Shown here: piece after piece, positions 1-64,000 of the stretch | Layout: each line of letters starts with the position of its first letter | How positions within the stretch are numbered: the first letter of the stretch is position 1 | Origin: a virus | Lineage: Duplodnaviria > Caudoviricetes | Direction: 5' to 3' (one strand) | Length of the DNA stretch: 64,000 nucleotides | IMG/VR virus record: IMGVR_UViG_3300022752_000063 | Location: 1,939 to 65,938 of that record | Position numbers and translations under genes: made by a program | Notes under the pieces: generated by a model | What the model was told of the DNA's origin: nothing | What the model saw: only the letters and a program-made list of their open reading frames with translations | Databases searched by the model: none

Positions 1-651
1 AAGATTCTACATGAATCGCATCCCTTTGGGATGATCTTACTTGCCCACGTACCCTAGGTCACTCTTGGACACGGACGCTCCTGCTCTCGACGAGGGGAAA
101 GCCTAGGCCGTTGTAGATGATGAACAACGCCTTGCCCGCTTGATCGTGGGTCAATTTGGCCGTGGTAGCGGTTGCCCGCTTGATTAGGCTCAAATCCTGA
201 AGGCGTGAGAGCGAATCCTTGCAAGAGGGAAGGGTAGCACCCTTGTGGCATCCACGGAACCCTTGCGGGTGGCATCGGTGGCCGTTTGCACTTCGAGAAC
301 GGGTTGCCCCGCCCATCGTATTCCTCCCTCGGAGGGGATCGCCTTGGAGGTACATTTCGCCTAGTCGCCTAGACCGTTCTTACTCCAAGTAGTCCTAAAC
401 CTCACGCTGATTTACCAAAGAACCACAAAGTAATGGGGAAACTCGGGGTCAGGATTCTGACAAGGATAGGGAGTCTCCTAGACGCCACCCCCCGCCCTAT
501 AACCAGCTTTATTACGATAGGGGATTTGAAAAATTTAATTTTTTTTATTCCAAAGGAGCTAAACCCGACCAATCTAGCCGCATATACCAAAAGGGATAAA
601 TCCAACCCCCACCATCCAAAACCCACCCTGTTTAGGATACGTTTCCACCCC

Positions 652-938
652 AGGGTGGATTATGATAATCCACCCTAAAATAATCAACCCACCCCCTAAG
701 TCGTTGATACGTCTCTGTAGTGGTGTATATGGTGGATTATATTATATTATATATTATAGGTATATATATTTAGAATATTATTTGGGCCGTGTATATTGTA
801 TAGCAGTAATATAAAAAATCCCCTCCTTGATCCACCACCTGCCCTTTGCCATTCACAGTGAACGACTTACAGCAAAAACCCTAACCCACCACCCCAAAAT
901 AACCCACCACTTTTTAGGTCTTACGCATCAACGACTTA
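652..938. repeat. Putative replication origin: inverted repeats around an AT-rich core
   Basis: Perfect 12-bp inverted repeat AGGGTGGATTAT-g-ATAATCCACCCT at 652-676. A 15-bp inverted pair with one mismatch, TAAGTCGTTGATACG (697-711) / CGCATCAACGACTTA (924-938), flanks a TA-rich tract at ~735-820. Many CCACC/GGTGG boxes. No credible ORF. Confidence 0.55.
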
Positions 939-1159
939 CGTTTCCGACGTTTCGATTTTGTAACTCCTTGTGGCTCAACCTTTTTCCAGATCTTGCAATT
1001 TACGTCCAAACGTACGGATTCTTCCATACAGAACTGATAAGCCTTCCACCCTACACCGTACAGGTTGAACCATGGAGTCCTGGAGATTAGGTCTCCGATT
1101 AAGTAGTATAGGTACGAGACTGTGGATTGAAAACGTTGAATCATCTGAAGGTGGCGGGA

Positions 1160-1792
1160 TTACCTTGATGGAACCTCGCCTTTAATCCGTTTGGTAAACT
1201 CATCCAAGGTCATCTGCCCTGTTTCAAATTTGTAAACTGGATCTTCCGGATCGGATGGGCCAGCGGATGGGGGATTGAGGAATTCGTATGCTGGGGCTTC
1301 TGCTAGCATTCTACCCAACCCCAATCCCCCACTTACTATAGACTTTCCTATATTTTTTAATTTTGAAGATACGGGAACATACTTCCCCTCTCCTATATGT
1401 TTAAATATTTGTGCTTTTGCTGCGTCCAATTCTTTTAGTGGTTCCCCATTCTCCCCAGTCGGGAAATAGGTAGAACCTTTTCCATGCCTACCTCTCGTGG
1501 AGGCTTTTATACTTTCGTCCTTTGTTTGGATTATATAGTGGTCCGGATCTCCAAGAGCATAATCTAGATTTACACCACCCTTTGAGAAAGACGGGTAATC
1601 GGTTGGTCTACCCGACAGGTTTACCTTGCCTTCTGGTACTTCAGTTTTACCCGCCCCTTTGTACGTCGAGCTTCCCTTTGTCCGGATTTTACCTGAATCC
1701 AAGATATCTTGAATTGCGTCTGGTCCCCTAATTACCCTATAAAAAGATTTGGGATCAGAAAAGTAATCTAAATTTGTAGCGCCTAGTGGCAT
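1160..1792 (-). CDS. Hypothetical protein, 210 aa (possible ADP-ribosyltransferase-like fold)
   Basis: ATG start with an upstream promoter-like sequence; begins MPLG; FYRV...SFSK pattern weakly resembles ART strand motifs. Confidence 0.6.
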   Translation of the reverse strand: MPLGATNLDYFSDPKSFYRVIRGPDAIQDILDSGKIRTKGSSTYKGAGKTEVPEGKVNLSGRPTDYPSFSKGGVNLDYALGDPDHYIIQTKDESIKASTRGRHGKGSTYFPTGENGEPLKELDAAKAQIFKHIGEGKYVPVSSKLKNIGKSIVSGGLGLGRMLAEAPAYEFLNPPSAGPSDPEDPVYKFETGQMTLDEFTKRIKGEVPSR

Positions 1793-1857
1793 GGTTGACC
1801 CTTATATAACATTTTGGTACGGATCGTCTAGTGACATCAGCGTCTGAAATCGTTCGA

Positions 1858-2451
1858 TCATACTTTCCTCGCTATGATGTTTTCTCTGGATTTGTGTACC
1901 TGCTCGAATCTCTGGTGTCGCAGTTCCTCGATAATGCCTTCGTAGCTTGCCTCTTGGGTGTGCTCAATGCAGACCAGCCGTGTTTTATCCAGACGTCCAC
2001 GCATGGACTTGAGGATCAGAAGATCGTGGCCTTCGGTGTCTATGCTCACGAAATCAAAGTCTCCCGTGAGGTCCTTGGGGCTGATTGCGTTGACCTTGAA
2101 CTTGGGCGATCCGATTAAGTGCGGGAACAACTCTTTGGCGTTGCTGGAAATTGACGAGCTGAATTGTGGTCCGTGAGAGTCGTAAAAGAAATCGGTCAGC
2201 CCCGACTTGTCCGACATTGCGGCATTGATGAGCGTGAATCGTTCGTCGTTTCCGTATCGTTTCAGCAAATCCAAAAACAGGTGGGGGTTTGGTTCCACCA
2301 GCGTTCCCGACCAGCCCAGCAAAGCCAAGGCCCGTGTGTTGCTCAACGTCTGGCCGTCGTGGGCCCCGATGTCCAAGAACCTTCCGTTGGGTATGTCGGC
2401 CAGCTCCCTCAGGATAACCGGCTGTTCGTCGGTCTGGGTGAAGTGCTCCAT
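1858..2451 (-). CDS. FkbM-family SAM-dependent methyltransferase
   Basis: FLDIGAHDG, VEPNP and SIDTEGHD motifs typical of FkbM/Methyltransf_21. Confidence 0.9.
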   Translation of the reverse strand: MEHFTQTDEQPVILRELADIPNGRFLDIGAHDGQTLSNTRALALLGWSGTLVEPNPHLFLDLLKRYGNDERFTLINAAMSDKSGLTDFFYDSHGPQFSSSISSNAKELFPHLIGSPKFKVNAISPKDLTGDFDFVSIDTEGHDLLILKSMRGRLDKTRLVCIEHTQEASYEGIIEELRHQRFEQVHKSRENIIARKV

Positions 2452-2587
2452 TTACAAGTATTCTACTGGATGGGTATATCGGTGTCGATGACTTCCGCCG
2501 CGCCCGCTTTCTGGCTTTTGATGATTATCTGGACCGTCTCATTCATAATGACACGCAAGCGGAATTGAACCACCTACGGTCACGTGG

Positions 2588-4720
2588 CTAGATCTCTTCG
2601 TTTGATTTGAGACTGATCTTCCAGATCGTGGTACCACGCACGATCCTTCGTTTCAGCCTCTCGTCCGTGGATGAGAGGTTCGCCAACATTCGTCCCAGCG
2701 CCCGGGCTCCGTGGATGAACATCTTCACCGAGTCCCGGAGACTTGCGTCATTCTGGAAAGCCAACAATAGTTCCGTCGCCGTGCCCGACCATTCCTCGCT
2801 CTCGGGATGATCCTTGGCGTACTGTCTTAGGTACAGGTCGAGGAACTCCGAGAACTCGTGTGAGCCGGACGACGACCTAGATTCTTGGAGCAGGATCGGG
2901 TGGTGGTAGGATTTCACACCGTACCGTTCCGAACCTTTTGTTTCCTGCGGAGCATTCCAGCTAACCAACCAAGCGGCGAAGTGGGGGATCTCCTGATTGA
3001 GGATTGCCTCCAAGTCCGCGTGGCTGGGGAACTCGATGCCGTGGTCCTTGAACTTGAACAAGCTGATCTTGTCCAGGATCGAACCATCCGTGTGCGGTAT
3101 TGCTTGAATGGATTCTGGATCGTCGTTTAACGTGTCGATGATCCGCCCCATCCAGTCCACGGTCTGTGCATCATGGAACTTCCGGTGATAGGCGTGACGT
3201 GTGTTGGCCACGCCCTTCTTGATCATCTGGCTGAACTTCTTGTGGGATTCCATCGAATTGGCGCTGGAGGAATCGTCGACGTTCCATACGGCGACCTCGA
3301 ACAGCTCGGCGTTGAATGCGCTTCCGTTGACGAGGTAATCCGATGCATCGCTACCTCCCCCCATGAGGCTGGCAACAATGCGGGAACCGAAGAGAGTTTT
3401 ACCTTTCCCGACTGGCCCCGCGATAAACACGGCCTGACCGGGTACGAGGCGACCTTCCAATGCCGAGCAGTAGAATCGCTTTAGCCAAGCCATCAGAAAC
3501 GTCAGGGAATCGTGGGGGTCCAGAGCCTTGTCCAAGAAGTTGGCTATCCACGGGAAGCCCTCTCCCCAAGCATGGGGACCCTCCGCCGGCTGTACCAAGC
3601 GTAGGCGCGAGATGTTGAGCACCCTACGCCCGTTCTGCACCAGGACCTCTCTTGGATCATAAAGACAAGGAATAGGGGCATCTATGATGCGAGAATCGCG
3701 TATACGGCGCATGGCCTCGTCCGCTTGGGACAGGGTACCCCGTAGATCGGGGGCCCCAGATAGCCCGAAAGAGCCAATGATATCCTGCTTGGCCACCCCT
3801 GCTTCGCTAGACCGCCATTTGCCCTCGAGGTCCCGACGCCAGTAATACTTGCCGTCGAACCAGAAACTCGAGATGGCACCGCCGTATTGATCCTCTTGGA
3901 ACTCCCGTACCCAGTTGGAACCAAACAGGTCGGCCCAGTTGTAGAAGCTACGTTCCTGTGAGAAAGCAACCATGCCGGTCTCGGTGACAATCGCCGCGGT
4001 CGGGTTGACCGACTCGGGGTTCCAGAACGCAGGTCCTCGGGCCCCGACTTCAAACGGTCCCATCCACTTGCCCGGATAGGTCGCCTGTACCCGTTCGAAC
4101 ACCTTGTCCAACGGGATTGCCGCGTCGCCCTCGCCACGATACTTGCGGGCTTTCTCAACGGCTTGGCCGAGCAAGTTGTGGATCGCCGTGGATTTGATCG
4201 GCACTTCGCTGAACGGAATGGCCGGTGGCATCCAGCAGTAATACTGTTCGGGCCGGTGGATGTTGTCGTCCAGTCCGGGGAAAAGATTCTTGGCATTGGT
4301 TTCCTTAATCAACAATCCAAGGAACTCCTTGAGCACTCCAGGGAGAATGGCGATCGGTTCCTCAAACATCCAGATCACACGGCAGTTTCCACTAACCGTC
4401 CGGTGTGCGAACATGGGTTTAAATCCCGTGCGTGTTCTGCGTGCAAGACCATCGACAATTTCCTCGCGTGTGACAACGGCGTCGTAGTCCGCAATCAGTC
4501 CGTGCATTTTCCACGGAGCGTTGGATTTGTTTACACGGCCGTGTGGATTAATACCCTCATACGCCGAAACAAAATATCCCTCAGTTGTGTCAGCCGAGAC
4601 CCAGTCCTTGAAAGCGTCTTTTGTTTTTGGAAACTTCGGCCATTCCTTGATCTCCCAAGGTTTGACCGGAGTTATGTTTCCGCTCGATAGGTTGGGAAGC
4701 GAGAAGAGTGTCGTCTTCAT
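2588..4720 (-). CDS. Primase-helicase (N-terminal primase-like domain, C-terminal P-loop NTPase)
   Basis: N-terminal ADYD...HRTVSGNCR primase-like motifs; Walker A GPVGKGKT; Walker B-like WNVDD. The start MKTTLF overlaps the polymerase stop (ATGA at 4717-4720). Confidence 0.8.
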   Translation of the reverse strand: MKTTLFSLPNLSSGNITPVKPWEIKEWPKFPKTKDAFKDWVSADTTEGYFVSAYEGINPHGRVNKSNAPWKMHGLIADYDAVVTREEIVDGLARRTRTGFKPMFAHRTVSGNCRVIWMFEEPIAILPGVLKEFLGLLIKETNAKNLFPGLDDNIHRPEQYYCWMPPAIPFSEVPIKSTAIHNLLGQAVEKARKYRGEGDAAIPLDKVFERVQATYPGKWMGPFEVGARGPAFWNPESVNPTAAIVTETGMVAFSQERSFYNWADLFGSNWVREFQEDQYGGAISSFWFDGKYYWRRDLEGKWRSSEAGVAKQDIIGSFGLSGAPDLRGTLSQADEAMRRIRDSRIIDAPIPCLYDPREVLVQNGRRVLNISRLRLVQPAEGPHAWGEGFPWIANFLDKALDPHDSLTFLMAWLKRFYCSALEGRLVPGQAVFIAGPVGKGKTLFGSRIVASLMGGGSDASDYLVNGSAFNAELFEVAVWNVDDSSSANSMESHKKFSQMIKKGVANTRHAYHRKFHDAQTVDWMGRIIDTLNDDPESIQAIPHTDGSILDKISLFKFKDHGIEFPSHADLEAILNQEIPHFAAWLVSWNAPQETKGSERYGVKSYHHPILLQESRSSSGSHEFSEFLDLYLRQYAKDHPESEEWSGTATELLLAFQNDASLRDSVKMFIHGARALGRMLANLSSTDERLKRRIVRGTTIWKISLKSNEEI

Positions 4721-6480
4721 TTCTCGTAACACTCCGCTTCTTTGGATTCGCTACCAATGGGACAACCCGGTAGCCATTCAGGTGTGGTACTCATAATGTG
4801 GTCTACGTCCTTGCATTTCACGTCCTTATCAACTTCAAGGATAACTTCGTCGTGGACGTGAAACAGAACACGAAGCCCTTGGGTTTCCAACCGCTGGACG
4901 CATTCGGCGAACACATCCCTTGCGGTTGCTTGCACTAGATTCTCACATAGCCGTCCGCCGTAAAGCGGATATTTCGGCCCTCCCAATTCCAGCGAGGCCC
5001 GCCAATCCGGTTTGCCATGCTTGCCCATTTGGGGCGTGACATCCCAGTATTTTTGTGCCCGACCGGATGGAAGCTCGACATGGTAGTCCTCGCCTTTGGA
5101 TTCCCGAAGCCCTCGCTCCAGCTTGCTCCACAGCTCGACCACCTTGAAGTTCTTACGGCGGTAGTCGTCCACCAACTCCTTACTTCTGGCCTCGGTGATT
5201 TCCAGCCCTGCCATGAGCTTGGCGATAAGCACGAACTTCTTGTACCCGCACCCGTAGCCCAGACCCAAGACCTGTGCCTTGGCTAGGGCGTAGAGTTCCT
5301 TGGACTTCTTGAAGGTACCCTTCTCACCCTTCCACATGCCGGTCGATATCGCAAAGGCTTCATAGATGCCGTAGCCGTTCCGTACAGCCTCAAGGAGGGC
5401 CGTATTGCCCGCCAGCCATGCCAGCACCCTTGGTTCGATCTGGGACAGGTCTGAGATGATAAACTTCTTACCCGCCCTAGGGATGAGGCATGCCCGTAGG
5501 TCTACCCCAAAGCATGGGTCCCTGGGCAGGTTCTGGAGGTTAAACTTGCTGTCCCCGGACCACCTACCGGTATGGGCACCAAAGTACTTTAGCCCGAAAG
5601 GCATAGTTCCGTCTGGACGCCTACGTTTGTGGAGGATGTGCATCTTCTGCAAAAGCATGTTGGCCTTACGCCAGTCCCGCATGGCCGCTACCCACGGGAA
5701 TTTGTCCCCATAGGTTTCCTCCCATAGCTGGCAACCCGGATCGTCCTCGGACGTGGATGGGGGAACCTCAATCCCAGCCTCACGGCAAGCCTTGGCCAGA
5801 CCGGAGACGGACAGCACGTCGCTGGTGTAATCCCCGTCGGTCTTCCACGGCATATGCTCGATCGCCTTGATCCGTATCCAGTCCAAGGCGTTCAGACCTT
5901 TATCCACAAGATCGGTGTTCACATTGATGCCGTACCACCCAGACTCGATGGTGTGCTTTGATAAAAATTTTTCCACCGCTGACATGCGGTCGCCAAAAGT
6001 TTCGTAAAGCTCCAAGCAATGCTGGGCATCCTTTGCAGCGTAGAGTTTGAAAGCTTTGCCTTGATCGGTGTCTTTGACCTCGTTCCAAGTCTTGCCTTTC
6101 ATGGCGGAGCGGGGATCTTTGGACATATCAACCCCCAAGAGTTGCTTGGATACCCCAGCCAGATTGCGTGGAGCGCCCAAGAAAGCTGCCAGATTGGCCG
6201 TGCAGAAGAACTCCTTGGGCTTTGCCTTCATCACGCCCATCTCATGCAGACGCTCGATGCACGATCCGTCGAAAGCGTAGTTGTGGGCTACCCAGCGGTG
6301 ACCGTCAATCTTGTCCCACGGTGCGTTCTTGGGATGACCGACGTATTCCACTCCTGGGCCTTTGATAGCAACCATGTAGATATCGGCATTGGGGTGGCGT
6401 AGATAATGCCAAGTACCCAGCGTGGTGATCGACGTTTCCTTGTCGTAGTACGTTTCAAAATCTATGGCGTAGGTGTTCAT
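4717..6480 (-). CDS. polA: DNA polymerase, family A, with 3'-5' exonuclease domain
   Basis: Exo motifs IDFET, AHNYAFD and YAAKD; HTGRWSG; NLQNLPR; motif A DLSQIEPR; motif B KAQVLGLGYG; motif C HVHDE. Confidence 0.95.
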   Translation of the reverse strand: MNTYAIDFETYYDKETSITTLGTWHYLRHPNADIYMVAIKGPGVEYVGHPKNAPWDKIDGHRWVAHNYAFDGSCIERLHEMGVMKAKPKEFFCTANLAAFLGAPRNLAGVSKQLLGVDMSKDPRSAMKGKTWNEVKDTDQGKAFKLYAAKDAQHCLELYETFGDRMSAVEKFLSKHTIESGWYGINVNTDLVDKGLNALDWIRIKAIEHMPWKTDGDYTSDVLSVSGLAKACREAGIEVPPSTSEDDPGCQLWEETYGDKFPWVAAMRDWRKANMLLQKMHILHKRRRPDGTMPFGLKYFGAHTGRWSGDSKFNLQNLPRDPCFGVDLRACLIPRAGKKFIISDLSQIEPRVLAWLAGNTALLEAVRNGYGIYEAFAISTGMWKGEKGTFKKSKELYALAKAQVLGLGYGCGYKKFVLIAKLMAGLEITEARSKELVDDYRRKNFKVVELWSKLERGLRESKGEDYHVELPSGRAQKYWDVTPQMGKHGKPDWRASLELGGPKYPLYGGRLCENLVQATARDVFAECVQRLETQGLRVLFHVHDEVILEVDKDVKCKDVDHIMSTTPEWLPGCPIGSESKEAECYEK

Positions 6481-6767
6481 TTAATTTTGATGATGGTGAT
6501 CCTGTCCTCACCTATGATTGCCTTTGCCATCACTTCTTCTAGGAATGACATCACCGCCAGACAAGCTGAAATACCAGCCACGTCCTCCTTGTCCGCGTCC
6601 TCTAAAATTTTTCCTATGGCTTTATGGGCCTTTACGTGGTTGTCGATAATCTCGACAGGACCAAATTCTTCCACGATCAACTTTGCGGCTTTCGCCGCTT
6701 CGTCCAAACGTGGGTCAGGAATGATTACAAGTTCTTCTGAAAGTTGTGCTGCTGTTTTGTGGTACAT
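6477..6767 (-). CDS. Hypothetical protein
   Basis: 96-aa ORF coupled to the polymerase gene by a 4-nt overlap. Confidence 0.7.
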   Translation of the reverse strand: MYHKTAAQLSEELVIIPDPRLDEAAKAAKLIVEEFGPVEIIDNHVKAHKAIGKILEDADKEDVAGISACLAVMSFLEEVMAKAIIGEDRITIIKIK

Positions 6768-6791
6768 AAATTTTTGCCCGATTCACCTGAA

Positions 6792-6896
6792 CCGCCATCG
6801 GGACCGTGGCGGGAAAGAACGTCTCCCAACCTAACAAGGGCTGTGATTCTCGGGAGACACCGCAGGGGATACGGACACAATGGAGAATCACAACCC
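6792..6896 (-). ncRNA. Candidate structured cis-regulatory RNA (pseudoknot plus hairpin)
   Basis: Intergenic. 14-bp stem 6883-6896/6838-6851 (perfect with one G-U on the minus strand); 7-bp crossing stem 6852-6858/6821-6827; further hairpins at 6860-6874 and 6792-6812. Confidence 0.45.
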
Positions 6897-6898
6897 AA

Positions 6899-7057
6899 TT
6901 ATTTCTGCCAAAAAGCGTTGCCTTGAGAGACGTGCCTCAAGTCTTCCTCTTGCCTGATCTGGCGTATCCAACTGTTTCTTTCCAAGTTGGTACCTTTGTT
7001 GTAACCGACAACCCAGCCGATCACAAACGATCCCAGACCCACCAAGAAGAAAAGCAT
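6899..7057 (-). CDS. Small membrane protein, 52 aa (not in ORF track)
   Basis: Hand translation MLFFLVGLGSFVIGWVVGYNKG...; one TM segment; starts 1 nt after the upstream stop. Confidence 0.65.
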   Translation of the reverse strand: MLFFLVGLGSFVIGWVVGYNKGTNLERNSWIRQIRQEEDLRHVSQGNAFWQK

Positions 7058-7058
7058 G

Positions 7059-7319
7059 TTAGTCCAACGTCACAATGGCCGGACCGCCATCGACTGCGGT
7101 TGATACTTCGCCCTCAGCCGGCTTGTCGACAATCTGACCTCCAAGCTTTTTGTTGGCGTCTTCCATGCCGAGCTCAAGGGCTTTTTGAACGTAAGGCAAC
7201 ATAAACATTGCCGCCGACTTCTCCTCGTTGCACACGTTCTCGTCTTGGGAAAGGCGGATCTCAAAATCCATTCCTTTGCCTTCTTTATCATACTTGCATT
7301 GAATCATTACTGATGTCAT
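7059..7319 (-). CDS. Hypothetical protein
   Basis: Likely start MTSVMIQ with ATGA overlap to the upstream gene. Confidence 0.65.
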   Translation of the reverse strand: MTSVMIQCKYDKEGKGMDFEIRLSQDENVCNEEKSAAMFMLPYVQKALELGMEDANKKLGGQIVDKPAEGEVSTAVDGGPAIVTLD

Positions 7320-7594
7320 TTGTTTTTTCCTTTCTTTGGTTTTACCGATTTCCTCAACCATTTTTCAAAGTGTTTTTCGTCCACCCCTTGCATACAATGC
7401 AAAGCATAAAACCCCATAATGACCGCTATCATGGTATGTTCTTTTGCTTGGTTGAGATATTCCTGATCCGGATACATGAACGTCATTGTTTTGTTCGCAT
7501 TGAACCGCAAACCCGTTTCTTCGCGGGAATCAATGGGCAGAAGATACAGTCTTCCACGCACCAATAGTTTTATTGCTTTTATTAGTTCGTTCAT
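7316..7594 (-). CDS. Hypothetical protein
   Basis: 92-aa ORF in an overlapping gene chain. Confidence 0.65.
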   Translation of the reverse strand: MNELIKAIKLLVRGRLYLLPIDSREETGLRFNANKTMTFMYPDQEYLNQAKEHTMIAVIMGFYALHCMQGVDEKHFEKWLRKSVKPKKGKNK

Positions 7595-7869
7595 TTCTTT
7601 TTGTTCTTTCGAGTTTTCGATGTTGGGCTCACGGCTTTGGTTTGTCCAGCTTTATTTTCTGCCGCTTGCCTACGCTTTTTCGCATGCCGTACTTCGCTAC
7701 CAATGATGCCTCGGAAACCGTCTCCGTAGTGCATCCCGCGGCGTTTGAAAAAATCATTCATGCCCTTGTTGAATTTGGCTATCTCCGCCATGGTAAGTTC
7801 TCGGCTGTGACCGGAAACTCCCATGCGTACGCTTTCACGTTTCTGTGTTGGGCCAAAGTCATCACTCAT
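7591..7869 (-). CDS. Hypothetical basic protein
   Basis: 92-aa ORF with 4-nt overlaps on both sides. Confidence 0.65.
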   Translation of the reverse strand: MSDDFGPTQKRESVRMGVSGHSRELTMAEIAKFNKGMNDFFKRRGMHYGDGFRGIIGSEVRHAKKRRQAAENKAGQTKAVSPTSKTRKNKKK

Positions 7870-8240
7870 TTGATCTTTCCTCTCTTGGCTTTATACAAAA
7901 GAAAGGCGCATCTCACCAACGCCCGTTCAAGATGGGCAAGATGAGTTTCACCGTTGGGATCTGGGTCAGGGCGGTTTCCATCCATTTGCATAAGCGCTTG
8001 GCATAGATGGGAGATTGCCCGATCAGAGTTATACCGGAAACTATCTTGGTAATACCATTGGCCAAAAGTGCTTTTGTCCGAGCCTTTCTCCATGATACGG
8101 CACACGGTTGTAGAAGCCTCACTTGCGACTTCGAGGATACTAGGTGGTAGAGCTTCAACTGTTTCTCCTTTTTCGTTGGTGTAGGTGAATAATTTATTTT
8201 CCAGGCTCAAGGGTCTCTCCTCTCTGGATCGACTGGGCAA
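7866..8240 (-). CDS. dATP/dGTP diphosphohydrolase-like protein (DUF5664-like)
   Basis: LPP...KG..K...W...RAISHL...DPNGETHLAH...FLL pattern; start position uncertain. Confidence 0.6.
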   Translation of the reverse strand: MPSRSREERPLSLENKLFTYTNEKGETVEALPPSILEVASEASTTVCRIMEKGSDKSTFGQWYYQDSFRYNSDRAISHLCQALMQMDGNRPDPDPNGETHLAHLERALVRCAFLLYKAKRGKIK

Positions 8241-8379
8241 TTAATTTTGCCGCGTCGATCTGGCATATGGCGGCTCGGATGGCATGACATTTACCCGCAG
8301 GTGCGTCATCACGAAGTTTGACCATCATTTTACGACCCCGTTCCAAGGTGTCGATTAACCAATCAATATCATATTTCAT
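8194..8379 (-). CDS. Hypothetical protein
   Basis: 61-aa ORF coupled to the upstream gene. Confidence 0.6.
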   Translation of the reverse strand: MKYDIDWLIDTLERGRKMMVKLRDDAPAGKCHAIRAAICQIDAAKLIAQSIQRGETLEPGK

Positions 8380-8807
8380 TTCTTCTCCTTTTTGCTGATG
8401 TCTACTTCGGCGTACTTTCCGATTTTAGCCATCTCGCGTTCTGCTTCCTTTTCACTTTTAAAGAACAGATCAACCACGGGAAGTCTTTTCTTGCGTGGTT
8501 TCCACCATTCGCTTTTCCTGTTGACGACCGCTGTGCCGGTGTCTACAGCGCGAAACTGTCTTCCGGTTTTGACCAACGTGACCGTCGAGCCGTACGGGAT
8601 TACGTACGGGTCTACCGCACATGAGTAACCGGCAATCAACTTACTTCCTGTTGAGCTTTGGTACTTGGAAGTCCATCTGTCTTGGCCCACCCAATAGGCT
8701 GTAAGTCTGACCTTAATTCTTTTGGGTGGTTCTTTTTCCCACATGAGGTTTGCCGCATGTAGCGGAAACAACAGCATGGGAGCCAATACCAACAGTCGGA
8801 TACTCAA
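8376..8807 (-). CDS. 3D-domain protein (lytic transglycosylase-like) with signal peptide
   Basis: LTAY, AVDPYVIPYGS, AVDTG and VDLFF give the three-Asp 3D signature; hydrophobic N-terminus ending LHA. Confidence 0.85.
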   Translation of the reverse strand: MSIRLLVLAPMLLFPLHAANLMWEKEPPKRIKVRLTAYWVGQDRWTSKYQSSTGSKLIAGYSCAVDPYVIPYGSTVTLVKTGRQFRAVDTGTAVVNRKSEWWKPRKKRLPVVDLFFKSEKEAEREMAKIGKYAEVDISKKEKK

Positions 8808-9106
8808 AACGGCAACTCCTCTTGAACCATCTCCTGCTCGATCTCGTCCTCTACGGGAGGCTCTACTTCCCGGAACCGTTCCTGATTAAACCCCCTTTCA
8901 GGATACGGGGGTGTCGAGGAGTTAGGGTTTACTATGCCGTTTAAGTAAAGAACAATCTCGGGCTGTCCGTCCCACCCCACGCCAACTCCGACATCACGCA
9001 CAACGTATTCGGCGTCCTTGACTGGGAGAAAATTGTAAAAGTTTACAACTTCCTTGGGGAACTTGTCATCAATACAAATTACTTTTGACCCACGTCTCAT
9101 AGCCAT
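8804..9106 (-). CDS. Hypothetical protein
   Basis: Likely start MAMRRG; GSKVICID...Y.VR...RFR pattern common in small phage proteins. Confidence 0.7.
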   Translation of the reverse strand: MAMRRGSKVICIDDKFPKEVVNFYNFLPVKDAEYVVRDVGVGVGWDGQPEIVLYLNGIVNPNSSTPPYPERGFNQERFREVEPPVEDEIEQEMVQEELPF

Positions 9107-9240
9107 CTCCCGATTTGTTTCACCACCCAGAATACCGTTGCACAACACAAGGCAATCAAACTTATTCCTAACCCAACCATTAGGGCTAAGAACATGGCTT
9201 GAGCCAAAAACTCCCCTGCAATTATGAACAGTTTGGACAT
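9097..9240 (-). CDS. Small membrane protein
   Basis: MSKLFIIAGEFLAQAMFLALMVGLG..., preceded by a GGAG RBS. Confidence 0.55.
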   Translation of the reverse strand: MSKLFIIAGEFLAQAMFLALMVGLGISLIALCCATVFWVVKQIGRWL

Positions 9241-9536
9241 GTGTGGATCTCCCCGAATTCTCTGATTCCGCATTCCCGAGCGACCATCGCCTCTAGAATT
9301 GCACCCGCACTTCCAGACCATCCTGGCAGGAAATAGATGTAATCGGATTTCAATAACATCTGTAAATCGTGCTTTAAGTACATTGACCGAGGCAAGTCTT
9401 TTCTGCCGTCAAAGTTTTCCGCAGGGTTCATTACAATATGCCCTAATGCTCTGAGAACCTTTGCCTTTTCGTTGAAAGCCCCAAAGTTCATGTCTTTGTA
9501 CCCCGTCATTGGCCCCGACAAATAAACTGTTTTCAT
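9222..9536 (-). CDS. DUF4406 / nucleoside deoxyribosyltransferase-like protein
   Basis: VYLSGPMTG, NPAE and D.IYFLPGW..S.GA..E motifs. Confidence 0.85.
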   Translation of the reverse strand: MKTVYLSGPMTGYKDMNFGAFNEKAKVLRALGHIVMNPAENFDGRKDLPRSMYLKHDLQMLLKSDYIYFLPGWSGSAGAILEAMVARECGIREFGEIHTCPNCS

Positions 9537-9718
9537 CCGTTTTTTTCCTCCTTGAGTTCTTGGTCAGCACAAATTTTCAAAACCCTATCTATGTCTGCGC
9601 TATCTGACCCAAAAATAATCACTTCGGTTTGGTGTGTGTCTTTGTTCATTCCTGTAATGCGATATGCGAACCACCGTTTGGAAAGCCAAAGCCATATTTG
9701 ATAAAGAATAATATCCAT
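9533..9718 (-). CDS. Hypothetical protein
   Basis: Likely start MDIILYQ just after the hairpin. Confidence 0.55.
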   Translation of the reverse strand: MDIILYQIWLWLSKRWFAYRITGMNKDTHQTEVIIFGSDSADIDRVLKICADQELKEEKNG

Positions 9719-9756
9719 AAAAAATTGAGGGCACCGGGCTGTTACACCCGATGCCC
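9719..9756 (-). terminator. Intrinsic terminator-like hairpin after the SSB-like gene
   Basis: Minus strand GGGCATCGGG-tgtaacag-CCCGGTGCCC followed by tcaatttttt. Confidence 0.55.
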
Positions 9757-9766
9757 CCAATAAAGG

Positions 9767-10513
9767 TTATCCGAAGATTGCCTTCAACTGCTCACAAGCC
9801 TCGGGGGAGTGTTTCCCACCGATTTTGAGCTGGGGCACGAAGTACGAACCGGAGGGGCTCGTACGGATCTTGCTGGTCAGCTCGTAGTAGGCAGTATGCA
9901 ATCCGGCCTTGAGGAACAACTGACTGTCCGTGAAGACCTGCTTGCCAGCGGAACGGTAAGCGCTCTTGGCCATGAGCCATTGAGCCAAACCGTACTGCTT
10001 GTTGCCAACCGCGAAGGGGAACAACGGGTTGTCGTTGTCCGGAGCTTCGATTGCGATGATGGTCTGGAGGGCCTCGCTGTACCGATCGGTATCAGCCTCG
10101 GCTTCCGGATCGTTGGCCAACGCACCACCTGCCGCGCGAACGTCGGCAAGGCGGTTGAAGGTTTTGGCGATCTGGTCAGACCCGTACACCACATCCTGAA
10201 TGTAGATCTTCTGGATGCGGAGGAAGGTGATCTTCGCCGGCTTCTTGCCGTCACCAATCACGACCTCGCGGTTGTAAACGAATGATCCAGGCTGGAACGT
10301 GTTGGACAGTTCGCCTGTTTTGGCCACGAGGTTCAAGCGAGGGACGGTGAAGTCCTTCGACGAGAATTCTCCCTCAACTTGGCCAGCCAATGTGTTCACA
10401 GACAGCGAAGCCATGGGAGCTTCGATGATCGCGCTTTCTTCCTTGGTCTCTTCGATTGCTTCTGCGGGTTTGGTTGTTGCTTTTGTTTTGGTTGGAGCGA
10501 ATGATGTTTTCAT
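9767..10513 (-). CDS. Putative ssDNA-binding/annealing protein
   Basis: DF.VPRLNLV...PG motif; lies beside the exonuclease and helicase in the replication module. Confidence 0.55.
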   Translation of the reverse strand: MKTSFAPTKTKATTKPAEAIEETKEESAIIEAPMASLSVNTLAGQVEGEFSSKDFTVPRLNLVAKTGELSNTFQPGSFVYNREVVIGDGKKPAKITFLRIQKIYIQDVVYGSDQIAKTFNRLADVRAAGGALANDPEAEADTDRYSEALQTIIAIEAPDNDNPLFPFAVGNKQYGLAQWLMAKSAYRSAGKQVFTDSQLFLKAGLHTAYYELTSKIRTSPSGSYFVPQLKIGGKHSPEACEQLKAIFG

Positions 10514-10519
10514 ATTTGC

Positions 10520-11611
10520 TTAGTTTGTTTCTTTGGTTTTTGCCAAGTAGGTCACCTCTCCTCCGCCTTTCAATAGATTAGCTTCGTTGAGTTTGTCCTC
10601 CAAGGCTTGTTTTGCTTGTTGTTTTTGGCCACGAGGAAATGATTCCGCGTAGGCTTTTTCTAGCTTGCTCCACGAAATCGTGGCGCATGCAGAAAATTGT
10701 TCAGGCGTTAGCCTGTCTTTGATGATGTCGTACGTTTGCGTGGCGTCAACAATTTCTTTTTTGCCAGCCCGGGTTTTGAGTTCGTAACCTGGGATCTCAC
10801 CACCCGACATACGGAAGTCCATATTGGATTTCTTGACGCTCTCGCACCACCGTTCCATAACTCGCCGTATCGTCTCAGCTTGTGACCGTTGGTCAGGAGT
10901 CGCAAGCGTAAGTGGGTCAGCCAGTACCGGGAGCTCGGAGTCTCTAAGTTGATCGTACGCCCTGCTGATGACGAGGGCTCGGGAATGTAGTGCTTTGCAT
11001 GTTCCTTTGTTTCCACAGTAGAGACATCCTTTCTCCGTCGGGTTCAATTCCGGTTCCGGCTGTTGTGCCCGAGCGATGATTGTTTCTATGCGGAGTCTAA
11101 GCCTTTCGTAATCTTTGTCACGATAAAACGTATGGCGACTGATCATGTTGATGCGTGGTTGTGCGAAGACCACTTCGACTTCGTCAACGTCTTTCCATTT
11201 CTCAAACACGCCAACGGCGTATGCCCAACCTTGGATGTTTTCCTCAGCGTCGTCCACGGCATGCCATCCAAACTTGGCGTCACCGATCTTGGCTTTACCT
11301 CGCCCGATCAAAACAATGTCGGCGGTCCCAAATGTCTTGCCTTCGGCGATCTGCAATTGGATTTCTGGAAGCTCGGCAATCACGTGACCAAGTTCGTTCT
11401 TCATCTCTTGAAAAACATCGGCGACCATCAGCACATTCTTTTTCTGCCATTCGTCCAAACCTTCGTAATTCCCAGTCTCAAGAGCTTTGTGCATCATAGT
11501 TCCCTCTTGGGCGGCAATCGATCCTCCCTCGGATGGCTGTGGTTCGTTATCCCATCCTGGGCAAATCTCCCGCCATTTGAGTGAACTTGGTCCGTATTTG
11601 TGATGACTCAT
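10520..11611 (-). CDS. DUF2800 / Cas4-like PD-(D/E)XK exonuclease
   Basis: PSS..W..CPG, EGT..H, GTAD, D.KFG, Q...YA and C..C.....C motifs. Confidence 0.85.
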   Translation of the reverse strand: MSHHKYGPSSLKWREICPGWDNEPQPSEGGSIAAQEGTMMHKALETGNYEGLDEWQKKNVLMVADVFQEMKNELGHVIAELPEIQLQIAEGKTFGTADIVLIGRGKAKIGDAKFGWHAVDDAEENIQGWAYAVGVFEKWKDVDEVEVVFAQPRINMISRHTFYRDKDYERLRLRIETIIARAQQPEPELNPTEKGCLYCGNKGTCKALHSRALVISRAYDQLRDSELPVLADPLTLATPDQRSQAETIRRVMERWCESVKKSNMDFRMSGGEIPGYELKTRAGKKEIVDATQTYDIIKDRLTPEQFSACATISWSKLEKAYAESFPRGQKQQAKQALEDKLNEANLLKGGGEVTYLAKTKETN

Positions 11612-12882
11612 AGTATTGCTCCTAGTGTGTCCCCGTCTGAAATTGTTTCGATGTTGTGCAGTTTTCTTCGGAGGCTCCGAGCGACTTGTGTCTCAACGGT
11701 TCCGTTTGCAAAAAGCAAGTATTGCCGGCTGGGAGACAAAGCTCCTGCACGATGGATTCTTCCGAGAGCTTGCTTGGTGTCGATCGCGGAATAGGTTGGC
11801 GCGATAAGACTAATTCTTGGTACTCCTTGCAGGTCATGGAGCGACAATCCAACACCACCCGCTTGAATCATGCAAGCACATATTTTTACTTTGTTTGCTT
11901 GGAAGTCGGCGATATTCCGTACACGGTCATCATCCTTCTGATCGCCAATGATTTCCGCCGATTCCTGCGAGACAAGTTTTTGATATGCTTCGAGCGATTG
12001 TCTGAAGTTAAAGAACGCAACAACTGCGTTGCCTTCCGCAATCGCTTGTTCAGTAAGTTCGACAAAAACTGGAACACGCATCAACTCCGCTTGTTGCCTC
12101 GCCCTGAGTTTGATCGTGAGCGGGTTTTCGCTTTTCCTTTTGCCCGCAAGTTCCGCAAGTTCTTCCCGCATCGTTTCGTAGATTTTGTCGACATCGCCCA
12201 TGTCGTATGTGTCCGCGAACACGGAGTTGCTTGGGAAAGCGTCTCCGAGGTCAGCGATTCGGATGCGGTGTCCTTTCGCCGGAAAAATAGATTTATGAAT
12301 TTCTTGTAGCATTTTCTTTCCGCCCATGAAAGCCAGACCACGGCCCCATGGGGCAGGTCGACAACCCATTTTGTAATTCCACCTGTAGAAGTCGTGGTAG
12401 TCATGGAGTCCAAGCATGAAGCCTGTCGCTCGCATGTCCAGCGGATTCTCTGCGGCGGTGGCGGATAACATCAATGTCGTGTACTTTTTGGAGCTTGTAA
12501 GTATCTTGGCATTAACGCTTGTTGCTCCTTTGCAACGATGAACCTCGTCAAAAATTAAAAGTTTTGCCCCGCTGAAAGTCCACTCCCAACTCTTTGCCAC
12601 GTTCCACTTTCCCAGTTTTGTTTTGCCGGTTTTGAGTTTCTCATAATTTATAACGTCATGCGTTATACCCCCACGATCCAACCATTCTCTCCAAGCCGGG
12701 ATGACTGCTTTTGGGCAGACAACAATTACGTCGGCCTTCAACTGTTGGGCAATCCAGACTGCTTTAGCTGTCTTTCCCGTGCCAGTATCGCTGGCGTCCA
12801 GAGCTACATTATTTATCCGAAGACTTTGTAATAGCGCTTCCGCTCCCGGTTTCTGCCACTCGAACAAGGTGATGTCTGCCAT
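11608..12882 (-). CDS. Superfamily 2 helicase (SNF2/DEAD-like)
   Basis: TGTGKT, DEVH, SAT, AGGVGLSL and QALGRIHR motifs. Confidence 0.92.
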   Translation of the reverse strand: MADITLFEWQKPGAEALLQSLRINNVALDASDTGTGKTAKAVWIAQQLKADVIVVCPKAVIPAWREWLDRGGITHDVINYEKLKTGKTKLGKWNVAKSWEWTFSGAKLLIFDEVHRCKGATSVNAKILTSSKKYTTLMLSATAAENPLDMRATGFMLGLHDYHDFYRWNYKMGCRPAPWGRGLAFMGGKKMLQEIHKSIFPAKGHRIRIADLGDAFPSNSVFADTYDMGDVDKIYETMREELAELAGKRKSENPLTIKLRARQQAELMRVPVFVELTEQAIAEGNAVVAFFNFRQSLEAYQKLVSQESAEIIGDQKDDDRVRNIADFQANKVKICACMIQAGGVGLSLHDLQGVPRISLIAPTYSAIDTKQALGRIHRAGALSPSRQYLLFANGTVETQVARSLRRKLHNIETISDGDTLGAIL

Positions 12883-13309
12883 ACTCGAGGATCAATAGTG
12901 CATCCGCCGTGGACAATGTCACGCTTAAATTTGGAAATCTTCTTTGTGCTTCCGCTTTCAGTTTGTTCTTCCATTCGCTCTTGCTTGCCATTCCTTTGCT
13001 GTTCCCCAAGCTCAAAGCCTTTTGCCAAGCTTGTGGTCGCACCATTTCAATTCTGTAACCGAGGGTCATCGCCACACCCAATATAAAACCAAAGCCACGA
13101 CCAAAGTTAAACATCGCCGAGCCCGGGCTCCCTGCTCCACCCACGTAGCCACCGACCTGCTCGATCACAATAACGTCGTGATAAGTCCGAAGATTCTTGA
13201 GTTTAGCCAACACGTCCCCTTCAGTCTCAGGCATCTTGATCGCGTCGACCATGCCGTTAATAGTTACGGAAGCGATACCTCCGCTGGCCCCGGGATCAAT
13301 AGCTACCAT
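12809..13309 (-). CDS. RuvC-like Holliday junction resolvase
   Basis: AIDPG..GGIA, IEQV, S.FNFG..FG, P..WQK and ADALLI motifs. Confidence 0.85.
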   Translation of the reverse strand: MVAIDPGASGGIASVTINGMVDAIKMPETEGDVLAKLKNLRTYHDVIVIEQVGGYVGGAGSPGSAMFNFGRGFGFILGVAMTLGYRIEMVRPQAWQKALSLGNSKGMASKSEWKNKLKAEAQRRFPNLSVTLSTADALLILEYGRHHLVRVAETGSGSAITKSSDK

Positions 13310-13367
13310 TCAAATCATCTCTTATAAAAAGAGTGGATTGCCAAGGGGATTCTGTTACCATCAGGTG

Positions 13368-15065
13368 ATGTCCCAAATCGAAAAGTATGGCCGAATGTGG
13401 CCCGAAGGGGCTACAGCACTCACGATTGAATTATTGGCTTTTCGGGAAGGTTTGACTTCCGAGACGGGAGGTTTGGGGAAAGAGCAACATTTTTGGAACA
13501 TTGTTGAAATGCTTTGGCCGTATCACCCAAAGAAAAACCCCACCGGCTTTCAACGCAATCCGTGGGCAGATGACCAGATTGTTGAGCTATGTAAATGGAA
13601 TTACCTCGGCATCTCAGGTCCGAAGTCTTCTGCCAAGACAGAGGTAGTTGGGTTGTGGGGATTGGTGAACTGGTACTCCGCCCCGTTTGATACGTTGGTC
13701 TTGGTAACCACCACTTCAGTTCGAGAAGCCCGTAAGCGTATGTGGGGTCGAGTCCGAGAGCGTCACATGCAAGCCAAGATCATGCCTGGAAAGTTGGTTG
13801 ATTCGATGGGCAAGCTCGTATTGGAGGAAGGCAGTAGCGATCGATCCAGTATCACGCTTGTCCCCTCGGCCAAAGACAAGGAAAAGGAAGCATCCGAAAA
13901 GCTCCTAGGGTTAAAGAACAAACGGGTGTTCCTATTGATTGACGAGGCCACGGACGTATCGCCAGCTATCTTTGAAGCTACCGCTAATCTTTCCGCCAAC
14001 CCATTCTTCCAATGCGTGGCATGCGGAAACTTTAATTCTGCCTACGATCCGTTTGGTCAGTTCGTGACGCCCAAGGATGGGTGGCAATCGATTACCGTGG
14101 ATGAAGGTGGTTGGGAAACCAAAGACGGATTCTGCTTGCATTTGGACGGAGAAAAAACTCCGAACATCGATCACGATGACAAATGGCCGTTCTTGCTTAC
14201 AACCAAAAAACTGGACGAAGATAGAAAACGACTTGGTGAGAATTCGTTGTCTTATTGGAGATTTATTCGGTCCTTCCCTGCCCCCGCTGGTTCTGAGGAA
14301 AATATCTATAGCGAGGCTGACCTTCGAAAGTTTGAAGCTCACAAACCGGCTATGTGGGTGGGCGCTAAACAACCTATTGCTGTGGCTGGGTTTGATCCTG
14401 GGTTTACCAGTGGTGGGGATAGGTCGGTTTTATTCTTAGGAAAGTACGGAGAGACTGATGCTGGGATGACGATTCATTTTGATAAATATGTGGAATTGCA
14501 GGAAAACTCTTCTTTAAAGGATAGCCCCAGGAATTACCAGATTGCTCAGTTGTTAAAGCAACAGTGCGAAAAGTACGGAGTTTTGCCTAAGTACTTAGCG
14601 ATTGACGCTACTGGAGCCGGAGATCCCCTATGTGATATTATAGCCACCGTTTGGAGTCCATCCATTCTAAGGGTTAAGTTTTCGGAGAGACCGAGCAATC
14701 TCCCTGTGAGTAAAACCTCAAGAATTAGAGCAGATGAATCTTACGGGAACCGAGTTTCCGAGCTTTGGTATGTGGGAAGGGAGTTTTTAAGGGCTGGACA
14801 AGTACGTGGTATGACTGTGGATTTGGCTAGAGAGCTTGTGGCTAGGCAGTATAGGACAGCGGAGCGCGGTAAAATTTATGTTGAGTCCAAGAAAGATATG
14901 AAAGCTAGGTTTGGACGTTCCCCAGACATAGCAGATGCGGCTTTTCTGATGTTGGACGTATGCCGTCAAAGGGCCAATGCCGTGGCTGGGACAACTGTTG
15001 CTGGGGGCGGGAAATACAAAGATTTTCTGACTTTTGCCAAAAATGCCAGTTCTTTATATTCTTGA
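13368..15065 (+). CDS. terL: Terminase large subunit
   Basis: Walker A-like GPKSSAKT; Walker B LLIDEAT; GNF coupling motif; nuclease motifs GFDPG...D and SPDIADA. Start taken at MSQIEK. Confidence 0.9.
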   Translation: MSQIEKYGRMWPEGATALTIELLAFREGLTSETGGLGKEQHFWNIVEMLWPYHPKKNPTGFQRNPWADDQIVELCKWNYLGISGPKSSAKTEVVGLWGLVNWYSAPFDTLVLVTTTSVREARKRMWGRVRERHMQAKIMPGKLVDSMGKLVLEEGSSDRSSITLVPSAKDKEKEASEKLLGLKNKRVFLLIDEATDVSPAIFEATANLSANPFFQCVACGNFNSAYDPFGQFVTPKDGWQSITVDEGGWETKDGFCLHLDGEKTPNIDHDDKWPFLLTTKKLDEDRKRLGENSLSYWRFIRSFPAPAGSEENIYSEADLRKFEAHKPAMWVGAKQPIAVAGFDPGFTSGGDRSVLFLGKYGETDAGMTIHFDKYVELQENSSLKDSPRNYQIAQLLKQQCEKYGVLPKYLAIDATGAGDPLCDIIATVWSPSILRVKFSERPSNLPVSKTSRIRADESYGNRVSELWYVGREFLRAGQVRGMTVDLARELVARQYRTAERGKIYVESKKDMKARFGRSPDIADAAFLMLDVCRQRANAVAGTTVAGGGKYKDFLTFAKNASSLYS

Positions 15066-15090
15066 CCGTTCTCATCTAATTGAGTATCTA
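15062..15090 (+). promoter_or_regulatory. Promoter-like element before the portal gene
   Basis: TTGACC-N17-TATCTA, then AGGAG and GTG. Confidence 0.55.
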
Positions 15091-15100
15091 GGAGTTCAAC

Positions 15101-17377
15101 GTGGACCAAAATCTCGAAACGATTTCTCAATCTGGGAAAGCACCCAAATCAAGGCTTAAAGATGCAAAAGCAGCTTATGGAATTTATCGTCACCTTCTTG
15201 ACGCGGACCTTATTGCGTCCTCGCAACGTGTCAAAGTACAAGCGATGCTCGACGGTGAAGCTCCGTACAATGCCGAAACACTCAGGAATCTCGGCCAGTC
15301 TTATCGTTCGAATTTAAATTTTCTCGAAGCTCAAGCTGACTTGGAGTATGCGCTTTCAGCATACTCCGATCTGGTTAATGGTGTTCCTCAACTTGCCCAA
15401 GTTAAAACGGCATACGGAGATGAAAACGAAAGAGGTAACTACAACCAAATCATTAGCGAAGAGTTTGATCGGGTTTTACGTAAAGACTGGGATGAATTCT
15501 TTTATAATCAACAAAGGCTCTCGCATGAATTTGTGGCCTACGGCGTAGGCTTTGCTTTCTTTGAAGATGATACCGATTGGCGTTGGAAAGTTGCGGGTTT
15601 AAAGGATTTCTTTGTTCCTCGTGGGGTAGCCGCTTCCGATACCCGTCTTGAGTTTTGTTGTGCTCGGCGTTCCTATTATGCCCATGAACTCTATCAGTAC
15701 ATAAAAGATCCTAAGGTTGCCCGCGAAGTTGGGTGGGATGTGGAAGAAACCCGTCGTGCAATTATTAACGCTGTGCCGGTGGATACCGCCGGGGTCCGTT
15801 TGGATTGGGAAGAGATCCAGACTATGTTGAAGGATAATGACCTTTCTCTGTCATACGCTCGTTCCGCTGAAATTCAGGCAGTTCATTATTACATCCGTGA
15901 GTTTGACGGAAAAATCACACACGCCATTGGGTTGCGTGACGGTTCAAATTTGAATTTCCTTTTCCGCAAAAACAGCCGTTTCGAGAACATTAACCAAGCG
16001 TTAATCTTGTTTACCTATGGGATTGGGACAAACGGAACGCTTCATTCGATTCGGGGATTGGGATATAAGATTTATCCGCACGTTCAGGTAACTAATCGGT
16101 TACGTAACGCTATCATTGATTCGACTTTGCTCTCAACTTCGTTGATGATTCAACCCCAGACAATGGATGATTTGGCGAATCTTACTGTTGCTTACAACGG
16201 ACCGATGGCGATCATCCCCCCAAATCTTAACATCGTTGACCGTACAGAACCCAATCTTTCCAGTAATGCCCTTCCGATTGCCCAAGAATTGACTCAAGTC
16301 CGTCGGAATAATACTGGTAGTTATGCTTCTCAGGCAATTAGTTCCGCCGCCAATCAAGAACGGACGGCCACCGAAGTTAGCGCTCAGTTGGAGAAAGAGG
16401 CTGTTCTTTCTACGCAAGCACAGAATTTTTATTATGTTCCTTGGGGCAAGTTGCTAAGAGAACAATTCCGTCGCCTTTCTAGGACGAATTGGAAAGAGGG
16501 CGAACAAGGGAGCGAAATTGCCCTTTTGTTCCACAAACGCTTGAGGGAGAGAGGAGTTCCTCCAGAAGCTCTTAAAGGTGTATACGATGTCAGTCCGCAA
16601 AAAGCGGTTGGGTACGGTAGTGCTCAAGCCCGTTTGTTGGCATACAACGAATTTATGCAGATGTTGCCAATGCTGGACGAAACTGGTCGTGCAAATGTTA
16701 TTAGGGATCGGGTTGCTGTTCGTGTGGGATATGATCAGGTTGATCGTTATGCTCCGGCCAAAACTGTAGCCCCCCGTCTCCCAATTGATGCCAAGATTGC
16801 AGAGTTGGAAAACGATTCTATGCAAAGCGGCCGTAGCGTCACGGTTCAACCCAACGAAAACCACGCTGTCCATTTGCAAGTCCACGCTATGGATGCCGCT
16901 CGATTTTTACAGGCTATCGAACAGAATGCCGTCCCGCAAGTTGAAGCCTTCAAATATCTTTCTTTACAGACTCCGCACATGTCACAACACATGCAAGCGA
17001 TTAAGGGAGACCGTAGTCGTGAGGCTTCTTATGGTCAACTTAAGGATATTCTCAATCGCATGAATCAGGCGGTTCAATCCCTCGGCAATCAACTCGCCAA
17101 GGCTCAGCGGGAGCAACAGCAAGCAATAATGCAAGCGCAACAGCAACAGGTCGAGCAAGCGTTGAAGATGCAGATTGATGACGTGAAGGCAAAGGCTCAG
17201 GCTGAGTACGCTGCTAAATTAGCTAAAGTACAAGCAGATGCCGCAATCCAACAAGAATCCTCTAGGACTAGGTTGCGGTTGAAAGAGGAAGAAGCAAAAC
17301 AACGTATGGCTCTTAGGGATGCCCAAACTGCCCAGAAACTTAGGGCAATGGCCGAAAAGAAAAAGCTTGCAAAATAA
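15101..17377 (+). CDS. Portal protein
   Basis: 758 aa directly after terL; RTATEV motif; Q-rich coiled-coil C-terminus typical of podoviral portals. Confidence 0.85.
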   Translation: MDQNLETISQSGKAPKSRLKDAKAAYGIYRHLLDADLIASSQRVKVQAMLDGEAPYNAETLRNLGQSYRSNLNFLEAQADLEYALSAYSDLVNGVPQLAQVKTAYGDENERGNYNQIISEEFDRVLRKDWDEFFYNQQRLSHEFVAYGVGFAFFEDDTDWRWKVAGLKDFFVPRGVAASDTRLEFCCARRSYYAHELYQYIKDPKVAREVGWDVEETRRAIINAVPVDTAGVRLDWEEIQTMLKDNDLSLSYARSAEIQAVHYYIREFDGKITHAIGLRDGSNLNFLFRKNSRFENINQALILFTYGIGTNGTLHSIRGLGYKIYPHVQVTNRLRNAIIDSTLLSTSLMIQPQTMDDLANLTVAYNGPMAIIPPNLNIVDRTEPNLSSNALPIAQELTQVRRNNTGSYASQAISSAANQERTATEVSAQLEKEAVLSTQAQNFYYVPWGKLLREQFRRLSRTNWKEGEQGSEIALLFHKRLRERGVPPEALKGVYDVSPQKAVGYGSAQARLLAYNEFMQMLPMLDETGRANVIRDRVAVRVGYDQVDRYAPAKTVAPRLPIDAKIAELENDSMQSGRSVTVQPNENHAVHLQVHAMDAARFLQAIEQNAVPQVEAFKYLSLQTPHMSQHMQAIKGDRSREASYGQLKDILNRMNQAVQSLGNQLAKAQREQQQAIMQAQQQQVEQALKMQIDDVKAKAQAEYAAKLAKVQADAAIQQESSRTRLRLKEEEAKQRMALRDAQTAQKLRAMAEKKKLAK

Positions 17378-17401
17378 TCTGGTTCGGCGATACACGTATC
17401 A

Positions 17402-17683
17402 ATGACATTCCAAGAATGGAGTAAGCGGGACGATTACGTAGAGCTTTGGAAAAAAACCTGGAACGAGCCCCACATGCGGGCTGGCCTCACAGCTTTGATT
17501 CATCTTGGATTACCCCAACTAAACACCATCGCTCCCGCCAATGGTGAGGCTATTCAGCTTCGAGCAATCGCTCATTCTCGCAACGAAGGATGGTTTGCCG
17601 CTTTAAAAGCTATTGATCTTCTCAAGACTCCCAAGACTGAGCCGCAGGAGCTGCCAGCACCTTGGGAAGACGTAAACCAATAA
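17402..17683 (+). CDS. Hypothetical head-module protein
   Basis: 93-aa ORF between the portal and scaffold genes. Confidence 0.75.
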   Translation: MTFQEWSKRDDYVELWKKTWNEPHMRAGLTALIHLGLPQLNTIAPANGEAIQLRAIAHSRNEGWFAALKAIDLLKTPKTEPQELPAPWEDVNQ

Positions 17684-17701
17684 ACAATAAAGATACAAAC
17701 T

Positions 17702-18994
17702 ATGGCAACAAACTCTGATATCGGATCACTCGGCGAAGCGCTCAATGCGGCTCTTGGGGATGGCGAAGCTCCTTTGGCTTCCGCTACTCCTCTTTCTCAG
17801 AACCCCGTGATTGAACAACCGGCTACTCCAGCACCTGCGCCAGTTGCCAATACAGCAGTCACAGCTCCTGCCGAGACCCCGGTTCCTGCTACTGAGGCTC
17901 CCGTCAAAGAAGAGAAGGCTCCTGAAGCTGATTTGTCCAAGACGCCGGAGATCAAAACTCCCAGCAAGCTTATTGACTCGATGCTGACCCCTGAGGCTGA
18001 AAAGACCAAAGAAGCCCCCAAGGTTACTGGCGAACTTGCCGAAGACGAAAAACTTCCAGGCAAGGCTACTGTTTCCGCCAACTCCGCTTTTGCCGCTAAA
18101 GCTCGTGCGCTCAAAGCTGCAGAACAAGAATTGGCTACTCTTAAACAAGAGCTTGAGAAGTCTCGTAAAGCTGGAAACGCTGAAGCTTCTTCTGAAGTTC
18201 AAAGTATTAAGTCCGAGCTGGAAGAAGCTCGCAAATTGGTTTCTGATTACGAGAGTCAGCTTTCCATCGTTCGCCTTGAATCGACCCGAGAGTTCAAGCG
18301 TGTGGTTGGTGAACCCTTGGCCAAAGCTGAAAAGAATCTGGCCGACACCCTTGCCGGTTACGAAGGGTTGAACGCCAAAGACGTTATGAAAGTTTTGGAG
18401 ATTAAAGACCCCGCCCAGCGAAAGGCTGAATTTAAGGATCTTATGTCTGGCGTGGATGCGATGGATGCCTGGGCGGTTAAAACGAAGCTCGACGAGATCG
18501 AACAGCTTCGCAACAAGAAAGACGAAATGCTCAAGGAATCTCAGACTGTTCTCCAAAAGATGGAGCAGGAGGAGACTGCGTTTGAACAGGAACAGCGTCT
18601 TAAGTTTGAGCGTGAGGCTGATGTTGCGTTTGAGAATACGTGGAATCAGTTTGAAGATTCTTTTCCGATTCTCAAGCGTGGCCAGACCCCCGAATGGGAC
18701 AATACCATCAAGGCTCTCCGCGACCAAGCCGTGTATCTGGATAAGCAACCCTTGGATCACCAGCAGAGGGCTACTTTGACATATCAGGCTGTTTTGTTCC
18801 CACTTGCCGTACAGGTTGTCCGAGACCTTACCGAAAAAAGCAACACTATGATTGCGGACTTAAAACAACAACTGAAGAAATATCAGGCGGCGACTCCGGG
18901 AGCTGGGGCTAGCGAAACTAATTCCGCTTCGGAGGCTTCGTTGCCCTCGAATGTAGGGTTCTTGGAAGCCCTAGAAAAATCGATTGGGCGCTAA
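17702..18994 (+). CDS. Capsid scaffolding protein (putative)
   Basis: P/A/E-rich disordered N-terminus, long acidic coiled coil, position between portal and capsid genes. Confidence 0.7.
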   Translation: MATNSDIGSLGEALNAALGDGEAPLASATPLSQNPVIEQPATPAPAPVANTAVTAPAETPVPATEAPVKEEKAPEADLSKTPEIKTPSKLIDSMLTPEAEKTKEAPKVTGELAEDEKLPGKATVSANSAFAAKARALKAAEQELATLKQELEKSRKAGNAEASSEVQSIKSELEEARKLVSDYESQLSIVRLESTREFKRVVGEPLAKAEKNLADTLAGYEGLNAKDVMKVLEIKDPAQRKAEFKDLMSGVDAMDAWAVKTKLDEIEQLRNKKDEMLKESQTVLQKMEQEETAFEQEQRLKFEREADVAFENTWNQFEDSFPILKRGQTPEWDNTIKALRDQAVYLDKQPLDHQQRATLTYQAVLFPLAVQVVRDLTEKSNTMIADLKQQLKKYQAATPGAGASETNSASEASLPSNVGFLEALEKSIGR

Positions 18995-21120
18995 TGCTAG
19001 TCGTACTGCCAGTCGGTCCACAGGATCGGGAACAGGCGGTTCGCTGGCTCAACTGGGTTGAGGAACTCGGTGGCATTGGTAGCCATCGTTTGATGGTTGC
19101 TTGTGCTAGGAGAGTACCCAATCCTACCGAGCTTAGCCGTAAATACGAACTTTACGTTCCGCACGACGAAGATGAACGTGGTTGGCCCATGAGCCCTAAT
19201 CATCTGTTCAAGAGGGTTGTACAGCATATTGCATGGGGGCCAAACCCAGAAGCTTTCTTTTGGTGCGAGCCCGATTGTATTCCTTTAATTCCCCAATGGA
19301 TTGATCGTCTGGATTCGGAATATCGGGAGTGCGGTCAGTATTTTATGGGGGCAAACGTGAAAGTAGCCGGGACTCCAGAGCATATGAGTGGTAATGCTAT
19401 TTACCCAAAGAATGTGATGGAACGGGCGTGGAATCTTATCCATGCAGATTTGGCTGCCTTTGACGTAGTTGGGGCAGAACAGATTGTTGGCCAAGCCCAT
19501 TGGACGAAATCAATACAACATGTCTGGCGCAAAGATCAGGGTCGTAACTTTACGTTCCCAGATCAGGCCAGCGTCGACGCCATGGTTAGCAAAGAAGCTG
19601 TGGTATTTCATCAAAACAAGGATGGCACTTTGATTGAAAGATTGAGAGAACGTTTATTAATAGAACCGAAAGCTACGGTGAAAAAAGTAAGTAAAACAAC
19701 AAAAAAGAAAAATCGGAAAATTCCGACTTTTGATTTGTTCTACACGACCTATCCAAAAGATAAACAGTGGTTTTCGTACAGTGTTCGTATTGCCAAGAAG
19801 AATTTATCAGGAATTCGTAATATTGTTGCAGTTGTCCGTGAGCAACATTTACAGGAATTTTTAGATTTAAATTTGGATGTAGTGTATAAAACTGTTCCCG
19901 ATTCTTGGAATTCTACTCGTGGATATCATTGGCAACAATGGATAAAGATGAGGGCTCCGGAGTTCACAGATGCTGATTTTATTGTTCACGTTGATAGTGA
20001 CACGTATTTCAAGGAGCCTGTAAATATTGAAGAGTTCTTTAAGGGGAAAAAGCCAGGATGGCTTTTTAGAAAATACTCCGAGCTCAATGTACCTTGGAAG
20101 CCAATTACGGAAAGAGTTCTTGGAAAAGAGTGTGATATTGAGTATATGCAAAGCTCCCCCTTTATCATAGGGCGAAATGTGTATGCCAAAGCCAAGGAAG
20201 TCCTTGAAGCCAATCATAAAATCACAATGGAAAAGTACATATACGATTCTGGCGTGACTGATTGGCCTCCAGGATTCTCTGAATATAATTTTTTAGGAAA
20301 TATTGCAAACGATTTTTTTAAGAACGACTATTTTTTTGTCCACGCAATAGATTCTGAAGTTCCCAAGGGATTTTCAAAAATTCATTTGTGTTGGAGTCAT
20401 TCTGATTTTTCAAAACAAGTTAATCTTTTAGAGGCTATGCTCTCTGGAGAAAAAGTTCAAAAACCCACTACTACTGGTCGCGGATTCTGGGTTCTTTCTA
20501 ACGACACCCATATTTCAGAATGGGTTGTTAAATACGAAAAGCTTGATTTTGACGGTCATCTTCTCCCACATATACTTGCTTTAATTAATCCGGGAGACTC
20601 AATTATAGACGTTGGTGCTTTTATTGGTGATCATACTTACGCATATGCTCTAAAGACACATGGGGTTTATACAGGAATGGTTCACGCTTTTGAGCCAAAC
20701 CCAGACGCTTTTATTTGTTTGGAAAACAACACAAAAGCTTTTTCTCATGTCAAACGGTATAATTTTGGTCTGGGTGACCGCGAAAGTACAGCAACTCTGC
20801 TTAAAAGTGATAACGCCGGAGCTTCTATGTTAACTCCCGGTGAAGGGATTCAAATTAAAAAACTAGACTCAATTAATATACCAAGACTCAACGGGATTAA
20901 AATTGACGCCGAGGGATTTGAATTAAAAGTTTTGATGGGTGCTGAGAAAACGATAGAGAAGTTTAAGCCTTGGTTAGTACTAGAATTCAATGAGCAAGCC
21001 CTTAAATTTAACCAAACTACTTCTAAAGATATCACTAAATGGTTGAATGATAGAGGCTATTCACAATTTAAAGAAATTGGATCTGGTGATTTAAAAGATG
21101 TTTTCTTCAAGGTGATATAG
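18994..21120 (+). CDS. Multidomain glycosyltransferase-like / FkbM methyltransferase fusion
   Basis: N-terminal GT-A-like segment (WCEPDCIP, H.SGNAIY); central DUF6492-like segment (GY..QQ.IK, VDSD, FSEY); C-terminal FkbM (DVGAFIG, FEPNP, KIDAEGFE). Confidence 0.8.
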   Translation: MLVVLPVGPQDREQAVRWLNWVEELGGIGSHRLMVACARRVPNPTELSRKYELYVPHDEDERGWPMSPNHLFKRVVQHIAWGPNPEAFFWCEPDCIPLIPQWIDRLDSEYRECGQYFMGANVKVAGTPEHMSGNAIYPKNVMERAWNLIHADLAAFDVVGAEQIVGQAHWTKSIQHVWRKDQGRNFTFPDQASVDAMVSKEAVVFHQNKDGTLIERLRERLLIEPKATVKKVSKTTKKKNRKIPTFDLFYTTYPKDKQWFSYSVRIAKKNLSGIRNIVAVVREQHLQEFLDLNLDVVYKTVPDSWNSTRGYHWQQWIKMRAPEFTDADFIVHVDSDTYFKEPVNIEEFFKGKKPGWLFRKYSELNVPWKPITERVLGKECDIEYMQSSPFIIGRNVYAKAKEVLEANHKITMEKYIYDSGVTDWPPGFSEYNFLGNIANDFFKNDYFFVHAIDSEVPKGFSKIHLCWSHSDFSKQVNLLEAMLSGEKVQKPTTTGRGFWVLSNDTHISEWVVKYEKLDFDGHLLPHILALINPGDSIIDVGAFIGDHTYAYALKTHGVYTGMVHAFEPNPDAFICLENNTKAFSHVKRYNFGLGDRESTATLLKSDNAGASMLTPGEGIQIKKLDSINIPRLNGIKIDAEGFELKVLMGAEKTIEKFKPWLVLEFNEQALKFNQTTSKDITKWLNDRGYSQFKEIGSGDLKDVFFKVI

Positions 21121-21152
21121 ACTAGCCTGAATTATTCAGTTACCTTCAGTTT

Positions 21153-22454
21153 GTGCCAGCCTACTTTCCCGAGAATAACAATCCGCTCCCTTTGGACACG
21201 GAGGTCCGTTCGCTCCAAAAAATCAATGGTCTTTTAAAAGGTGGCATTGGAATTTCTCTTGCTAATACTGGCGTATCGGCTGATGCTTTTGGTCGTCTTC
21301 GTACTTCCAATCCTTTTACCTTATTTGACTCTAGCCATAGGTATCGTGATAACGATCTTTGGTCCACGTCTGCTACTGGTGGTAGCGCTACCTTCAATAC
21401 TAATCAAGGGCTTGTAGATCTTACAATTAACTCTACATCTGGGTCTAAAATCCTACGTGAGACAACCAAGGTTTTTTCCTATCAACCTGGTAAATCCCTA
21501 CTCATCCTTAATACTTTTGTTTTTGCCGGTGCTAAGACGAATCTCAGGCAAAGGGCTGGATATTTTGGCACAGACAATGGTTTATATCTTCAACTTGATG
21601 GGACTACTTTAAGTTTTGTCGAGAGAAGTCTCTCTACTGGAACTACCACCACCGTCAGTCAAGCTAATTGGAATGGCGACAAATTAGATGGCTCTGGTCC
21701 TTCTGGTTTTACTCTTGATATCTCCAAAGCTCAAATTATGTGGATGGATATTGAATGGCTTGGTCTTGGAACAGTCCGTCTTGGGTTTGTAATTAACGGA
21801 CAGTTTATCACTTGTCATTCTTTCCATCATGCCAATTTGATTTCTTCCACTTACATTACCACGGCCAGTCTTCCCCTTCGTCTTGAGATTGAAAATACGG
21901 GGACAACTTCTGGTTCAAGCACCCTGAAACAAGTATGCTCTTCTGTTGTTTCAGAAGGAGGATATCAATTGTTTGGCACTCAAAGAGCGGCTGGGACAGT
22001 AGTTACGTCCCCGTACAATATGGGAGTTGCTGGTACGTATTACCCCCTTGTGGCTATTCGTTTAAAGTCTACAAGGTTAGATTCCATAGTTATTTTGACA
22101 GCTCTATCTGTTTTGCCCGCTAGTTCTGGAAATTATAATTGGAGGGTTATGGCGTCAGGAACTACCACAGGAGGTACTTGGGCAGACCCAGGGTCGGATA
22201 GTTCCGTTGAATATAACATCACAGGGACTAGTTTTTCCGGTGGTCGGATACTGGCTAGTGGGTTTATCAGTCAGTCTAATCAATCCAACCCGTCCGTCGA
22301 TATTCTCAAAGAAGCTCTTTTTAGGTTTCAACTTGAACGCAATATATTTACCTCGACTCCTTACGAGATAACTCTTATAGCAGCCGCCCAAACTGTTGGG
22401 GGCGGTGGTAACAATATCTTTGCTTCCATGGATTGGGAAGAGATTTCTCGGTAG
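21153..22454 (+). CDS. Virion structural protein (beta-rich, probable decoration/appendage)
   Basis: DAFGRLRTSNP.TLFDS, YQPGKS and WLG.G.VR.GF motifs seen in aquatic phage structural proteins; T/S/G-rich. Confidence 0.7.
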   Translation: MPAYFPENNNPLPLDTEVRSLQKINGLLKGGIGISLANTGVSADAFGRLRTSNPFTLFDSSHRYRDNDLWSTSATGGSATFNTNQGLVDLTINSTSGSKILRETTKVFSYQPGKSLLILNTFVFAGAKTNLRQRAGYFGTDNGLYLQLDGTTLSFVERSLSTGTTTTVSQANWNGDKLDGSGPSGFTLDISKAQIMWMDIEWLGLGTVRLGFVINGQFITCHSFHHANLISSTYITTASLPLRLEIENTGTTSGSSTLKQVCSSVVSEGGYQLFGTQRAAGTVVTSPYNMGVAGTYYPLVAIRLKSTRLDSIVILTALSVLPASSGNYNWRVMASGTTTGGTWADPGSDSSVEYNITGTSFSGGRILASGFISQSNQSNPSVDILKEALFRFQLERNIFTSTPYEITLIAAAQTVGGGGNNIFASMDWEEISR

Positions 22455-22458
22455 GGAC

Positions 22459-22704
22459 TTGACACCCTGTTACAACTAGTTACATCAACTCTCAGTTCTT
22501 TGGCAGAGGTGTCGATGCGATGGGGCTAACCAGCCTGTGCCCCACAGGCTACGCTTAAATGACACCGACGCGGTATCCGACGGCTAACGGGTATCTAACT
22601 ATCTTTTAGGGCTTGCCGGCTCTTAAAACAAGCAACGACAAAAAGACACGCTCATCGTGTGATGAGAAGTCTTCAGTCATTACTTCAACTAAGGAGATAC
22701 TAAT
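22459..22704 (+). promoter_or_regulatory. Major capsid promoter and structured 5' leader
   Basis: TTGACA-N16-TACATC (22459-22486), ~210 nt of consecutive stems, then an AAGGAG RBS before the ATG at 22705. Confidence 0.6.
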
Positions 22705-23928
22705 ATGCCTTGTACGAATATTGAGAATCTTCTGATTACTGAGTCCGGCCGTATCGGTGCGGATATCTATCGGAAGACTTTGAACACGTCCCCGTGGACG
22801 ACTCTGGTTAAGCAGGAAGCTTGGCCGGATGAAATGGGAACCACCGTTAACGTTCTGATCTATGAGCGGACCCTGCCGGCTTCCGGTGCTGGGATCACCT
22901 TCACGGACGTTGCGTATAACGGCGTTGCCACCCAAGTGATCGGCGCTACCCCCACCGGCTCCAACACCGGCCCGGGAACCTGCGCTGTCGCCGGTGACAA
23001 CCTCGGCTTCGCCCAGACCCTCCGCACTTACAACCTCCAACAGGCTGCGATCAACTCCCCTGATATCTGCTTGAACGACCTTCGCTTCCCCGTGAAGCGC
23101 CAAGAACAGCTTCGCAATATCATGGCGGTTCTCACCGAGAACACGCAGTATGCTTGGGAAAACCGTTACCGCGACGAGTTCGTTCGTCTCGCTAACTACA
23201 ACGTCAACGCCAACCAGACTGAGCTTTTGGCGGCCTCCGGCCAGACCAAGGGTTCTTTCAGCACGACCAATCTGCCTACGAGCCGGTTGACCCAGGGCAT
23301 CCTGCGGTACTTCTACTCTCGGTTGATCCGTGACGGCGCTGGTCAGAATGCGTATGGCAAGGAAAACGGCGCTCCCGTGTTCTTGCTCATCACCTCCCCC
23401 GAGGCTTCTGACGACCTCATCAAGCTCAACGCGGACATCCGTCAGGATCTCCGTTGGGCCAAACCCAGCGAACTGATCCAGCCTCTCGGCGTGGAACGTA
23501 GCTATGCTGGTTTCTACCACTTGGTGGACACCATGACTCCTCGCTACGACCTCGTCGGCGGTGCTTGGGTTCGTCGCTATCCGTATGCCACCGACGCCAA
23601 TGCGTCGAAGGGCACTCGGTTCATCCCGAATCCCGCGTACTTCACGGCGGAATACGAAGATTCCATCATCTTCCATCCCGACGTGTTCACCTCGCTGGTC
23701 GCGAAGCCCATCTCCGGAACCGGAGCTGCTAGCTTTGACCCGCAGAGCTATCGCGGTGACTTCCGCTGGCGGAATATCCCCAGCCGGGATTGTAACCCCG
23801 ACGGTACGATCGGATTCTTCCGGGCGATCTTCTCGTCCGGTTCGAAGCCGGTTCGTCCTGAACTCGGTGTGGTTATCCGCCACAAGCGCTGCGCGGCCGA
23901 CTTCGGCCTCGTTGGCTGCTACTCGTAA
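22705..23928 (+). CDS. Major capsid protein
   Basis: 407 aa; strongly biased codon usage; strong RBS; followed by a terminator; position in the head module. Confidence 0.85.
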   Translation: MPCTNIENLLITESGRIGADIYRKTLNTSPWTTLVKQEAWPDEMGTTVNVLIYERTLPASGAGITFTDVAYNGVATQVIGATPTGSNTGPGTCAVAGDNLGFAQTLRTYNLQQAAINSPDICLNDLRFPVKRQEQLRNIMAVLTENTQYAWENRYRDEFVRLANYNVNANQTELLAASGQTKGSFSTTNLPTSRLTQGILRYFYSRLIRDGAGQNAYGKENGAPVFLLITSPEASDDLIKLNADIRQDLRWAKPSELIQPLGVERSYAGFYHLVDTMTPRYDLVGGAWVRRYPYATDANASKGTRFIPNPAYFTAEYEDSIIFHPDVFTSLVAKPISGTGAASFDPQSYRGDFRWRNIPSRDCNPDGTIGFFRAIFSSGSKPVRPELGVVIRHKRCAADFGLVGCYS

Positions 23929-23943
23929 TTGAGTAACTAGATT

Positions 23944-23985
23944 GAAGGGGGGCGTAGGTCACATCCCTGCGCCTCCCTTCTTTTT
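23944..23985 (+). terminator. Intrinsic terminator after the capsid gene
   Basis: GAAGGGGGGCGTAGG-loop-CCTGCGCCTCCCTTC followed by a T-tract. Confidence 0.85.
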
Positions 23986-23991
23986 ATAAAT

Positions 23992-24336
23992 ATGAATTGC
24001 GGATGTCCCGAGTGCATGGCAAAACACGGTCGTGGTCCTACCATGGTCGTGATTGCTGTCGCTCCTAACAAAGGAGACAAAAATATGAAGATTGCTACGT
24101 TTGCAGTCCCGAAAGGGTTTACTCCGCCCGAAGGCGTTGTCGAGGGGGACACGTTCGAAGCTATGGCCACGTTTAAACACGGTGGCAAAACTTTGGACTT
24201 GGTTTCCATCGAAGGTGCCGAAGCGGAAGCTCCTGAAAAAGAAATGGAGTCGGAGACTCCGAGCAAGGCACCCGCCGAAGCCGGATTCGCTGACGCCATT
24301 GAAATGGGCGTTGCCCCCGAAGGAAAGATGGCTTGA
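23992..24336 (+). CDS. Hypothetical protein (start may be 24085)
   Basis: AAGGAG precedes the internal MKIATF; acidic C-terminus. Confidence 0.7.
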   Translation: MNCGCPECMAKHGRGPTMVVIAVAPNKGDKNMKIATFAVPKGFTPPEGVVEGDTFEAMATFKHGGKTLDLVSIEGAEAEAPEKEMESETPSKAPAEAGFADAIEMGVAPEGKMA

Positions 24337-24651
24337 GTGAAGCGTGAGGTGAAGGGCGAAGGCTGGAAAGAGTTTGTCTGCGCGATTGTCGAGCAGGGGA
24401 TTCACGATCTAGACTTCGCCCTCACCGCACCTGTTGGCCGTAAGCTTGACCCGAAGAACTATTTCACCGCTTTGCATTTTGATTTGTTTTTTGATCAGGT
24501 TCCTGGGTTGTGCGAAGCCGCCAATATTCGAGTATCGGCTGAAGCCATCGAAAAAAAAGTGCGAGGAAAGATTGACAAACTCAGAACTATCAGGAATAGA
24601 AGAAGGGAGAAACTATGTCACAACCATATCAAGCAAACATCGAATTCGTAA
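24337..24651 (+). CDS. Hypothetical protein
   Basis: 104-aa ORF abutting the upstream stop. Confidence 0.6.
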   Translation: MKREVKGEGWKEFVCAIVEQGIHDLDFALTAPVGRKLDPKNYFTALHFDLFFDQVPGLCEAANIRVSAEAIEKKVRGKIDKLRTIRNRRREKLCHNHIKQTSNS

Positions 24652-24926
24652 GCCAGCTCCGCAGGGCTTTGAAATTCGGTCAGATCACTAGGAATCAACT
24701 TCTTGGGACTGGAAATAATCTCCAAGGTTCGAGGGCATACCCGGCAGGAAATGATTTTGTTCAGAATTTCAAACGGGCAATTGCCACAGGGCAGATCACC
24801 AATGCTCAGATTGCCAACCCCGGCCTTATCGGTGATGTTGGTACTTATACTCAAGCAGACAAAGATTTTGTATTGGAATGCAACCGAGCTGGTGCTTTTG
24901 GCCAGTTGGTTGGAACCGTAAGTTAA
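24615..24926 (+). CDS. Small virion protein with three internal repeats
   Basis: Three copies of Y..A..[ED]FV....RA...GQ[IL]; GGAG RBS. Confidence 0.75.
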   Translation: MSQPYQANIEFVSQLRRALKFGQITRNQLLGTGNNLQGSRAYPAGNDFVQNFKRAIATGQITNAQIANPGLIGDVGTYTQADKDFVLECNRAGAFGQLVGTVS

Positions 24927-24936
24927 GGAGATATAA

Positions 24937-25581
24937 ATGCAGACAAACGCACCAGCAGGATCAGAGTGGGTAGATCAGTTTAACAGGGCAGTTGCTTTTC
25001 AGCAGATCAATATTGATCAGGCTGGGTTGCCAGCTCATGCTTCTACGCATGCGACAGGTGGTTCTGATCCCATATCTGCACTTTCTATTGGGGCTTTGCC
25101 TACACCTTTAATTCTTTCTGGATATAACTTTACCGCTACCGGAAACACTACCGCCGATGTTGTACAAGCAACGTATACATTTCCAGGTGGTTGTTTAGGA
25201 GCTAACGGAACGCTCGAAGGAAATTTCTGGGCTACTTGCACAGGTTCTGCTAATGGCAAAAGAATTAGAGCTTTTATTTCTAACACAAACAACGGTACAG
25301 CGGGTACCCGTTTTGTTAATTTCAATATCGGGGCACAATCCGCAACCGCTATTGTTGGGATGAGAGGCTTCCTATTATTTAATAGAAACGCACAAAATTC
25401 ACAAATTATTCAACCTTCTGCCTCTGGTGGCACAGGAAGTACTTTTTCTGGGTTTGTGTTTGAAGAACTAGCAATTGACACTAGTCAGACTTTTTATGTC
25501 ACGGTTGCGCTACAGAAAGATACTGGCGCTGAATCTTTCCAACTAAAGTTGGCTAGGCTCGTAGCTACTTACAGCGTTTAA
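24937..25581 (+). CDS. Fibre/decoration-like virion protein
   Basis: HASTHATGGSDP fibre motif; beta-rich C-terminus; AAGGAG RBS. Confidence 0.7.
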   Translation: MQTNAPAGSEWVDQFNRAVAFQQINIDQAGLPAHASTHATGGSDPISALSIGALPTPLILSGYNFTATGNTTADVVQATYTFPGGCLGANGTLEGNFWATCTGSANGKRIRAFISNTNNGTAGTRFVNFNIGAQSATAIVGMRGFLLFNRNAQNSQIIQPSASGGTGSTFSGFVFEELAIDTSQTFYVTVALQKDTGAESFQLKLARLVATYSV

Positions 25582-25585
25582 TTTT

Positions 25586-25900
25586 ATGGCACTCTATCCA
25601 GAAGGTACAGCACCCCAACCTCTCGACGACCAACAGAGGGCGTTAAATAAAGGAAACGAACTCTCTAGACAGGACCTAGGACAAAACGGAGCTGTTGTTT
25701 TGGCCGCCGGAAATCTTACTGCTGGTTCGTATGTTTCTCTTGTTGTGTTGACAGCCACTACAATCTCAAGTATCACAGCTCCTGGTATTACTAACTCTTC
25801 ATCATTGACTGGAGTGTCGCTTGCTGCTGGAACTGTTATCAAAGGCGACATCCGAGCAGTTACGCTTACTAGCGGTCTTGCTATTTTGTACAAGGCGTAG
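25586..25900 (+). CDS. Small virion protein
   Basis: N-terminus resembles that of 21153..22454; beta-rich. Confidence 0.7.
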   Translation: MALYPEGTAPQPLDDQQRALNKGNELSRQDLGQNGAVVLAAGNLTAGSYVSLVVLTATTISSITAPGITNSSSLTGVSLAAGTVIKGDIRAVTLTSGLAILYKA

Positions 25901-25904
25901 TCTA

Positions 25905-26054
25905 ATGGAACCCTTAGAGGGCGGGAACGAAATTTTACCGCCATCTGAAGAAGATCTCTTAGCCTGTATCAAATATCTTAGTGACGAGGGTTTTATTACC
26001 TTATACCAAGACGAGAACGACGAGTGGTTTGTCAAAATCGCAAAAAACGTGTAG
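25905..26054 (+). CDS. Small acidic hypothetical protein
   Basis: MEPLEGG..., 49 aa, fills the gap between genes. Confidence 0.55.
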   Translation: MEPLEGGNEILPPSEEDLLACIKYLSDEGFITLYQDENDEWFVKIAKNV

Positions 26055-26063
26055 AGTAAATGT

Positions 26064-26261
26064 ATGGGCACCAAAGATAACGAGCGCTTGGCTAGGATTG
26101 AGACCAAGCTTGACGCTACGTTGAGCCACCTCAACGATCACGAGGATAGGCTCCGCAAGGTAGAACAGGCTTGGTGGAAACAGTCGGCCGTGTTTGGTTC
26201 CTTGATAGCTTGTATATCTTGGTTTGGTCCGATTATTAGAAAACATATTTTCGGCTCGTAA
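26064..26261 (+). CDS. Small coiled-coil membrane protein (holin/XhlA-like)
   Basis: ERLARIETKLD...HEDRLRKVE plus a C-terminal TM; start of the lysis cluster. Confidence 0.65.
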   Translation: MGTKDNERLARIETKLDATLSHLNDHEDRLRKVEQAWWKQSAVFGSLIACISWFGPIIRKHIFGS

Positions 26262-26289
26262 TTGTTACGCATGGAGCTATATTAAGCCC

Positions 26290-26676
26290 ATGAGAATATT
26301 AATCCTTCCGTTACTGTTATTGGCCGGTTGTTCCACAATTAAGCCAGTAGGTTCTCCCGAATTTGGCGGTGTAACCAAGAAGGTTGATGCTGTTGAACAG
26401 GCAGTCAACGCCGGGGATCTACCCGCTATTAAGAAGGAGTTTGGTAGCTTAAAGTCCCAGCTTTCTTCCGCCCAAGCTGCTTGCGAAGCCCAAGCTGGTG
26501 ACTACGAGCGCATCGTCAAGGAAGCCAATGATTGGAAGGCCAAGCAAAGGAAAGCCTTAAAGGAGCTATGGATCTACCGTGGTGCTCTTATTGCTTTGGG
26601 ACTGTGGGTCTTTAGGGGCTTTATCTTTGGTGGCATTATGTTCGTGGCTAGGAAGTTTGTGGGGATTCCTTGGTGA
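26290..26676 (+). CDS. Lipoprotein with C-terminal TM (unimolecular spanin candidate)
   Basis: MRILILPLLLLAG/C lipobox, helical middle, hydrophobic C-terminal segment. Confidence 0.65.
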   Translation: MRILILPLLLLAGCSTIKPVGSPEFGGVTKKVDAVEQAVNAGDLPAIKKEFGSLKSQLSSAQAACEAQAGDYERIVKEANDWKAKQRKALKELWIYRGALIALGLWVFRGFIFGGIMFVARKFVGIPW

Positions 26677-27017
26677 ACTTCCTTAAAACAAACGTACAGG
26701 GCTTAATAGCCCTCCTAGGAGCTCTTGGACTGTTCTTTGGGCTGGGACCCCTCCTTCAGCATATTGACCCTACAGCGGGCGTTATAGACATCGGAGCACT
26801 ACACTTATTGGTATTCGGGACAGTTAAGTTCCTGTTGGGGGTATTTGTTGTTTGGCTGGTGATCTCTTTTGACTGGGCCCCATTTGACAAATACTTGGAC
26901 ACAAATGCATTTGCGGATGACTTCAAAGACATGAAGGCGGAAGTAAAAGCCAAGCTACTGGTCTATCTCTTTATGGGTCTTTTGGTTACATTCGCCCTGT
27001 GTACCCGAGGTTCATAA
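26670..27017 (+). CDS. Holin-like membrane protein
   Basis: Three hydrophobic segments; immediately upstream of the endolysin. Confidence 0.7.
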   Translation: MVNFLKTNVQGLIALLGALGLFFGLGPLLQHIDPTAGVIDIGALHLLVFGTVKFLLGVFVVWLVISFDWAPFDKYLDTNAFADDFKDMKAEVKAKLLVYLFMGLLVTFALCTRGS

Positions 27018-27556
27018 ATGCTTCGATTTCTACAGCTTTGGGCCTTGCGACGTTGCTTCTCTTTGGAGGATCTGGAATGGGAAGTCCTAACTCGGAAGAT
27101 CCTCGCCGTGGAGAAATCCTGTCGTATGCGAGAACAACAATTGGAATCAAAGAAGAAACAAACAACAACGACGGGGAAGAAGTCGAAGAAATCCTCAAAA
27201 GCGTCGGGCTCGAAGGAACGGGATCGCCGTGGTGTGCGGCCTACGTCGTATGGGTTGGCGACTCTGCCCTCGGGAGAGATCATAATCCCTACCCGAGAAG
27301 TGCGTGGTCGCCTGATTTCGTACGAAACCCCCAATGGAATCGGGGGTCTGGTCGAGTGCCCCTCCCCGCTTCGACCTTCGGAATCTATTTCTCCTCGCTC
27401 AAAAGGGTCGGGCACACGGGCCTGATCGAAAGGATATCCGGCGATTTTGCTGTAACGATTGAGGGCAACACCAACAATGGGGGTAGCAGAGATGGTGATG
27501 GCGTGTACCGACGCCGGCGTCTCTTGGATTCCCTGTTAGCAAAGGATTGGTTGTGA
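26999..27556 (+). CDS. CHAP-domain endolysin with hydrophobic N-terminus
   Basis: PWCAAYV (catalytic Cys), GHTGL (His), TIEGNT; G/A/S-rich N-terminal segment resembling a signal or SAR. Confidence 0.88.
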   Translation: MYPRFINASISTALGLATLLLFGGSGMGSPNSEDPRRGEILSYARTTIGIKEETNNNDGEEVEEILKSVGLEGTGSPWCAAYVVWVGDSALGRDHNPYPRSAWSPDFVRNPQWNRGSGRVPLPASTFGIYFSSLKRVGHTGLIERISGDFAVTIEGNTNNGGSRDGDGVYRRRRLLDSLLAKDWL

Positions 27557-27963
27557 GTTTACGAATCGGAGCCATAGGGGTACAGAGGGTTTCGGCCAAG
27601 CTGATGGAACACGGATTCCAAGTTAGCCTCCCCGTGTTTGATTCGGGATACGATTTGGTGTCTGATTGGAATGGAAAACTCCATCGGATTCAAGTTAAAT
27701 CCACCGTAGGAAACGAGGACCAACGTAGACGAAAGATCAAATTTTTGGCGGTCAAAGGTCCGGGTTACGGGTGGGGTGCCAAGATGAATTGCGCCAAAAA
27801 GAAAAGTATTTATAGTCGTAACGATTGCGATACCTTTATATTTTATCATCTGGTACAAGATGCTTTGTTTGTGATGCCTAGATCCAAAATGCCCAAGACT
27901 AAGTCTATTTATCTGGCCCCCAACTCCAAATGGAGAGATAATTGGGATGTCATCAAAGACTAG
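27547..27963 (+). CDS. PD-(D/E)XK endonuclease (group I intron-associated type, free-standing)
   Basis: G..VSLP....YDLV.D....L.RIQVKS...Y....D.F pattern. Confidence 0.8.
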   Translation: MVVSLRIGAIGVQRVSAKLMEHGFQVSLPVFDSGYDLVSDWNGKLHRIQVKSTVGNEDQRRRKIKFLAVKGPGYGWGAKMNCAKKKSIYSRNDCDTFIFYHLVQDALFVMPRSKMPKTKSIYLAPNSKWRDNWDVIKD

Positions 27964-27999
27964 TTGCCGTCTGGTTGATAATACGATACATACGATTCT

Positions 28000-30543
28000 A
28001 TGGCTATAGCTGACACCACGTTACTCCTTGAGGGACAACGTGATTTTTCGGGTGGAATGGATTCAAGTAAGGTCCCAAATCTCATCGCCCAAAATGCAGT
28101 TTCACGTGCGGTCAACGTGACTTTTCGTGGGGGTACTCCGGTAACTCGGCCTGGGTTTAAACAATTGATATTGGCAAGTGCTACAACCAACGCCAACGAC
28201 GGTTTGGAATATTTTGTTAACGGGTTGTTTCAAGGATGTTATTTTTATCAGGACCGACGGGAGAACTATAGCCCCTGTTTATTTGCCGTAATGAGTGGTC
28301 ATGTGATCAAAATAAATTTGGGGTCGTACGAAGTTCAAAGAATATTCCCTATTGTCGGAGCTACTAACATTATCCAAGGTCAACAATATCAAATCCTCAC
28401 CGTAGGTACTACCAATTGGACAACTTATGGTGCGTCTTCAAATACTGTTGGTGTTATTTTTACCAGCAACACTACAACTGGTGCAGGTTCCGGAACAGCA
28501 TATGCAAGAGATCCTATCGATCGCTACGCAGATTGCTATTTTGTACAAGCAGAAAATTTTTTAATAATTCAAGATGGAACCAGTCTCCCGAGAATTTGGG
28601 ATGGGGACAATCTGTGGATTTCGACAAAAGGTCCCCGTATATCTTACGGCAATGTAACAAATTCGATTGGTGCTATTTCTGAGGTTCCAATCGGGACTGT
28701 GATGGCGTACGGACAAGGAAGATTATTCGTCTCCAATACAGAGCGAACTTCCGGAACGGCTGGTGATTTAGCTTATGGCGGGAGTACCGGTCAAGTTTCA
28801 ATTGCGTCAGGGGCAGGTGTTTCTGGGGCAGCCACCTATTTAATCACCACCTCGACAAACCATGGCTATTCCACCGGTGATTTTGTTACTATTTCAGGAC
28901 ATTCTTCAAGTAATGGCGTTAACGGAACTTGGAAAATAACTGTTATGTCCCCAACTACATTTAACATAGCGGCTGCAAGTCCTAGTGCTGCCACTTCCGG
29001 AACAGGTGGGTATGTGGCTAAAGCGAATGCTGGGGCGGCGTCAGATCTTCTTCGATTTACGGAAACAACCTATTTGGATGAAGGTGGCTCTCTACAAGTT
29101 CCTGGGTTCTTGGGAAAAATTACTGGCATGATTTTTATGCCAGTTCAGGATTCTGGAGCTGGCCAAGGGGATCTTTTGGTGTTCTGTGAGACTGGCGTTA
29201 TTTCTTTGTCGGTAGCTGTGCCTAGATCAGAATGGAAAAATACAGCCGGATTTCAGCGTATTGCCTTGGCTTCGATTGGGTCCACTGGTCAAGAGTCTTT
29301 GACTACGGCCAATGGTGACGTGTTTTTCAGGTCCTTTGACGGACTTCGTACTTACCGGAATGCCAGAGCCGAGTTTAACTCTTTCGGGCGGGTTCCTATC
29401 TCTGCGGAAATGAATGGTGTTTTAAACTACGACACAAAAAGCATGTTGAAGAATTGTAGCGCAATTGTGTTTGATAATCGTTTTCTTTTCACCGCCACAC
29501 CACAAATTTCCTATAAAAATGTGCCAATCTCACAGTTGACAAAAAGACCCATCACATTTTCCACTATCGTCGCCCTTGATTTCACTACCTTGGCTTCGGT
29601 GGGGGCCCAACGGGCTTCGTGTTATGACGGTATGTGGAAGGGATTGGATGTGACAAAATTGGTCACGGGAGTTGTGCAAGGAAAACCAAGGGCCTTTGCT
29701 TTTTGTGTTGATTATAATGTCAACGCCACCAACACAGTTTGGGAATTATCTCCAGACAACTACGAGGATCAGCCCGTAAATTCAGATGCGGTCCCAATCA
29801 CATCTATTTTGGAAACACGCAGTTTTCAACTTGGCTCACCCGCTGAAATAAAAAAACTTATCCGAGCAGATCTTTGGCTTGGGTCTTTACGTGGCACCAC
29901 CAACTTCAAGGTTTATTGGAGACCGGATGAGTACGCTTGCTGGAGAGAGTGGCATGAATTTTCCAGATGCGCCACGGTCGACAATTGCGTCGAGACTGGC
30001 GTCGGCACGGAATACAACGCAGCTTCCAGCACAGTAACAATCGGATTTTATACTTCAACAATTAAGTGGTATCGTATTTCTGTGGCAAATCCAGGAGGTT
30101 CTCTCTACACGGAACCTTTAAAATTTATGAATTCCGACAATGCAATTGCCGATTGCACGGCAATTGCGAGCGCTCTTACTGACGCTGGTATAACTTTTTC
30201 AACGGTAACTCGTTCCGGGACATACCCAGTGATAGCCTACACCATTACCGGCGCCGGCAGTGATTTTACGATCATCCCAGTCAGAACCCCTTCGGTAAGT
30301 GGTATCGGTGATTGCGAAGATATGTTTGCCCCTAAAAATCTCCAACCACAATATCGTCCGCAAATTCGTATGCCAACACCTCCCGAAACAGCGGACCCTA
30401 TTGTTGGGAGACCTTACTATTTCGGGAATGATTTTCAGTTCCGGATTGAGTGGACTGGGCATGCCCAACTTACACGTTTTCTTGTCCTCGGTCAGCGACA
30501 ACTTGAGCAGTATCAAGGGACTGATTATGTGGAGGTTGTCTAA
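28000..30543 (+). CDS. Tail nozzle / packaged-DNA stabilisation protein (tubular protein B-like)
   Basis: 847 aa; starts DFSGGM...N..FRGG; beta-propeller-like; inserted beta modules (ITTSTNHGYSTGDFVTISG). Confidence 0.7.
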   Translation: MAIADTTLLLEGQRDFSGGMDSSKVPNLIAQNAVSRAVNVTFRGGTPVTRPGFKQLILASATTNANDGLEYFVNGLFQGCYFYQDRRENYSPCLFAVMSGHVIKINLGSYEVQRIFPIVGATNIIQGQQYQILTVGTTNWTTYGASSNTVGVIFTSNTTTGAGSGTAYARDPIDRYADCYFVQAENFLIIQDGTSLPRIWDGDNLWISTKGPRISYGNVTNSIGAISEVPIGTVMAYGQGRLFVSNTERTSGTAGDLAYGGSTGQVSIASGAGVSGAATYLITTSTNHGYSTGDFVTISGHSSSNGVNGTWKITVMSPTTFNIAAASPSAATSGTGGYVAKANAGAASDLLRFTETTYLDEGGSLQVPGFLGKITGMIFMPVQDSGAGQGDLLVFCETGVISLSVAVPRSEWKNTAGFQRIALASIGSTGQESLTTANGDVFFRSFDGLRTYRNARAEFNSFGRVPISAEMNGVLNYDTKSMLKNCSAIVFDNRFLFTATPQISYKNVPISQLTKRPITFSTIVALDFTTLASVGAQRASCYDGMWKGLDVTKLVTGVVQGKPRAFAFCVDYNVNATNTVWELSPDNYEDQPVNSDAVPITSILETRSFQLGSPAEIKKLIRADLWLGSLRGTTNFKVYWRPDEYACWREWHEFSRCATVDNCVETGVGTEYNAASSTVTIGFYTSTIKWYRISVANPGGSLYTEPLKFMNSDNAIADCTAIASALTDAGITFSTVTRSGTYPVIAYTITGAGSDFTIIPVRTPSVSGIGDCEDMFAPKNLQPQYRPQIRMPTPPETADPIVGRPYYFGNDFQFRIEWTGHAQLTRFLVLGQRQLEQYQGTDYVEVV

Positions 30544-31232
30544 TGGCTGACGAAACATGTGTAGAAGTTAATTGTTGTCCCCTTGGGTATACTGTTCTTG
30601 GGTTGGGTGGGACTTTGCCTTTGGCTGGGGACGACAGCACAGCCACTGATCCCAACATTGCAGATGGTCAGTTAGTGCTGGCCGAAGAGGCTGCTTGGGT
30701 TCGGTGCAGCATAAGCACGGGTAGTTTGTCCACCTTAACTTCTGTTTCTACCCCTCCAACATTGCCTTTTGCGAAAACCAATTTTGAAGATGTGCAAATT
30801 GGATATTTTGCGTTTGCGGTATCTATTTTTAAAACCTTTACCTGTACTCTCGGCTCTCCTGTGATTACAGTCAACAGCACGACTGGTGTTTCGGCAGGGG
30901 ATATTATTGAATTTGTTACTGGTTATTTTCCGTATGGAACAACAGTCCTAAGCACTTCTTCCCCAAACATTACTCTGTCCAGTAACGCTTTGGGTTCCAC
31001 TCCGGTTGGTTTTACCGACACGCTTATCTCTTTCCGGCCAAAAACGGGGCAGGTTAAAATTGGAGGTCTTCCTTTAATACCTGCCGGAACCGTTGTTAGC
31101 AGTTGGAGCTTAAGCTCTGTAACTCTCTCCAACCCAACCATAGCCCCTTCTGCTATGAGCCGTATTGTGGTGGCCTTTTACCCGGCAGAAATTGACCCCA
31201 ACGTCACGGACGAAGACGAGCTATTCACTTGA
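30543..31232 (+). CDS. Tail-associated protein
   Basis: T/S-rich with P.GT.V.S...TLS repeats typical of fibres. Confidence 0.65.
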   Translation: MADETCVEVNCCPLGYTVLGLGGTLPLAGDDSTATDPNIADGQLVLAEEAAWVRCSISTGSLSTLTSVSTPPTLPFAKTNFEDVQIGYFAFAVSIFKTFTCTLGSPVITVNSTTGVSAGDIIEFVTGYFPYGTTVLSTSSPNITLSSNALGSTPVGFTDTLISFRPKTGQVKIGGLPLIPAGTVVSSWSLSSVTLSNPTIAPSAMSRIVVAFYPAEIDPNVTDEDELFT

Positions 31233-31264
31233 CTTGGAAATACTTTTACAGGAGATAGATTTCA

Positions 31265-31570
31265 ATGGCTGGCGTAAAAATCTCGAATCTTACTGAGCTG
31301 ACGGGTACGCCTTCAGATGCTGCTATTCTGCCAATTGTTTCTGGCGGTATCACCCAAAAGGTTACCATTGCCAATCTGAAAACCCTTATTCCGGCAGGTT
31401 CGGGAGCAAGGGGTGGTGTTGGTAATTTGGTTTTTTGGGAAAACCCAACAAATGTTTCTGTTAGCTACCAGATAAGTTCTGGGGCAAATGCCGGTTCTTT
31501 TGGTCCTATCGGAATTGACAACGGAATCACAGTCACGGTTCCGGATGGTTCAACTTGGAGTATTGTCTAA
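31265..31570 (+). CDS. Fibre-cluster structural protein
   Basis: VKISNL...T.KVT..L N-terminus and GPI......VTVP.GSTWSIV C-terminus. Confidence 0.7.
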   Translation: MAGVKISNLTELTGTPSDAAILPIVSGGITQKVTIANLKTLIPAGSGARGGVGNLVFWENPTNVSVSYQISSGANAGSFGPIGIDNGITVTVPDGSTWSIV

Positions 31571-32166
31571 TGGCTCTTAACCTCAGCGGAACGACCGGAA
31601 TTGTTACTGGGAATATTGGTAATAGCCAAGTAACATCCGCTAAATTGGCAAGCGGTGCGGCTCGTGCAAACTTTGGTGCTGGTGGCGTTTTACAGGTTGT
31701 GCAGGGTGTTGTATCTACTGTTTTTACGGGTACTACTGCGAACACTTGGTCTGATATTACAGGTTTTTCCGCAAGCATTACACCCGCTAGCGCATCAAAT
31801 AAAATACTTGTTATCGCAAATATAAAAGCCCAGTCTACTCAAAACTCAACAAGCAGAATAATGAGAGATTCTACCCCTATCGGGATAAGCACCGAAGCTT
31901 CTCCAGGAAGTAAAGTGATTTCGTCTGGTGGTGATTTTTTCGGTATTGGAGGATCAGGGGTAAGTATCGGAGGCACAGGACAAGGCCACACTCATGTTTA
32001 TCTTGATAGCCCGTCCTCAACTTCAAACCTGACGTACAAAATACAGTATTATTTGTGGACGGCAACGTCAGCTGCATTTTATCTTAATGCTACATATAGT
32101 AATATAAATAATCCCTATACTATGCTTGGAATTTCAACTATAACTTTGGTGGAGATTGTAGGATGA
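31570..32166 (+). CDS. Fibre-cluster structural protein
   Basis: G.VLQVVQ...SITP.S.SNKILV...DSP.ST...TYK.Q...ITL.EI domain. Confidence 0.75.
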   Translation: MALNLSGTTGIVTGNIGNSQVTSAKLASGAARANFGAGGVLQVVQGVVSTVFTGTTANTWSDITGFSASITPASASNKILVIANIKAQSTQNSTSRIMRDSTPIGISTEASPGSKVISSGGDFFGIGGSGVSIGGTGQGHTHVYLDSPSSTSNLTYKIQYYLWTATSAAFYLNATYSNINNPYTMLGISTITLVEIVG

Positions 32167-33179
32167 GCTTGCTAAAAACCAACGCAGTTCAGATCGGTCA
32201 GTCGGCAACGGCTACCCAGAACTTTACTTTGTCGGTTCCTTCTTCTCCGGACGGAACAATTAAGTTGGCCAGAGGAAACAACGGGGCGACAACCCAAGAT
32301 ATCTTAACCGTAGATTCTTCCGGTTTTGTTTCCATCCCGCAACTTCCCAACCAATCGTTCAAAAATAAAGTCATTAACGGGGCGATGCGAATAGATCAAA
32401 GGAATAACGGAGGAGCCCAAACAATCACAGCGGGTAATTTTTATACTTATTGTGTAGACAGATTTTTTGCTTATTGCGCTGGCGATAACGTTACCGGGCA
32501 AAGATTAACCTCCACTACAGGCACAAACCTTTGTTTTTATCGATTCGTTGGTGGTGCATCAACAACAGCAATTGAATTTGGAACCCGTTTAGAAGCTTCT
32601 GAAATTCAGGATCTTTCAGGTTCCACTGCAACTATGTCTGTTAATCTTTCGAGCTCTTCACTTACCCAAGTGAATTGGGCGGCGTATTACCCGTTAACGA
32701 CAATAGACACGTACGGCTCCCGTTCTGCGCCAACCAAAATTCAATTTGCGTCTGGAGTTTTTAACATAACCTCTACCAATGCTTTGTATACCGCGCAACT
32801 TTCTATCCCAATTGCCAACAGAGGGATTGAAATTATTTTTTCTGTTGGGGCTTTAAATAATAGTAATAATTGGATAATCACCAATTTACAACTTGAAGCC
32901 GGACCGGTGGCTTCTCCTTTTGAACGACGCCCCATCACAACCGAATTAAATTTATGCCGAAGATACTATTTTGCTGCTTCTTCGCCGGGAATTACCAATT
33001 CCATCGCGTCCCAAGCAAATGTCGCTGCCTTTTCTTTCCCTTGGCCAGTCCAAATGCGAGCATCTCCGACTCTTACGGGAAGCGGTTCGATAAGCGCCAC
33101 CAAAGACGGAGGATACATGACGGTTTCAGTCGGAACTGGTTATGCCGGGACAATAAACACGGCTAGTGCGGAGTTATAA
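32163..33179 (+). CDS. Tail fibre/adhesin protein
   Basis: N..INGAM.IDQR...DR...QLE.G.VA.PFERR....EL..C.RYY motif set. Confidence 0.8.
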   Translation: MSLLKTNAVQIGQSATATQNFTLSVPSSPDGTIKLARGNNGATTQDILTVDSSGFVSIPQLPNQSFKNKVINGAMRIDQRNNGGAQTITAGNFYTYCVDRFFAYCAGDNVTGQRLTSTTGTNLCFYRFVGGASTTAIEFGTRLEASEIQDLSGSTATMSVNLSSSSLTQVNWAAYYPLTTIDTYGSRSAPTKIQFASGVFNITSTNALYTAQLSIPIANRGIEIIFSVGALNNSNNWIITNLQLEAGPVASPFERRPITTELNLCRRYYFAASSPGITNSIASQANVAAFSFPWPVQMRASPTLTGSGSISATKDGGYMTVSVGTGYAGTINTASAEL

Positions 33180-33180
33180 T

Positions 33181-33354
33181 ATGTACAGAGAAGTAACTAA
33201 TCCGGTAACTAAAGAAATTATGAATTGTATTCTCCGAACGGAGGATAGTGCAGTCATACCGTTTGATCCCGATAACATGGATTACCAACAGTATTTGCAA
33301 TGGGTTTCCCAAGGGAACAAGCCGTTGCCACCAGTTGCGGAAGGGACTGTATGA
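33181..33354 (+). CDS. Small fibre-associated protein
   Basis: IP.DP.N.DYQ.YL.W...GN.P motif. Confidence 0.75.
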   Translation: MYREVTNPVTKEIMNCILRTEDSAVIPFDPDNMDYQQYLQWVSQGNKPLPPVAEGTV

Positions 33355-33884
33355 GCATAGGACTTAGGGCAGACGAAGGCGGGACGAGCGGTGCCGTTAC
33401 TATTAACGGTGCCGACAAGCTTGTCATTACCCAAGCTGGAAACATCACGGCCACGACCTTCACGGGTGCGTTGGTTGGAAATTCTGATTCTGCCACCAAA
33501 CTGTCTACTGCCGTGGGTGCGGCGCCTGTTTACGGCGTAAGAGCTTGGGTAACTTTTGACCTAACTCGTGATTCTGGTGGCAATTCGACTTTGGCAAATA
33601 CAAATCGTTTTATTTACGGAAGCGGAAATGTCGCAAATGTTCTTCGTGTGGGTACTGCAAATTTCATTATTTACTTTACAAGTGCAATGCCAAACGCAAA
33701 TTATTCTATTTCGGCTTTTGCTTCTAACCCAATTTCTGGCTTTCCCTATACTGCAATTCCTACTCTAGGTTATATCTATGGTTATAGCCAAACCGTAAAT
33801 AATACTGGTCAAATTTCTTGTGTTCAATCTAATACTGCAGCATACTCTGAATCACCCTTTGTTTCAGTAATGATTGTAGGATAA
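33351..33884 (+). CDS. Fibre-cluster structural protein
   Basis: RAWV.F...S.NV..V...GT..F.I.F..AMP.ANY domain. Confidence 0.75.
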   Translation: MSIGLRADEGGTSGAVTINGADKLVITQAGNITATTFTGALVGNSDSATKLSTAVGAAPVYGVRAWVTFDLTRDSGGNSTLANTNRFIYGSGNVANVLRVGTANFIIYFTSAMPNANYSISAFASNPISGFPYTAIPTLGYIYGYSQTVNNTGQISCVQSNTAAYSESPFVSVMIVG

Positions 33885-33888
33885 TTAT

Positions 33889-34689
33889 ATGGCCCTAATT
33901 CCAGGAATCCTCCCCTCCAATACCTGCTATGGAACACCGCAGGATCTTCTCGAACTGTTTGCACAGTACTTGGATGTTCCAGCGTATGCTCTTAGTAGCA
34001 AGGTTGTTTTCTCCACCACCAGTTCCGGTTTGACTGCGGACGTAATTTGGTTTGACACTACCAGCGTAACTAACCCGATTTTAAAAATTACGGTTAGCGG
34101 TGGGTTTGTCGACTACCTTAAAAATTATATTACCCAAGCGACAGCAGTTACTGTTGCAAACGCTGACTATGTTCTCATATCAGACACAAGCGATTCTGGA
34201 AATACGAAAAAAGGATTAGTTTCCGATATTGCCGCACTAGCCGTTCCGGCTTCTGGGTCAATTACCTATCCGATGTTATCGACCAGCGGTACGGAAGCAA
34301 ACAACGTGGCCAAAAGAACTGCTAAGGCTTGGGTTTTCGTAGACGGTTCTAGCGGGAATTTTGTTATCCCTGCGGGAAGCAGTTTTAATGTAACTTCCGT
34401 GACAGACAATGGAACAGGTGATATGACTATTAATTTTACTGTTGCCATGGGTAACGCAACTTCTTCTGTTGTTGTTTCTGGTAACCTTGGTGGTCTTCTG
34501 GAGAATGGTGCTCCCGCTGTGTTTATCTCCATGTTGTACCCATCTTCAACAAATACTAACGCGGTTAATACTACTTATTGCCGAGCTGCGTTTGGTAGGC
34601 CTTACGATTGGACAGAATCTGGCCCGACATATTCAAAATTTACTTATTACGACCCGAGCATTGCTACTTTTGTAGTTTTTGGGACTTAA
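33889..34689 (+). CDS. Tail fibre-like protein
   Basis: C-terminal KAWV...SFNVTSVTDNGTGD.TINF..AM domain, related to the preceding gene. Confidence 0.75.
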   Translation: MALIPGILPSNTCYGTPQDLLELFAQYLDVPAYALSSKVVFSTTSSGLTADVIWFDTTSVTNPILKITVSGGFVDYLKNYITQATAVTVANADYVLISDTSDSGNTKKGLVSDIAALAVPASGSITYPMLSTSGTEANNVAKRTAKAWVFVDGSSGNFVIPAGSSFNVTSVTDNGTGDMTINFTVAMGNATSSVVVSGNLGGLLENGAPAVFISMLYPSSTNTNAVNTTYCRAAFGRPYDWTESGPTYSKFTYYDPSIATFVVFGT

Positions 34690-34696
34690 TTTGTTT

Positions 34697-34888
34697 ATGA
34701 ATAAAAGAATAATCTATCCGAATGGAAATGGGGGAGTGTGTATAGTTATTCCCAGTCCGGAATGGACGGGGACCATAGAAGAACTGGCGGCCAAAGATGT
34801 CCCGATTGGAGTAGAATATAAAATTGTAGACCTATCTGAAATACCAACAGACCGCACTTTTAGAAGTGCTTGGGAGTATAAACCATGA
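34697..34888 (+). CDS. Small fibre-associated protein
   Basis: KDVP.G..YKIVD..EIP.DR.FR.AW motif. Confidence 0.75.
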   Translation: MNKRIIYPNGNGGVCIVIPSPEWTGTIEELAAKDVPIGVEYKIVDLSEIPTDRTFRSAWEYKP

Positions 34889-35127
34889 GTATTGTCGTTA
34901 ATATTGATAAAGCCAAGGAGATATGGAAAAATAAATGGAGAGTTGCGAGAGCTCCAAAACTTGGAGCCTTGGATATAGAATACATGAAGGCAGTTGAAGT
35001 GAATGACGAGCAGAAGAAATTGGAGATTGCGTCTAAAAAACAAGAGCTTCGCGACGTGACCGTTACGCCAATTCCTGGAAATACCCCCGAGGAAATCAAA
35101 GCCATCTGGCCCGAGATCCTCAACTAA
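34885..35127 (+). CDS. Tail fibre assembly-like protein
   Basis: KAKEI.....R..R.P.L..LD..YM.A.E...KQ.LRD...WP motif. Confidence 0.7.
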   Translation: MSIVVNIDKAKEIWKNKWRVARAPKLGALDIEYMKAVEVNDEQKKLEIASKKQELRDVTVTPIPGNTPEEIKAIWPEILN

Positions 35128-35130
35128 GCC

Positions 35131-36450
35131 ATGGCCATTACCCTAGCAGAAGCCAAGGCTACGCTTTCTGTATACGTCGACAACGGCGTCTACCAAGATG
35201 ACACTCGCGTCATCGCCCGCATTAACGAGGCGCAGAGACGCCTCTATGCGGTTCGTTCTTGGCTTGGGGTGCTGGCTAAATATTCCCTTCCAGTAAACGC
35301 CGGGATATTTACCCTCCCCGATTCAACAGGAGATATCTCGACTTTTGCCGGGTTTGGGCTCAGCACAATCCTGCGAGTCACCTCGACCAACATGCCTAAT
35401 GGTTTCCTTACAAACGGAGAGCAAGCTTTCTTATCCAACAGCGAGAGTTTAGTGAAGGTCAATAAACCGGCAAGCTCCGCCGATTATCGGTCGTACCAAG
35501 TTTCTGGGATCAATCCGCTTCCCTCTTCGGTTGAGGTTACTGGCAAGTTAAACTTTGTTCCAGCCGCCGGTAGCACCGATCTGTTGATTATTCAAGACTT
35601 GGATGCCCTTCGCCTTATGCTCCTTGCCCTTTGGAGGGAACAGAATGGACAACTTGATTTGGCTCAAGTATTTGAACAAAAAGCGGTCGAGCGTTTGGCT
35701 TTGGTCACAGATAAAACTTTGGAGGGCGCACGAAGATTAAACTATCAATCCCTTGTGTCGTCCACCGTCGAAGGTACAATTGGTTGGGTTAGGGCCCGTA
35801 TGGCCTTGGACCTAAAGGATGGGTTAATCACTGATGATTCTGTTTTGTTCCATCTTATCGACAAAGCCGAAGAATATCTTTTGACTAGGGGGTCTTGGTA
35901 CGGGTCTATTCGGCAGTTTGATGTCGAGGTTCCAGCCAGCGGAGAGATGTATCTTCCGCATGATATTGAGTCTATTTTGTTTTGTTCTTTCAACTCTGAG
36001 CGGGTGGATTTGTTTGCTCGCGAATACGACTTCCATGAAAACGGTCCTGGGTACCGGACTGTTGAAAATACTGGGGGGTTGTTGGTTGTGGATCGTGGGG
36101 AAGAGGCGGTTTTTGACGCCAATTATGGGGGTCTGGTGGCTAAACGAAAAATATTCGTCAATCGCCCGACTAACCCGGAAGACCCTTGTATTCTGACTAT
36201 TTTGGGGTCCGTTCGCTGGTCGGCCAAAACCCAAGATTCTGACCCTATGATTGTTGGTAATTACCCAGCTTTGTTGGAAATGGTTACCGCTTTCATGCAA
36301 ACCGAGAAACCCGATTTCTACACTTTCCACGAGCAAAAGGCCATTCAACTTTTGCGGGATGAGCTTCAGCAGAAGCGTGGCGGAAACAGATTGAGCATGC
36401 AAGTTCAGGGTACGGCGTGGGCTATGGGGGAAATTGGAAATATCCGGTAA
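35131..36450 (+). CDS. Head-tail adaptor (tubular protein A-like), internally duplicated
   Basis: Two homologous halves (RINEAQRRL...SW.G and LIDKAEEYL...SW.G; EQKA..L in both). Confidence 0.6.
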   Translation: MAITLAEAKATLSVYVDNGVYQDDTRVIARINEAQRRLYAVRSWLGVLAKYSLPVNAGIFTLPDSTGDISTFAGFGLSTILRVTSTNMPNGFLTNGEQAFLSNSESLVKVNKPASSADYRSYQVSGINPLPSSVEVTGKLNFVPAAGSTDLLIIQDLDALRLMLLALWREQNGQLDLAQVFEQKAVERLALVTDKTLEGARRLNYQSLVSSTVEGTIGWVRARMALDLKDGLITDDSVLFHLIDKAEEYLLTRGSWYGSIRQFDVEVPASGEMYLPHDIESILFCSFNSERVDLFAREYDFHENGPGYRTVENTGGLLVVDRGEEAVFDANYGGLVAKRKIFVNRPTNPEDPCILTILGSVRWSAKTQDSDPMIVGNYPALLEMVTAFMQTEKPDFYTFHEQKAIQLLRDELQQKRGGNRLSMQVQGTAWAMGEIGNIR

Positions 36451-36872
36451 CGCAACCAATTATTGACGAATGGCTTAAAATGAAAGATATCAATGGTCAA
36501 GTGACAACCTACGTCGAAAAGAAAATCCCCTTCTATCGGCATTGGAACCGCAAGGATTTGAAGGACATGATTAAGTTCTTTGCCGACTTGGGCCAGTTGA
36601 TTATTCACCAAAACAATAAGGGGAAGATTGACGGGGTATTGGCGTTGCAATTTGTGGACAAACCGGAAGACATTTACAGTTGGGAGAATGACTTTAATGG
36701 AAAAGGCGTGGCGGTTGTTGTCTTGGCATCCGAAGACAAGTCAGTACGTACTGAACTGGTCCGTAATGGAATGGCTCTTTCGGGTATGCGTAATTGGGTT
36801 TGTTTCCAAGGCGCTAAGTATAATCAACGTATGCGAGTTCTTCCTTGGGCTTTAGCGGAGAGGATGGCCTAA
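36417..36872 (+). CDS. Hypothetical protein (position of T7 gp13-like gene)
   Basis: 151-aa ORF between the tail and ejection genes; start uncertain. Confidence 0.65.
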   Translation: MGYGGNWKYPVTQPIIDEWLKMKDINGQVTTYVEKKIPFYRHWNRKDLKDMIKFFADLGQLIIHQNNKGKIDGVLALQFVDKPEDIYSWENDFNGKGVAVVVLASEDKSVRTELVRNGMALSGMRNWVCFQGAKYNQRMRVLPWALAERMA

Positions 36873-36873
36873 T

Positions 36874-37827
36874 ATGGGAAGTAAGAAACCACCTAAACCG
36901 CCACAGTTAGTAGCACCCAGACAAGTGCCACTTTCCGAAACATTTGGCACGTTCTTAGGGCAAAAGGAACAATTGCCCGATTTATTTGGTTTTGCAAGAA
37001 CATTAAATTTGGGTTTTAGGACAGAGTTAGAAACAGGACTTCCGGGAACTCTTGGCGCAGCACAGCAAACGACAAATTTGGTGAATCAATTGCTGTCTGG
37101 AACCCCTTCAGCGGACGTCCAAGCACAAGCCCAGCGACAATTAGCTGAACGAAATATGGCGGCAGGTTTGCCAGCTACCAGCCAAGCGGCAATTTTTGGT
37201 GAAGCGGCGTCGTATGGAAAAACATCGATGGACCTGCAAACTCAAGGCATGTCTGCCATCCCCGGGCTCTTGCAGATGTCCGAGTACTTAAGCCCGCAAC
37301 AGGCGCAAAATTATTTATTTTCCACGGGGCAGTTGCGGGGAGAACAGCTAAAAGCTGCTCAGGATGAGGCAAACATTGCGAATCAAAACGCAATGAACAA
37401 ATATAACTACGACGTGCAACAATCCCAGAGCCGTGGCGGTCTTGGCGGTACCATTGGCGGAATCCTCGGGGCAGTTGGCGGGTCATTCATTATGCCAGGA
37501 GTCGGAACCGCAATCGGAGGAATGCTTGGGTCTGGTATCGGAAGCGCTATTGGGGGTGGCGGATTTGCCCCAGGAGCTGGACAAGCTGGCGGACTTATCG
37601 CTCCGCTCGGACAGATGGCTTCTTCTTTTGTCGGCGGTGGGTTGATGGGTGGTGGCGGTGGTGCTTTGGGTATGCCGGGTATGAACTTAACTGGTTCTTC
37701 CACTCCTTCTTTCAATAGTCCGTTTTTTGGGAATGCCTCGAATCCGTTAAACAATTTCCTGAGTCCTTCAAACATGGGATCTTACGGAGGTCAATATCCG
37801 CTCTCTGTTGGCGGTATTAAGTTCTAA
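36874..37827 (+). CDS. Internal virion/ejection protein, Gly-rich
   Basis: MGSKKPP start; glycine-zipper GG..GG.LG repeats. Confidence 0.7.
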   Translation: MGSKKPPKPPQLVAPRQVPLSETFGTFLGQKEQLPDLFGFARTLNLGFRTELETGLPGTLGAAQQTTNLVNQLLSGTPSADVQAQAQRQLAERNMAAGLPATSQAAIFGEAASYGKTSMDLQTQGMSAIPGLLQMSEYLSPQQAQNYLFSTGQLRGEQLKAAQDEANIANQNAMNKYNYDVQQSQSRGGLGGTIGGILGAVGGSFIMPGVGTAIGGMLGSGIGSAIGGGGFAPGAGQAGGLIAPLGQMASSFVGGGLMGGGGGALGMPGMNLTGSSTPSFNSPFFGNASNPLNNFLSPSNMGSYGGQYPLSVGGIKF

Positions 37828-37828
37828 T

Positions 37829-39529
37829 ATGGCACAGGCTTATCAACTTCCGGGAGAATTCAGGGGTATCGACATGAGCGCGGCGGCGGCGGTAGCTGGC
37901 AACCAGACCGCCCGTGATCAGGAATCGATGAATAATTTCATCCGTCAATGGGATGCCACGACCAACATATTAAACGCCAACCGAATGCAGTCCCTGCGTG
38001 AACGCCAGTTCGCACAGGAGATGATCAATGCCGACCGTAATTTCCAACTCGCCAAAGACCAGCAGGAATACAACTTCCAAGCCGGACAGCGTGACTTTGA
38101 TTTAAAGAAAGAGTATCAGCAAGCTCAACTACGTAACTTTGATCTAAATGCCCAACAAGCTCAATGGGCTTTGCAAATTCAGAAAGAAACCTACAACAAC
38201 TCCCAAGAGGCTTTGCAGTTGGCCCCTTCATGGAAGGAAGAACTGGACCGCAGACTTGGACCCCAAGGTGCTTATGGGCCTAACGCTGAAAACGTCATGG
38301 CTGATTTTGTTTTGGAGAAGGGAATCAATCCCGGGTACAAGGCAGTTCTGGACCAGATGTTAATCCAGTATCGCCAAAGGGCTCAGAACTACCAAGAGAA
38401 TGTTTTTAATAAAACAATCGCCCAAGCTAAAACTTTACTTGGTACCGGTGAACTTGGGAATTTAAAGTTTACAGATCCGAATCTTCCAGAAGACGTCGGT
38501 CCTGTTTCTGGGAACTTTATTTTAGGCCAGCTAAAACAGGCCATGGCCCAAGGAAACATAGACGATATGCTGATGTATCAAGGAATGTTGCGGTCTGGAT
38601 TTGCGGACCTCGAGAAAGATAAGGCTCGTCGCCTACAGGAAGAGGCTACTATCAGGGCATCCAAGCTTGGCATACCGGTTGAGCAGGTTGATGTGAAGGG
38701 TGGTGAGATGAGCGTTCGATTCGAGACGCCTAAACTTGGGAGGGGTACCGGAACCGGTGCTGGTGGAACGGGTGGTACGGCACAAGAACGTGCGTACACC
38801 GAAACCAATATCACCGCAGTTAAGAACGCTGAAATTAACATGGATGCCGCCAAGCAAGCGTTTACCGCAGCTGATGAGGCGTTGAAAGATATTGATAAAA
38901 ATACCGCTGAATATCAACTCAAGGCTCAAGACAGGGATGAAGCCTACAATAAGTACCAGAATTGGAAAGCAATTTACGAGGATTCCGCAAGGAGGATGAG
39001 CCAACAACCCGATATCACCACGGGAAATAAACCTCAACCTAGTGCCACAACTCCTGCTCCTGCTAAAGAACAGACTGTTCCTTCGGGTGCCCCCAGCATC
39101 AAGGACATTCTCTCTGGTTCTGAGCAGGAGAAGGCAAAAGCTTCCCAGATTTCCCCTGTGACAACTCCCGATATAGCCAAAGAACTACTGAGCCCAACAG
39201 CACAAAGGCTGGAACGTGGGCTACAGGCAGCCGAAACGGTTGGTGGCATGGGTCTCGCAGTTGGAAAGGGATTAGCCAAAACTTTGGCCCCTCTACCAGC
39301 TCCTGTCCGGGCTGCTCAATTCGTATCTGAGGTGGCTCCTATGGTTGAAAGTGTGTCCAAGGATGTGAAACAACTAGCCGAAGTCCGTAGGCTTCGAGCC
39401 AAGGCTCAACTTGCGGCAAATGCTCGGGCAGCCAAGGGGGAAAACCCGACAAAAGCGTATCAAGAAGAGCTTGAAAAGGTTGTTGCAGACTACCGAGCCA
39501 AGAACCAACCCACTATTTCCGTAAGATAA
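37829..39529 (+). CDS. Internal virion/ejection protein
   Basis: Q/A-rich helical protein preceding the giant gene. Confidence 0.7.
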   Translation: MAQAYQLPGEFRGIDMSAAAAVAGNQTARDQESMNNFIRQWDATTNILNANRMQSLRERQFAQEMINADRNFQLAKDQQEYNFQAGQRDFDLKKEYQQAQLRNFDLNAQQAQWALQIQKETYNNSQEALQLAPSWKEELDRRLGPQGAYGPNAENVMADFVLEKGINPGYKAVLDQMLIQYRQRAQNYQENVFNKTIAQAKTLLGTGELGNLKFTDPNLPEDVGPVSGNFILGQLKQAMAQGNIDDMLMYQGMLRSGFADLEKDKARRLQEEATIRASKLGIPVEQVDVKGGEMSVRFETPKLGRGTGTGAGGTGGTAQERAYTETNITAVKNAEINMDAAKQAFTAADEALKDIDKNTAEYQLKAQDRDEAYNKYQNWKAIYEDSARRMSQQPDITTGNKPQPSATTPAPAKEQTVPSGAPSIKDILSGSEQEKAKASQISPVTTPDIAKELLSPTAQRLERGLQAAETVGGMGLAVGKGLAKTLAPLPAPVRAAQFVSEVAPMVESVSKDVKQLAEVRRLRAKAQLAANARAAKGENPTKAYQEELEKVVADYRAKNQPTISVR

Positions 39530-39567
39530 GATTGCCCTAATGGGCAATTTTTGGTATCTAGATTCTT

Positions 39568-42500
39568 ATGGCCGAGATACCCGAAGATATCCTGCAAAAT
39601 CCATTTGGAACGCAGGATCAGGGTACGGTTGACCTACAACAAGCCGACTTATTCAAGCAAGCGGCGGAGTATACCCCAGAACCAGTCGTTGAGGAAGCCC
39701 CTCAAGAACAAGGGTTTAAGACATGGAATGACTACAAGGCAGACCCTGACTTTGAGAAGCTGGATCAAGGTCAAAAACAGCAGTTGTTTGACCAATGGAA
39801 ACAATACTCCTTACAGCATCTCACCGAAATTGGTGCACTTAACACCGAGGATGATGCTAAAACGGCTGACGAATTCTTCTCCTCTATCGCCGATCAGGAA
39901 AAGCTAAAGAAATTTAGGACACAAGCCCCCACCTACGCAGAACAACTAATTGAACAGGGTCAGTCTGGGTTAAACTCCTTGCAGTCAGGAGTTGTTGGGT
40001 ACGGTGCCGCAATTGGTGCGGCTGATCCGGCAAAAGCCGCTGAACTTATCGCAACGAATAACTTAAAAACGCAGAGCCGATATGTAAGCCCTGAGATGAG
40101 GGAATACGGTTCTAAGAATCAAGGATTCTTTGAAGCCGCAAAAGATATTGTTACCAACCCTATCGACATTATGTTGCCAATGTTTGCCCAAAGCATTGGA
40201 TCAAATCTTCCCGCCATGGGTGCTTCGTTGGCTGCCGGCGGTGCGGCAACGGCTATCGGGACTCCAGCCGCAGGTGTGGCCGTTGGCTTGGGCACAAGTG
40301 CCGTATTGGGTGGCGTGACTGATACATTGGTCAGCTTTGACCAGTTGGTAAACGACGAGGTTCAGAAACGTGGATTAGATCCCTTGGACCCTAAGGCAAT
40401 TCAATCGGTCTTGGAAGACTCAGACTTTCAAAAGCAAGCCGTTGCCTACACGACGGCACGTGGGGTTGTCATTACCGGTACTGAATTGGGGGCTTTGGGC
40501 TTGGGTAAACTGATTGCCGCTCCCGCTGAAACAATCGCAAAGGCTGGGGTTGGAGGGTTAGCAAAAGAATTTGCGAAACAAGCCCCTGTTCAAGTCGTTA
40601 TGGAGGGAGTCGGAGAAACTGGAGCTCAAGTGGCTGGGAAAGTGGCAACAGGTGAAAAAATAAATGTAGATGCCAAACAAGTCGCTGAAGAAATTTTTGC
40701 TGGATTGCCAATGGCTGGTCTGGAAGGTGTGGGGGTCGCATATCATAGCCTGTTGGTAAACGATTCCCCCATGACAGCGGACGAAGTTCTCAGACAAAAG
40801 GTTGACGACTATAAGGCTGGGAAGTATTCTAAAATCCTCGGGCAAGAAGCTACGAACGATAATATTGAGAAGTTTTATAATGGGCTTACGATTGGGGAGA
40901 AGGCAAAAATTTTGGGCATTGAGGGAGAGAATGCAGTTCTAACAGGGGAACAGAATTTATTTAACACCCTGACACCAGAGGAAAAGACTAGAGCGACAGA
41001 AGCTTTTAAGGCTGGTCAATTAGAATTACTAAACCAACAGGCTCAAACTCCGATAAGTAAAGCAGAAGTTGCAACTGCTCCAGGTGCCGTTCCTCCGGTA
41101 CTCGAGCCACCAGTATTAAAAACCCAAGCTCCCGAATCTCCCGCTCCTGCTCCTACTCCAGCCCCAGCCCCGGCGGTTGCTGAAACACCTGCCCCACAAA
41201 CTCAAGCACCGGCTCCCGTTGCTGAAGCTCCTGCTCCTACCCTCGCACCGGAAACTCCTATTTCAACACCAGCAGAACCGTTGCCCGTAACTCCTGAGGC
41301 CAAAGCTACACTAGCGAAAACAGCACCAGCAACCGCCCAAGTCGTGAAAGCGGAAGAGGCTAAAGCTCCTGTCATTCCTACTCCACCTCCAATAACGCCG
41401 GCAACACAGCCTTTTGTAAGAGCCAAACCAATACGCACCCTTCAAGACGACATTGAGTATTACCAGCAACGTCTTGACGATCTATCATTGTTGGATAAAG
41501 CGGTTACGGTTGGCGATAGGGTTTTTGTTCCTGTTGGGGGGAAAAGAAAAATTGGTTTGGGGGAAACCTACGAATCCCAAAATGATGCTCAAAATGCTTT
41601 GTCTAAAATTCAAGGTAAGCCGGGATTTGAGAATGCTCAGATTAAACCCCTTCGGAATAACCTGTTTGAAGTTATTTGGGGAGATCAATCAATCTTGGAT
41701 AGCTGGAACAAAATGTCTGAGGAACAGTCAAAATTATCAAGGGAAAAAAAGAACAAATTGCTTCCTGACAGATGGAGATTTTTAGGTGATGCCCTTGGGT
41801 ATAAACAATCAAAAATTGATGAATTTGTAGCTCAAGGACTCCCACCTCAACCCACCAAAAAAACACAAATTAAATCTACTACGGCAGTAAAGAAACTACC
41901 TCCGACAAAGAAGCAAGCCCAAGCTCTTGCGAAGTTAGGGTATTTACCAGCGGACATTGAGGGGCTAGATAGAACTCAGGCAAAGGACATTCTCGCCAAT
42001 CAAATTGAAAAACAAAAAACCCAAGGTCTCGAAGCTCAAGCACCTGCCCCCGGACAGCCCGGAGTTGCACAAGCACAGCCAGCGGTTAGAGAAGCTGGTC
42101 AACCTGTGGCACCTACAGAGGGCGAACCAACCACCCAAGTCCCCGTCCAAGAGAGATTAGATAAAGCCAAAGCAGAACTAGAAGCCTTGGTCAAAAAGAT
42201 CGGGGCGGAACTTGGAGAGTTGGAATTGGATGCGGAATCGGTCTCGAGGTATTTTGGGGGCACACTCTCGCCCCAAAACGAACTTCAACTACGTGCTCTC
42301 CTTAACATCCTCAACCATGCACTTGCCAATGCCCAGCAAACATTGAAGGTGGCGGAGGGCAGGGGGAGGACAGACCTAAAGAAGACGTTCACTAATCTCA
42401 AGAAAGTTAAACTACGTAGGGAAGGTTACGGTGGTGGTGTGTACGCTAACCCCCGTGACGTGTTTAATTTGGATACTCTTTACGTTGACCCAGATCAACT

Positions 42501-45500
42501 GCTCAGAAGCTTTGCGAGCAGGGGAGTGTCCGATCCAGCCAGTTTCTTTGTTAAGGCTTTGTCCGAAGAAGTTCTCCACGCCAACCACGGGTTGGCCATG
42601 TATCAAGCTTTTCTTAAAACAAACCCAGCAGAAAAAACCCAAGAGGCTTTCCAAGCGTTTTACGACGCTCAGAACAAAGAGATTGAGAACAGCTTGTCCT
42701 TGGATCAGATTAAAGAGATCGTTGGCAAATACGCCCAAGCATTGGGCGTGACGTTCGAAGGCAAGACCAAAGAGCAGGTGATAGCGGAGTTTAACAAAGG
42801 CCGACCTGGTAGACTAGCTGAAGAATATCTCCGTGGTCTTATCCAGCAACGTCTAACTGGGAGCATTACGGAAGATACTCTCAAGGCGTTTGCCACTCGC
42901 CCGATCCTTCGTTCGTTAGGGACTTTGAGAAACTACTTCTCAAAACTGATTGGATTGGGGACTAAACGGGAAAGCCGTAAAACATATGTCGATAAATACT
43001 ACGACGCTATTGTCAGTCTGCTGACCAACAGCTCTCCTGCTGAAATACGTGCGGCCAGTGGGGAAAAGGGGACAGCAATACCGGGGAGCGAGTTGGCGTC
43101 CAGTATTGATCCGAATGCAATCCTTCAAGCTCAAGAGACTTCGGCTAACAAGAAAGCTTTGTATGATGAAGTTGCAAAAGAACTTGGCCCTAGAGATCCG
43201 GCGACGGGAGAAGGTGGATTGTGGAGGAGATCCGTTATCGGGGCTTTGAAGAAAGCTTTCCGCACAACCGACCCAGATGAGGTTGAGTCTCTTGTGTACG
43301 CTTCCATACCAGAAGCGGTGGAAACATTCAACGAAGAGTCTGGCACCAAGTTTTCCACATATCTGTTCCAAATTGCCAGACAGAAAATTTTAGAGGAAAA
43401 GGAAAAGATGGCACGGCGTCAAGCTGTAGAAGTCAGTCTACAAGCCCCAGGATTTGTCCCGACGTCTTCTGAAGAAGTACAAGCTGAGAAAGAGGCTGAA
43501 GCTATTCAGAGCACAAAAGAAGATTTAACCTTGGGACAACTTGAAGATCGAGTATCACCAGAAGTTGCGCCCAAGAATTTGGAAGAAGAGTTGAAGACAG
43601 TTGAGCAAAAGATTGACACGGGAATCGAGAAAGAAACCGCCCAAGAAATGGGGACTCTACCTACAAATATTGCGGATGAAGAACAAGAGATCGAGGAAGT
43701 TAACTTGGCTGACGGAGAACAGATTTCTTCCGTTGACGCCGAGATTGCAAATAAACGTACGGCTAGGATGGAGGCGGAACTTGGTGAAGCTGGAAAACTG
43801 TTGGCTAACGCGGCAAGGAAGCTTGGCCTTACCAAGATGGAAGTGGATATCCTTAACTTCACAGCCGACCCTAAATCCTCGCCTTTGACCCGAGCCCAGT
43901 TGAGCGACAAGTATGGGCTGAACAATATTGATTTTGATGAAATCCGTGACGATGTGATCCGCAAGATGCGGGAACAATTGGTGGCGGGCGGTGTGACTAA
44001 GACGGCTGACGTGTTGGCATCTTCTATAGATCCGAACGCCATATCAATCCCACAGGACGATGTCTTTGTTAAGAAGTATCAAACCTTGGCGAAACAACTG
44101 GATGAAAAGGGAATGAGCATTTTGGCTCCGGAAACCAATGGGTTTAACCGAGTATTCAAACAAGAAAAAGCAACTGACGCGATTAAGATTTTGGAGAGGG
44201 GCGGATTAAATGTGGAGAGGGCTTTAAATAGAATTGTAGATAACTATTTTGATGAAAACGGAAATAAACAATTTGCTTCTATTGACGAGGCAAGACCGAA
44301 AGAAAATGAACTATTCGGGGATTGGCTAAAGCGTTTGGATATTCAAGACTACGAATCTACTTTTGAGCCACGAGTCTACGATGATGAGTTTAATTTAATC
44401 GGAAAGAAACCGAATTTATTTGGATCTCTCGGTTTGAAGTATGATGTTAACTCACCGAGAGTAATAGAAATAATCCCGCCAGTAGCTACTAAAACAAATA
44501 TTCCTTTGGCATCCTCGATCGACCCGAACTACACCCAATCTTTAAACCGAGCCCTTCGAACCATGCCGGAAGATGTGGTCAAGGCATTGTCTGAACGCAC
44601 ATACATTCCTTTTGAAGACGAGGACTTGGTTGCCAAAGCCAACAAGTTTGTGGATGACAACTCACCTGGTGGGGATGTCATGCATGCCAAACGGATCTTG
44701 GATGGCGTCCAGAATATGCCGTTCCAAGACCGAGTCGTTACGCTGGGGGTTATCGGAAAGAGACTACGCAACGCTTTGTTCGCCCATGTTGCCCGCATGG
44801 AAGCCAAGGGAACCACTCCTGAAGGACAGGCTCTACGGCAGTACCTATCCAACAATCTTACCGAGGTCCTATCTCGGGCACAGGATCTTGGGACAAGAGC
44901 AGGACAAGACTTGCGGTCGTTGCGTACGCTGGCCTCGATGTTCCTGCCTTACGAAGTCGCCAAGCTTTATACCGGACCAATTTCTGAACAACAGAAATCA
45001 GCCTTGGCCCACAAGGAAGAAGTGACAAACCTATTGGCAGAGATTGAGAAGTTAAAGGCTACGATTGCTGGGTTGGCAATTGATGAAGCCGTAGGAAAAG
45101 TTTTACCTCCTTTAAAACCAGGTGGGGTTTCTTATGCCCCTCCAGCGGATAGTAATTTCTTTAAACTCTTGTCCGCATTTGGAGATTTGGCTCCCCTTGA
45201 GAACGAGACTTTTGAAGCGTACCTGCAACGCATTGGTATCCCGTACGACGAATTAATGTTGGCCTTGGAAGACTCCAGAGCCGCTGCTGTAGGACCAGAA
45301 GGTGTTGCCCCGGTCGACTTCAAGAAGCTATCCGCTTCCGAAGCCATCGAGAAGCTGTTGGCCAAGGACAAGAATCTATTCAGCAAGCTTGTGGCTCTCC
45401 GTCTCAAGACTAATAGGGGTTCCGAGACGGCTGTCGTCCAAGAGAACTTTACGAAACGTAAAGCTGATGCTCCCGCCCTCAAGCAACGTAACCAAGCCTT

Positions 45501-48495
45501 GCAGTTGGTATTTGATTTCTTCAACACAACCCAGAGCGAGAAGCCCTCGTCGCAAGAACCAGTTGAGACAGCCAAGGATAATCTTCCTCCGCTGGTTCGC
45601 TTGGCCAAGTATGCCTCGGACGTAATCACCGAGAGGGTTATCCGTTCTCTTGGTGTAACCAAGGAGAACATGCCAAAAGGGTCTTTCGAGAAGCTGGAGA
45701 ACCAAGTTCGCAAGATGGTGAACGCTCAGTTCAAACAAGAACTTGATCCCAAGAAGGCGGCAACGGAAGATACTCGGCCGGCGGAACAACGACTACTCGA
45801 CATGGTGCAGAGGATCAAGCTGGCGGAACAAGTATTCAACGAGGTGCAGACCAACCTCCAGGGCCAGCTCAATGAGGACAACCGAATCATTGACGCGGGT
45901 GCCGAAGGACGTCTTTCGCCCGAGCAACGTAAAAACCTGGAAGAACTGATAGCCAAGAAGTTTGATGCTGGCAAAGTAGCTGGCGTAGACGGCTTGCTTA
46001 AGAAGATAATTGATTTCAAAGCCGAAGCCCGCAAACACATGACCAAGCGTGGGGCAAGTCTGCAATCAATCTTGGCCTTAATCAAAGAGAAGTTGCCGGA
46101 GTTGTCCGAGCAACAGGCAAGCGATCTGGCTACTCAGATGGCGAAACGGTACGAAGAGATTGTTAAGAAGGACGGGCAACGCCAACTGGAGAATATCGTA
46201 AAGCGTGTTGGCGAGAGGGCTTCCAGAGACCCCAAGACCACAATGCAACAGCTCATGGAGTTGGTTAACCTTGGGGCTTTCGATGAAGAGAAATTTTATA
46301 ATGCCATCGCGGATCGCTTCAACCTGCCAACTTGGGACCCAGCGGTCGTCGAAAAGATCAAGGGTATTGCGGATCAAATGGAGAGAATGCCGGAAGGTTC
46401 CGATCAGAGAGCCACTAAAGGGGCGGAACTTCAAGCCTTCATTGCAGAAGAATTGCACAAGCAAGAGAAGGGTTGGGATGCGGTTGGGCGAAAGCTGGAT
46501 GTGGCAGCCGCTATTTGGAAAGCCGGTGTATTGTCCGGACCACCGACACAGTTGGTTAACTTGGGAGCCACTCATCTAAATGTGTTGTTTGAATTGTTGA
46601 CTGAAGCCCGAGCCTACTATAAGGCATCCAAAGCATTGGGTAAGAAGGCCACCTTCGGAGAGTTTTTCAACGATGCGCTCAACGCATACGTCCAAGCAGT
46701 CGGGAAGATGGGCGTCGAGCAAGCTAGCGACGCTTTCGCCACAGGGTTGTCCAGGTTTAGGAACGAAACCCAATCACAACTTTCACCGCTGGAGATGATG
46801 AAATTTGATACGACCAAGCCTTGGAATTATAAGAATTACCTTGCTTCTTGGAAGATCGTCGGTCGTGCCATGGCTGCGGCAGATACTTACAATTCCGTTA
46901 TTGCAAACGAAGCTAAGACCAGAATGGCCGCTAGGTATTCGATGATGAAGGATGGTCTGACTTCCCAACAGGCGACCAAGAAGATGGACGAATTGTTCAA
47001 TGCCTTCAGCCCTGGAATGAAAGCCATTGAAGAACAGGTCAATAAGGAAGAAGCGTCGGGACAGTTCGGAACATTGGCGGGTCTTAAACCTAACACCATG
47101 GAATACAATAGCCAGAAAAGAAAGATTGAAGCTGGAAGACGGCGTCGGTATTTGCAGTTGAGGGAACAATTCATCGCCAATGAAAGCAAGATTGGAAGCG
47201 AAGGTATAGCTAAGATCCGTAACTTCACGCAGAAAGCAACGTTCAACAATCAACCCACTGGTATGATTGGATACTTGGGTGAAGCCGTGATCGGACAGGT
47301 TGCTGGGAAAACCAAGCTTCTTACCCCGTTTGCCGCGTTCCCTCGGACGATTGCCAACATTATCAACTCCAGTTTGGACTACACCCCGTATGGTTGGGCG
47401 CGGGCAAACGGATTCTCATTGGGGAATCTCAGCCCATTCATCCGCAACTCTAGCTACGCTTTCGAAAAGCCGGAGAAGGGAAGCGTTGAGTACCACCAGC
47501 TACAAGCCAAAGCTTTCTTCGGCTCGCTCATCACCTTCTCGATTATTGGAATGGCTATGAAGGATATGGATAAGGATTGGGACGAAGCTTATTTTGCTGT
47601 GACTGGACGCGGACCTACAGACCCTAACAAACGTGAGCAACTTCGCCAATCAGGATGGACTGAGAACACGGTTAAGATCGGACCTCTGCGGTTTAAACAC
47701 ACCGACTTCCCCGGGTTGAACTTGGTATTCGGATCTCTCGCCTTGGTATCCGACCAATGGAGATACGGTAAACTATCTGAGAAAGACTTTGGGACTGTAG
47801 CTGCAACTGCTGCCCTCTCGGTAGGAAATACAATCCTAGATAAAAATTTGTTGTCTGGGGCCAAGGTATTGTTCGACGCGGTATCTGATGGCGGAGACCC
47901 TGGTGATAAAGCCAAGAGACTTCTTCAGAGCTATACCGGAGGGTATCTCAATCCGGGGATGGCGAGATGGTTGACCAAGACTTTGAACATTGGGCCGGAC
48001 GGAAAGGTCAAAGTGGTGGACTATAAGGAACTCAACTCGACCACGGGTGGTTGGTTGGTCGGTCAGACACCTTTGGCCGTGGTATTTGGCAAGCCTATGT
48101 TGAATCGCTTGGGCGAGGAGATCAGGGATTATCCTTGGACCGCCACGTCCAAACGTCTCGGGTTCCTGCCCGAAGTTAAAGAACACCCCGTGTTTACCCC
48201 GCTTATCAAAGCTGGGTTGTTTGTCCCTGGGGTTAGCATTAATTCAAAGATTAAAGATTTTAAAGGTGGAAAGATGGAACAGAGGAAGATGACTCGCGAG
48301 GAGTACTACGATTATTCCAAGTACGATGGCGAGTATCTCAAGCGAATCCTCACGCCATCCATGGCTAAAGCGTTGGCGACGCAAGCAATCCGAGACCAAG
48401 CGGGGGCCCAAAAAAGACTGGAAAACTTGGCCCAACAGTCCAAGAACTACGCTATTACTCGGATCGAAGCGCAGATCCGGTCAGCGAAAAAATAA
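39568..48495 (+). CDS. Giant internal virion (polyvalent) protein, 2975 aa, with zincin-like and sigma70-like domains
   Basis: Uninterrupted ORF at the last ejection-protein position; EEVLH...LAEEYL zincin-like segment; AVETFNEESGTKFSTY sigma region 2-like motif; region 4-like HTH; three LASSIDPN repeats. Confidence 0.85.
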   Translation: MAEIPEDILQNPFGTQDQGTVDLQQADLFKQAAEYTPEPVVEEAPQEQGFKTWNDYKADPDFEKLDQGQKQQLFDQWKQYSLQHLTEIGALNTEDDAKTADEFFSSIADQEKLKKFRTQAPTYAEQLIEQGQSGLNSLQSGVVGYGAAIGAADPAKAAELIATNNLKTQSRYVSPEMREYGSKNQGFFEAAKDIVTNPIDIMLPMFAQSIGSNLPAMGASLAAGGAATAIGTPAAGVAVGLGTSAVLGGVTDTLVSFDQLVNDEVQKRGLDPLDPKAIQSVLEDSDFQKQAVAYTTARGVVITGTELGALGLGKLIAAPAETIAKAGVGGLAKEFAKQAPVQVVMEGVGETGAQVAGKVATGEKINVDAKQVAEEIFAGLPMAGLEGVGVAYHSLLVNDSPMTADEVLRQKVDDYKAGKYSKILGQEATNDNIEKFYNGLTIGEKAKILGIEGENAVLTGEQNLFNTLTPEEKTRATEAFKAGQLELLNQQAQTPISKAEVATAPGAVPPVLEPPVLKTQAPESPAPAPTPAPAPAVAETPAPQTQAPAPVAEAPAPTLAPETPISTPAEPLPVTPEAKATLAKTAPATAQVVKAEEAKAPVIPTPPPITPATQPFVRAKPIRTLQDDIEYYQQRLDDLSLLDKAVTVGDRVFVPVGGKRKIGLGETYESQNDAQNALSKIQGKPGFENAQIKPLRNNLFEVIWGDQSILDSWNKMSEEQSKLSREKKNKLLPDRWRFLGDALGYKQSKIDEFVAQGLPPQPTKKTQIKSTTAVKKLPPTKKQAQALAKLGYLPADIEGLDRTQAKDILANQIEKQKTQGLEAQAPAPGQPGVAQAQPAVREAGQPVAPTEGEPTTQVPVQERLDKAKAELEALVKKIGAELGELELDAESVSRYFGGTLSPQNELQLRALLNILNHALANAQQTLKVAEGRGRTDLKKTFTNLKKVKLRREGYGGGVYANPRDVFNLDTLYVDPDQLLRSFASRGVSDPASFFVKALSEEVLHANHGLAMYQAFLKTNPAEKTQEAFQAFYDAQNKEIENSLSLDQIKEIVGKYAQALGVTFEGKTKEQVIAEFNKGRPGRLAEEYLRGLIQQRLTGSITEDTLKAFATRPILRSLGTLRNYFSKLIGLGTKRESRKTYVDKYYDAIVSLLTNSSPAEIRAASGEKGTAIPGSELASSIDPNAILQAQETSANKKALYDEVAKELGPRDPATGEGGLWRRSVIGALKKAFRTTDPDEVESLVYASIPEAVETFNEESGTKFSTYLFQIARQKILEEKEKMARRQAVEVSLQAPGFVPTSSEEVQAEKEAEAIQSTKEDLTLGQLEDRVSPEVAPKNLEEELKTVEQKIDTGIEKETAQEMGTLPTNIADEEQEIEEVNLADGEQISSVDAEIANKRTARMEAELGEAGKLLANAARKLGLTKMEVDILNFTADPKSSPLTRAQLSDKYGLNNIDFDEIRDDVIRKMREQLVAGGVTKTADVLASSIDPNAISIPQDDVFVKKYQTLAKQLDEKGMSILAPETNGFNRVFKQEKATDAIKILERGGLNVERALNRIVDNYFDENGNKQFASIDEARPKENELFGDWLKRLDIQDYESTFEPRVYDDEFNLIGKKPNLFGSLGLKYDVNSPRVIEIIPPVATKTNIPLASSIDPNYTQSLNRALRTMPEDVVKALSERTYIPFEDEDLVAKANKFVDDNSPGGDVMHAKRILDGVQNMPFQDRVVTLGVIGKRLRNALFAHVARMEAKGTTPEGQALRQYLSNNLTEVLSRAQDLGTRAGQDLRSLRTLASMFLPYEVAKLYTGPISEQQKSALAHKEEVTNLLAEIEKLKATIAGLAIDEAVGKVLPPLKPGGVSYAPPADSNFFKLLSAFGDLAPLENETFEAYLQRIGIPYDELMLALEDSRAAAVGPEGVAPVDFKKLSASEAIEKLLAKDKNLFSKLVALRLKTNRGSETAVVQENFTKRKADAPALKQRNQALQLVFDFFNTTQSEKPSSQEPVETAKDNLPPLVRLAKYASDVITERVIRSLGVTKENMPKGSFEKLENQVRKMVNAQFKQELDPKKAATEDTRPAEQRLLDMVQRIKLAEQVFNEVQTNLQGQLNEDNRIIDAGAEGRLSPEQRKNLEELIAKKFDAGKVAGVDGLLKKIIDFKAEARKHMTKRGASLQSILALIKEKLPELSEQQASDLATQMAKRYEEIVKKDGQRQLENIVKRVGERASRDPKTTMQQLMELVNLGAFDEEKFYNAIADRFNLPTWDPAVVEKIKGIADQMERMPEGSDQRATKGAELQAFIAEELHKQEKGWDAVGRKLDVAAAIWKAGVLSGPPTQLVNLGATHLNVLFELLTEARAYYKASKALGKKATFGEFFNDALNAYVQAVGKMGVEQASDAFATGLSRFRNETQSQLSPLEMMKFDTTKPWNYKNYLASWKIVGRAMAAADTYNSVIANEAKTRMAARYSMMKDGLTSQQATKKMDELFNAFSPGMKAIEEQVNKEEASGQFGTLAGLKPNTMEYNSQKRKIEAGRRRRYLQLREQFIANESKIGSEGIAKIRNFTQKATFNNQPTGMIGYLGEAVIGQVAGKTKLLTPFAAFPRTIANIINSSLDYTPYGWARANGFSLGNLSPFIRNSSYAFEKPEKGSVEYHQLQAKAFFGSLITFSIIGMAMKDMDKDWDEAYFAVTGRGPTDPNKREQLRQSGWTENTVKIGPLRFKHTDFPGLNLVFGSLALVSDQWRYGKLSEKDFGTVAATAALSVGNTILDKNLLSGAKVLFDAVSDGGDPGDKAKRLLQSYTGGYLNPGMARWLTKTLNIGPDGKVKVVDYKELNSTTGGWLVGQTPLAVVFGKPMLNRLGEEIRDYPWTATSKRLGFLPEVKEHPVFTPLIKAGLFVPGVSINSKIKDFKGGKMEQRKMTREEYYDYSKYDGEYLKRILTPSMAKALATQAIRDQAGAQKRLENLAQQSKNYAITRIEAQIRSAKK

Positions 48496-48702
48496 AGACC
48501 AGATGGTGTGTGGGATGACCGTAAAGACAACCGCCGTACCGAAGTAGTACACAGTAGGAAAACCAATGAAGACAAGAAGGGCAACCCAGAAAGTAGGATC
48601 GGAAACCTCTTCTTTAACGGCTGATGGTAGGCTGGTGAATGCTTCCCGCAAGGCGTCTCCGGGCATGGCTACGTTGGGGTTCTCTTTTAGTTTCTTTCTC
48701 AT
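48481..48702 (-). CDS. Small membrane protein on the opposite strand
   Basis: AAAGG RBS before MRKKLK; hydrophobic C-terminal half. Confidence 0.55.
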   Translation of the reverse strand: MRKKLKENPNVAMPGDALREAFTSLPSAVKEEVSDPTFWVALLVFIGFPTVYYFGTAVVFTVIPHTIWSLFFR

Positions 48703-48772
48703 GGTTAATATACCTTTCTTGTTAGGGGTTTGGGGCTGGACTGTCCAGCCCTTTTGTAGGAGATAAGAGAGT

Positions 48773-48919
48773 ATGCCTTTAGGTAGGAAAAACAAATCAA
48801 AAGACGCTTGCTATAGCAAGGTCAAGGCTCGGTATAAAGTCTGGCCTTCGGCTTATGCCAGCGGAGCTTTGGTTCAATGCCGTAAGGTCGGGGCTAAAAA
48901 TTGGGGTAAGTCCAAATGA
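48773..48919 (+). CDS. Small basic protein, 48 aa (not in ORF track)
   Basis: Hand translation MPLGRKNKSKDACYSKVKARYKVWPSAYASGALVQCRKVGAKNWGKSK. Confidence 0.8.
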   Translation: MPLGRKNKSKDACYSKVKARYKVWPSAYASGALVQCRKVGAKNWGKSK

Positions 48920-49068
48920 AATGGTGGTGGGTTATTCTGATACCAGCAATTTCTTTGGGCATGTCTGGGTGCTGGGACTTTGAGGAAGACGGATGGTCGA
49001 ATTGGAATTCAACCGAACCAACCCTTCAGAGTGCTGAAGATGCAATGGGGAACGGCAATGGGCTTTGA
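48916..49068 (+). CDS. Small lipoprotein candidate, 50 aa (not in ORF track)
   Basis: MKWWWVILIPAISLGMSG/C lipobox-like start; ATGA overlap with the upstream gene. Confidence 0.55.
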   Translation: MKWWWVILIPAISLGMSGCWDFEEDGWSNWNSTEPTLQSAEDAMGNGNGL

Positions 49069-49282
49069 ACTGGAGAAAAAGTATGGGTTGCACGGGTGGT
49101 TCAAGAGGAACAACGGAAAGGGCTGGGTCAATTGCAAGACTGGGGGGCCGTGTGGTCGTTCAGACTCTAGCAAGGGAAGTTACCCAGCTTGTCGTCCAAC
49201 CATGTCCATGTGTACATCGGCCTCCAAGAAAAAGAAAGGGCCGGAGAGAATCAGTTGGAAAGGTTTAGGAAGGAGCAAATAA
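49058..49282 (+). CDS. Small basic Cys-containing protein
   Basis: GL..WF......WV..KTG.PCGR......YPACRP motif. Confidence 0.75.
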   Translation: MGFELEKKYGLHGWFKRNNGKGWVNCKTGGPCGRSDSSKGSYPACRPTMSMCTSASKKKKGPERISWKGLGRSK

Positions 49283-49283
49283 T

Positions 49284-50306
49284 ATGGCAGATTCATTTGT
49301 TGACGCGGTAAACAAGAAGGCTTCCGGTGGGAATGCCATTGTGCCAGAGGCTTTGGATTTGGTGAAGACTTTTGAGTCTTTCAAGCCAACGTCCTACTAT
49401 GATATTGATAATAAGAAGAAACGTGGAACGCTCACCGTGGGTTATGGATTTACGAAGCATGATATCCCAGAGATCCGGGAAGGGTATTCAATTGACAAGG
49501 CGACGGCCGAAAAAATGTTGCCAGACCTGATCAAGAACAAATACGCCACGGCAGTCAAAGAAAAGGTAAAGGTTCCGCTGAACGACCAACAATATAGCGC
49601 ATTGTCCAGCTTTGCTTACAACGTGGGGCCAACCAATTTCTCTTCGAGCACCTTGTTGAAGAAGCTAAACTCCGGCGATTACGAGGGGGCGGCAAATGAA
49701 TTTAAAAGGTGGAACAAAGCGGATGGGCAAACTCTAGAAGGACTTACCCGAAGACGGGCGGCAGAGGAAGCTTTGTTTAAAGGGGATGTGATGGGTCTTG
49801 GGTCTATCCTAGAGAAACAAAAGTTTGGTGGTGTCCAACCAAAGAAGAAAGGCGGAATGGCTGACGTTGGAGATTCTTTTATAAACTCCATGAGTCAATC
49901 CGATTTGGCTAAGGCAGTAAGTGCTCCAATCGGAGCTGGGGGAAGCCCAGATAATCCGCCAGTTCCAATAACGTCTGAGGCATTAACCCCCCTACCAGAT
50001 TCTCCGGAAGAAACCGGAGCTAAAGCTGCTGAACAAGTTGCCAAGAATATGGAAACTCCTGAAGAGGCGGGAAAAACAGCGGCAGAAAAGATTGCCAAAA
50101 ATGTTGAAGATAAAAAAGACCAACCAGATATGAGTTTGGCAAAAGCTTTTGAAGATTTGGCTAAAGGTTTTACACAGGAAGGATCACAAGAAAAAACTCA
50201 GGCTAAAGAGGAGAAACCTATTATGAAAAACGTAACGTTTAACACTCCGGTAACAGGTGTTATTCAATCGGGTCTTCGCCGACGTTCCGGATTGGGGGCT
50301 AGGTAA
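49284..50306 (+). CDS. GH24 (T4-type) lysozyme with long disordered C-terminal extension
   Basis: FE......Y.D......T.GYG.T catalytic triad; AL.SFAYNVG; RWNKA.G..L.GL.RRR..E. Confidence 0.9.
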   Translation: MADSFVDAVNKKASGGNAIVPEALDLVKTFESFKPTSYYDIDNKKKRGTLTVGYGFTKHDIPEIREGYSIDKATAEKMLPDLIKNKYATAVKEKVKVPLNDQQYSALSSFAYNVGPTNFSSSTLLKKLNSGDYEGAANEFKRWNKADGQTLEGLTRRRAAEEALFKGDVMGLGSILEKQKFGGVQPKKKGGMADVGDSFINSMSQSDLAKAVSAPIGAGGSPDNPPVPITSEALTPLPDSPEETGAKAAEQVAKNMETPEEAGKTAAEKIAKNVEDKKDQPDMSLAKAFEDLAKGFTQEGSQEKTQAKEEKPIMKNVTFNTPVTGVIQSGLRRRSGLGAR

Positions 50307-50307
50307 T

Positions 50308-50610
50308 ATGCCACTCGGACACGCATCAAAGAATGATATGCCCTGCAACCGGCCACGGGCATCATGGATTGCGGGCAAGAAGAAGGTGGTCAAGGCTTGT
50401 GAGAATGGCAAAGAAAAGATTGTTCACTTCGGAGCCAAAGGTTACGGCCATAACTATTCGGCCGCTGCACGTAAGTCGTTCAGGGCCAGACATCATTGTG
50501 CCAATCCTGGAAGCAAACTGGGGGCGAGATATTGGGCATGCAAGAATCTTTGGGCTGGTCCTGGTGGGTCAAAGCAATCAAGTCCTTCCAATAGGAAAGG
50601 TAAATACTAG
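50308..50610 (+). CDS. Small basic protein
   Basis: MPLGH...; KKK.V.......K.VHFG..G......RKSFRARH.C.......ARYWAC..W motif. Confidence 0.8.
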   Translation: MPLGHASKNDMPCNRPRASWIAGKKKVVKACENGKEKIVHFGAKGYGHNYSAAARKSFRARHHCANPGSKLGARYWACKNLWAGPGGSKQSSPSNRKGKY

Positions 50611-50647
50611 GTTGCAAATCTAAAGGTAACATAGTAGATAAACATTT

Positions 50648-50821
50648 ATGTACATGGGGTTTAAAAAACTTACGTCTGCCCTTGCCAAGAAAGGCGCTGA
50701 AAACCCCAAAGCTTTGGCTGCTTGGATTGGCCGTAAGAAGTATGGCAAAGATGTGTTTGCCAAAGCCAGCGTCCGTGGGCTTAAGGGTTTGGGTGGTGGG
50801 TTGAAGAACAGGGGAATGTAA
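50648..50821 (+). CDS. Small basic protein, 57 aa (not in ORF track)
   Basis: Hand translation MYMGFKKLTSALAKKGAENPKALAAWIGRKKYGK...; stop overlaps the next ATG. Confidence 0.75.
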   Translation: MYMGFKKLTSALAKKGAENPKALAAWIGRKKYGKDVFAKASVRGLKGLGGGLKNRGM

Positions 50822-51258
50822 TGGCCGACGGAATGATCACAGCCACCGAAAAGTATTATACTTCGGAGAAGCAAACGCCGGCCAATGGCGGTGAGTTAAT
50901 TTTGACAACTTTGATTGGCGCTGCTGATCAGTACAAAGTTCTGCATTGGCAGACCAAATCATTCAGCCAACATAAATCGTTTGACGAGATTGTGGATTCT
51001 TTGCGGGAGAATACCGACGAGTTGATTGAAGCTTACCAAGGAAGGTACGGCAGAATTATCTCGTCGTCTTCGTTCAAGTTAAACTTGCAGAACTACTCGA
51101 CTGTGGAAGCCGCTCTTGCTTATACAGATAAGTTGATTGCGTTCTTGGTTGAAACATTCCCAACTTTGATTAGTCCCAAATGCACCGATCTTTTAAATAT
51201 TAGAGATGAAATTCTTGGTAATCTCTACCAACTTAAATATCTTCTCAGCTTGACCTAA
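50821..51258 (+). CDS. Ferritin/Dps-like protein (DUF5856-like)
   Basis: HWQT.S...H..FD..........D..IE..QG...LLNIRDEI......YLL.L pattern. Confidence 0.8.
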   Translation: MADGMITATEKYYTSEKQTPANGGELILTTLIGAADQYKVLHWQTKSFSQHKSFDEIVDSLRENTDELIEAYQGRYGRIISSSSFKLNLQNYSTVEAALAYTDKLIAFLVETFPTLISPKCTDLLNIRDEILGNLYQLKYLLSLT

Positions 51259-51270
51259 GAAAGTAATCAC

Positions 51271-51426
51271 ATGCCATTAGGACGAAACGTTTCTAAAAAC
51301 ATCAGGGAATTGTACGCTGATAATAAGAAGAGTGGCAAGGCTAGGGGAGCCATGGGCAAGCCTCGTTCCCGTGCCCAGATCATTGCCATTGCTTTGTCAG
51401 CAGCCGGCAAGTCAAAAAAGAAATGA
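51271..51426 (+). CDS. Small basic protein, 51 aa (not in ORF track)
   Basis: Hand translation MPLGRNVSKNIRELYADNKKSGKARGAMGKPRSRAQIIAIALSAAGKSKKK. Confidence 0.8.
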   Translation: MPLGRNVSKNIRELYADNKKSGKARGAMGKPRSRAQIIAIALSAAGKSKKK

Positions 51427-51791
51427 GCCAGCAGTATCTTCGGGATACTTCGATTCATCCCCAGTCTGGTTTCATCTACCAGGATGAAGACACTAAACAG
51501 ATCATTAACGCTGGTAGTTTTACGGATTTGATTGCTGCCGTTGTCTCGCACCGTAGGCACAACGGATTGCCGGTGGACGCCAAGATTGTTGACGCCATCC
51601 ACGCTTACCTGTGTAAAGTAAATCACAACGGACCGTGTGCCGAAGGAACCCGTGGGCTTGGCGATCTGGTTCATACGATTGCCCAGCCGATTGCTTGGGC
51701 TATTGATAAAGCTCTCGGAACGAATGTGCAGGGATGTTGGTCATGTTCGGGTCGCCGTCAGGCTTTGAACGAAGCCGTTCCTTTTAAATAA
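51423..51791 (+). CDS. Hypothetical protein with GLGD and CxxC motifs
   Basis: RGLGD.V...A.PIA..ID...GT....C..C..RR..LN. Confidence 0.75.
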   Translation: MSQQYLRDTSIHPQSGFIYQDEDTKQIINAGSFTDLIAAVVSHRRHNGLPVDAKIVDAIHAYLCKVNHNGPCAEGTRGLGDLVHTIAQPIAWAIDKALGTNVQGCWSCSGRRQALNEAVPFK

Positions 51792-51831
51792 ATAATTTGA
51801 TAGTTGGCATCTAGCCAACTACGTTTTCTCT

Positions 51832-52119
51832 ATGGATATAAAAGGCGTGAAGAAGCCTGTGAAATACTCCACATGGTTTAAGCTGGAGGCAACCAAGCTT
51901 TCAAAACTTAGAAAAGATTTGGAAGCACTGAAGCTTGAGCACCGTGCCATTATCCAAGAGATTGAAGATGGTGAAGAATACGCCGAGGATCTAGAAGCCA
52001 GCATCATAGAACTGGATAAGATAGTCACGGCAACGCGGCGGGAACTGGCCCGCAGGTACGCAACCTACGATGCCAACTTCCGCCACGATGCCATGCTAGA
52101 TCCTAGCCTCTTGGACTAG
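51832..52119 (+). CDS. Coiled-coil hypothetical protein
   Basis: 95-aa ORF with its own promoter-like element. Confidence 0.65.
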   Translation: MDIKGVKKPVKYSTWFKLEATKLSKLRKDLEALKLEHRAIIQEIEDGEEYAEDLEASIIELDKIVTATRRELARRYATYDANFRHDAMLDPSLLD

Positions 52120-52309
52120 GATACTTGAATACTTGCTTCTTCCCTGGACGGGAAACTGCTTTCTTCTTTCCCCAGTCGATGGTCTGATAGTTCTTGTAGA
52201 ACCTATCGGACATGTTCCGAGGGGCGTCTCCTTTGCCATTCTGCAACGACTCAAAGGTCACGTCGCCACGACTCTTGAGTTGGTTATAATTAATGTCGCT
52301 CACTTCCAC
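52103..52309 (-). CDS. Hypothetical protein
   Basis: NGKGD.PR......Y..NY..IDW motif; AGGAG RBS. Confidence 0.7.
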   Translation of the reverse strand: MEVSDINYNQLKSRGDVTFESLQNGKGDAPRNMSDRFYKNYQTIDWGKKKAVSRPGKKQVFKYPSPRG

Positions 52310-52758
52310 TCTCCTATTTCGTTACCAATCAGACTACCAATCTTGTCCTCGTATTCGGAAGCCTGAGAGTCGTATATCTTGGGCCCCGAAGTTGAGAACT
52401 GATTGTTGTAACTGTGGGTACAAGTCTCGCAGAGGTAGGTGTAAGGAACTTGAACTGCAATCGTTTCATTGAAGAGCGAATGGGTATCCGTTTCCAACGA
52501 ACTCAGAGTCCCGAGAATCTGACCATCTACCGCTACGACTATCGGACCGTGCGTCACCCATTGAGCGTTCTCCTCGGGAGCAAAGATGGAAGCCGTTGAA
52601 AAGTCCCCAGTCTTTGTCCCCGACGTATTGGATATCGAACTAATGTATGACGCATTGGCATTAAGGACGCCAAGATACCGGTCCTCCGCATAGGTCGAAG
52701 CCCATGCCAAGGAGCCCAGGATCAGTCCCCTAACAAGTCTGCCGGTTGTAGTTGCCAT
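52300..52758 (-). CDS. Secreted hypothetical protein
   Basis: Signal-peptide-like N-terminus; two related YLG.L/ILG.L half-repeats. Confidence 0.65.
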   Translation of the reverse strand: MATTTGRLVRGLILGSLAWASTYAEDRYLGVLNANASYISSISNTSGTKTGDFSTASIFAPEENAQWVTHGPIVVAVDGQILGTLSSLETDTHSLFNETIAVQVPYTYLCETCTHSYNNQFSTSGPKIYDSQASEYEDKIGSLIGNEIGEWK

Positions 52759-53039
52759 ATTTCTTCATCTCCATTTGTATCCTCGAAGTCTTGAAACTCG
52801 GTCAGAGCATTATTCAAAACCTCAAGGGCTTCGTTGAACTTATTATCCGGACGTTCCTCGTCAAGGATAATACCTTCCGGGTCGTTGAGGATGGCGCACC
52901 TGACGCCACTCTCACGCTCCAGTTCCTGCAAAGCCGGGACCAGATGTTTTTCATTATAGGTCTCGGCCTCCTTGATTGCCTGTTGCTTGGCGGAAGTGAT
53001 TGCCACCATGGCAATCTCAATGGCTTCGGAGGTTGTCAT
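52722..53039 (-). CDS. Acidic hypothetical protein
   Basis: GGAGG RBS; overlapping gene chain. Confidence 0.65.
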   Translation of the reverse strand: MTTSEAIEIAMVAITSAKQQAIKEAETYNEKHLVPALQELERESGVRCAILNDPEGIILDEERPDNKFNEALEVLNNALTEFQDFEDTNGDEEIWQLQPADLLGD

Positions 53040-53227
53040 GCCGTAGCCTCCCGCATGATCGCCTCGTGAACCTCGGTCGCCAACGGAGCTTGCATGGCCT
53101 CCATCAACGCGGTAGGCGCATCGTACTCCATGTCGACCACGATGTTGTCCCGCACAGTTCCGGTATATGGAACGATGTACGAGTCATCTGCAAACACATA
53201 TAACAATTCTCCTTTGATTTCTTTCAT
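53036..53227 (-). CDS. Hypothetical protein
   Basis: GGAGG RBS before MKEIKG. Confidence 0.6.
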   Translation of the reverse strand: MKEIKGELLYVFADDSYIVPYTGTVRDNIVVDMEYDAPTALMEAMQAPLATEVHEAIMREATA

Positions 53228-53442
53228 TGACATGTCCTCCACATTCCGATCACGGCTCCGTCCCTGGCGGTCACCAGACCGTGGGGTTGAAACGTGATCT
53301 TTCTTTTGTTGGTTATTTGTCCAGTCTTTAGATTGGTAACTCTGTTGAACCAATCGTAGGCGGTCTTTAGATCCACAAACTTAAAGACCTTGTGGTCTTT
53401 GGACCATGGGTCTCGAAGATAGGTTACGAACTTATACTTCAT
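53224..53442 (-). CDS. Hypothetical protein
   Basis: AGGAGG RBS; 4-nt overlaps. Confidence 0.65.
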   Translation of the reverse strand: MKYKFVTYLRDPWSKDHKVFKFVDLKTAYDWFNRVTNLKTGQITNKRKITFQPHGLVTARDGAVIGMWRTCQ

Positions 53443-53636
53443 GCTTCCTCCTTGTTGAGTTGCTCCAGCAAACGGTCGGCTTGGATGACGGCGTAGCGTT
53501 CATCCGCCCGCCTCTCATCCGGTGCCCCGTGCATGGCGGCAAAGATCAATGCCGCGATGAATTCCCGTTTGGTTAGGCCGGCGTCGGTCATGCTTGCGAA
53601 AGCATTCTCCCGTCCGGCAAATACTGTGTTGCTCAT
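53439..53636 (-). CDS. Hypothetical protein
   Basis: GLTKRE..AA...A...AV..AD.LL..L motif common in phages. Confidence 0.7.
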   Translation of the reverse strand: MSNTVFAGRENAFASMTDAGLTKREFIAALIFAAMHGAPDERRADERYAVIQADRLLEQLNKEEA

Positions 53637-53881
53637 TACTTGTCTCCTTTCATTGTTCCTTCCGGCCCCAGCTCGGCCCATAACGGAAACAACTCCCGCT
53701 GTTCACCCGTTGGCCAAGGATGGGGCACGACGTTTGCTCCGATCTTTTTGGACTCCTCGAAGACTTCGAAGGCTTCCGTGTAGCCACGGATACTGTCCGC
53801 CTTCAGACCTTCGAGCAAGTCAATCCAAGTATCATCAATCGTGAGATACTGACCATCATTATTTTTAAGTGCGAATGTCAT
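53636..53881 (-). CDS. Hypothetical protein
   Basis: AGGAG RBS; coupled to neighbours. Confidence 0.65.
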   Translation of the reverse strand: MTFALKNNDGQYLTIDDTWIDLLEGLKADSIRGYTEAFEVFEESKKIGANVVPHPWPTGEQRELFPLWAELGPEGTMKGDK

Positions 53882-54096
53882 AGTGTCGCTCCTGTCTTAT
53901 GTTCAAGTACCATACGGTTGAGAAGGTTGATCACCCCAGCCTCGAAGGTGTCGAGGAATTCACCGCTCACCCTGGAGGGTGGGGCTTTCAACGGGGCGAT
54001 GCCCATCTCCAACCGTGTTTGGTTTCGCTCCTTGAACTTGGCCCTAGCCAAGTCCAATGCCGACCGCTTGACCGCCGCTTTGTTGAGCAGACTCAT
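53878..54096 (-). CDS. Small protein, possible histone fold
   Basis: LLNKAAVKR...RVSGEFLDTFEAGVINLLNRMV....GATL pattern; ATGA-coupled start. Confidence 0.5.
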   Translation of the reverse strand: MSLLNKAAVKRSALDLARAKFKERNQTRLEMGIAPLKAPPSRVSGEFLDTFEAGVINLLNRMVLEHKTGATL

Positions 54097-54344
54097 TGGG
54101 CTTTCTTCCAAGTGAAGAACGGAGCAATCTGTTTGTCGACGAACTGAATGGTCTCGTCTCCAGACAGATTGTGGAAGTCTTTCATAAACTTCTTATTCCT
54201 ACCTTGGTAGCTCATAATGAACGCAACCTTGGCCAACCGAAGACCCGTAATGAATCCTCGGAAGTCGTGCCTATCCATCAACTCCTTCACGTCTTTGGTG
54301 TATTGGTTGATGAGTTTTCGTTGTCTGTCGATTTTCTTTTTCAT
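54093..54344 (-). CDS. Hypothetical protein
   Basis: GAAAGGA RBS before MKKKID. Confidence 0.65.
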   Translation of the reverse strand: MKKKIDRQRKLINQYTKDVKELMDRHDFRGFITGLRLAKVAFIMSYQGRNKKFMKDFHNLSGDETIQFVDKQIAPFFTWKKAQ

Positions 54345-54547
54345 GTTGTTATCCTTTCTTTGGTTGTTGCTTTGTCGACTCGTAATACGGATGCCCAAGG
54401 GAGAGTCGTGTGCCCGCACTTGTCGCATTTGTGCAACAAGAGATTGGGAATTCGTTTACCAGCTATCTTGTAGACCTCCCTAACCTTTCGGTACCTGCCC
54501 TTACACGGGCGTACGTTGTCCTCTAAAAAGTAACGAACGCACATCAT
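54341..54547 (-). CDS. Zinc-finger protein (YgiT/MqsA N-terminal-like)
   Basis: C...CKG...I.N....CDKCGH pattern. Confidence 0.5.
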   Translation of the reverse strand: MMCVRYFLEDNVRPCKGRYRKVREVYKIAGKRIPNLLLHKCDKCGHTTLPWASVLRVDKATTKERITT

Positions 54548-54837
54548 ATTGCCACCATGTTTGGCCGGTGGTTTTGGTACCGATGTAGCACCCACAAAAA
54601 GTTGTAGGGTTCTCGGTGAAACATATATGGTCTGTTCCTGATGGCCATCAGATCACCTCTCTCAAGATGCTCTGCTTCGTAGGCTCTGATCTTGTTAACT
54701 ACTGCTCGCCTTAAACCGCCAACAGCTTGACGTACGCTAAGGGGCTTCTTGATAGATTCTTCTTTGGCAACATCTTCAAGCCACAAACAAGCTGCGCGAA
54801 TCCGTGTTGCGTCATCGCACTTTATTACGGTTTTCAT
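54544..54837 (-). CDS. Hypothetical protein
   Basis: GAAAGGA RBS before MKTVIK. Confidence 0.6.
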   Translation of the reverse strand: MKTVIKCDDATRIRAACLWLEDVAKEESIKKPLSVRQAVGGLRRAVVNKIRAYEAEHLERGDLMAIRNRPYMFHREPYNFLWVLHRYQNHRPNMVAI

Positions 54838-55436
54838 GTTGTTATCCTTTCTGGTTGTAAAACTCCCCATTGGGAAGCCATTGCTTTTGCTATACCATCA
54901 AACGTCTTTGCTCGGTTCTTCTGCCTGTCCTTGCCACCCTTGTTGAACCACGGACTATACTTGGTGCTTGTTGCTCCCTTAACAATCCGAGTTGGCCTGA
55001 GAGGTGAAAGACCCTTGAGCCATAGGCACGTCCGCTTTTGCACGGGATGCCCGAACTGGTAGGGTTGAATAACTTGGGTGTAGCGGGGCAGGTTGAAGAT
55101 TTTAGATGGCGTTGGGTTCTCGATGGCAATCATGGGGATGTCAGCATTCCACAAGGTCATAAAGAACGCACGTCCTTCCATGCCCAGCTTGAGTCTATCC
55201 CTGTTCAGCTTGCCCTTTGGATACAGGAACCTGGCTCCCGCATTCGACAAGTAGGTACAAGGAGGATGGGCAATCATCAAGTCCCATCCATCGTCGAGCA
55301 CGTCCCGTACGTCCCCTTGATAGTGGGGGCCGGGGATATCCGTGGGTAGAATGTCACAGCTCATGGCCTCATGGCCTCGAGCAATGAAAGCATCACGGAC
55401 TGTTCCCGAGTACTCGCATGCTACTAATACTTTCAT
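54834..55436 (-). CDS. Short DNA cytosine-C5 methyltransferase-like protein (paralog 1)
   Basis: KVLVACEYSG, HPPCTYLS, IENP and K.TCLWL motifs. Confidence 0.8.
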   Translation of the reverse strand: MKVLVACEYSGTVRDAFIARGHEAMSCDILPTDIPGPHYQGDVRDVLDDGWDLMIAHPPCTYLSNAGARFLYPKGKLNRDRLKLGMEGRAFFMTLWNADIPMIAIENPTPSKIFNLPRYTQVIQPYQFGHPVQKRTCLWLKGLSPLRPTRIVKGATSTKYSPWFNKGGKDRQKNRAKTFDGIAKAMASQWGVLQPERITT

Positions 55437-55645
55437 GCCCTATACCACCCAGTAAATTTGCTATGCCAAGTAGCTTCATTTTGGTTGAGTCCACTAGCTA
55501 ATTTCTTCAACCAAACTCTAGCTCTACACTCCTCCCCATTCTGCTTGGCAGAGTCTAGATCCACAACGTATAACGTTGTTCCTTTTGGGAGTTTATATCC
55601 ACCAACTAATCCATCTTCAATGTAAACAATCAATGGTTTCTTCAT
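55433..55645 (-). CDS. Hypothetical protein
   Basis: AGGAG RBS; 70 aa. Confidence 0.6.
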   Translation of the reverse strand: MKKPLIVYIEDGLVGGYKLPKGTTLYVVDLDSAKQNGEECRARVWLKKLASGLNQNEATWHSKFTGWYRA

Positions 55646-55775
55646 TTATTCTCCTCTCGTTTAATTGTTTCCTCAACCCAGTCCGCACATCGTGCGAACC
55701 ATTCTTCTTCAACGCCACCGTGTTCTCCCTCCCGTAGATAATCTACGAGACCTTCCAAATCATTCTTGGTTGCCT

Positions 55776-56426
55776 TCATGGTCTACCGTCCTGTCCGACC
55801 CAGCCCATGCCGACGTAGTCATTAGGATCTTCAACGTCACCCCATTGATCAGCCATAGCTTGAGCGATACCCTTGAAGGTAGCACTTCGGATCTTCCAGC
55901 GATCCTTGCAGGGAGCTTGCCAATGGATGCGTTGCTGTTCTGCAATCGGGAGAGCGTCGGTCTCTTCCTTAAGATCGGTTTCAGGCTCGAGCTTTGGCAA
56001 TCCCTTGAGCCACAAGCCGGTGGCTTTCTTTTCCTTGTGCCCGAACATCCAAGGCTGAATGATCTGGTCAGGGCCACGGCCAATGATTGCCTTGGCATAC
56101 TTATGCATGATGGGATTCTCGATGGCGATGCAAGGGATGTCGGACTCAAGCAATCGCTTGAAGAACTCGGCACCCTGCTTCATCTGTTCCCACCGTCCCT
56201 TCCGCTTGTGCAACCAACTCACGCCGGAGTTGCACAGGTAGGTGCAGGGAGGATGAGCCACCATCAAGTCCCATCCTTGGTCGATGATATCAAAGACATC
56301 ACCTTGGTAGTGAGGTCCAGGAACGTCGGTCGGCAACAGATCGCACGACATGGCGTCGTGTCCGTTGGCGATGAACGCATCCCGAACCGCACCCGAATAC
56401 TCACAGGCTACTAATACTTTCATCAT
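55776..56426 (-). CDS. Short DNA cytosine-C5 methyltransferase-like protein (paralog 2)
   Basis: KVLVACEYSG, HPPCTYL, IENP, K.T.LWL and RS.TF.GIA.AMA.QWG motifs. Confidence 0.8.
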   Translation of the reverse strand: MMKVLVACEYSGAVRDAFIANGHDAMSCDLLPTDVPGPHYQGDVFDIIDQGWDLMVAHPPCTYLCNSGVSWLHKRKGRWEQMKQGAEFFKRLLESDIPCIAIENPIMHKYAKAIIGRGPDQIIQPWMFGHKEKKATGLWLKGLPKLEPETDLKEETDALPIAEQQRIHWQAPCKDRWKIRSATFKGIAQAMADQWGDVEDPNDYVGMGWVGQDGRP

Positions 56427-56604
56427 GTCTCCTTTCCGAGTAGCGATCGAATCAAATCGATTCTACCCTTGCGATAACCGAGTTCTTCCGAGCCACTACA
56501 GGTGGCGTACGGACTTCCTTCGGTCGACTGCAAGAACTCTTTGGCCTTTGCTAATTCCTTGAACTCGTGTTCAAGTTGTGTCTTAAGGAATTTTTTTGTC
56601 ATAT

Positions 56605-56832
56605 TTATTCTCCAAAGTTATCGCAGTATGCTTTGTCCAATTGAATTTGTTCTACCCGCCCTCCCCAATCCTCAAACGAGGAGGCAAAGCAAGTGTCTGA
56701 ATTTGGGCGGTGGACTTTCCATTGGTTGTAGGCTTTGCGAAGAGCCCTGAACGCACCATTTCTTGACAAAGAAGCTACGGTGATTCCGTAGCCAAAGATG
56801 TCAGGGATAACTCCGACCCAGATATATTTCAT
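56605..56832 (-). CDS. Hypothetical protein
   Basis: AAAGGA RBS; 75 aa. Confidence 0.6.
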   Translation of the reverse strand: MKYIWVGVIPDIFGYGITVASLSRNGAFRALRKAYNQWKVHRPNSDTCFASSFEDWGGRVEQIQLDKAYCDNFGE

Positions 56833-56834
56833 TA

Positions 56835-57551
56835 TTAGGTTCCTTTCTTATTGGTTTTGTTGTAACCCGTCCAGCCTAATTTCTTTAAGGCGGACACCGC
56901 CTTGGATGCCAGACTGCCAGCGGGTTGAGTGCCATGGATGAGGAGGGCGAACGACTTGCCAGACTTGTAAGCATGGCTGTCGTCGTGATCGATCTCCAAT
57001 CCCTTGGCCTTGGCATCGGCCTCGCTAAACACAACCTCGGCGGACTTCAGATTGTGGGCTTCGATCAACCAGTCATGGATACCGCCACGGCTGGCGTTGA
57101 GGGCGAAGTTCTTGGGTATCTCACCAAGCTTGCTCACCCACAGATGAAGGCTCTTGGTGTAGGCATAGAAGGTACGCAACGGATTCTTCCGTGCGACTTC
57201 CATCCAAGCATCGAAGTAGGACTCATTGAAGAAGTCACCCGACACATGGACACGGATGAGGTTGGCCTTCTTGGGAAGGCTGGCCTCGATCAGTTGCACC
57301 ATCTGCTCGGTCGTTTTGCCCTTGAGCAGATCAAAGTTGTACCAGCGTTGCTCCCGCACCGCAGGGTATTGGGCTTCGGCAGATGCGGCAAAGCATCGGA
57401 ACTTGGTTTCCAATCCATCTTGGATTCCACTTCCGTTGCGTCCAGCTCGGGACAAACATTCCCTCGCACCGGGGCAGGAGTAACCTGCGGGTAGGCTGAA
57501 GGTGAAGATGTCGTTGCCGAGCTTGGCATTACCTCGATTGAACTTAAGCAT
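56835..57551 (-). CDS. GP88-family (radical SAM-like) protein
   Basis: GN.KL....F.LPAG..CP....C...CFA, R.H.SGDF and YAYTK motifs. Confidence 0.8.
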   Translation of the reverse strand: MLKFNRGNAKLGNDIFTFSLPAGYSCPGARECLSRAGRNGSGIQDGLETKFRCFAASAEAQYPAVREQRWYNFDLLKGKTTEQMVQLIEASLPKKANLIRVHVSGDFFNESYFDAWMEVARKNPLRTFYAYTKSLHLWVSKLGEIPKNFALNASRGGIHDWLIEAHNLKSAEVVFSEADAKAKGLEIDHDDSHAYKSGKSFALLIHGTQPAGSLASKAVSALKKLGWTGYNKTNKKGT

Positions 57552-57969
57552 TGAAGAACCTTTCTTTCCATTGCTGGAATGTTGGGGGTGTAAGATTGTC
57601 TCCGATATTCTGGATGACTTCACATAGATACTGGATGGTGGACAAGTAGTTGCCGTGGGTTTCCAAGTCCAAACTACCGCTGGCCAAGGCCGGCGTTATC
57701 CTCCACTCGTTCTCTCGATATCGAATGTCGGTATGCAACTTGCCTATCGAATCAAAGCTACCGCCTTGATACTGAGTACAAGCCGTATACTTGTAGGTAA
57801 GACGGACTGATTTATATTCGTCCTTCCACCCTTCAGAACGGACTGTGATTTTGTTATCTGGAAAGTCTCCCGTCCGTGTGCTGGATGAGATGACTTCGTC
57901 CACGATGATGTGTCTGTTGAGGAGCTTCGCCAACGCTCCAGATTTAACGGCGATGGGTAATAGTTTCAT
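57544..57969 (-). CDS. Hypothetical protein
   Basis: GAAAGGA RBS before MKLLPI. Confidence 0.65.
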   Translation of the reverse strand: MKLLPIAVKSGALAKLLNRHIIVDEVISSSTRTGDFPDNKITVRSEGWKDEYKSVRLTYKYTACTQYQGGSFDSIGKLHTDIRYRENEWRITPALASGSLDLETHGNYLSTIQYLCEVIQNIGDNLTPPTFQQWKERFFNA

Positions 57970-57990
57970 TGGTATTCCTTTCAAGAATAT

Positions 57991-58026
57991 GAACCCCGCC
58001 ACAGGGATGAACCTGTGACGGGGCTC
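57991..58026 (-). terminator. Hairpin after the rIIB-like gene (terminator or processing site)
   Basis: 15-bp stem with G-U pairs on the minus strand; weak U-tract. Confidence 0.5.
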
Positions 58027-58034
58027 GGGTTATG

Positions 58035-58880
58035 TTATCGGTTAGCGAGGCTGGACAAGATGTTGCGGATACCCTCGAGGGCTTCCTCGATCTTGTCGTT
58101 GGCAGTCACGGAGACAGAATCACTGTCACCGTATTCGTCTTCGTCCTGGTACAGATTCTCGTCGTCGGCCATGGTGTTCCGAAGAGCACCATTGAACTCG
58201 TCGACAACCTCGTACTGACAGGTGCGAAGCTTCTGGCATTCGCAGTCTGTCGGGACGCTGACGACATCGGCGGGGTTGATCTTGACGATCACGATCTTCT
58301 TCTCCCCACCGCCGAAGCCTTGAGCGTACTCAAGGGAGCCAGCATGGAAGCCGTAAGAGCATCCAATGCCAGCGTCGTCGCATACCTTGCGACGCTCCAT
58401 CCGTAGGGTCGAGCCCACACGATTGGAGAACTTGCCCGTGTGATGATCCGTGTAGTCAGCACGGACGGACTTGTACGCCAAGAAGCACCCGTCGGGGGTG
58501 ATTGGCATATTGCCGTGGGCAAGAAACGAGTACAGCTCGGTACGGGCACGACGGCTGTCGTTCCGTTCCAAGTTCTCGAAGAACCGAAGCAACGGGTCGA
58601 GTGGCAACCCTTGCCTGTGGCATTCGAGGATACGCTGGACAAGTACGCCGTGGACTTCCTCCCCGTTGTACTTGACCGAGTTCTCACCGACCTCGAAGGC
58701 ACCGCCAAGATACTTGGTCAATGCCACCCGAGGATTGATGAGATCGATGACTTCCGCCTCCGGGGCACCTGCCCGAATCGCATCGAGCACGGCATTGAAG
58801 TTGCCGTGGGTTGCTGACAGAGTATACGACTGGCCGTTGGCGACCACCGTGATACTCTCATTAGTAATGATGTAGGTCAT
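58035..58880 (-). CDS. rIIB: rIIB-like protein
   Basis: F.ENL..N.S......LY.FL.....PITPDG.FLAYK.V...VG....M.R..V......CS.G.H...K.NPADVVSVP.D....K.R.C.Y.V signature. Confidence 0.9.
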   Translation of the reverse strand: MTYIITNESITVVANGQSYTLSATHGNFNAVLDAIRAGAPEAEVIDLINPRVALTKYLGGAFEVGENSVKYNGEEVHGVLVQRILECHRQGLPLDPLLRFFENLERNDSRRARTELYSFLAHGNMPITPDGCFLAYKSVRADYTDHHTGKFSNRVGSTLRMERRKVCDDAGIGCSYGFHAGSLEYAQGFGGGEKKIVIVKINPADVVSVPTDCECQKLRTCQYEVVDEFNGALRNTMADDENLYQDEDEYGDSDSVSVTANDKIEEALEGIRNILSSLANR

Positions 58881-58902
58881 TGTCTATCCTTCCTTTCTTT
58901 GT

Positions 58903-61155
58903 TTATGGTTTCTGAATGATCCCCCAGTAGGAGATCAAATCCTTCGGTGCCGAAGCTTTATATTTCTTGAGCCAATCCGAGTCGCCCCAAGAGCTCTGGT
59001 TAAGACGAACCCATCGGGTCAACGGCCAACCTCGCAACAAGACATCGGAGTGATGCTTGACTGTGAGATCGTCGTCTGGCTTGAACGACTCGAGTGTCTT
59101 GTCATCCACAATCTGCCGAATCCCAAACCTCTCAGGCTGGTGAATCAGGTAGGCTAGGCTGACAACTTGGCTTGAATACTTGGTGTCCAACAGCTCGACC
59201 ATCTTCTTGGCTGGATGTTTATCTGGCAGATTGGAAGCACGGATTGCTTTGGGCAAGTTGCCTTCCTTCCAATCGTCGTCATTCATTCCAGCGTATCCAT
59301 GGAAGAGTTCCATATGTTCCAAGTTAGCCTTGTCATATTCCAAACGACGCCAGACCATCTCACCCAAGGCTTGGTTGTCCTTGAACAAGCGGGTCACGGC
59401 ATCCTGCAAGGATGTCTCGAACCAAGAGCCATCGTCGGGTATCTTCTCGCCTTTCTTCTTGGCTAGGATTCTACCCTTCAATAGCTTGGCTACCCTCAAC
59501 TGATCCAACAATCTCCTGAATGTGCTGTTGCCAGCGTTGATGCCATTCCCTGTTGGTACGAACTTCTCAATCTCAATCCACCAGTCGTCATCGGTGTACT
59601 CACCATCGAACATCTTCCAGTTGTCCGATTCCTTGTCGGGATGACCAGTCCTGTCCATGTCGAACTCGAATGTCTTGCCCTTGGTGTGCTTGGCATTCTT
59701 GTCGTAGGACTGACCGCCACCGTTGGTATCGGTCGGAGGTTCGGGTAGTGTGTTGTAATCCACATACTTGATCTTGTCCAACTCGGGATGATCCTTGCAC
59801 ATCTCCGACCAATCCTTCTTGGACGTGATGACATAGATCGTGGAGTTGTCCTTGATCTGGTTGTTGGAGTACGCATACTTCAACCGACCCGTTCGGAATG
59901 TCTTCTTGTCTGGCACAAGGAACACCGTGACATATCGGTTGACCATGATGGAGTGAGGAGATTCCTGGCGGAGTCTGCTCTTGCCCCAGTTACGCCAACC
60001 GCATAGCGTCACGGTCAGGTCGGGGTGTTGCACCTTCGACCCGTCCACAGTCACCATCGGTAGTTCGATTAGGCTGTCTACCTTCTGGCCTCGCCACAGC
60101 ACCTTGTTCTTGATCTTCTTGAGCAAGTTCTCCATCCGATTGTCGTGGTTGTAGTGCCGACTCTTGAAGATGTTGGCTTCGATGCAAGCATCCCACCAAG
60201 TCGGTGCGGACTGGATGCGTTGCTCGACGACCCGTGCCAAGCTATCGACCACCTTCTTGATCTCGGTGGTCAATCTCTTGACGGTCATCGGAGTATACAT
60301 CAGAGCCTCTCGACTCGGAGCAACCTGCAATCCTCCGACCTCGATGTCGAAGGTCAGCCCCAGACTTGAGGCGACCGACAGATCATCGGGCAGTTTGAAG
60401 GAGTTGTAGTTGATCGGATACTTCACATCACCCATCACAACAAAGGAACTGGTGTCCTCGTTGGGGTCTGTCATCCGCCAGTTGTCCTCCATCAGGACGA
60501 CATGCTGTGGAACCAGATTGATGGCTGTCTTCTCCTCGGGTGTTGCATTGCTTACCGTGGGTTTGACACGGAAGACATTGAACACCTCGACCGCTGTGCT
60601 TCTGAACCGCTCGATGTCGTGTGCCTTGACTGGCAACTTGACCTCGACTCCGTTGGGTTCGTCCGTCTCGGACTCCTCCAAGGTATCGAAGGACGGCACA
60701 CCGAACTCGTCCTTGAAGCAGACCAAGACCCACCGCTTGCCGTTCTTGGTGCAAGTGATAGTCCATTGGTCGGTATAGGCGGCCGGGGCTTTGCAACCCA
60801 GACCAAAGCCACCAGTATATTCGTTGCTGGTGGATTTGTATTCGCCTGACGAGCCATAGCTTGCCATGAGCTTGCTGAACTCGTCGATGTCCAAGCCCAA
60901 GCCCTCATCCTTGATGATGAAGGTTGGCCCAGATGTGCTGGGGAATGTCACCTTGATGGGCGACTTGTTCCCGCTTGCCTTGTGAGACTCGTTGGCATTG
61001 ACGGACAGTTCACGGATAACCGCCTTGATCGGGTCGGCATACAATCCAGACAAGATGCCCATGATGTGGGCACGATTGGCCAGATTGACCGTGAATTGAG
61101 TCCGCTTGCCAAGAGTCTTAGCCACAGGGTTAAACCTTGACTGCGTTGTTATCAT
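58903..61155 (-). CDS. rIIA: rIIA-like protein (GHKL ATPase N-terminus)
   Basis: LY.DP..AVIREL..NA, D.G.GL, GGFGLG.K.P.AY and PSRE.L.Y motifs; directly upstream of rIIB. Confidence 0.9.
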   Translation of the reverse strand: MITTQSRFNPVAKTLGKRTQFTVNLANRAHIMGILSGLYADPIKAVIRELSVNANESHKASGNKSPIKVTFPSTSGPTFIIKDEGLGLDIDEFSKLMASYGSSGEYKSTSNEYTGGFGLGCKAPAAYTDQWTITCTKNGKRWVLVCFKDEFGVPSFDTLEESETDEPNGVEVKLPVKAHDIERFRSTAVEVFNVFRVKPTVSNATPEEKTAINLVPQHVVLMEDNWRMTDPNEDTSSFVVMGDVKYPINYNSFKLPDDLSVASSLGLTFDIEVGGLQVAPSREALMYTPMTVKRLTTEIKKVVDSLARVVEQRIQSAPTWWDACIEANIFKSRHYNHDNRMENLLKKIKNKVLWRGQKVDSLIELPMVTVDGSKVQHPDLTVTLCGWRNWGKSRLRQESPHSIMVNRYVTVFLVPDKKTFRTGRLKYAYSNNQIKDNSTIYVITSKKDWSEMCKDHPELDKIKYVDYNTLPEPPTDTNGGGQSYDKNAKHTKGKTFEFDMDRTGHPDKESDNWKMFDGEYTDDDWWIEIEKFVPTGNGINAGNSTFRRLLDQLRVAKLLKGRILAKKKGEKIPDDGSWFETSLQDAVTRLFKDNQALGEMVWRRLEYDKANLEHMELFHGYAGMNDDDWKEGNLPKAIRASNLPDKHPAKKMVELLDTKYSSQVVSLAYLIHQPERFGIRQIVDDKTLESFKPDDDLTVKHHSDVLLRGWPLTRWVRLNQSSWGDSDWLKKYKASAPKDLISYWGIIQKP

Positions 61156-61336
61156 ACACTTTCTCCTTTCTCGTTAGGGTTACAGACCAAACCGTATGGT
61201 TGTCGTAGAAGGCGACACTCTCCGCACTCTCCAACTTGTGGTGGAGGATTGGTTCGACCAACACATTATCCTTGTCGAATACTGCGTAGCCTTCCCACTT
61301 GCGGATAGCGTCGTGAATCTTTACCCCCTCGCTCAT
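61130..61336 (-). CDS. Hypothetical protein
   Basis: 68-aa coupled ORF. Confidence 0.55.
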   Translation of the reverse strand: MSEGVKIHDAIRKWEGYAVFDKDNVLVEPILHHKLESAESVAFYDNHTVWSVTLTRKEKVYDNNAVKV

Positions 61337-61653
61337 CCGAGTGTGGGGATAAGGCTGGACAAGAACTTGGGGAAGGACTTCTCCACCTTACAGTTGCTCA
61401 CCAAGGACTCTGCATCGTGGATGCCACGAGCCTTGAGTTCCGCTATCAACTTGGTCACGGACAGGTCGGAGCGATTGCCCTGACTTGCCGTCACCTGCCA
61501 CTTGATTCCTTGGAAGTGTGTCACTCCCCGTTCCTCAAGGGCGGTCTTGAATATCGGAACGATGCTCTCTCGGAGCTTCTCCGCATTCAACTTTGTCTGG
61601 TTGTACTCCCCGAACAAGTCCACCTGTTCGGCGGTGTATATCAGTTTGCTCAT
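61333..61653 (-). CDS. Hypothetical protein
   Basis: GAAAGGA RBS; 106 aa. Confidence 0.7.
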   Translation of the reverse strand: MSKLIYTAEQVDLFGEYNQTKLNAEKLRESIVPIFKTALEERGVTHFQGIKWQVTASQGNRSDLSVTKLIAELKARGIHDAESLVSNCKVEKSFPKFLSSLIPTLG

Positions 61654-61706
61654 TGTTATGTGTCCTTTCTATTTGGTTTGTGTACCCCACCTATCGGCGG
61701 GGAAAT

Positions 61707-61850
61707 CTATGCGTCTGCGTCTTCCCGTGGGGCGTAGTCACCAGTCTGATTCTCGTAGTCTTCCCTATCGAGTTTCTCAGCCCGTTCCTCGTCCCACTTG
61801 CATTGTTCACGCAAGTCCTTCTCGTACTCTTCGTCGGGGTCGATTCTCAT
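61707..61850 (-). CDS. Very acidic 47-aa protein (not in ORF track)
   Basis: AGGAGG RBS; MRIDPDEEYEKDLREQCKWDEERAEKLDREDYENQTGDYAPREDADA. Confidence 0.65.
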   Translation of the reverse strand: MRIDPDEEYEKDLREQCKWDEERAEKLDREDYENQTGDYAPREDADA

Positions 61851-62218
61851 ATGTCCTCCTTTTCTGTAATAGACTTAGTCATCATATCCACATCCCCGAT
61901 TATCTTCAGAAGCCTATCGGCAACTTCAAATCGGGAGTAATATGTATATCTGAAATACGGGTCTCCGCCGTCGTGTTCATTGGGGTAAACCCTCTCAGTC
62001 TTAACCCAAAAATACTTTTGCTTCTTCTCACTCTCAGTTAGATTTGACCCGTGAGGCTTAAACATACTGCACTTACAATGGTCTTCGACCCCCTCATATT
62101 TTAATCCCGTAAGTCGTTGAACTGCCCAGTCGAGCGGGATGTTTTCAAAGTTCTTATTGAGGTCGTGTGAAACGGCCTCAACACGTTTTATAATCTCCCA
62201 CACTTGATCGCAGTTCAT
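61847..62218 (-). CDS. Hypothetical protein
   Basis: Likely start MNCDQV with ATGA overlap. Confidence 0.6.
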   Translation of the reverse strand: MNCDQVWEIIKRVEAVSHDLNKNFENIPLDWAVQRLTGLKYEGVEDHCKCSMFKPHGSNLTESEKKQKYFWVKTERVYPNEHDGGDPYFRYTYYSRFEVADRLLKIIGDVDMMTKSITEKEDI

Positions 62219-62472
62219 AGTCCGAACTCCATTTGCTGGGCGACTGGTTGAATCTGGTAACCCCACGCCCACTTGTGGTTGTCCAGATCGAACACACACT
62301 CATCCTTCTGCAAGACAGGAACGAACTCCAAGTCCGTGCCTTCCATAAGATAGGCTCCGTGTGGATTCTGGGTAATGTTGACGACCTTCCGCTTCACCCA
62401 CCCATTATCTCCATCGCAATCCCGCCACCAGACGAGATCACCTTTTTGGATTGTCATTGGTGTTAGCTTCAT
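62215..62472 (-). CDS. Hypothetical protein (SH3/KOW-like start)
   Basis: IQKGDLVWW; AGGAGG RBS. Confidence 0.6.
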   Translation of the reverse strand: MKLTPMTIQKGDLVWWRDCDGDNGWVKRKVVNITQNPHGAYLMEGTDLEFVPVLQKDECVFDLDNHKWAWGYQIQPVAQQMEFGL

Positions 62473-62675
62473 GTTCCTCCTTTATGAATTGGACAAGCAC
62501 GGGATAAAGCACCTCTTGGTGTTCATCCATGGCCTTGTCAAACTTGGACTTCTTCACAGGTCGATCCCGCATTTCTTCAATAGCCACACCACACCAAACC
62601 CGAAGGCGATGCAGGGCACAATGAAGGTGCTGATCTTCCACATCACCAGACAGAACAAGATGAACGAATCGCTGT

Positions 62676-62912
62676 TCATTTGCGTCTCCCCGGTTGAATG
62701 TTGCTGTTGCGATTCAGCAACCGAGTACGATGGTATCGCTTCTCGATCACCTCCTCGATGATGGGCTCACAGGCACGATGGAATCGTTTGGATTTCCGTG
62801 CCACATCGCCCGTTCCTCGGACGCATTTCACGTCCGTGCTATCCCGCCGACCCGTCAGTTTGTCCCACTCTTGGGGACGCTCCATCGGGTTTAGAATGAT
62901 ATCTGGTTCCAC
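62676..62912 (-). CDS. Hypothetical protein
   Basis: AGGAGG RBS; 78 aa. Confidence 0.6.
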   Translation of the reverse strand: MEPDIILNPMERPQEWDKLTGRRDSTDVKCVRGTGDVARKSKRFHRACEPIIEEVIEKRYHRTRLLNRNSNIQPGRRK

Positions 62913-63114
62913 ATAACCTCCTATTCGCCGTAGGTCACGCCAGCCAAAGCCAAGAAGTCACTCGACTTCTTTTTGGATAGCTTGGTGGCAAGCCTGATGG
63001 CCTGATCTCTTGCATCGAACTCGTTGGGGGCATTGACGCACACCGCAAGGGATACTTGCGGATAGGCCCACTCCCACACATAGACTCGATACTCTTTCAT
63101 GGTTCCTCCTATGA

Positions 63115-63357
63115 TTAAACCGCCCGCCCGCCAGCAAACAATACATTTCTTAGGATGGATTGCTGGCCTTTGCGGTTGGTGATCTTCTTGTGCCGATCGA
63201 AGTCCTCGGGGTTCCGAAAGACTTGAAGAGTCCCGCCAGTCTTATGGTCGAAGACCAGCGACCCCCGATAGCGTGGAATATCCACACCACGGGGGACGCC
63301 GATCACTTTCCGACCGATAGGATAGGGCGGGGTTCTACTTACGACCCCGGCGTCCAC
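63115..63357 (-). CDS. Hypothetical protein
   Basis: 80-aa ORF overlapping the upstream gene; start uncertain. Confidence 0.45.
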   Translation of the reverse strand: MDAGVVSRTPPYPIGRKVIGVPRGVDIPRYRGSLVFDHKTGGTLQVFRNPEDFDRHKKITNRKGQQSILRNVLFAGGRAV

Positions 63358-63584
63358 GTCGGGAACCGAGCATCGAGCTCGGCCTGACTGGGCATCTCGT
63401 ACCTGATCTTCACTCCGAAGTCCGAGGCACGGACATTCACCATCCGCAAGTCGGCGTTGTATTCCCGCTTGGCTTGCTCGATGGCGAACTTGGGGTTGCG
63501 ATTGGCAGAGCCTACATAGCCAGTCTTATTCAGACGGGCGGAGTAGGTTCCATTGGCGTTGCATATGATAGTATGCTCTTTCAT
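63339..63584 (-). CDS. Hypothetical early protein
   Basis: GAAAGAGG RBS shared with the upstream gene. Confidence 0.65.
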   Translation of the reverse strand: MKEHTIICNANGTYSARLNKTGYVGSANRNPKFAIEQAKREYNADLRMVNVRASDFGVKIRYEMPSQAELDARFPTWTPGS

Positions 63585-63672
63585 TGGATACCTCTTTCTA
63601 TTGGTTTATTGTTTGGCTTGTCTCTTCAGTTGGCGAAGTGCCACTTCACCAAGACCCCCGAGGGGGTTTCGA

Positions 63673-63909
63673 CTAGCTCCTGTCAAAGTGCGTCAGTTTG
63701 ACGACACCATCGGGGAACACGCTGGCATCGGTATACCCGCCATTCCCGTGAACAGTCATCAACGCCACGCCACTCGGCGTGACATTCTCCAAGGTGTAGC
63801 CCTTGGTCTTGAGATTGTGGATCTCATTCCTCTGTTTCATGTTGAGCAACTCGAGACCATAGCAGTCCCGACCCACTCTCCAAGTCAACTCGGTATTCGT
63901 CAGATTCAT
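63673..63909 (-). CDS. Hypothetical early protein
   Basis: GAAAGAGG RBS; followed by hairpin ACCCCC-ga-GGGGT at ~63654-63668. Confidence 0.65.
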   Translation of the reverse strand: MNLTNTELTWRVGRDCYGLELLNMKQRNEIHNLKTKGYTLENVTPSGVALMTVHGNGGYTDASVFPDGVVKLTHFDRS

Positions 63910-64000
63910 TGGATACCTCTTTCTTTTTGGTTGTTTGTTTTACCCTCCACCATGAAGGGTGAACAATCCTAACCCGCCATCCTTGCTCTAGAATCAAGGA

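Follow-up and report, generated by a model that had tools for sequence, protein, structure and literature searches.

Can a phage deliver a sigma factor to its host from the virion, as one segment of a giant protein? The question is raised by an uncultured phage of about 66 kb (the record measures 65.9 kb), in which an ORF at 39568–48495 (+ strand) remains open for 2,975 amino acids. In a preliminary description of the window, the 64,000-nucleotide stretch of this record that was analysed, a sigma70-like factor was placed at 43117–44013 inside this protein, and it was suggested that the phage packages and injects the factor and so redirects the host RNA polymerase from the moment of entry.

A sigma-like module in the giant protein

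The natural bounds of the module, from one copy of the peptide LASSIDPN to the next, are 43093–44013 (aa 1176–1482); the start originally given, 43117, was slightly too far in, whereas the end stands. A region 1.2/2 domain is followed by an acidic linker of 104 aa and then by a region-4 helix-turn-helix. The first part, a region 1.2-like helix with sigma2 (regions 2.1–2.4), occupies aa 1184–1293 (43117–43446, + strand) and is assigned from Pfam region 2, the VIA match 3ugo_A, hhalign and a predicted contact with the beta-prime clamp helices. The linker, aa 1294–1397 (43447–43758, + strand), contains 28 acidic and 9 basic residues and is predicted to be disordered, with pLDDT below 50 at model residues 139–211; its ends, SLQAPGF and LADGExISSxDAEIANK, are conserved, and these motifs, which flank both sigma domains, are invariant in the module alignment. 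The sigma4-like helix-turn-helix domain, aa 1398–1475 (43759–43992, + strand), is assigned from hhalign columns 240–304 and the VIA match 8jzt_E. Both peptides in which regions 2.2–2.4 and then region 4 had been recognized are present, at aa 1237 and aa 1421, and profile, hhalign and structure matches agree with their order. The spacing reported between them is real, the quoted 'about 170 aa' being roughly right for a start-to-start distance of 184 aa, and the VSL motif said to lie between them with the acidic linker is found at aa 1289, within EVSLQAPGF.

Pfam Sigma70_r2 (cut-off 24 bits) gave the fragment a score of 25.1 bits and reached 27.9 bits when the genome was searched in six frames; on the whole giant protein it stayed under the cut-off, at 22.1 bits. 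The Pfam region-4 models, Sigma70_r4 and r4_2, did not match the module. An expected HMMER match to both regions was thus obtained for region 2, at the cut-off, and not for region 4. PHROG 351, 'RNA polymerase sigma factor', matches the module with an E-value of 2.1e-5. A profile of the module family retrieved 23 proteins from 1.84 billion representatives, 10 of them giant relatives or fragments and 13 of them short. Sigma70_r2 is present in all 13 short proteins, and hhalign aligned the module family with these genuine sigma factors at a probability of 99.2% (E 1.2e-19), over 167 columns spanning regions 2 and 4. No free-standing homologue of the module nearer than E 1.5e-5 was found among the same 1.84 billion representatives. 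Against PDB sequences, sigma factors accounted for eight of the 11 matches of the family profile at E ≤ 10, the best being WhiG (E 0.001); both WhiG and RpoS align colinearly with the module over regions 2 and 4. In a comparison with ECF factors, no region-3 Pfam family was found in the giant protein, and the alignments with the ECF chains 6dv9_F and 6kon_F span both domains, yet the linker is 104 aa long and Pfam Sigma70_ECF does not match. In conclusion, judged by its sequence, this segment is a genuine and complete minimal sigma-70-family module, with sigma2 and sigma4 in order, and the homology of aa 1176–1482 to sigma factors is close to certain.

The module was found in 62 of the 84 stored giant proteins (62 distinct proteins retrieved), down to 47% C-terminal identity, and the family is widespread in metagenomes. 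Compared with an 85%-identical relative, the module has a pN of 0.088 and a pS of 0.709; sigma4, colinear across clades, is its most constrained part (pN 0.033). By these values the module is under purifying selection. Among viral contigs, one and then three related loci were found. When the module alignment was scanned over genome contigs for prophage copies, 56 stretches fitted a pattern and none was confirmed. All cluster members of the distant relatives bear the name 'hypothetical protein', and the shorter proteins retrieved are nameless fragments.

Predicted fold and contact with core RNA polymerase

All 50 among the PDB matches listed by Foldseek for the module model were sigma or holoenzyme entries by title, as were 49 of the 50 among those listed by VIA; the expectation that an AlphaFold model would have a sigma fold was borne out in that the top structural matches were all sigma factors. 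In VIA, sigma2 matched domain 2 of Taq sigma-A (3ugo_A) with a Z of 7.8 and an rmsd of 1.9 Å over 64 residues, and sigma4 matched 8jzt_E with a Z of 7.2 and an rmsd of 2.5 Å over 69 residues; the Z values for the module are all below 8, which is middling for helical folds by the tool's own grading. Compared with BFVD, the sigma model had no match at E ≤ 0.001, and the 50 matches listed comprised 19 named phage sigma factors, 19 proteins without a name and 12 other proteins.

RpoC1 of Synechococcus elongatus was used as a stand-in polymerase for co-folding. Residues 1–125 of the module with RpoC1 200–400 scored 0.77, the best of three controls scoring 0.00, a pass that may be mere recall of solved sigma/beta-prime complexes, by likeness to them. 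Of 80 solved complexes, 58 attained this mark, as did 2 of 110 mismatched pairs, figures that are only a rough guide here, our own alignment having been used. At least 89% of contacts were common to the runs, and the partner had a pLDDT of at least 83. The predicted contacts, between module residues 60–73 and RpoC1 280–308, would correspond to the canonical region 2.2/clamp-helix mode; the predicted interface residues vary between clades.

The region-4 recognition helix has a net charge of −2 in this clade and of 0 in more distant clades (the 13 genuine sigma factors range from 0 to +8 over their last 40 aa), and the basic RpoS positions of region 4 align to N, D and E of the module. As far as can be read from the sequence, this acidity argues against canonical −35 reading. 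In search of a phage-specific promoter motif, k-mer enrichment was counted over 35, 35 and 30 upstream regions from three related genomes, and no motif common to the genomes emerged; weak signals in the genome studied here were ATCTAG (4 observed vs 0.45 expected) and CTTGAC (4 vs 0.71).

The acidic sigma4 helix, with none of the basic residues of RpoS, the failure of the Pfam region-4 models, the outcome of the k-mer search in three genomes and the predicted sigma2/clamp-helix interface would all suit a module that merely grips core polymerase through sigma2, either cleaved or tethered to the ejection complex, with no promoter-specific −35/−10 reading. It might then keep the polymerase where the DNA enters, the genome being drawn in by transcription, or tie the enzyme up and so shut off the host. 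However, the strong constraint on sigma4, its colinearity across clades and the invariant linker motifs beside both domains suggest that the sigma architecture is used in its entirety; we consider a grip of this kind unlikely, although it deserves to be kept in view.

A sigma factor that redirects the host polymerase would fit the gene content of the phage. The RNA polymerase families PF00562 and PF00623 had no match in the 65.9-kb record, while their controls matched, in agreement with the earlier remark that the window holds no RNA polymerase gene; PF00940 had no match in the record either, which is uninformative as its control matched nowhere. This record and three related ones each have a single sigma-like site, which in every case lies within the giant ORF, and no second sigma-type regulator was detected among the phage ORFs scanned with Pfam and PHROGs.

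Junction peptides, upstream domain and variable cassette

LASSIDPN is repeated three times on the + strand, at aa 1176–1183 (43093–43116), aa 1483–1490 (44014–44037) and aa 1647–1654 (44506–44529), and the use of different codons in the three copies indicates selection on the peptide. L-A-S-S-x-D-P brackets the module on both sides in 56 of the 62 carriers, is present in 0–1 copies in giants that have no module, and is confined to the giant ORF in three genomes.

Upstream of the first junction lies a conserved domain, aa 845–1175 (42100–43092, + strand), found in 64 of the 84 stored giants, which is a candidate processing protease. It carries GRLAEEY and an invariant E-E-x-x-H at aa 1000–1004 (42565–42579). 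Its AF2 model has a pLDDT of 81 and a pTM of 0.81. Among 48,161 chains aligned to this model by VIA, only five reached a Z of at least 5 (5.2–5.8), a weak signal, and all five were zinc metallopeptidases; Foldseek found nothing at E ≤ 1e-3. The model thus points weakly to a zincin-like domain in which Glu would replace the first His of HExxH.

Between the second and third junctions is a variable cassette, aa 1491–1646 (44038–44505, + strand), missing from 20 of 29 close relatives. The same slot is filled by ART-PolyVal in relative P0022 (E 8.7e-15, aa 1627–1795, between junctions 1587 and 1819) and by an RNA_pol_A_CTD-like domain in relative P0032 (26.8 bits). According to precomputed Pfam assignments, ART-PolyVal is also present in relatives P0055–57, and SNF2 or RadC in more distant relatives of the C-terminal core. 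Searched in the ESM Atlas, the cassette (164 aa) gave a lead at 0.81, which was uninformative.

The giant ORF, listed as a polyvalent protein of the structural gene block, combines several unrelated domains in one polypeptide: a DUF6302 domain at aa 628–709 (41449–41694, + strand; Pfam 35.7 bits, cut-off 27.2), the zincin-like domain, the sigma module, the unassigned cassette and the C-terminal core. Pfam detected no MPTase-PolyVal, MuF, LPD or ART-PolyVal domain and no peptidase in it. The C-terminal region, aa 1655–2975 (44530–48495, + strand), is the conserved common core of the family, shared by 83 giants, and its final ~430 aa also form part of a 1,121-aa protein that precedes the endolysin in podovirus MW202801.1. 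In the ESM Atlas the C-terminal 1,328 aa matched unnamed viral clusters only, the nearest named family, LPD38, being merely a lead at 0.95.

An invariant D-x-D-x-D-x-D at aa 2666–2672 had suggested a virion RNA polymerase hidden in the C-terminal region. This reading was set aside because the run lies within a 24-aa insertion absent from the podovirus homologue and because a search of PDB sequences with the full-length family profile (E ≤ 1) turned up no polymerase.

The giant protein has no cysteine in 2,975 aa, compared with 77 in 9,067 aa across 17 other ORFs of the phage. Its gene directly precedes the lysozyme gene inside the + strand structural block, and a promoter-like TTGCCC-17-TATCTA lies seven bases 5' of its ATG. 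Among the other ORFs scanned with Pfam and PHROGs, no portal, terminase or ejection protein family was identified. A megablast of the giant gene against the phage collection found no close cultured relative, and tblastn of the giant protein against the same collection gave a single distant match, in the C-terminal part. For the phage DNA polymerase, no identity above 27.5% was found in that collection. As a hint to the host, one phage gene shares 68% identity with a gene of a cyanomyovirus. From the place of the gene in the structural block before lysozyme, the lack of cysteine, the C-terminal domain shared with a podovirus and the ART-PolyVal of relatives, we infer a virion ejection protein; that the giant is virion cargo seems to us probable.

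Proposed delivery of the module and its precedents

The steps that we infer, from packaging and injection through cleavage and core binding to promoter choice, would run as follows. First, the giant protein, serving as cargo or as an ejection protein, would be enclosed in the capsid and would exit with the DNA. Second, the L-A-S-S-x-D-P junctions would be cut, probably by the EExxH zincin-like domain that is always directly upstream, and the sigma module would be freed, together with the neighbouring effector cassette where there is one. Third, sigma, freed or tethered, would dock on the beta-prime clamp helices of the host core RNA polymerase. Finally, the polymerase would be steered, or at least captured, for the phage ahead of any phage gene expression. 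We regard this whole chain, from packaging through cleavage and core docking to polymerase capture, as plausible but somewhat short of probable. It is put forward more tentatively that an injected, ready-made sigma would, after zincin-like cleavage at L-A-S-S-x-D-P, load before phage expression as a sigma-only counterpart of the N4 system and would, with the ART or alpha-CTD-like co-cargo of relatives, form an injected transcription-takeover kit.

The gene lies in a late-looking + strand structural block with the promoter-like TTGCCC-17-TATCTA before its ATG, and its product could equally act in the producing cell. The giant would then be cut in that cell, the freed sigma would drive or boost late transcription, only the C-terminal core or nothing would be packaged, and the next host would receive no sigma; junction peptides, like a protease that may act in cis, are compatible with any polyprotein. 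To our knowledge, characterised phage sigma factors are all made after infection. The phiEco32-type sigma of SU10 is described as a middle gene product, and one peptide of it was recovered from particle preparations, among many non-structural proteins (available text of PMC4281155). Yet a late sigma would face a bootstrap problem if encoded solely inside a late gene, ART-PolyVal, which takes its name from injected polyvalent proteins, occupies the adjoining slot in relatives, and the lack of cysteine over all 2,975 aa, sigma module included, would have no explanation in a factor that is purely cytoplasmic; action confined to the producing cell is in our view rather doubtful. We give little credence to a sigma fold exapted as a structural or DNA-binding spacer in the capsid or ejection complex, with no role at the polymerase: middling structural Z scores and interface residues that differ between clades would suit it, but the similarity extends beyond the fold to the sequence-profile level, the predicted complex scored 0.77 with all controls at 0.00, and the alpha-CTD-like or ART-PolyVal domain beside the module in relatives suggests a theme of transcription hijack.

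The proposed delivery of a sigma factor from the virion can be set beside several known systems. For polyvalent proteins, a metallopeptidase domain is proposed to separate the delivered polypeptide into its units (Iyer, Burroughs, Anand, de Souza and Aravind, 2017; PMC5512222). As described in the main text of that article, they resemble the giant studied here, a large multi-domain protein encoded beside virion genes, with ART-PolyVal in its relatives; unlike them, this giant has no MPTase-PolyVal, MuF or LPD domain, and its helix reads EExxH, not HExxH. The word 'sigma' is absent from the main text of PMC5512222, whose supplementary domain tables may list a sigma domain, and no mention of the L-A-S-S-x-D-P junction peptide was found in that text. 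In the literature searched, including the main text of PMC5512222, no paper was found that describes a virion or ejection protein with a sigma factor in it; the preliminary remark that no characterised example of this arrangement is known accords with this lack of a published description.

Gp50 of coliphage N4 and its kin are virion RNA polymerases of ~3,500 aa that travel in the capsid and leave it together with the DNA, so that early transcription needs no new protein synthesis (available text of PMC13434306 and PMC11445570). The present protein is likewise a giant, for which delivery with the DNA is proposed; however, N4 brings a whole single-subunit polymerase, whereas this phage would bring only the promoter-specificity subunit for the host enzyme. 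T4 Alt, a packaged ADP-ribosyltransferase, modifies the host RNA polymerase on entry (main text of PMC5512222). It is comparable as a capsid cargo, here a proposed one, that acts on the host RNA polymerase at infection, and an ART is found in the adjoining slot of relatives; Alt, however, is a polymerase-modifying enzyme, whereas the cargo here would join the polymerase as a subunit. The two-domain sigma2–sigma4 build is shared with phiEco32 gp36, its SU10 copy and the phage sigma factors of BFVD, as would be the redirection of the host enzyme by phages that have no polymerase of their own. Unlike such free-standing factors, which are encoded by separate genes (~180–430 aa) and expressed after infection, the module is a cassette, aa 1176–1482 of a 2,975-aa protein, with an acidic linker of ~100 aa. 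New here are the bracketing by junction peptides, the EExxH domain upstream, the variable effector slot, the cysteine-free protein and the predicted docking on the clamp helices.

Phages are known to take over transcription by three routes: a sigma factor encoded by the phage and made after entry, an injected whole polymerase (N4, phiKZ), and injected polymerase-modifying enzymes (T4 Alt). In the family described here, repeats of a junction peptide, a candidate protease that may act in cis and a slot with exchangeable effectors together offer a defined polyprotein system. If the proposed delivery is true, a virion-delivered sigma factor would be a fourth route, and would show how transcription could come under phage control as soon as infection begins, even where the phage has neither a polymerase nor an early sigma gene.

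Sigma identity of the module

The 2,975-aa giant protein is encoded by an ORF that is open throughout (39568-48495, + strand), and its sigma-like module occupies aa 1176-1482 (43093-44013). The two peptides in which the preliminary description had recognized sigma70 patterns were both found in the protein, from aa 1237 and aa 1421. Taken as a single sequence, the module gave marginal evidence of sigma identity: Pfam Sigma70_r2 scored 22.1 bits with the whole protein, 25.1 with the fragment and 27.9 in a six-frame search (cut-off 24), PHROG 351 matched with an E-value of 2.1e-5, and the two Pfam region-4 models (Sigma70_r4 and Sigma70_r4_2) did not match the module.

Comparison at the level of the family argues clearly for a sigma factor. 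The module segment is common to 29 giant proteins, and 11 module sequences were aligned into a family profile, A2. Eight of the 11 PDB sequences matched at E<=10 were sigma factors, the best being WhiG (E 0.001), and the WhiG and RpoS alignments included region 2 and region 4 in order. Among 1.84 billion representatives the profile retrieved 23 proteins, 10 of them giant relatives or their fragments and 13 of only 187-345 aa; all 13 short proteins contain Sigma70_r2, six Sigma70_r4 and five Sigma70_r4_2. Alignment of A2 with these 13 proteins by hhalign had a probability of 99.2% (E 1.2e-19) over 167 columns, which span residues 46-118 and 240-304 counted from the module start. The proposed succession of region 2 and region 4 is confirmed.

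The AlphaFold model of the module had a mean pLDDT of 69, with values of about 80-95 in the first 110 residues, about 80-89 in residues 231-300 and below 50 in residues 139-211. The PDB entries listed by Foldseek were all sigma factors or holoenzymes by title (50 of 50, three with E<=0.001). With VIA-align, the module superposed on domain 2 of Taq sigma-A (Z 7.8, rmsd 1.9 A, 64 residues) and on the sigma4 domain of SigF (Z 7.2, rmsd 2.5 A, 69 residues), and ECF sigma chains superposed over both domains. Since all Z values are below 8, which is middling by the tool's own rating, the fold evidence supports the sigma case and does not carry it. The opening helix of the module pairs in the alignments with region 1.2 of two primary sigmas (4x8k_A, 4ki2_B), and the layout as a whole reads region 1.2-2.4, acidic linker, region 4. 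The linker between the two domains, noticed previously, is 104 aa long, with 28 acidic and 9 basic residues and invariant motifs at each end.

Genome setting and probable packaging of the giant protein

The IMG/VR record is 65,938 bp long and rated 93% complete; the window covers its bases 1939-65938. The giant ORF lies within a long + strand block of structural-type genes, which includes a cyanomyovirus virion structural protein homologue, a tail-fibre-like protein and, directly downstream of the giant ORF, a phage lysozyme. Replication genes (family A DNA polymerase, helicase, DUF2800 and a primase-like protein) occupy the minus strand left of this block. The cyanomyovirus-like ORF (21153-22454, +, 433 aa) is 66-68% identical to Synechococcus phage 'virion structural protein', with homologues in S-RIM8, S-RIM12, S-RIM50 and S-WAM2, and of the 178 phage records with a match 130 are named Synechococcus; in contrast, no close relative of the DNA polymerase was found in the phage collection. 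The host may thus be a marine cyanobacterium, and unrelated cyanophages may have exchanged genes. Three large + strand ORFs at the place expected for terminase, portal and scaffold (13197-15065, 15101-17377 and 17702-18994) matched nothing in Pfam or PHROGs at E<=0.001, and by this measure the head module is very divergent. Two FkbM-type methyltransferase domains and a GP88-family protein (E 1.4e-42) are encoded at 18994-21120 (+), 1858-2451 (-) and 56835-57623 (-); one FkbM-type domain is joined to a DUF6492 domain, within the head gene block.

The giant protein is probably packaged in the virion and ejected from it. Its gene belongs to the structural block and precedes that of the lysozyme, and relatives carry polyvalent-type domains. 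Its last ~430 aa share 26% identity (E 3e-24) with the C-terminal end of a 1,121-aa protein of podovirus MW202801.1, encoded after a 'phage stabilization protein' and before an endolysin. It contains no cysteine in 2,975 aa, and 11 relatives checked contain 0-1 each, compared with 77 in 9,067 aa (average 0.85%) for 17 other ORFs of the phage. We infer that this avoidance fits a protein crossing the envelope unfolded. Cysteine is also absent from the two ORFs that precede it consecutively (36874-37827 and 37808-39529, +, 317 and 573 aa) and from the 340-aa lysozyme (49284-50306, +), and this set may mark envelope-crossing ejection proteins. An invariant D-M-D-K-D-W-D run (aa 2666-2672, 47563-47583, +) follows a hydrophobic stretch, within 24 inserted residues that are absent from the podovirus homologue, and could be a metal-binding site.

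Junction peptides, cassettes and the upstream domain

The C-terminal region (aa 1655-2975) is common to 83 giant proteins. The module is present in 62 of 84 retrieved proteins of more than 1,500 aa, always near residues 1,000-1,700; the 22 others are P0055-57, which carry ART-PolyVal, and 19 distant proteins with C-terminal identity <=33%. The module is under purifying selection: in comparison with an 85%-identical relative, pS was 0.71 (saturated) and pN 0.088 overall and 0.033 in sigma4.

The peptide LASSIDPN brackets the module at aa 1176 and 1483, and a third copy is at aa 1647; the three copies differ in codons, hence it is the peptide that is conserved. A relaxed form of the motif was found at both module ends in 56 of the 62 carriers (start only in three, end only in one, neither in two), and this extends to the clade whose module is only ~30% identical (e.g. 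TLSASTDPM, QLSASIDPV). Giants devoid of the module had 0-1 chance matches. In three genomes the strict motif is confined to the giant ORF, which rules out a general prohead-protease site common to capsid and scaffold proteins.

In nine of 29 close relatives junctions 2 and 3 are separated by an extra cassette, which comes in five or more distinct lengths or sequences. That of the window (44038-44505, +, 156 aa) belongs to no family recognisable in Pfam, PHROGs or the ESM Atlas, and P0013 has one of equal length between like junctions. Different cassettes of 164, 254, 338 and 232 aa occur in other relatives; the 232-aa cassette, in P0022, is ART-PolyVal (E 8.7e-15). [quoted passage not shown]

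The segment directly before the module (aa 845-1175, +) is a conserved domain, present in 64 of 84 giants, in which E-E-x-x-H and GRLAEEY are invariant. Its model was confident (pLDDT 81, pTM 0.81) but had no Foldseek match at E<=1e-3. Among 48,161 chains aligned with VIA only five reached Z>=5 (5.2-5.8), all zinc metallopeptidases (two PepO, ECE-1, AsaP1 and a Grifola peptidase), in alignments that stop at the EExxH helix. These weak matches suggest a zincin-like candidate metallopeptidase, and would fit the idea put forward in Iyer et al. (PMC5512222) that a metallopeptidase domain cuts polyvalent proteins into units.

Possible action on the host polymerase

Multisubunit RNA polymerase families were not found in the record, in agreement with the preliminary description, and the controls were positive; PF00940 had no match either, but with a silent control it carries no information. 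One Sigma70_r2-like site was present per record, in this and three related ones, always inside the giant ORF. When module residues 1-125 were co-folded with Synechococcus elongatus RpoC1 (residues 200-400), three runs had a median score of 0.77, a mark attained by 58 of 80 solved complexes and by 2 of 110 mismatched pairs; the best of the three controls scored 0.00. The runs shared >=89% of contacts, with partner pLDDT >=83, and the predicted contacts of module 60-73 with RpoC1 280-308 correspond to the canonical way in which region 2.2 meets the clamp helices. Structures of such complexes have been solved, and the polymerase used here is a stand-in; the co-fold indicates likeness to sigma-core docking and not binding.

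Other observations count against a complete sigma role. The recognition helix of region 4 is acidic, with a net charge of -2 in the clade of this phage and of 0 elsewhere in the family (0 to +8 in the last 40 residues of the 13 genuine sigmas), RpoS basic positions align to N, D and E, predicted core-interface residues vary between clades, and k-mer enrichment in upstream regions of three related genomes yielded no phage-specific promoter motif. A polymerase dock or decoy that reads no promoter is a somewhat unlikely alternative. A promoter-like pair (TTGCCC, 17 bases, TATCTA; 39532-39560, +) ends 7 bases 5' of the giant-gene ATG, similar pairs precede 15101, 28000, 31265, 48773 and 51832, and ATCTAG occurs four times upstream of genes in this genome (0.45 expected by k-mer count); a pair so near the ATG would mean near-leaderless transcripts. 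A late sigma factor that the producing cell makes in polyprotein form is unlikely. An exapted fold with no polymerase role is improbable.

The closest known systems are polyvalent proteins, the N4 injected polymerase, free-standing phage sigma factors and T4 Alt. Literature searches returned no publication that describes a sigma factor as part of a virion protein, and the word 'sigma' is absent from the main text of PMC5512222. For SU10, the particle preparation described in PMC4281155 includes one peptide of a free-standing sigma among many non-structural proteins, which is no evidence of sigma packaging. Our best explanation, tentative as a whole chain, is that a complete minimal sigma factor forms one cassette of a polyvalent giant protein, itself probably packaged and ejected; the module would be freed at the junction peptides and would then act on the host core polymerase at entry.

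Follow-up and report, generated by a model that had tools for sequence, protein, structure and literature searches.

The octapeptide LASSIDPN, present three times in one giant open reading frame (ORF) of a phage of the class Caudoviricetes, represents, as judged from our alignments, a junction peptide shared across a protein family (L-small-small-S-hydrophobic, in most cases with D-P next), of which it is the local dialect; its reading as a junction at which cargo cassettes are swapped is well supported. We give an even chance to the further proposal that these sites are cut by an endopeptidase, which would release modules from an internal virion protein ejected with the DNA. The sequence analysed, referred to below as the window, is a stretch of 64,000 nucleotides of IMG/VR record IMGVR_UViG_3300022752_000063, and its relevant features are listed in Table 1. 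An initial annotation of the window had interpreted the octapeptides as protease sites that free effector cassettes or, alternatively, as junctions for exchanging cargo between related phages; the second part is now strongly supported by the relatives of the protein, while protease release stays at the level of a proposal.

Table 1. Features of the giant ORF in the window (amino acid numbering is that of the giant protein)
Feature	Residues (aa)	Coordinates (nt)	Strand	Remark
Giant ORF, multidomain (polyvalent-type) protein		39568..48495	+	2975 aa; relatives found
First variable slot	~560-775	41245..41892	+	Flanks are Pro/Ala-rich linkers, no motif
Conserved domain A	850-1175	42115..43092	+	Directly upstream of copy 1
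LASSIDPN copy 1	1176-1183	43093..43116	+	Junction from domain A to sigma-like module
Sigma-70-family-like module	1184-1482	43117..44013	+	Structure match, weak profile match
LASSIDPN copy 2	1483-1490	44014..44037	+	End of sigma-like module, start of cargo
Cargo A		44038..44505	+	156 aa between copies 2 and 3; no family assigned
LASSIDPN copy 3	1647-1654	44506..44529	+	Start of C-terminal core
Conserved C-terminal core	1655-2975	44530..48492	+	PHROG match in part
Degenerate fourth site RAAAVGP	1904-1910	45277..45297	+	Alignment position

Architecture of the giant protein

The giant ORF lies between tail-fibre genes and an endolysin gene (49284-50306). It has 27 relatives of 1768-3941 aa, to which a further search added 10 more representatives; a search for shorter proteins, which would include split-gene forms, found one match, a contig-truncated fragment. 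The whole protein matched no PHROG family, but its C-terminal piece alone (nt 46000-48492) matched phrog_6651, annotated 'internal virion protein', with an E value of 1.2e-11; the matching residues of the core are 2585-2791 (nt 47320-47940). A cargo-free relative of 1121 aa, encoded just upstream of an endolysin gene in a 40-kb podovirus record, also matched phrog_6651 (E 2.1e-24). From the core match and the position of the gene, we infer that the product is packaged in the virion and ejected with the DNA. Hydropathy analysis of the protein gave just three moderately hydrophobic windows, all within aa 229-318.

The modules are arranged in the order N-terminal region, first cargo slot, domain A, sigma-like module, second cargo slot, and internal-virion core. 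The first slot, which follows a Pro/Ala-rich run at aa 525-558, is occupied in the window by a DUF6302 domain (aa 628-709, nt 41449-41694; PF19819, E 1.1e-8, 35.7 bits against a Pfam cut-off of 27.2), and other inserts take its place in the relatives, as judged by eye from the alignment. With DUF6302, domain A, cargo A, an internal-virion core, and a sigma-like module, the giant protein unites many unrelated domains in a single polypeptide, which is a trait of polyvalent proteins, although the protein in the window contains no Pfam PolyVal or LPD domain and gave no match to PF18818; LPD38 emerged as an atlas lead only (score 0.95). We class it as a kind of phage polyvalent or ejected effector protein that differs from those known.

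A conserved junction peptide under selection

The three LASSIDPN positions reported initially (aa 1176, 1483, and 1647, with spacings of 307 and 164 aa) were confirmed in the giant ORF, and a six-frame search of the window with SSIDP, ASS[ILV]DP, L[AGS]SS[ILV][DE]P, and SIDPN found nothing beyond these three places. As had also been noted, the DNA of the copies differs: 6, 7, and 4 of the 24 nucleotides are changed in the pairwise comparisons, every change is synonymous, and the copies mix the AGT and TCT families of serine codons. In 13 other loci the motif is spelled with codons that differ again from those of the window. Because the copies in the gene differ only synonymously and the spellings vary again between phages, selection evidently acts on the amino acids of LASSIDPN and not on its DNA.

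In an alignment of 38 non-redundant sequences the junction motif sits in the same three or four columns, namely on either side of the sigma-like module and where the C-terminal core begins, and L1647, S1650, and D1652 are invariant among 27 sequences. The fourth position is represented in the window by RAAAVGP, the positional homologue of a canonical ITASVDP site in a second dialect of the motif. This alignment places the junction peptide at the N-terminal border of every module after domain A. In the open frames of the window and 10 loci, 185,862 aa in all, the pattern [AST][AS]S[ILV]DP occurred 23 times in giant ORFs and only twice elsewhere. Both outside occurrences correspond to the same antisense stretch, and the motif is otherwise private to this family of giant proteins and, there, to the module borders. 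We searched the literature with the string LASSIDP and more broadly and found no published description of such a junction peptide.

That the repeat is a product of chance or low complexity can be regarded as refuted, with next to no probability left to it. None of 2000 shuffles of the protein contained any 8-mer three times (five contained an 8-mer twice), and the motif is kept at homologous borders in relatives with overall identity as low as 43-55%.

The motif occurs in three dialects, and the sites within one protein share a dialect: motif position 3 is uniform in 33 of the 36 proteins with at least two canonical sites. This uniformity was reached in none of 10,000 shuffles, a statistic that ignores phylogeny, and very few evolutionary switches underlie the distribution of dialects. 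The dialects bear directly on the idea that the bond breaks without a protease, by acid lability of Asp-Pro or through a calcium-triggered self-processing module. Calcium-triggered self-processing modules that act at Asp-Pro are present in FrpC-type proteins, and two of the three dialects contain D-P. The third dialect (LASTLTL, LASSVSL/LAASIEL, LASSIDI), however, has no D-P at any of its three sites and still keeps the rest of the motif, L-small-small-S/T-hydrophobic. In addition, the modules that follow the motif are mutually unrelated, so that no common self-processing fold follows the bond. We consider self-cleavage at Asp-Pro extremely unlikely.

Cargo exchange between sites 2 and 3

Comparison of the relatives revealed that the slot between positions 2 and 3 is empty in 14 of 32 and holds an insert of 163-1266 aa in the other 18, as expected from the proposal of junctions for cargo swapping. 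The inserts fall into eight mutually unrelated cargo families, none of which was ever found in the first slot, and the cargo-free relatives carry exactly one fused motif copy. The check suggested initially, an alignment of homologues, thus placed variable cargo between conserved motif copies at domain borders. Cargo B is 77% identical across backbones with only 50-52% identity, and for cargo E the figure is 72% on backbones of 28-48% identity; the reverse pattern, in which the backbone is more alike than the cargo, is also present. In one pair of relatives (L001 and L009), 88 of 90 nucleotides are identical on both flanks, and the difference consists of the motif plus the cargo. These comparisons identify the stretch between sites 2 and 3 as a cassette that phages of diverged lineages have acquired, lost, and traded with one another.

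The cargo in relatives includes ART-PolyVal (E 1.5e-15), found in the motif-flanked slot of L004, P0021, P0029, and P0031, and RNA_pol_A_CTD (E 2.6e-6). No motif site occurs within the longest insert, the cargo of P0026 (1266 aa). For cargo A of the window, the sole known relative is in P0003 (87% identical); no Pfam family was matched, the best atlas score of 0.76 is within the range reached by shuffled proteins, and a search limited by its word index found no protein of 85-273 aa at E <= 0.01.

Since the cassette boundaries coincide with the motif and the cargo-free proteins hold a single fused copy, one might regard the motif as a mere joint for homologous exchange at the DNA level with no role in the protein. 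Such a joint would be expected to conserve DNA, whereas the copies in one gene differ at 4-7 of 24 nucleotides, all synonymously and across both serine codon families. Moreover, the spellings vary between phages, leaving an identity too low for homologous recombination, and site 1 and the conserved fourth position retain the motif even though they are not insertion points. The synonymous pattern largely refutes a pure recombination joint, which we now rate as very improbable. The motif appears to be the sole sequence that every cassette must keep, and for that reason it would also define where cassettes can insert or leave without loss of function.

The sigma-like module

Copies 1 and 2 had been described as bracketing a sigma-like domain, and this description was borne out: the model shows two helical domains between the copies, the best PDB matches are to sigma factors, and the copies lie in low-confidence ends of the model. 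In the model, the module has two helical domains, one N-terminal (pLDDT 80-90) and one C-terminal (pLDDT 70-80), which are joined by a disordered, acidic linker. Sigma70_r2 (PF04542) matched with an E value of 1.3e-4 and 22.1 bits, under the cut-off of 24. A search of PDB sequences with the profile of the giant-protein family yielded WhiG (E 0.039), a carboxypeptidase B chain (E 0.099), lysostaphin (E 0.45), and nothing else. Foldseek gave three matches at E <= 0.001, the best being 4xlp_F (E 2.4e-4, probability 0.99), and the matches listed for the module are sigma factors in RNA polymerase complexes or models thereof; the TM-scores are low because of the disordered linker. The modelled stretch between copies 1 and 2 thus has a sigma fold, with sigma-2 and sigma-4 helical domains.

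In the model of domain A, copy 1 is in a coil with a helix beginning at D-P, and the block pLDDT falls there from 78 to 53. Copy 1 is also in a segment with pLDDT <50 in the model of the sigma-like module, as is copy 2 (model segment 309-326). Both sites beside the module are in poorly modelled linkers and are probably flexible. To act, a sigma-like factor would plausibly need release from the internal-virion scaffold.

Domain A, a candidate peptidase

Directly before copy 1, domain A contains an invariant E1000-E1001-x-x-H1004-x-x-[H/D]-G motif (nt 42565-42591). The EExxH motif is conserved in 13 of 13 aligned sequences and also in the distant P0038 and P0039, and E1038/E1040 on the next helix are likewise invariant; the search for domain A comprised 11 representatives only. 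The motif departs from the canonical HExxH, its first His being replaced by Glu. In the AlphaFold2 model (pLDDT 78.6, pTM 0.78), strands at model residues 97-100, 109-111, and 121-124 are followed by the motif helix (141-169) and a helix (176-193) bearing the invariant E189/E191, and this arrangement reproduces the zincin order of a three-stranded sheet, a motif helix, and a Glu helix. The same order is described for the zincin-like peptidases of polyvalent proteins in the portion of Iyer et al. (2017; PMC5512222) considered here. The best match in VIA-align was 1g12 (Z 5.6, rmsd 4.1 over 98 residues), a Z score within the range that VIA-align itself calls common, and 16 of the best 30 rows, all with Z < 6, are zinc peptidases by title. 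Foldseek searches of PDB and BFVD with domain A gave nothing at E <= 0.001, and the weak fold matches in BFVD were mostly proteins named 'large polyvalent protein-associated domain'. Domain A matched no Pfam family, and hhalign detected no profile similarity between it and cargo D of relatives, which bears HELIH (probability 0.7%). On these weak fold matches we regard domain A as a candidate zincin-like peptidase and the sole protease candidate in the genome.

The 65,938-bp record, for which CheckV gives a completeness of 93%, was searched for other proteases. Peptidase_S78 (PF04586), S77 (PF03420), ClpP (PF00574), and S49 (PF01343) had no match at E <= 10, and no prohead-type protease (S77/S78, ClpP/S49) was thus recognised in this phage; MPTase-PolyVal and Peptidase_C80 likewise had no match in the record at this threshold. 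Peptidase S21 (PF00716) also had no match at E <= 10, but this negative says little because its control was silent in all control genomes. Among the neighbouring structural genes, neither PHROGs nor Pfam recognised a protease, portal, capsid, or terminase; one neighbouring gene points to cyanobacteria as hosts. As most structural genes match no family, there is room for a divergent protease among them.

A proposed cleavage mechanism

A single reader may recognise all the junction sites, and this reader would most likely be an endopeptidase acting on the polyprotein once it has been packaged or once it has been ejected. The sigma-like factor and the cargo would thereby be detached from the internal-virion scaffold. 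The assignment of the cutting to domain A is a tentative one; if domain A is the protease, its first cut would be at copy 1, where the domain itself ends. An unrecognised protease of the phage or the host is rather unlikely. In favour of cleavage are the linker position of the sites, their restriction to one protein, the shared dialect, and the need of the sigma-like module to leave the scaffold; against it are the genome's lack of a recognisable protease and the EExxH in place of HExxH in domain A. Three further points count against it: the Pro/Ala linkers of the first cargo slot lack the motif, so that some cargo would stay attached; the long cargo of P0026 has no site within it; and the search for shorter proteins found no split-gene form. 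Presumably, L-x-[A/S]↓S also resembles the assemblin/prohead-protease consensus and the site of cyanobacterial CtpA, an idea that we did not adopt.

Selection on the peptide, the linker position, the restriction to one protein, and the shared dialect fit binding as well as cleavage. The motif could therefore be an uncleaved recognition or docking peptide at the module borders, bound by one partner while the protein stays whole; this partner might be a capsid-interior or portal protein, a packaging or ejection chaperone, another part of the protein, or a host factor. A genome without a recognisable protease would be in keeping with such docking, as would the N4 virion RNA polymerase, which is described as packaged unprocessed in the portion of PMC5512222 considered here. 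However, the sigma-like factor would then work while tethered in a 2975-aa internal virion protein, and no partner was identified. In addition, the Pro/Ala linkers already serve as spacers elsewhere in the same protein, which suggests that the motif is more than a spacer. We regard docking as possible though doubtful.

Cleavage of the junctions can be addressed directly because the family offers an explicit site, natural controls, and a nearby candidate protease with invariant residues. The processing proposal for polyvalent proteins defines no site in the portion of PMC5512222 considered here, and the giant-protein family offers an explicit, mutable site of 7-8 residues; the natural controls are the three dialects and the cargo-free forms. 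If the sites are cut, the protein would bring a pre-made sigma-like factor into the host together with the DNA, which would be an unusual way of taking over a host early, and the slot between motif copies would amount to a collection of injected effectors, mostly without an assigned function. If they are not cut, the motif would still be a strongly selected border signal for cargo exchange that helps in reading and engineering such proteins.

Comparison with known systems

[quoted passage not shown] Like them, the giant phage protein is very large and combines many domains, among them swappable ones of enzymatic or nucleic-acid-related kinds, and ART-PolyVal is among the cargo of its relatives. 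It differs in its discrete junction peptide with lineage-specific dialects, in its EExxH candidate peptidase, and in the sigma-like module in the array; for polyvalent proteins, the portion of PMC5512222 considered here describes no recognition or cleavage motif at domain borders.

In T4 and in phiKZ-like SPN3US (gp245), a short repeated motif is the maturation site of head-packaged and ejected proteins, components of the transcription machinery among them, and one substrate of a prohead protease can have several sites (PMC10052503, in part). According to the same portion of that article, nearly all identified cuts in SPN3US remove N-terminal propeptides, whereas the sites described here separate whole modules and no prohead protease family was detected. 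The motif is also confined to one protein, unlike that of prohead-protease substrates, which is common to many head proteins.

The arrangement of domain A recalls viral polyproteins as well. The alphavirus capsid protein and potyvirus HC-Pro are cis-acting proteases that cut first at their own C-terminus. As in these polyproteins, the first site comes immediately after a domain that is a protease candidate and recurs at later borders; unlike them, the giant protein is encoded by a single structural-operon gene of a DNA phage, and its protease activity is putative.

MARTX toxins have conserved N- and C-terminal regions and a central effector array that varies by strain through gene exchange, and their effectors are freed by autoprocessing at short inter-domain linker sites with leucine at P1 (PMC2900308 and PMC5218395, both in part). 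The giant protein resembles MARTX in layout, with conserved ends, exchangeable central modules, and short linker sites, but it is not a member: it has no Peptidase_C80 match, no RTX repeats, and a different motif, and it belongs to a phage virion, whereas MARTX toxins are secreted by bacteria. We tentatively suggest that it is a phage counterpart of the MARTX design, which would be self-cut after entry by a non-canonical EExxH zincin-like domain to release a sigma factor and an effector. The effectors would be swappable anti-host domains such as an ADP-ribosyltransferase, an alpha-CTD mimic, or others. In such a MARTX-like system, the site dialect and the protease specificity would co-evolve, and each lineage would thereby keep a private processing code.

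Genomic context of the giant protein

The window takes up 64,000 bases of a 65,938-base virus record, 93% complete by CheckV, and its genes include those for a family-A DNA polymerase, a helicase, an exonuclease, and an rIIA-like protein (58903-61155 (-); phrog_612, E 4.6e-89; in a 66-kb phage), together with tail-fibre proteins and an endolysin. The giant gene (39568-48495 (+), 2975 aa) lies downstream of the tail-fibre genes and immediately before the endolysin gene. Pfam matches in its product are confined to DUF6302 (aa 628-709) and, below threshold, Sigma70_r2 (aa 1237-1280). The whole protein matched no PHROGs family at E <= 0.01, although its C-terminal 831 aa searched alone matched phrog_6651, 'internal virion protein' (aa 2585-2791, E 1.2e-11); PHROGs scanning of long multidomain proteins is better done in pieces. 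In GenBank, a relative was found in one phage only, a 40-kb podovirus record; this 1121-aa protein has the same C-terminal core without cargo or junction motif, lies directly upstream of an endolysin gene, and matches phrog_6651 with E 2.1e-24. Given these matches and this shared core before an endolysin gene, the giant protein is probably an internal, and probably ejected, virion protein extended by modules.

Most large late-block genes (13197-18994, 22705-23928, 28000-30543, and 35131-39529, all +) matched no PHROG or Pfam family, and these searches recognized no terminase, portal, capsid, or protease gene among the late-block genes. In the structural block, a 708-aa ORF (18994-21120 (+)) contains DUF6492 (aa 306-431) and an FkbM-type methyltransferase domain (aa 539-689). 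A 433-aa ORF (21153-22454 (+)) has 178 matching phage records; among them, 'virion structural protein' genes of the T4-like cyanophages S-RIM50, S-RIM12, S-WAM2, and S-RIM8 align with about 90% of it at 67-68% identity, pointing either to a cyanobacterium as host or to genes exchanged with cyanomyoviruses. As far as database searches tell, reference families cover this phage lineage very poorly.

A peptide repeated at fixed module borders

The initial annotation had pointed out three exact LASSIDPN octapeptides in the giant protein and read them as protease sites or cargo-swapping junctions. Sequence and six-frame searches bore out the repeat: exactly three copies are present in the ORF, spaced by 307 and 164 aa (Table), and SSIDP, ASS[ILV]DP, L[AGS]SS[ILV][DE]P, and SIDPN occur nowhere else in the six frames of the whole window. 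A chance origin was ruled out, since none of 2000 shuffles of the giant protein contained any 8-mer three times. The three 24-nt spellings differ pairwise at 6, 7, and 4 nt, and at one serine a single copy uses AGT where the other two have TCT or TCG; every difference is synonymous, so that the peptide and not the DNA is conserved, as had been proposed. This divergence contradicts a pure DNA recombination joint, which we regard as very improbable.

Features of the giant protein family, with positions in the window or the relatives carrying them
Feature	Position, carriers, or pattern	Strand	Content or basis
LASSIDPN copy 1	nt 43093, aa 1176	+	sequence search
LASSIDPN copy 2	nt 44014, aa 1483	+	sequence search
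LASSIDPN copy 3	nt 44506, aa 1647	+	sequence search
First hypervariable cargo slot	41245-41892, aa ~560-775	+	DUF6302 in window; Pro/Ala-rich linker flanks
Site 1	between domain A and sigma-like module		loose-pattern matches in relatives
Site 2	end of sigma-like module		loose-pattern matches in relatives
Site 3	start of conserved C-terminal core		loose-pattern matches in relatives
Site 4	~255 aa into C-terminal core, in one clade		loose-pattern matches in relatives
Cargo A	window, P0003		no assigned content
Cargo B	P0004/L001, P0016, P0020		no assigned content
Cargo C	P0006, P0025		no assigned content
Cargo D	P0008, P0027, L003, L006		338-373 aa, HELIH motif
Cargo E	P0021, L004, P0031		ART-PolyVal, Pfam E 1.5e-15
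Cargo F	L007, L015		no assigned content
Cargo G	P0026, partly P0034 and P0036		1266 aa in P0026
Cargo H	L022, P0035		RNA_pol_A_CTD, Pfam E 2.6e-6
Dialect I	[L/Y/M]-A-[S/A/T]-S-[I/V/T/A]-[D/E]-P		window clade and several others
Dialect II	[L/I/F]-[S/T]-[A/G]-S-[V/I/L/T/F]-D-P		P0026, P0034-36, L006, L007, L015, L022, L019, L020
Dialect III	[L/F]-A-[S/A]-[S/T]-[L/V/I]-x-[L/I]		P0027-29, P0031, L003, L004

A word-indexed search with aa 1100-1760 retrieved 27 further proteins, 1768-3941 aa long and all metagenomic (P and L handles in the Table denote such relatives and their loci). When all of 1.84 billion representatives were scanned with aa 850-1183, 11 proteins in total emerged, and the family is therefore small. 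DNA was obtained for 22 loci, and the alignment comprised 38 non-redundant proteins. A loose form of the motif (L-small-small-S-hydrophobic, usually followed by D-P) matched the 2000-4000-aa relatives almost solely at the same few borders (Table), and in the alignment, a homolog comparison of the kind suggested initially, the motif stands at the same three or four columns. L1647, S1650, and D1652 are invariant in 27 aligned sequences, and the site 4 position is degenerate in the window (RAAAVGP, aa 1904-1910). Across the window and 10 loci, [AST][AS]S[ILV]DP occurs 23 times in giant ORFs and only twice outside them, both times as the same antisense stretch (185,862 aa of open frames). The most distant relative, P0038 (2048 aa), with 31% identity in domain A, shows by eye the motif-like stretches FLNSFDPS, LASQYDPN, and VGSPDPD after domain A, and an S-x-D-P core may extend beyond the sampled family.

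Sigma-like module and exchangeable cargo

An AlphaFold2 model of aa 1170-1495 (13 sequences, mean pLDDT 60.4) comprises two helical domains, the first of them confident, joined by a long acidic linker that is disordered. Foldseek against PDB gave three matches at E <= 0.001, the best being 4xlp_F (E 2.4e-4, prob 0.99), and those listed are sigma factors in RNA polymerase complexes or models of them; the modelled module is therefore sigma-like in fold, while the Pfam region-2 match stays below its cut-off. Both flanking motif copies lie in ends with pLDDT < 50 (model residues 1-10 and 309-326), and the proposed bracketing of a sigma-like domain by copies 1 and 2 thus stands.

Between sites 2 and 3, 18 of 32 scorable sequences, among which L001 and P0004 are one protein counted twice, carry inserts of 163-1266 aa, and the other 14 have a single fused motif copy and no insert. 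A single fused copy was also seen by alignment in L008, L012, L013, and P0019, outside the scored set; two fragments do not span the region. The inserts form eight families with undetectable mutual similarity. Cargo B of P0004 and P0020 is 77% identical and the flanking modules 50-52%, and cargo E of L004 and P0021 is 72% identical and the flanks 28-48%. The reverse is also seen: in the flanks, P0004, P0006, and P0008 match the window protein at 81-93% identity, yet their cargo is unrelated to its own. L001 (cargo B) and L009 (no cargo) share 88/90 nt on both sides, and the single motif copy of L009 resembles site 3 of L001 (22/24 nt) more than site 2 (18/24). Taken together, the eight families, these identity mismatches, and the L001/L009 DNA support well the initial idea of junctions for cargo swapping. 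The sigma-like module is itself mosaic: P0004 and P0016 share 65% identity within it and 93-96% around it. The alpha-CTD-like cargo (L022:6013-7101; PF03118, 27.5 bits, above cut-off) and the ART-PolyVal cargo (L004:9963-10685), together with the sigma-like module, suggest an array aimed at host transcription.

The first variable slot is flanked by Pro/Ala-rich linkers in place of the motif and is followed by a conserved KKLPPTKKQ..ALAKLGYLPADIEGLDR stretch. In P0004-P0029 it contains between one and three different, unrelated inserts arranged in tandem, and none of the eight motif-flanked cargo families was found there.

Dialects and the reader of the motif

The motif occurs in three lineage variants, or dialects, and canonical site 4 is also present in dialect II proteins. 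Dialect III has lost D-P at all three sites, which contradicts self-cleavage at Asp-Pro, a reading we find hardly conceivable, and speaks against any other Asp-Pro-dependent explanation. Among the 36 proteins having at least two canonical sites, 33 are uniform at motif position 3, a level reached in 0/10,000 shuffles, although the shuffles ignore relatedness and few evolutionary switches lie behind the count. Recent gene conversion does not account for this uniformity, because dialect II copies are spelled differently at synonymous positions. Several sites changing dialect together suggests one common reader, and we infer that a single reader recognizes the motif.

At the level of sequence comparison, the motif is a strongly selected peptide, private to this family, that marks the N-terminal edge of every module following domain A and delimits an exchangeable cargo slot; in the model, the two copies flanking the sigma-like module sit in poorly modelled linkers. 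Its reader is most likely an endopeptidase, a reading to which we give about an even chance and which makes the motif a putative cleavage site. Such an enzyme would recognize and cut the motif at module borders, freeing modules from the internal-virion scaffold. We favor it because the sigma-like factor and, in relatives, the ADP-ribosyltransferase and the alpha-CTD-like domain would plausibly act away from that scaffold, and because plain Pro/Ala linkers serve at places that require spacing alone. The main rival, a docking motif that is not cleaved, explains the comparative data as well as an endopeptidase site does, and we hold it to be possible but doubtful.

Domain A as a candidate protease

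In the 65,938-base genome, Peptidase_S78, S77, ClpP, S49, MPTase-PolyVal, C80, and S21 gave no match at E <= 10, a result that covers these named families; most structural genes match no family at all, so a divergent protease may be encoded among them. All family members retain domain A (aa 850-1175), whose end lies about 10 residues upstream of site 1. The domain A model (pLDDT 78.6, pTM 0.78) comprises helices, three strands, a short helix, a long helix with an invariant E-E-x-x-H-x-x-[H/D]-G (EEALHVQDG in P0038), and a helix with invariant E189/E191 of the model (E1038/E1040 of the protein). This order matches that of the zincin-like peptidase core as described by Iyer et al. (2017; PMC5512222), where one phage-type version has Asp three residues after the motif; domain A differs in having Glu in place of the first His. 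VIA-align against 48,161 chains gave 1g12, a zinc peptidase, as the best match (Z 5.6), and zinc peptidases by title occupy 16 of the first 30 rows, all with Z in the range that the tool calls common. Foldseek found no significant match in either PDB or BFVD; its weak BFVD matches are for the most part 'large polyvalent protein-associated domain' and ART-PolyVal proteins, and hhalign found no similarity to the HELIH cargo D. Domain A is thus a candidate protease, a lead rather than an identified enzyme.

Comparison with known systems

The string LASSIDP did not occur in the literature searched. The giant protein belongs in spirit to the phage polyvalent proteins, and the accessible portion of the article on these (PMC5512222) contains no description of a repeated junction peptide that we could find. 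The endopeptidase reading also draws on architecture: as far as the accessible text of the sources goes, the giant protein parallels MARTX toxins and the head-internal proteins of giant phages, in both of which short linker sites are cut.
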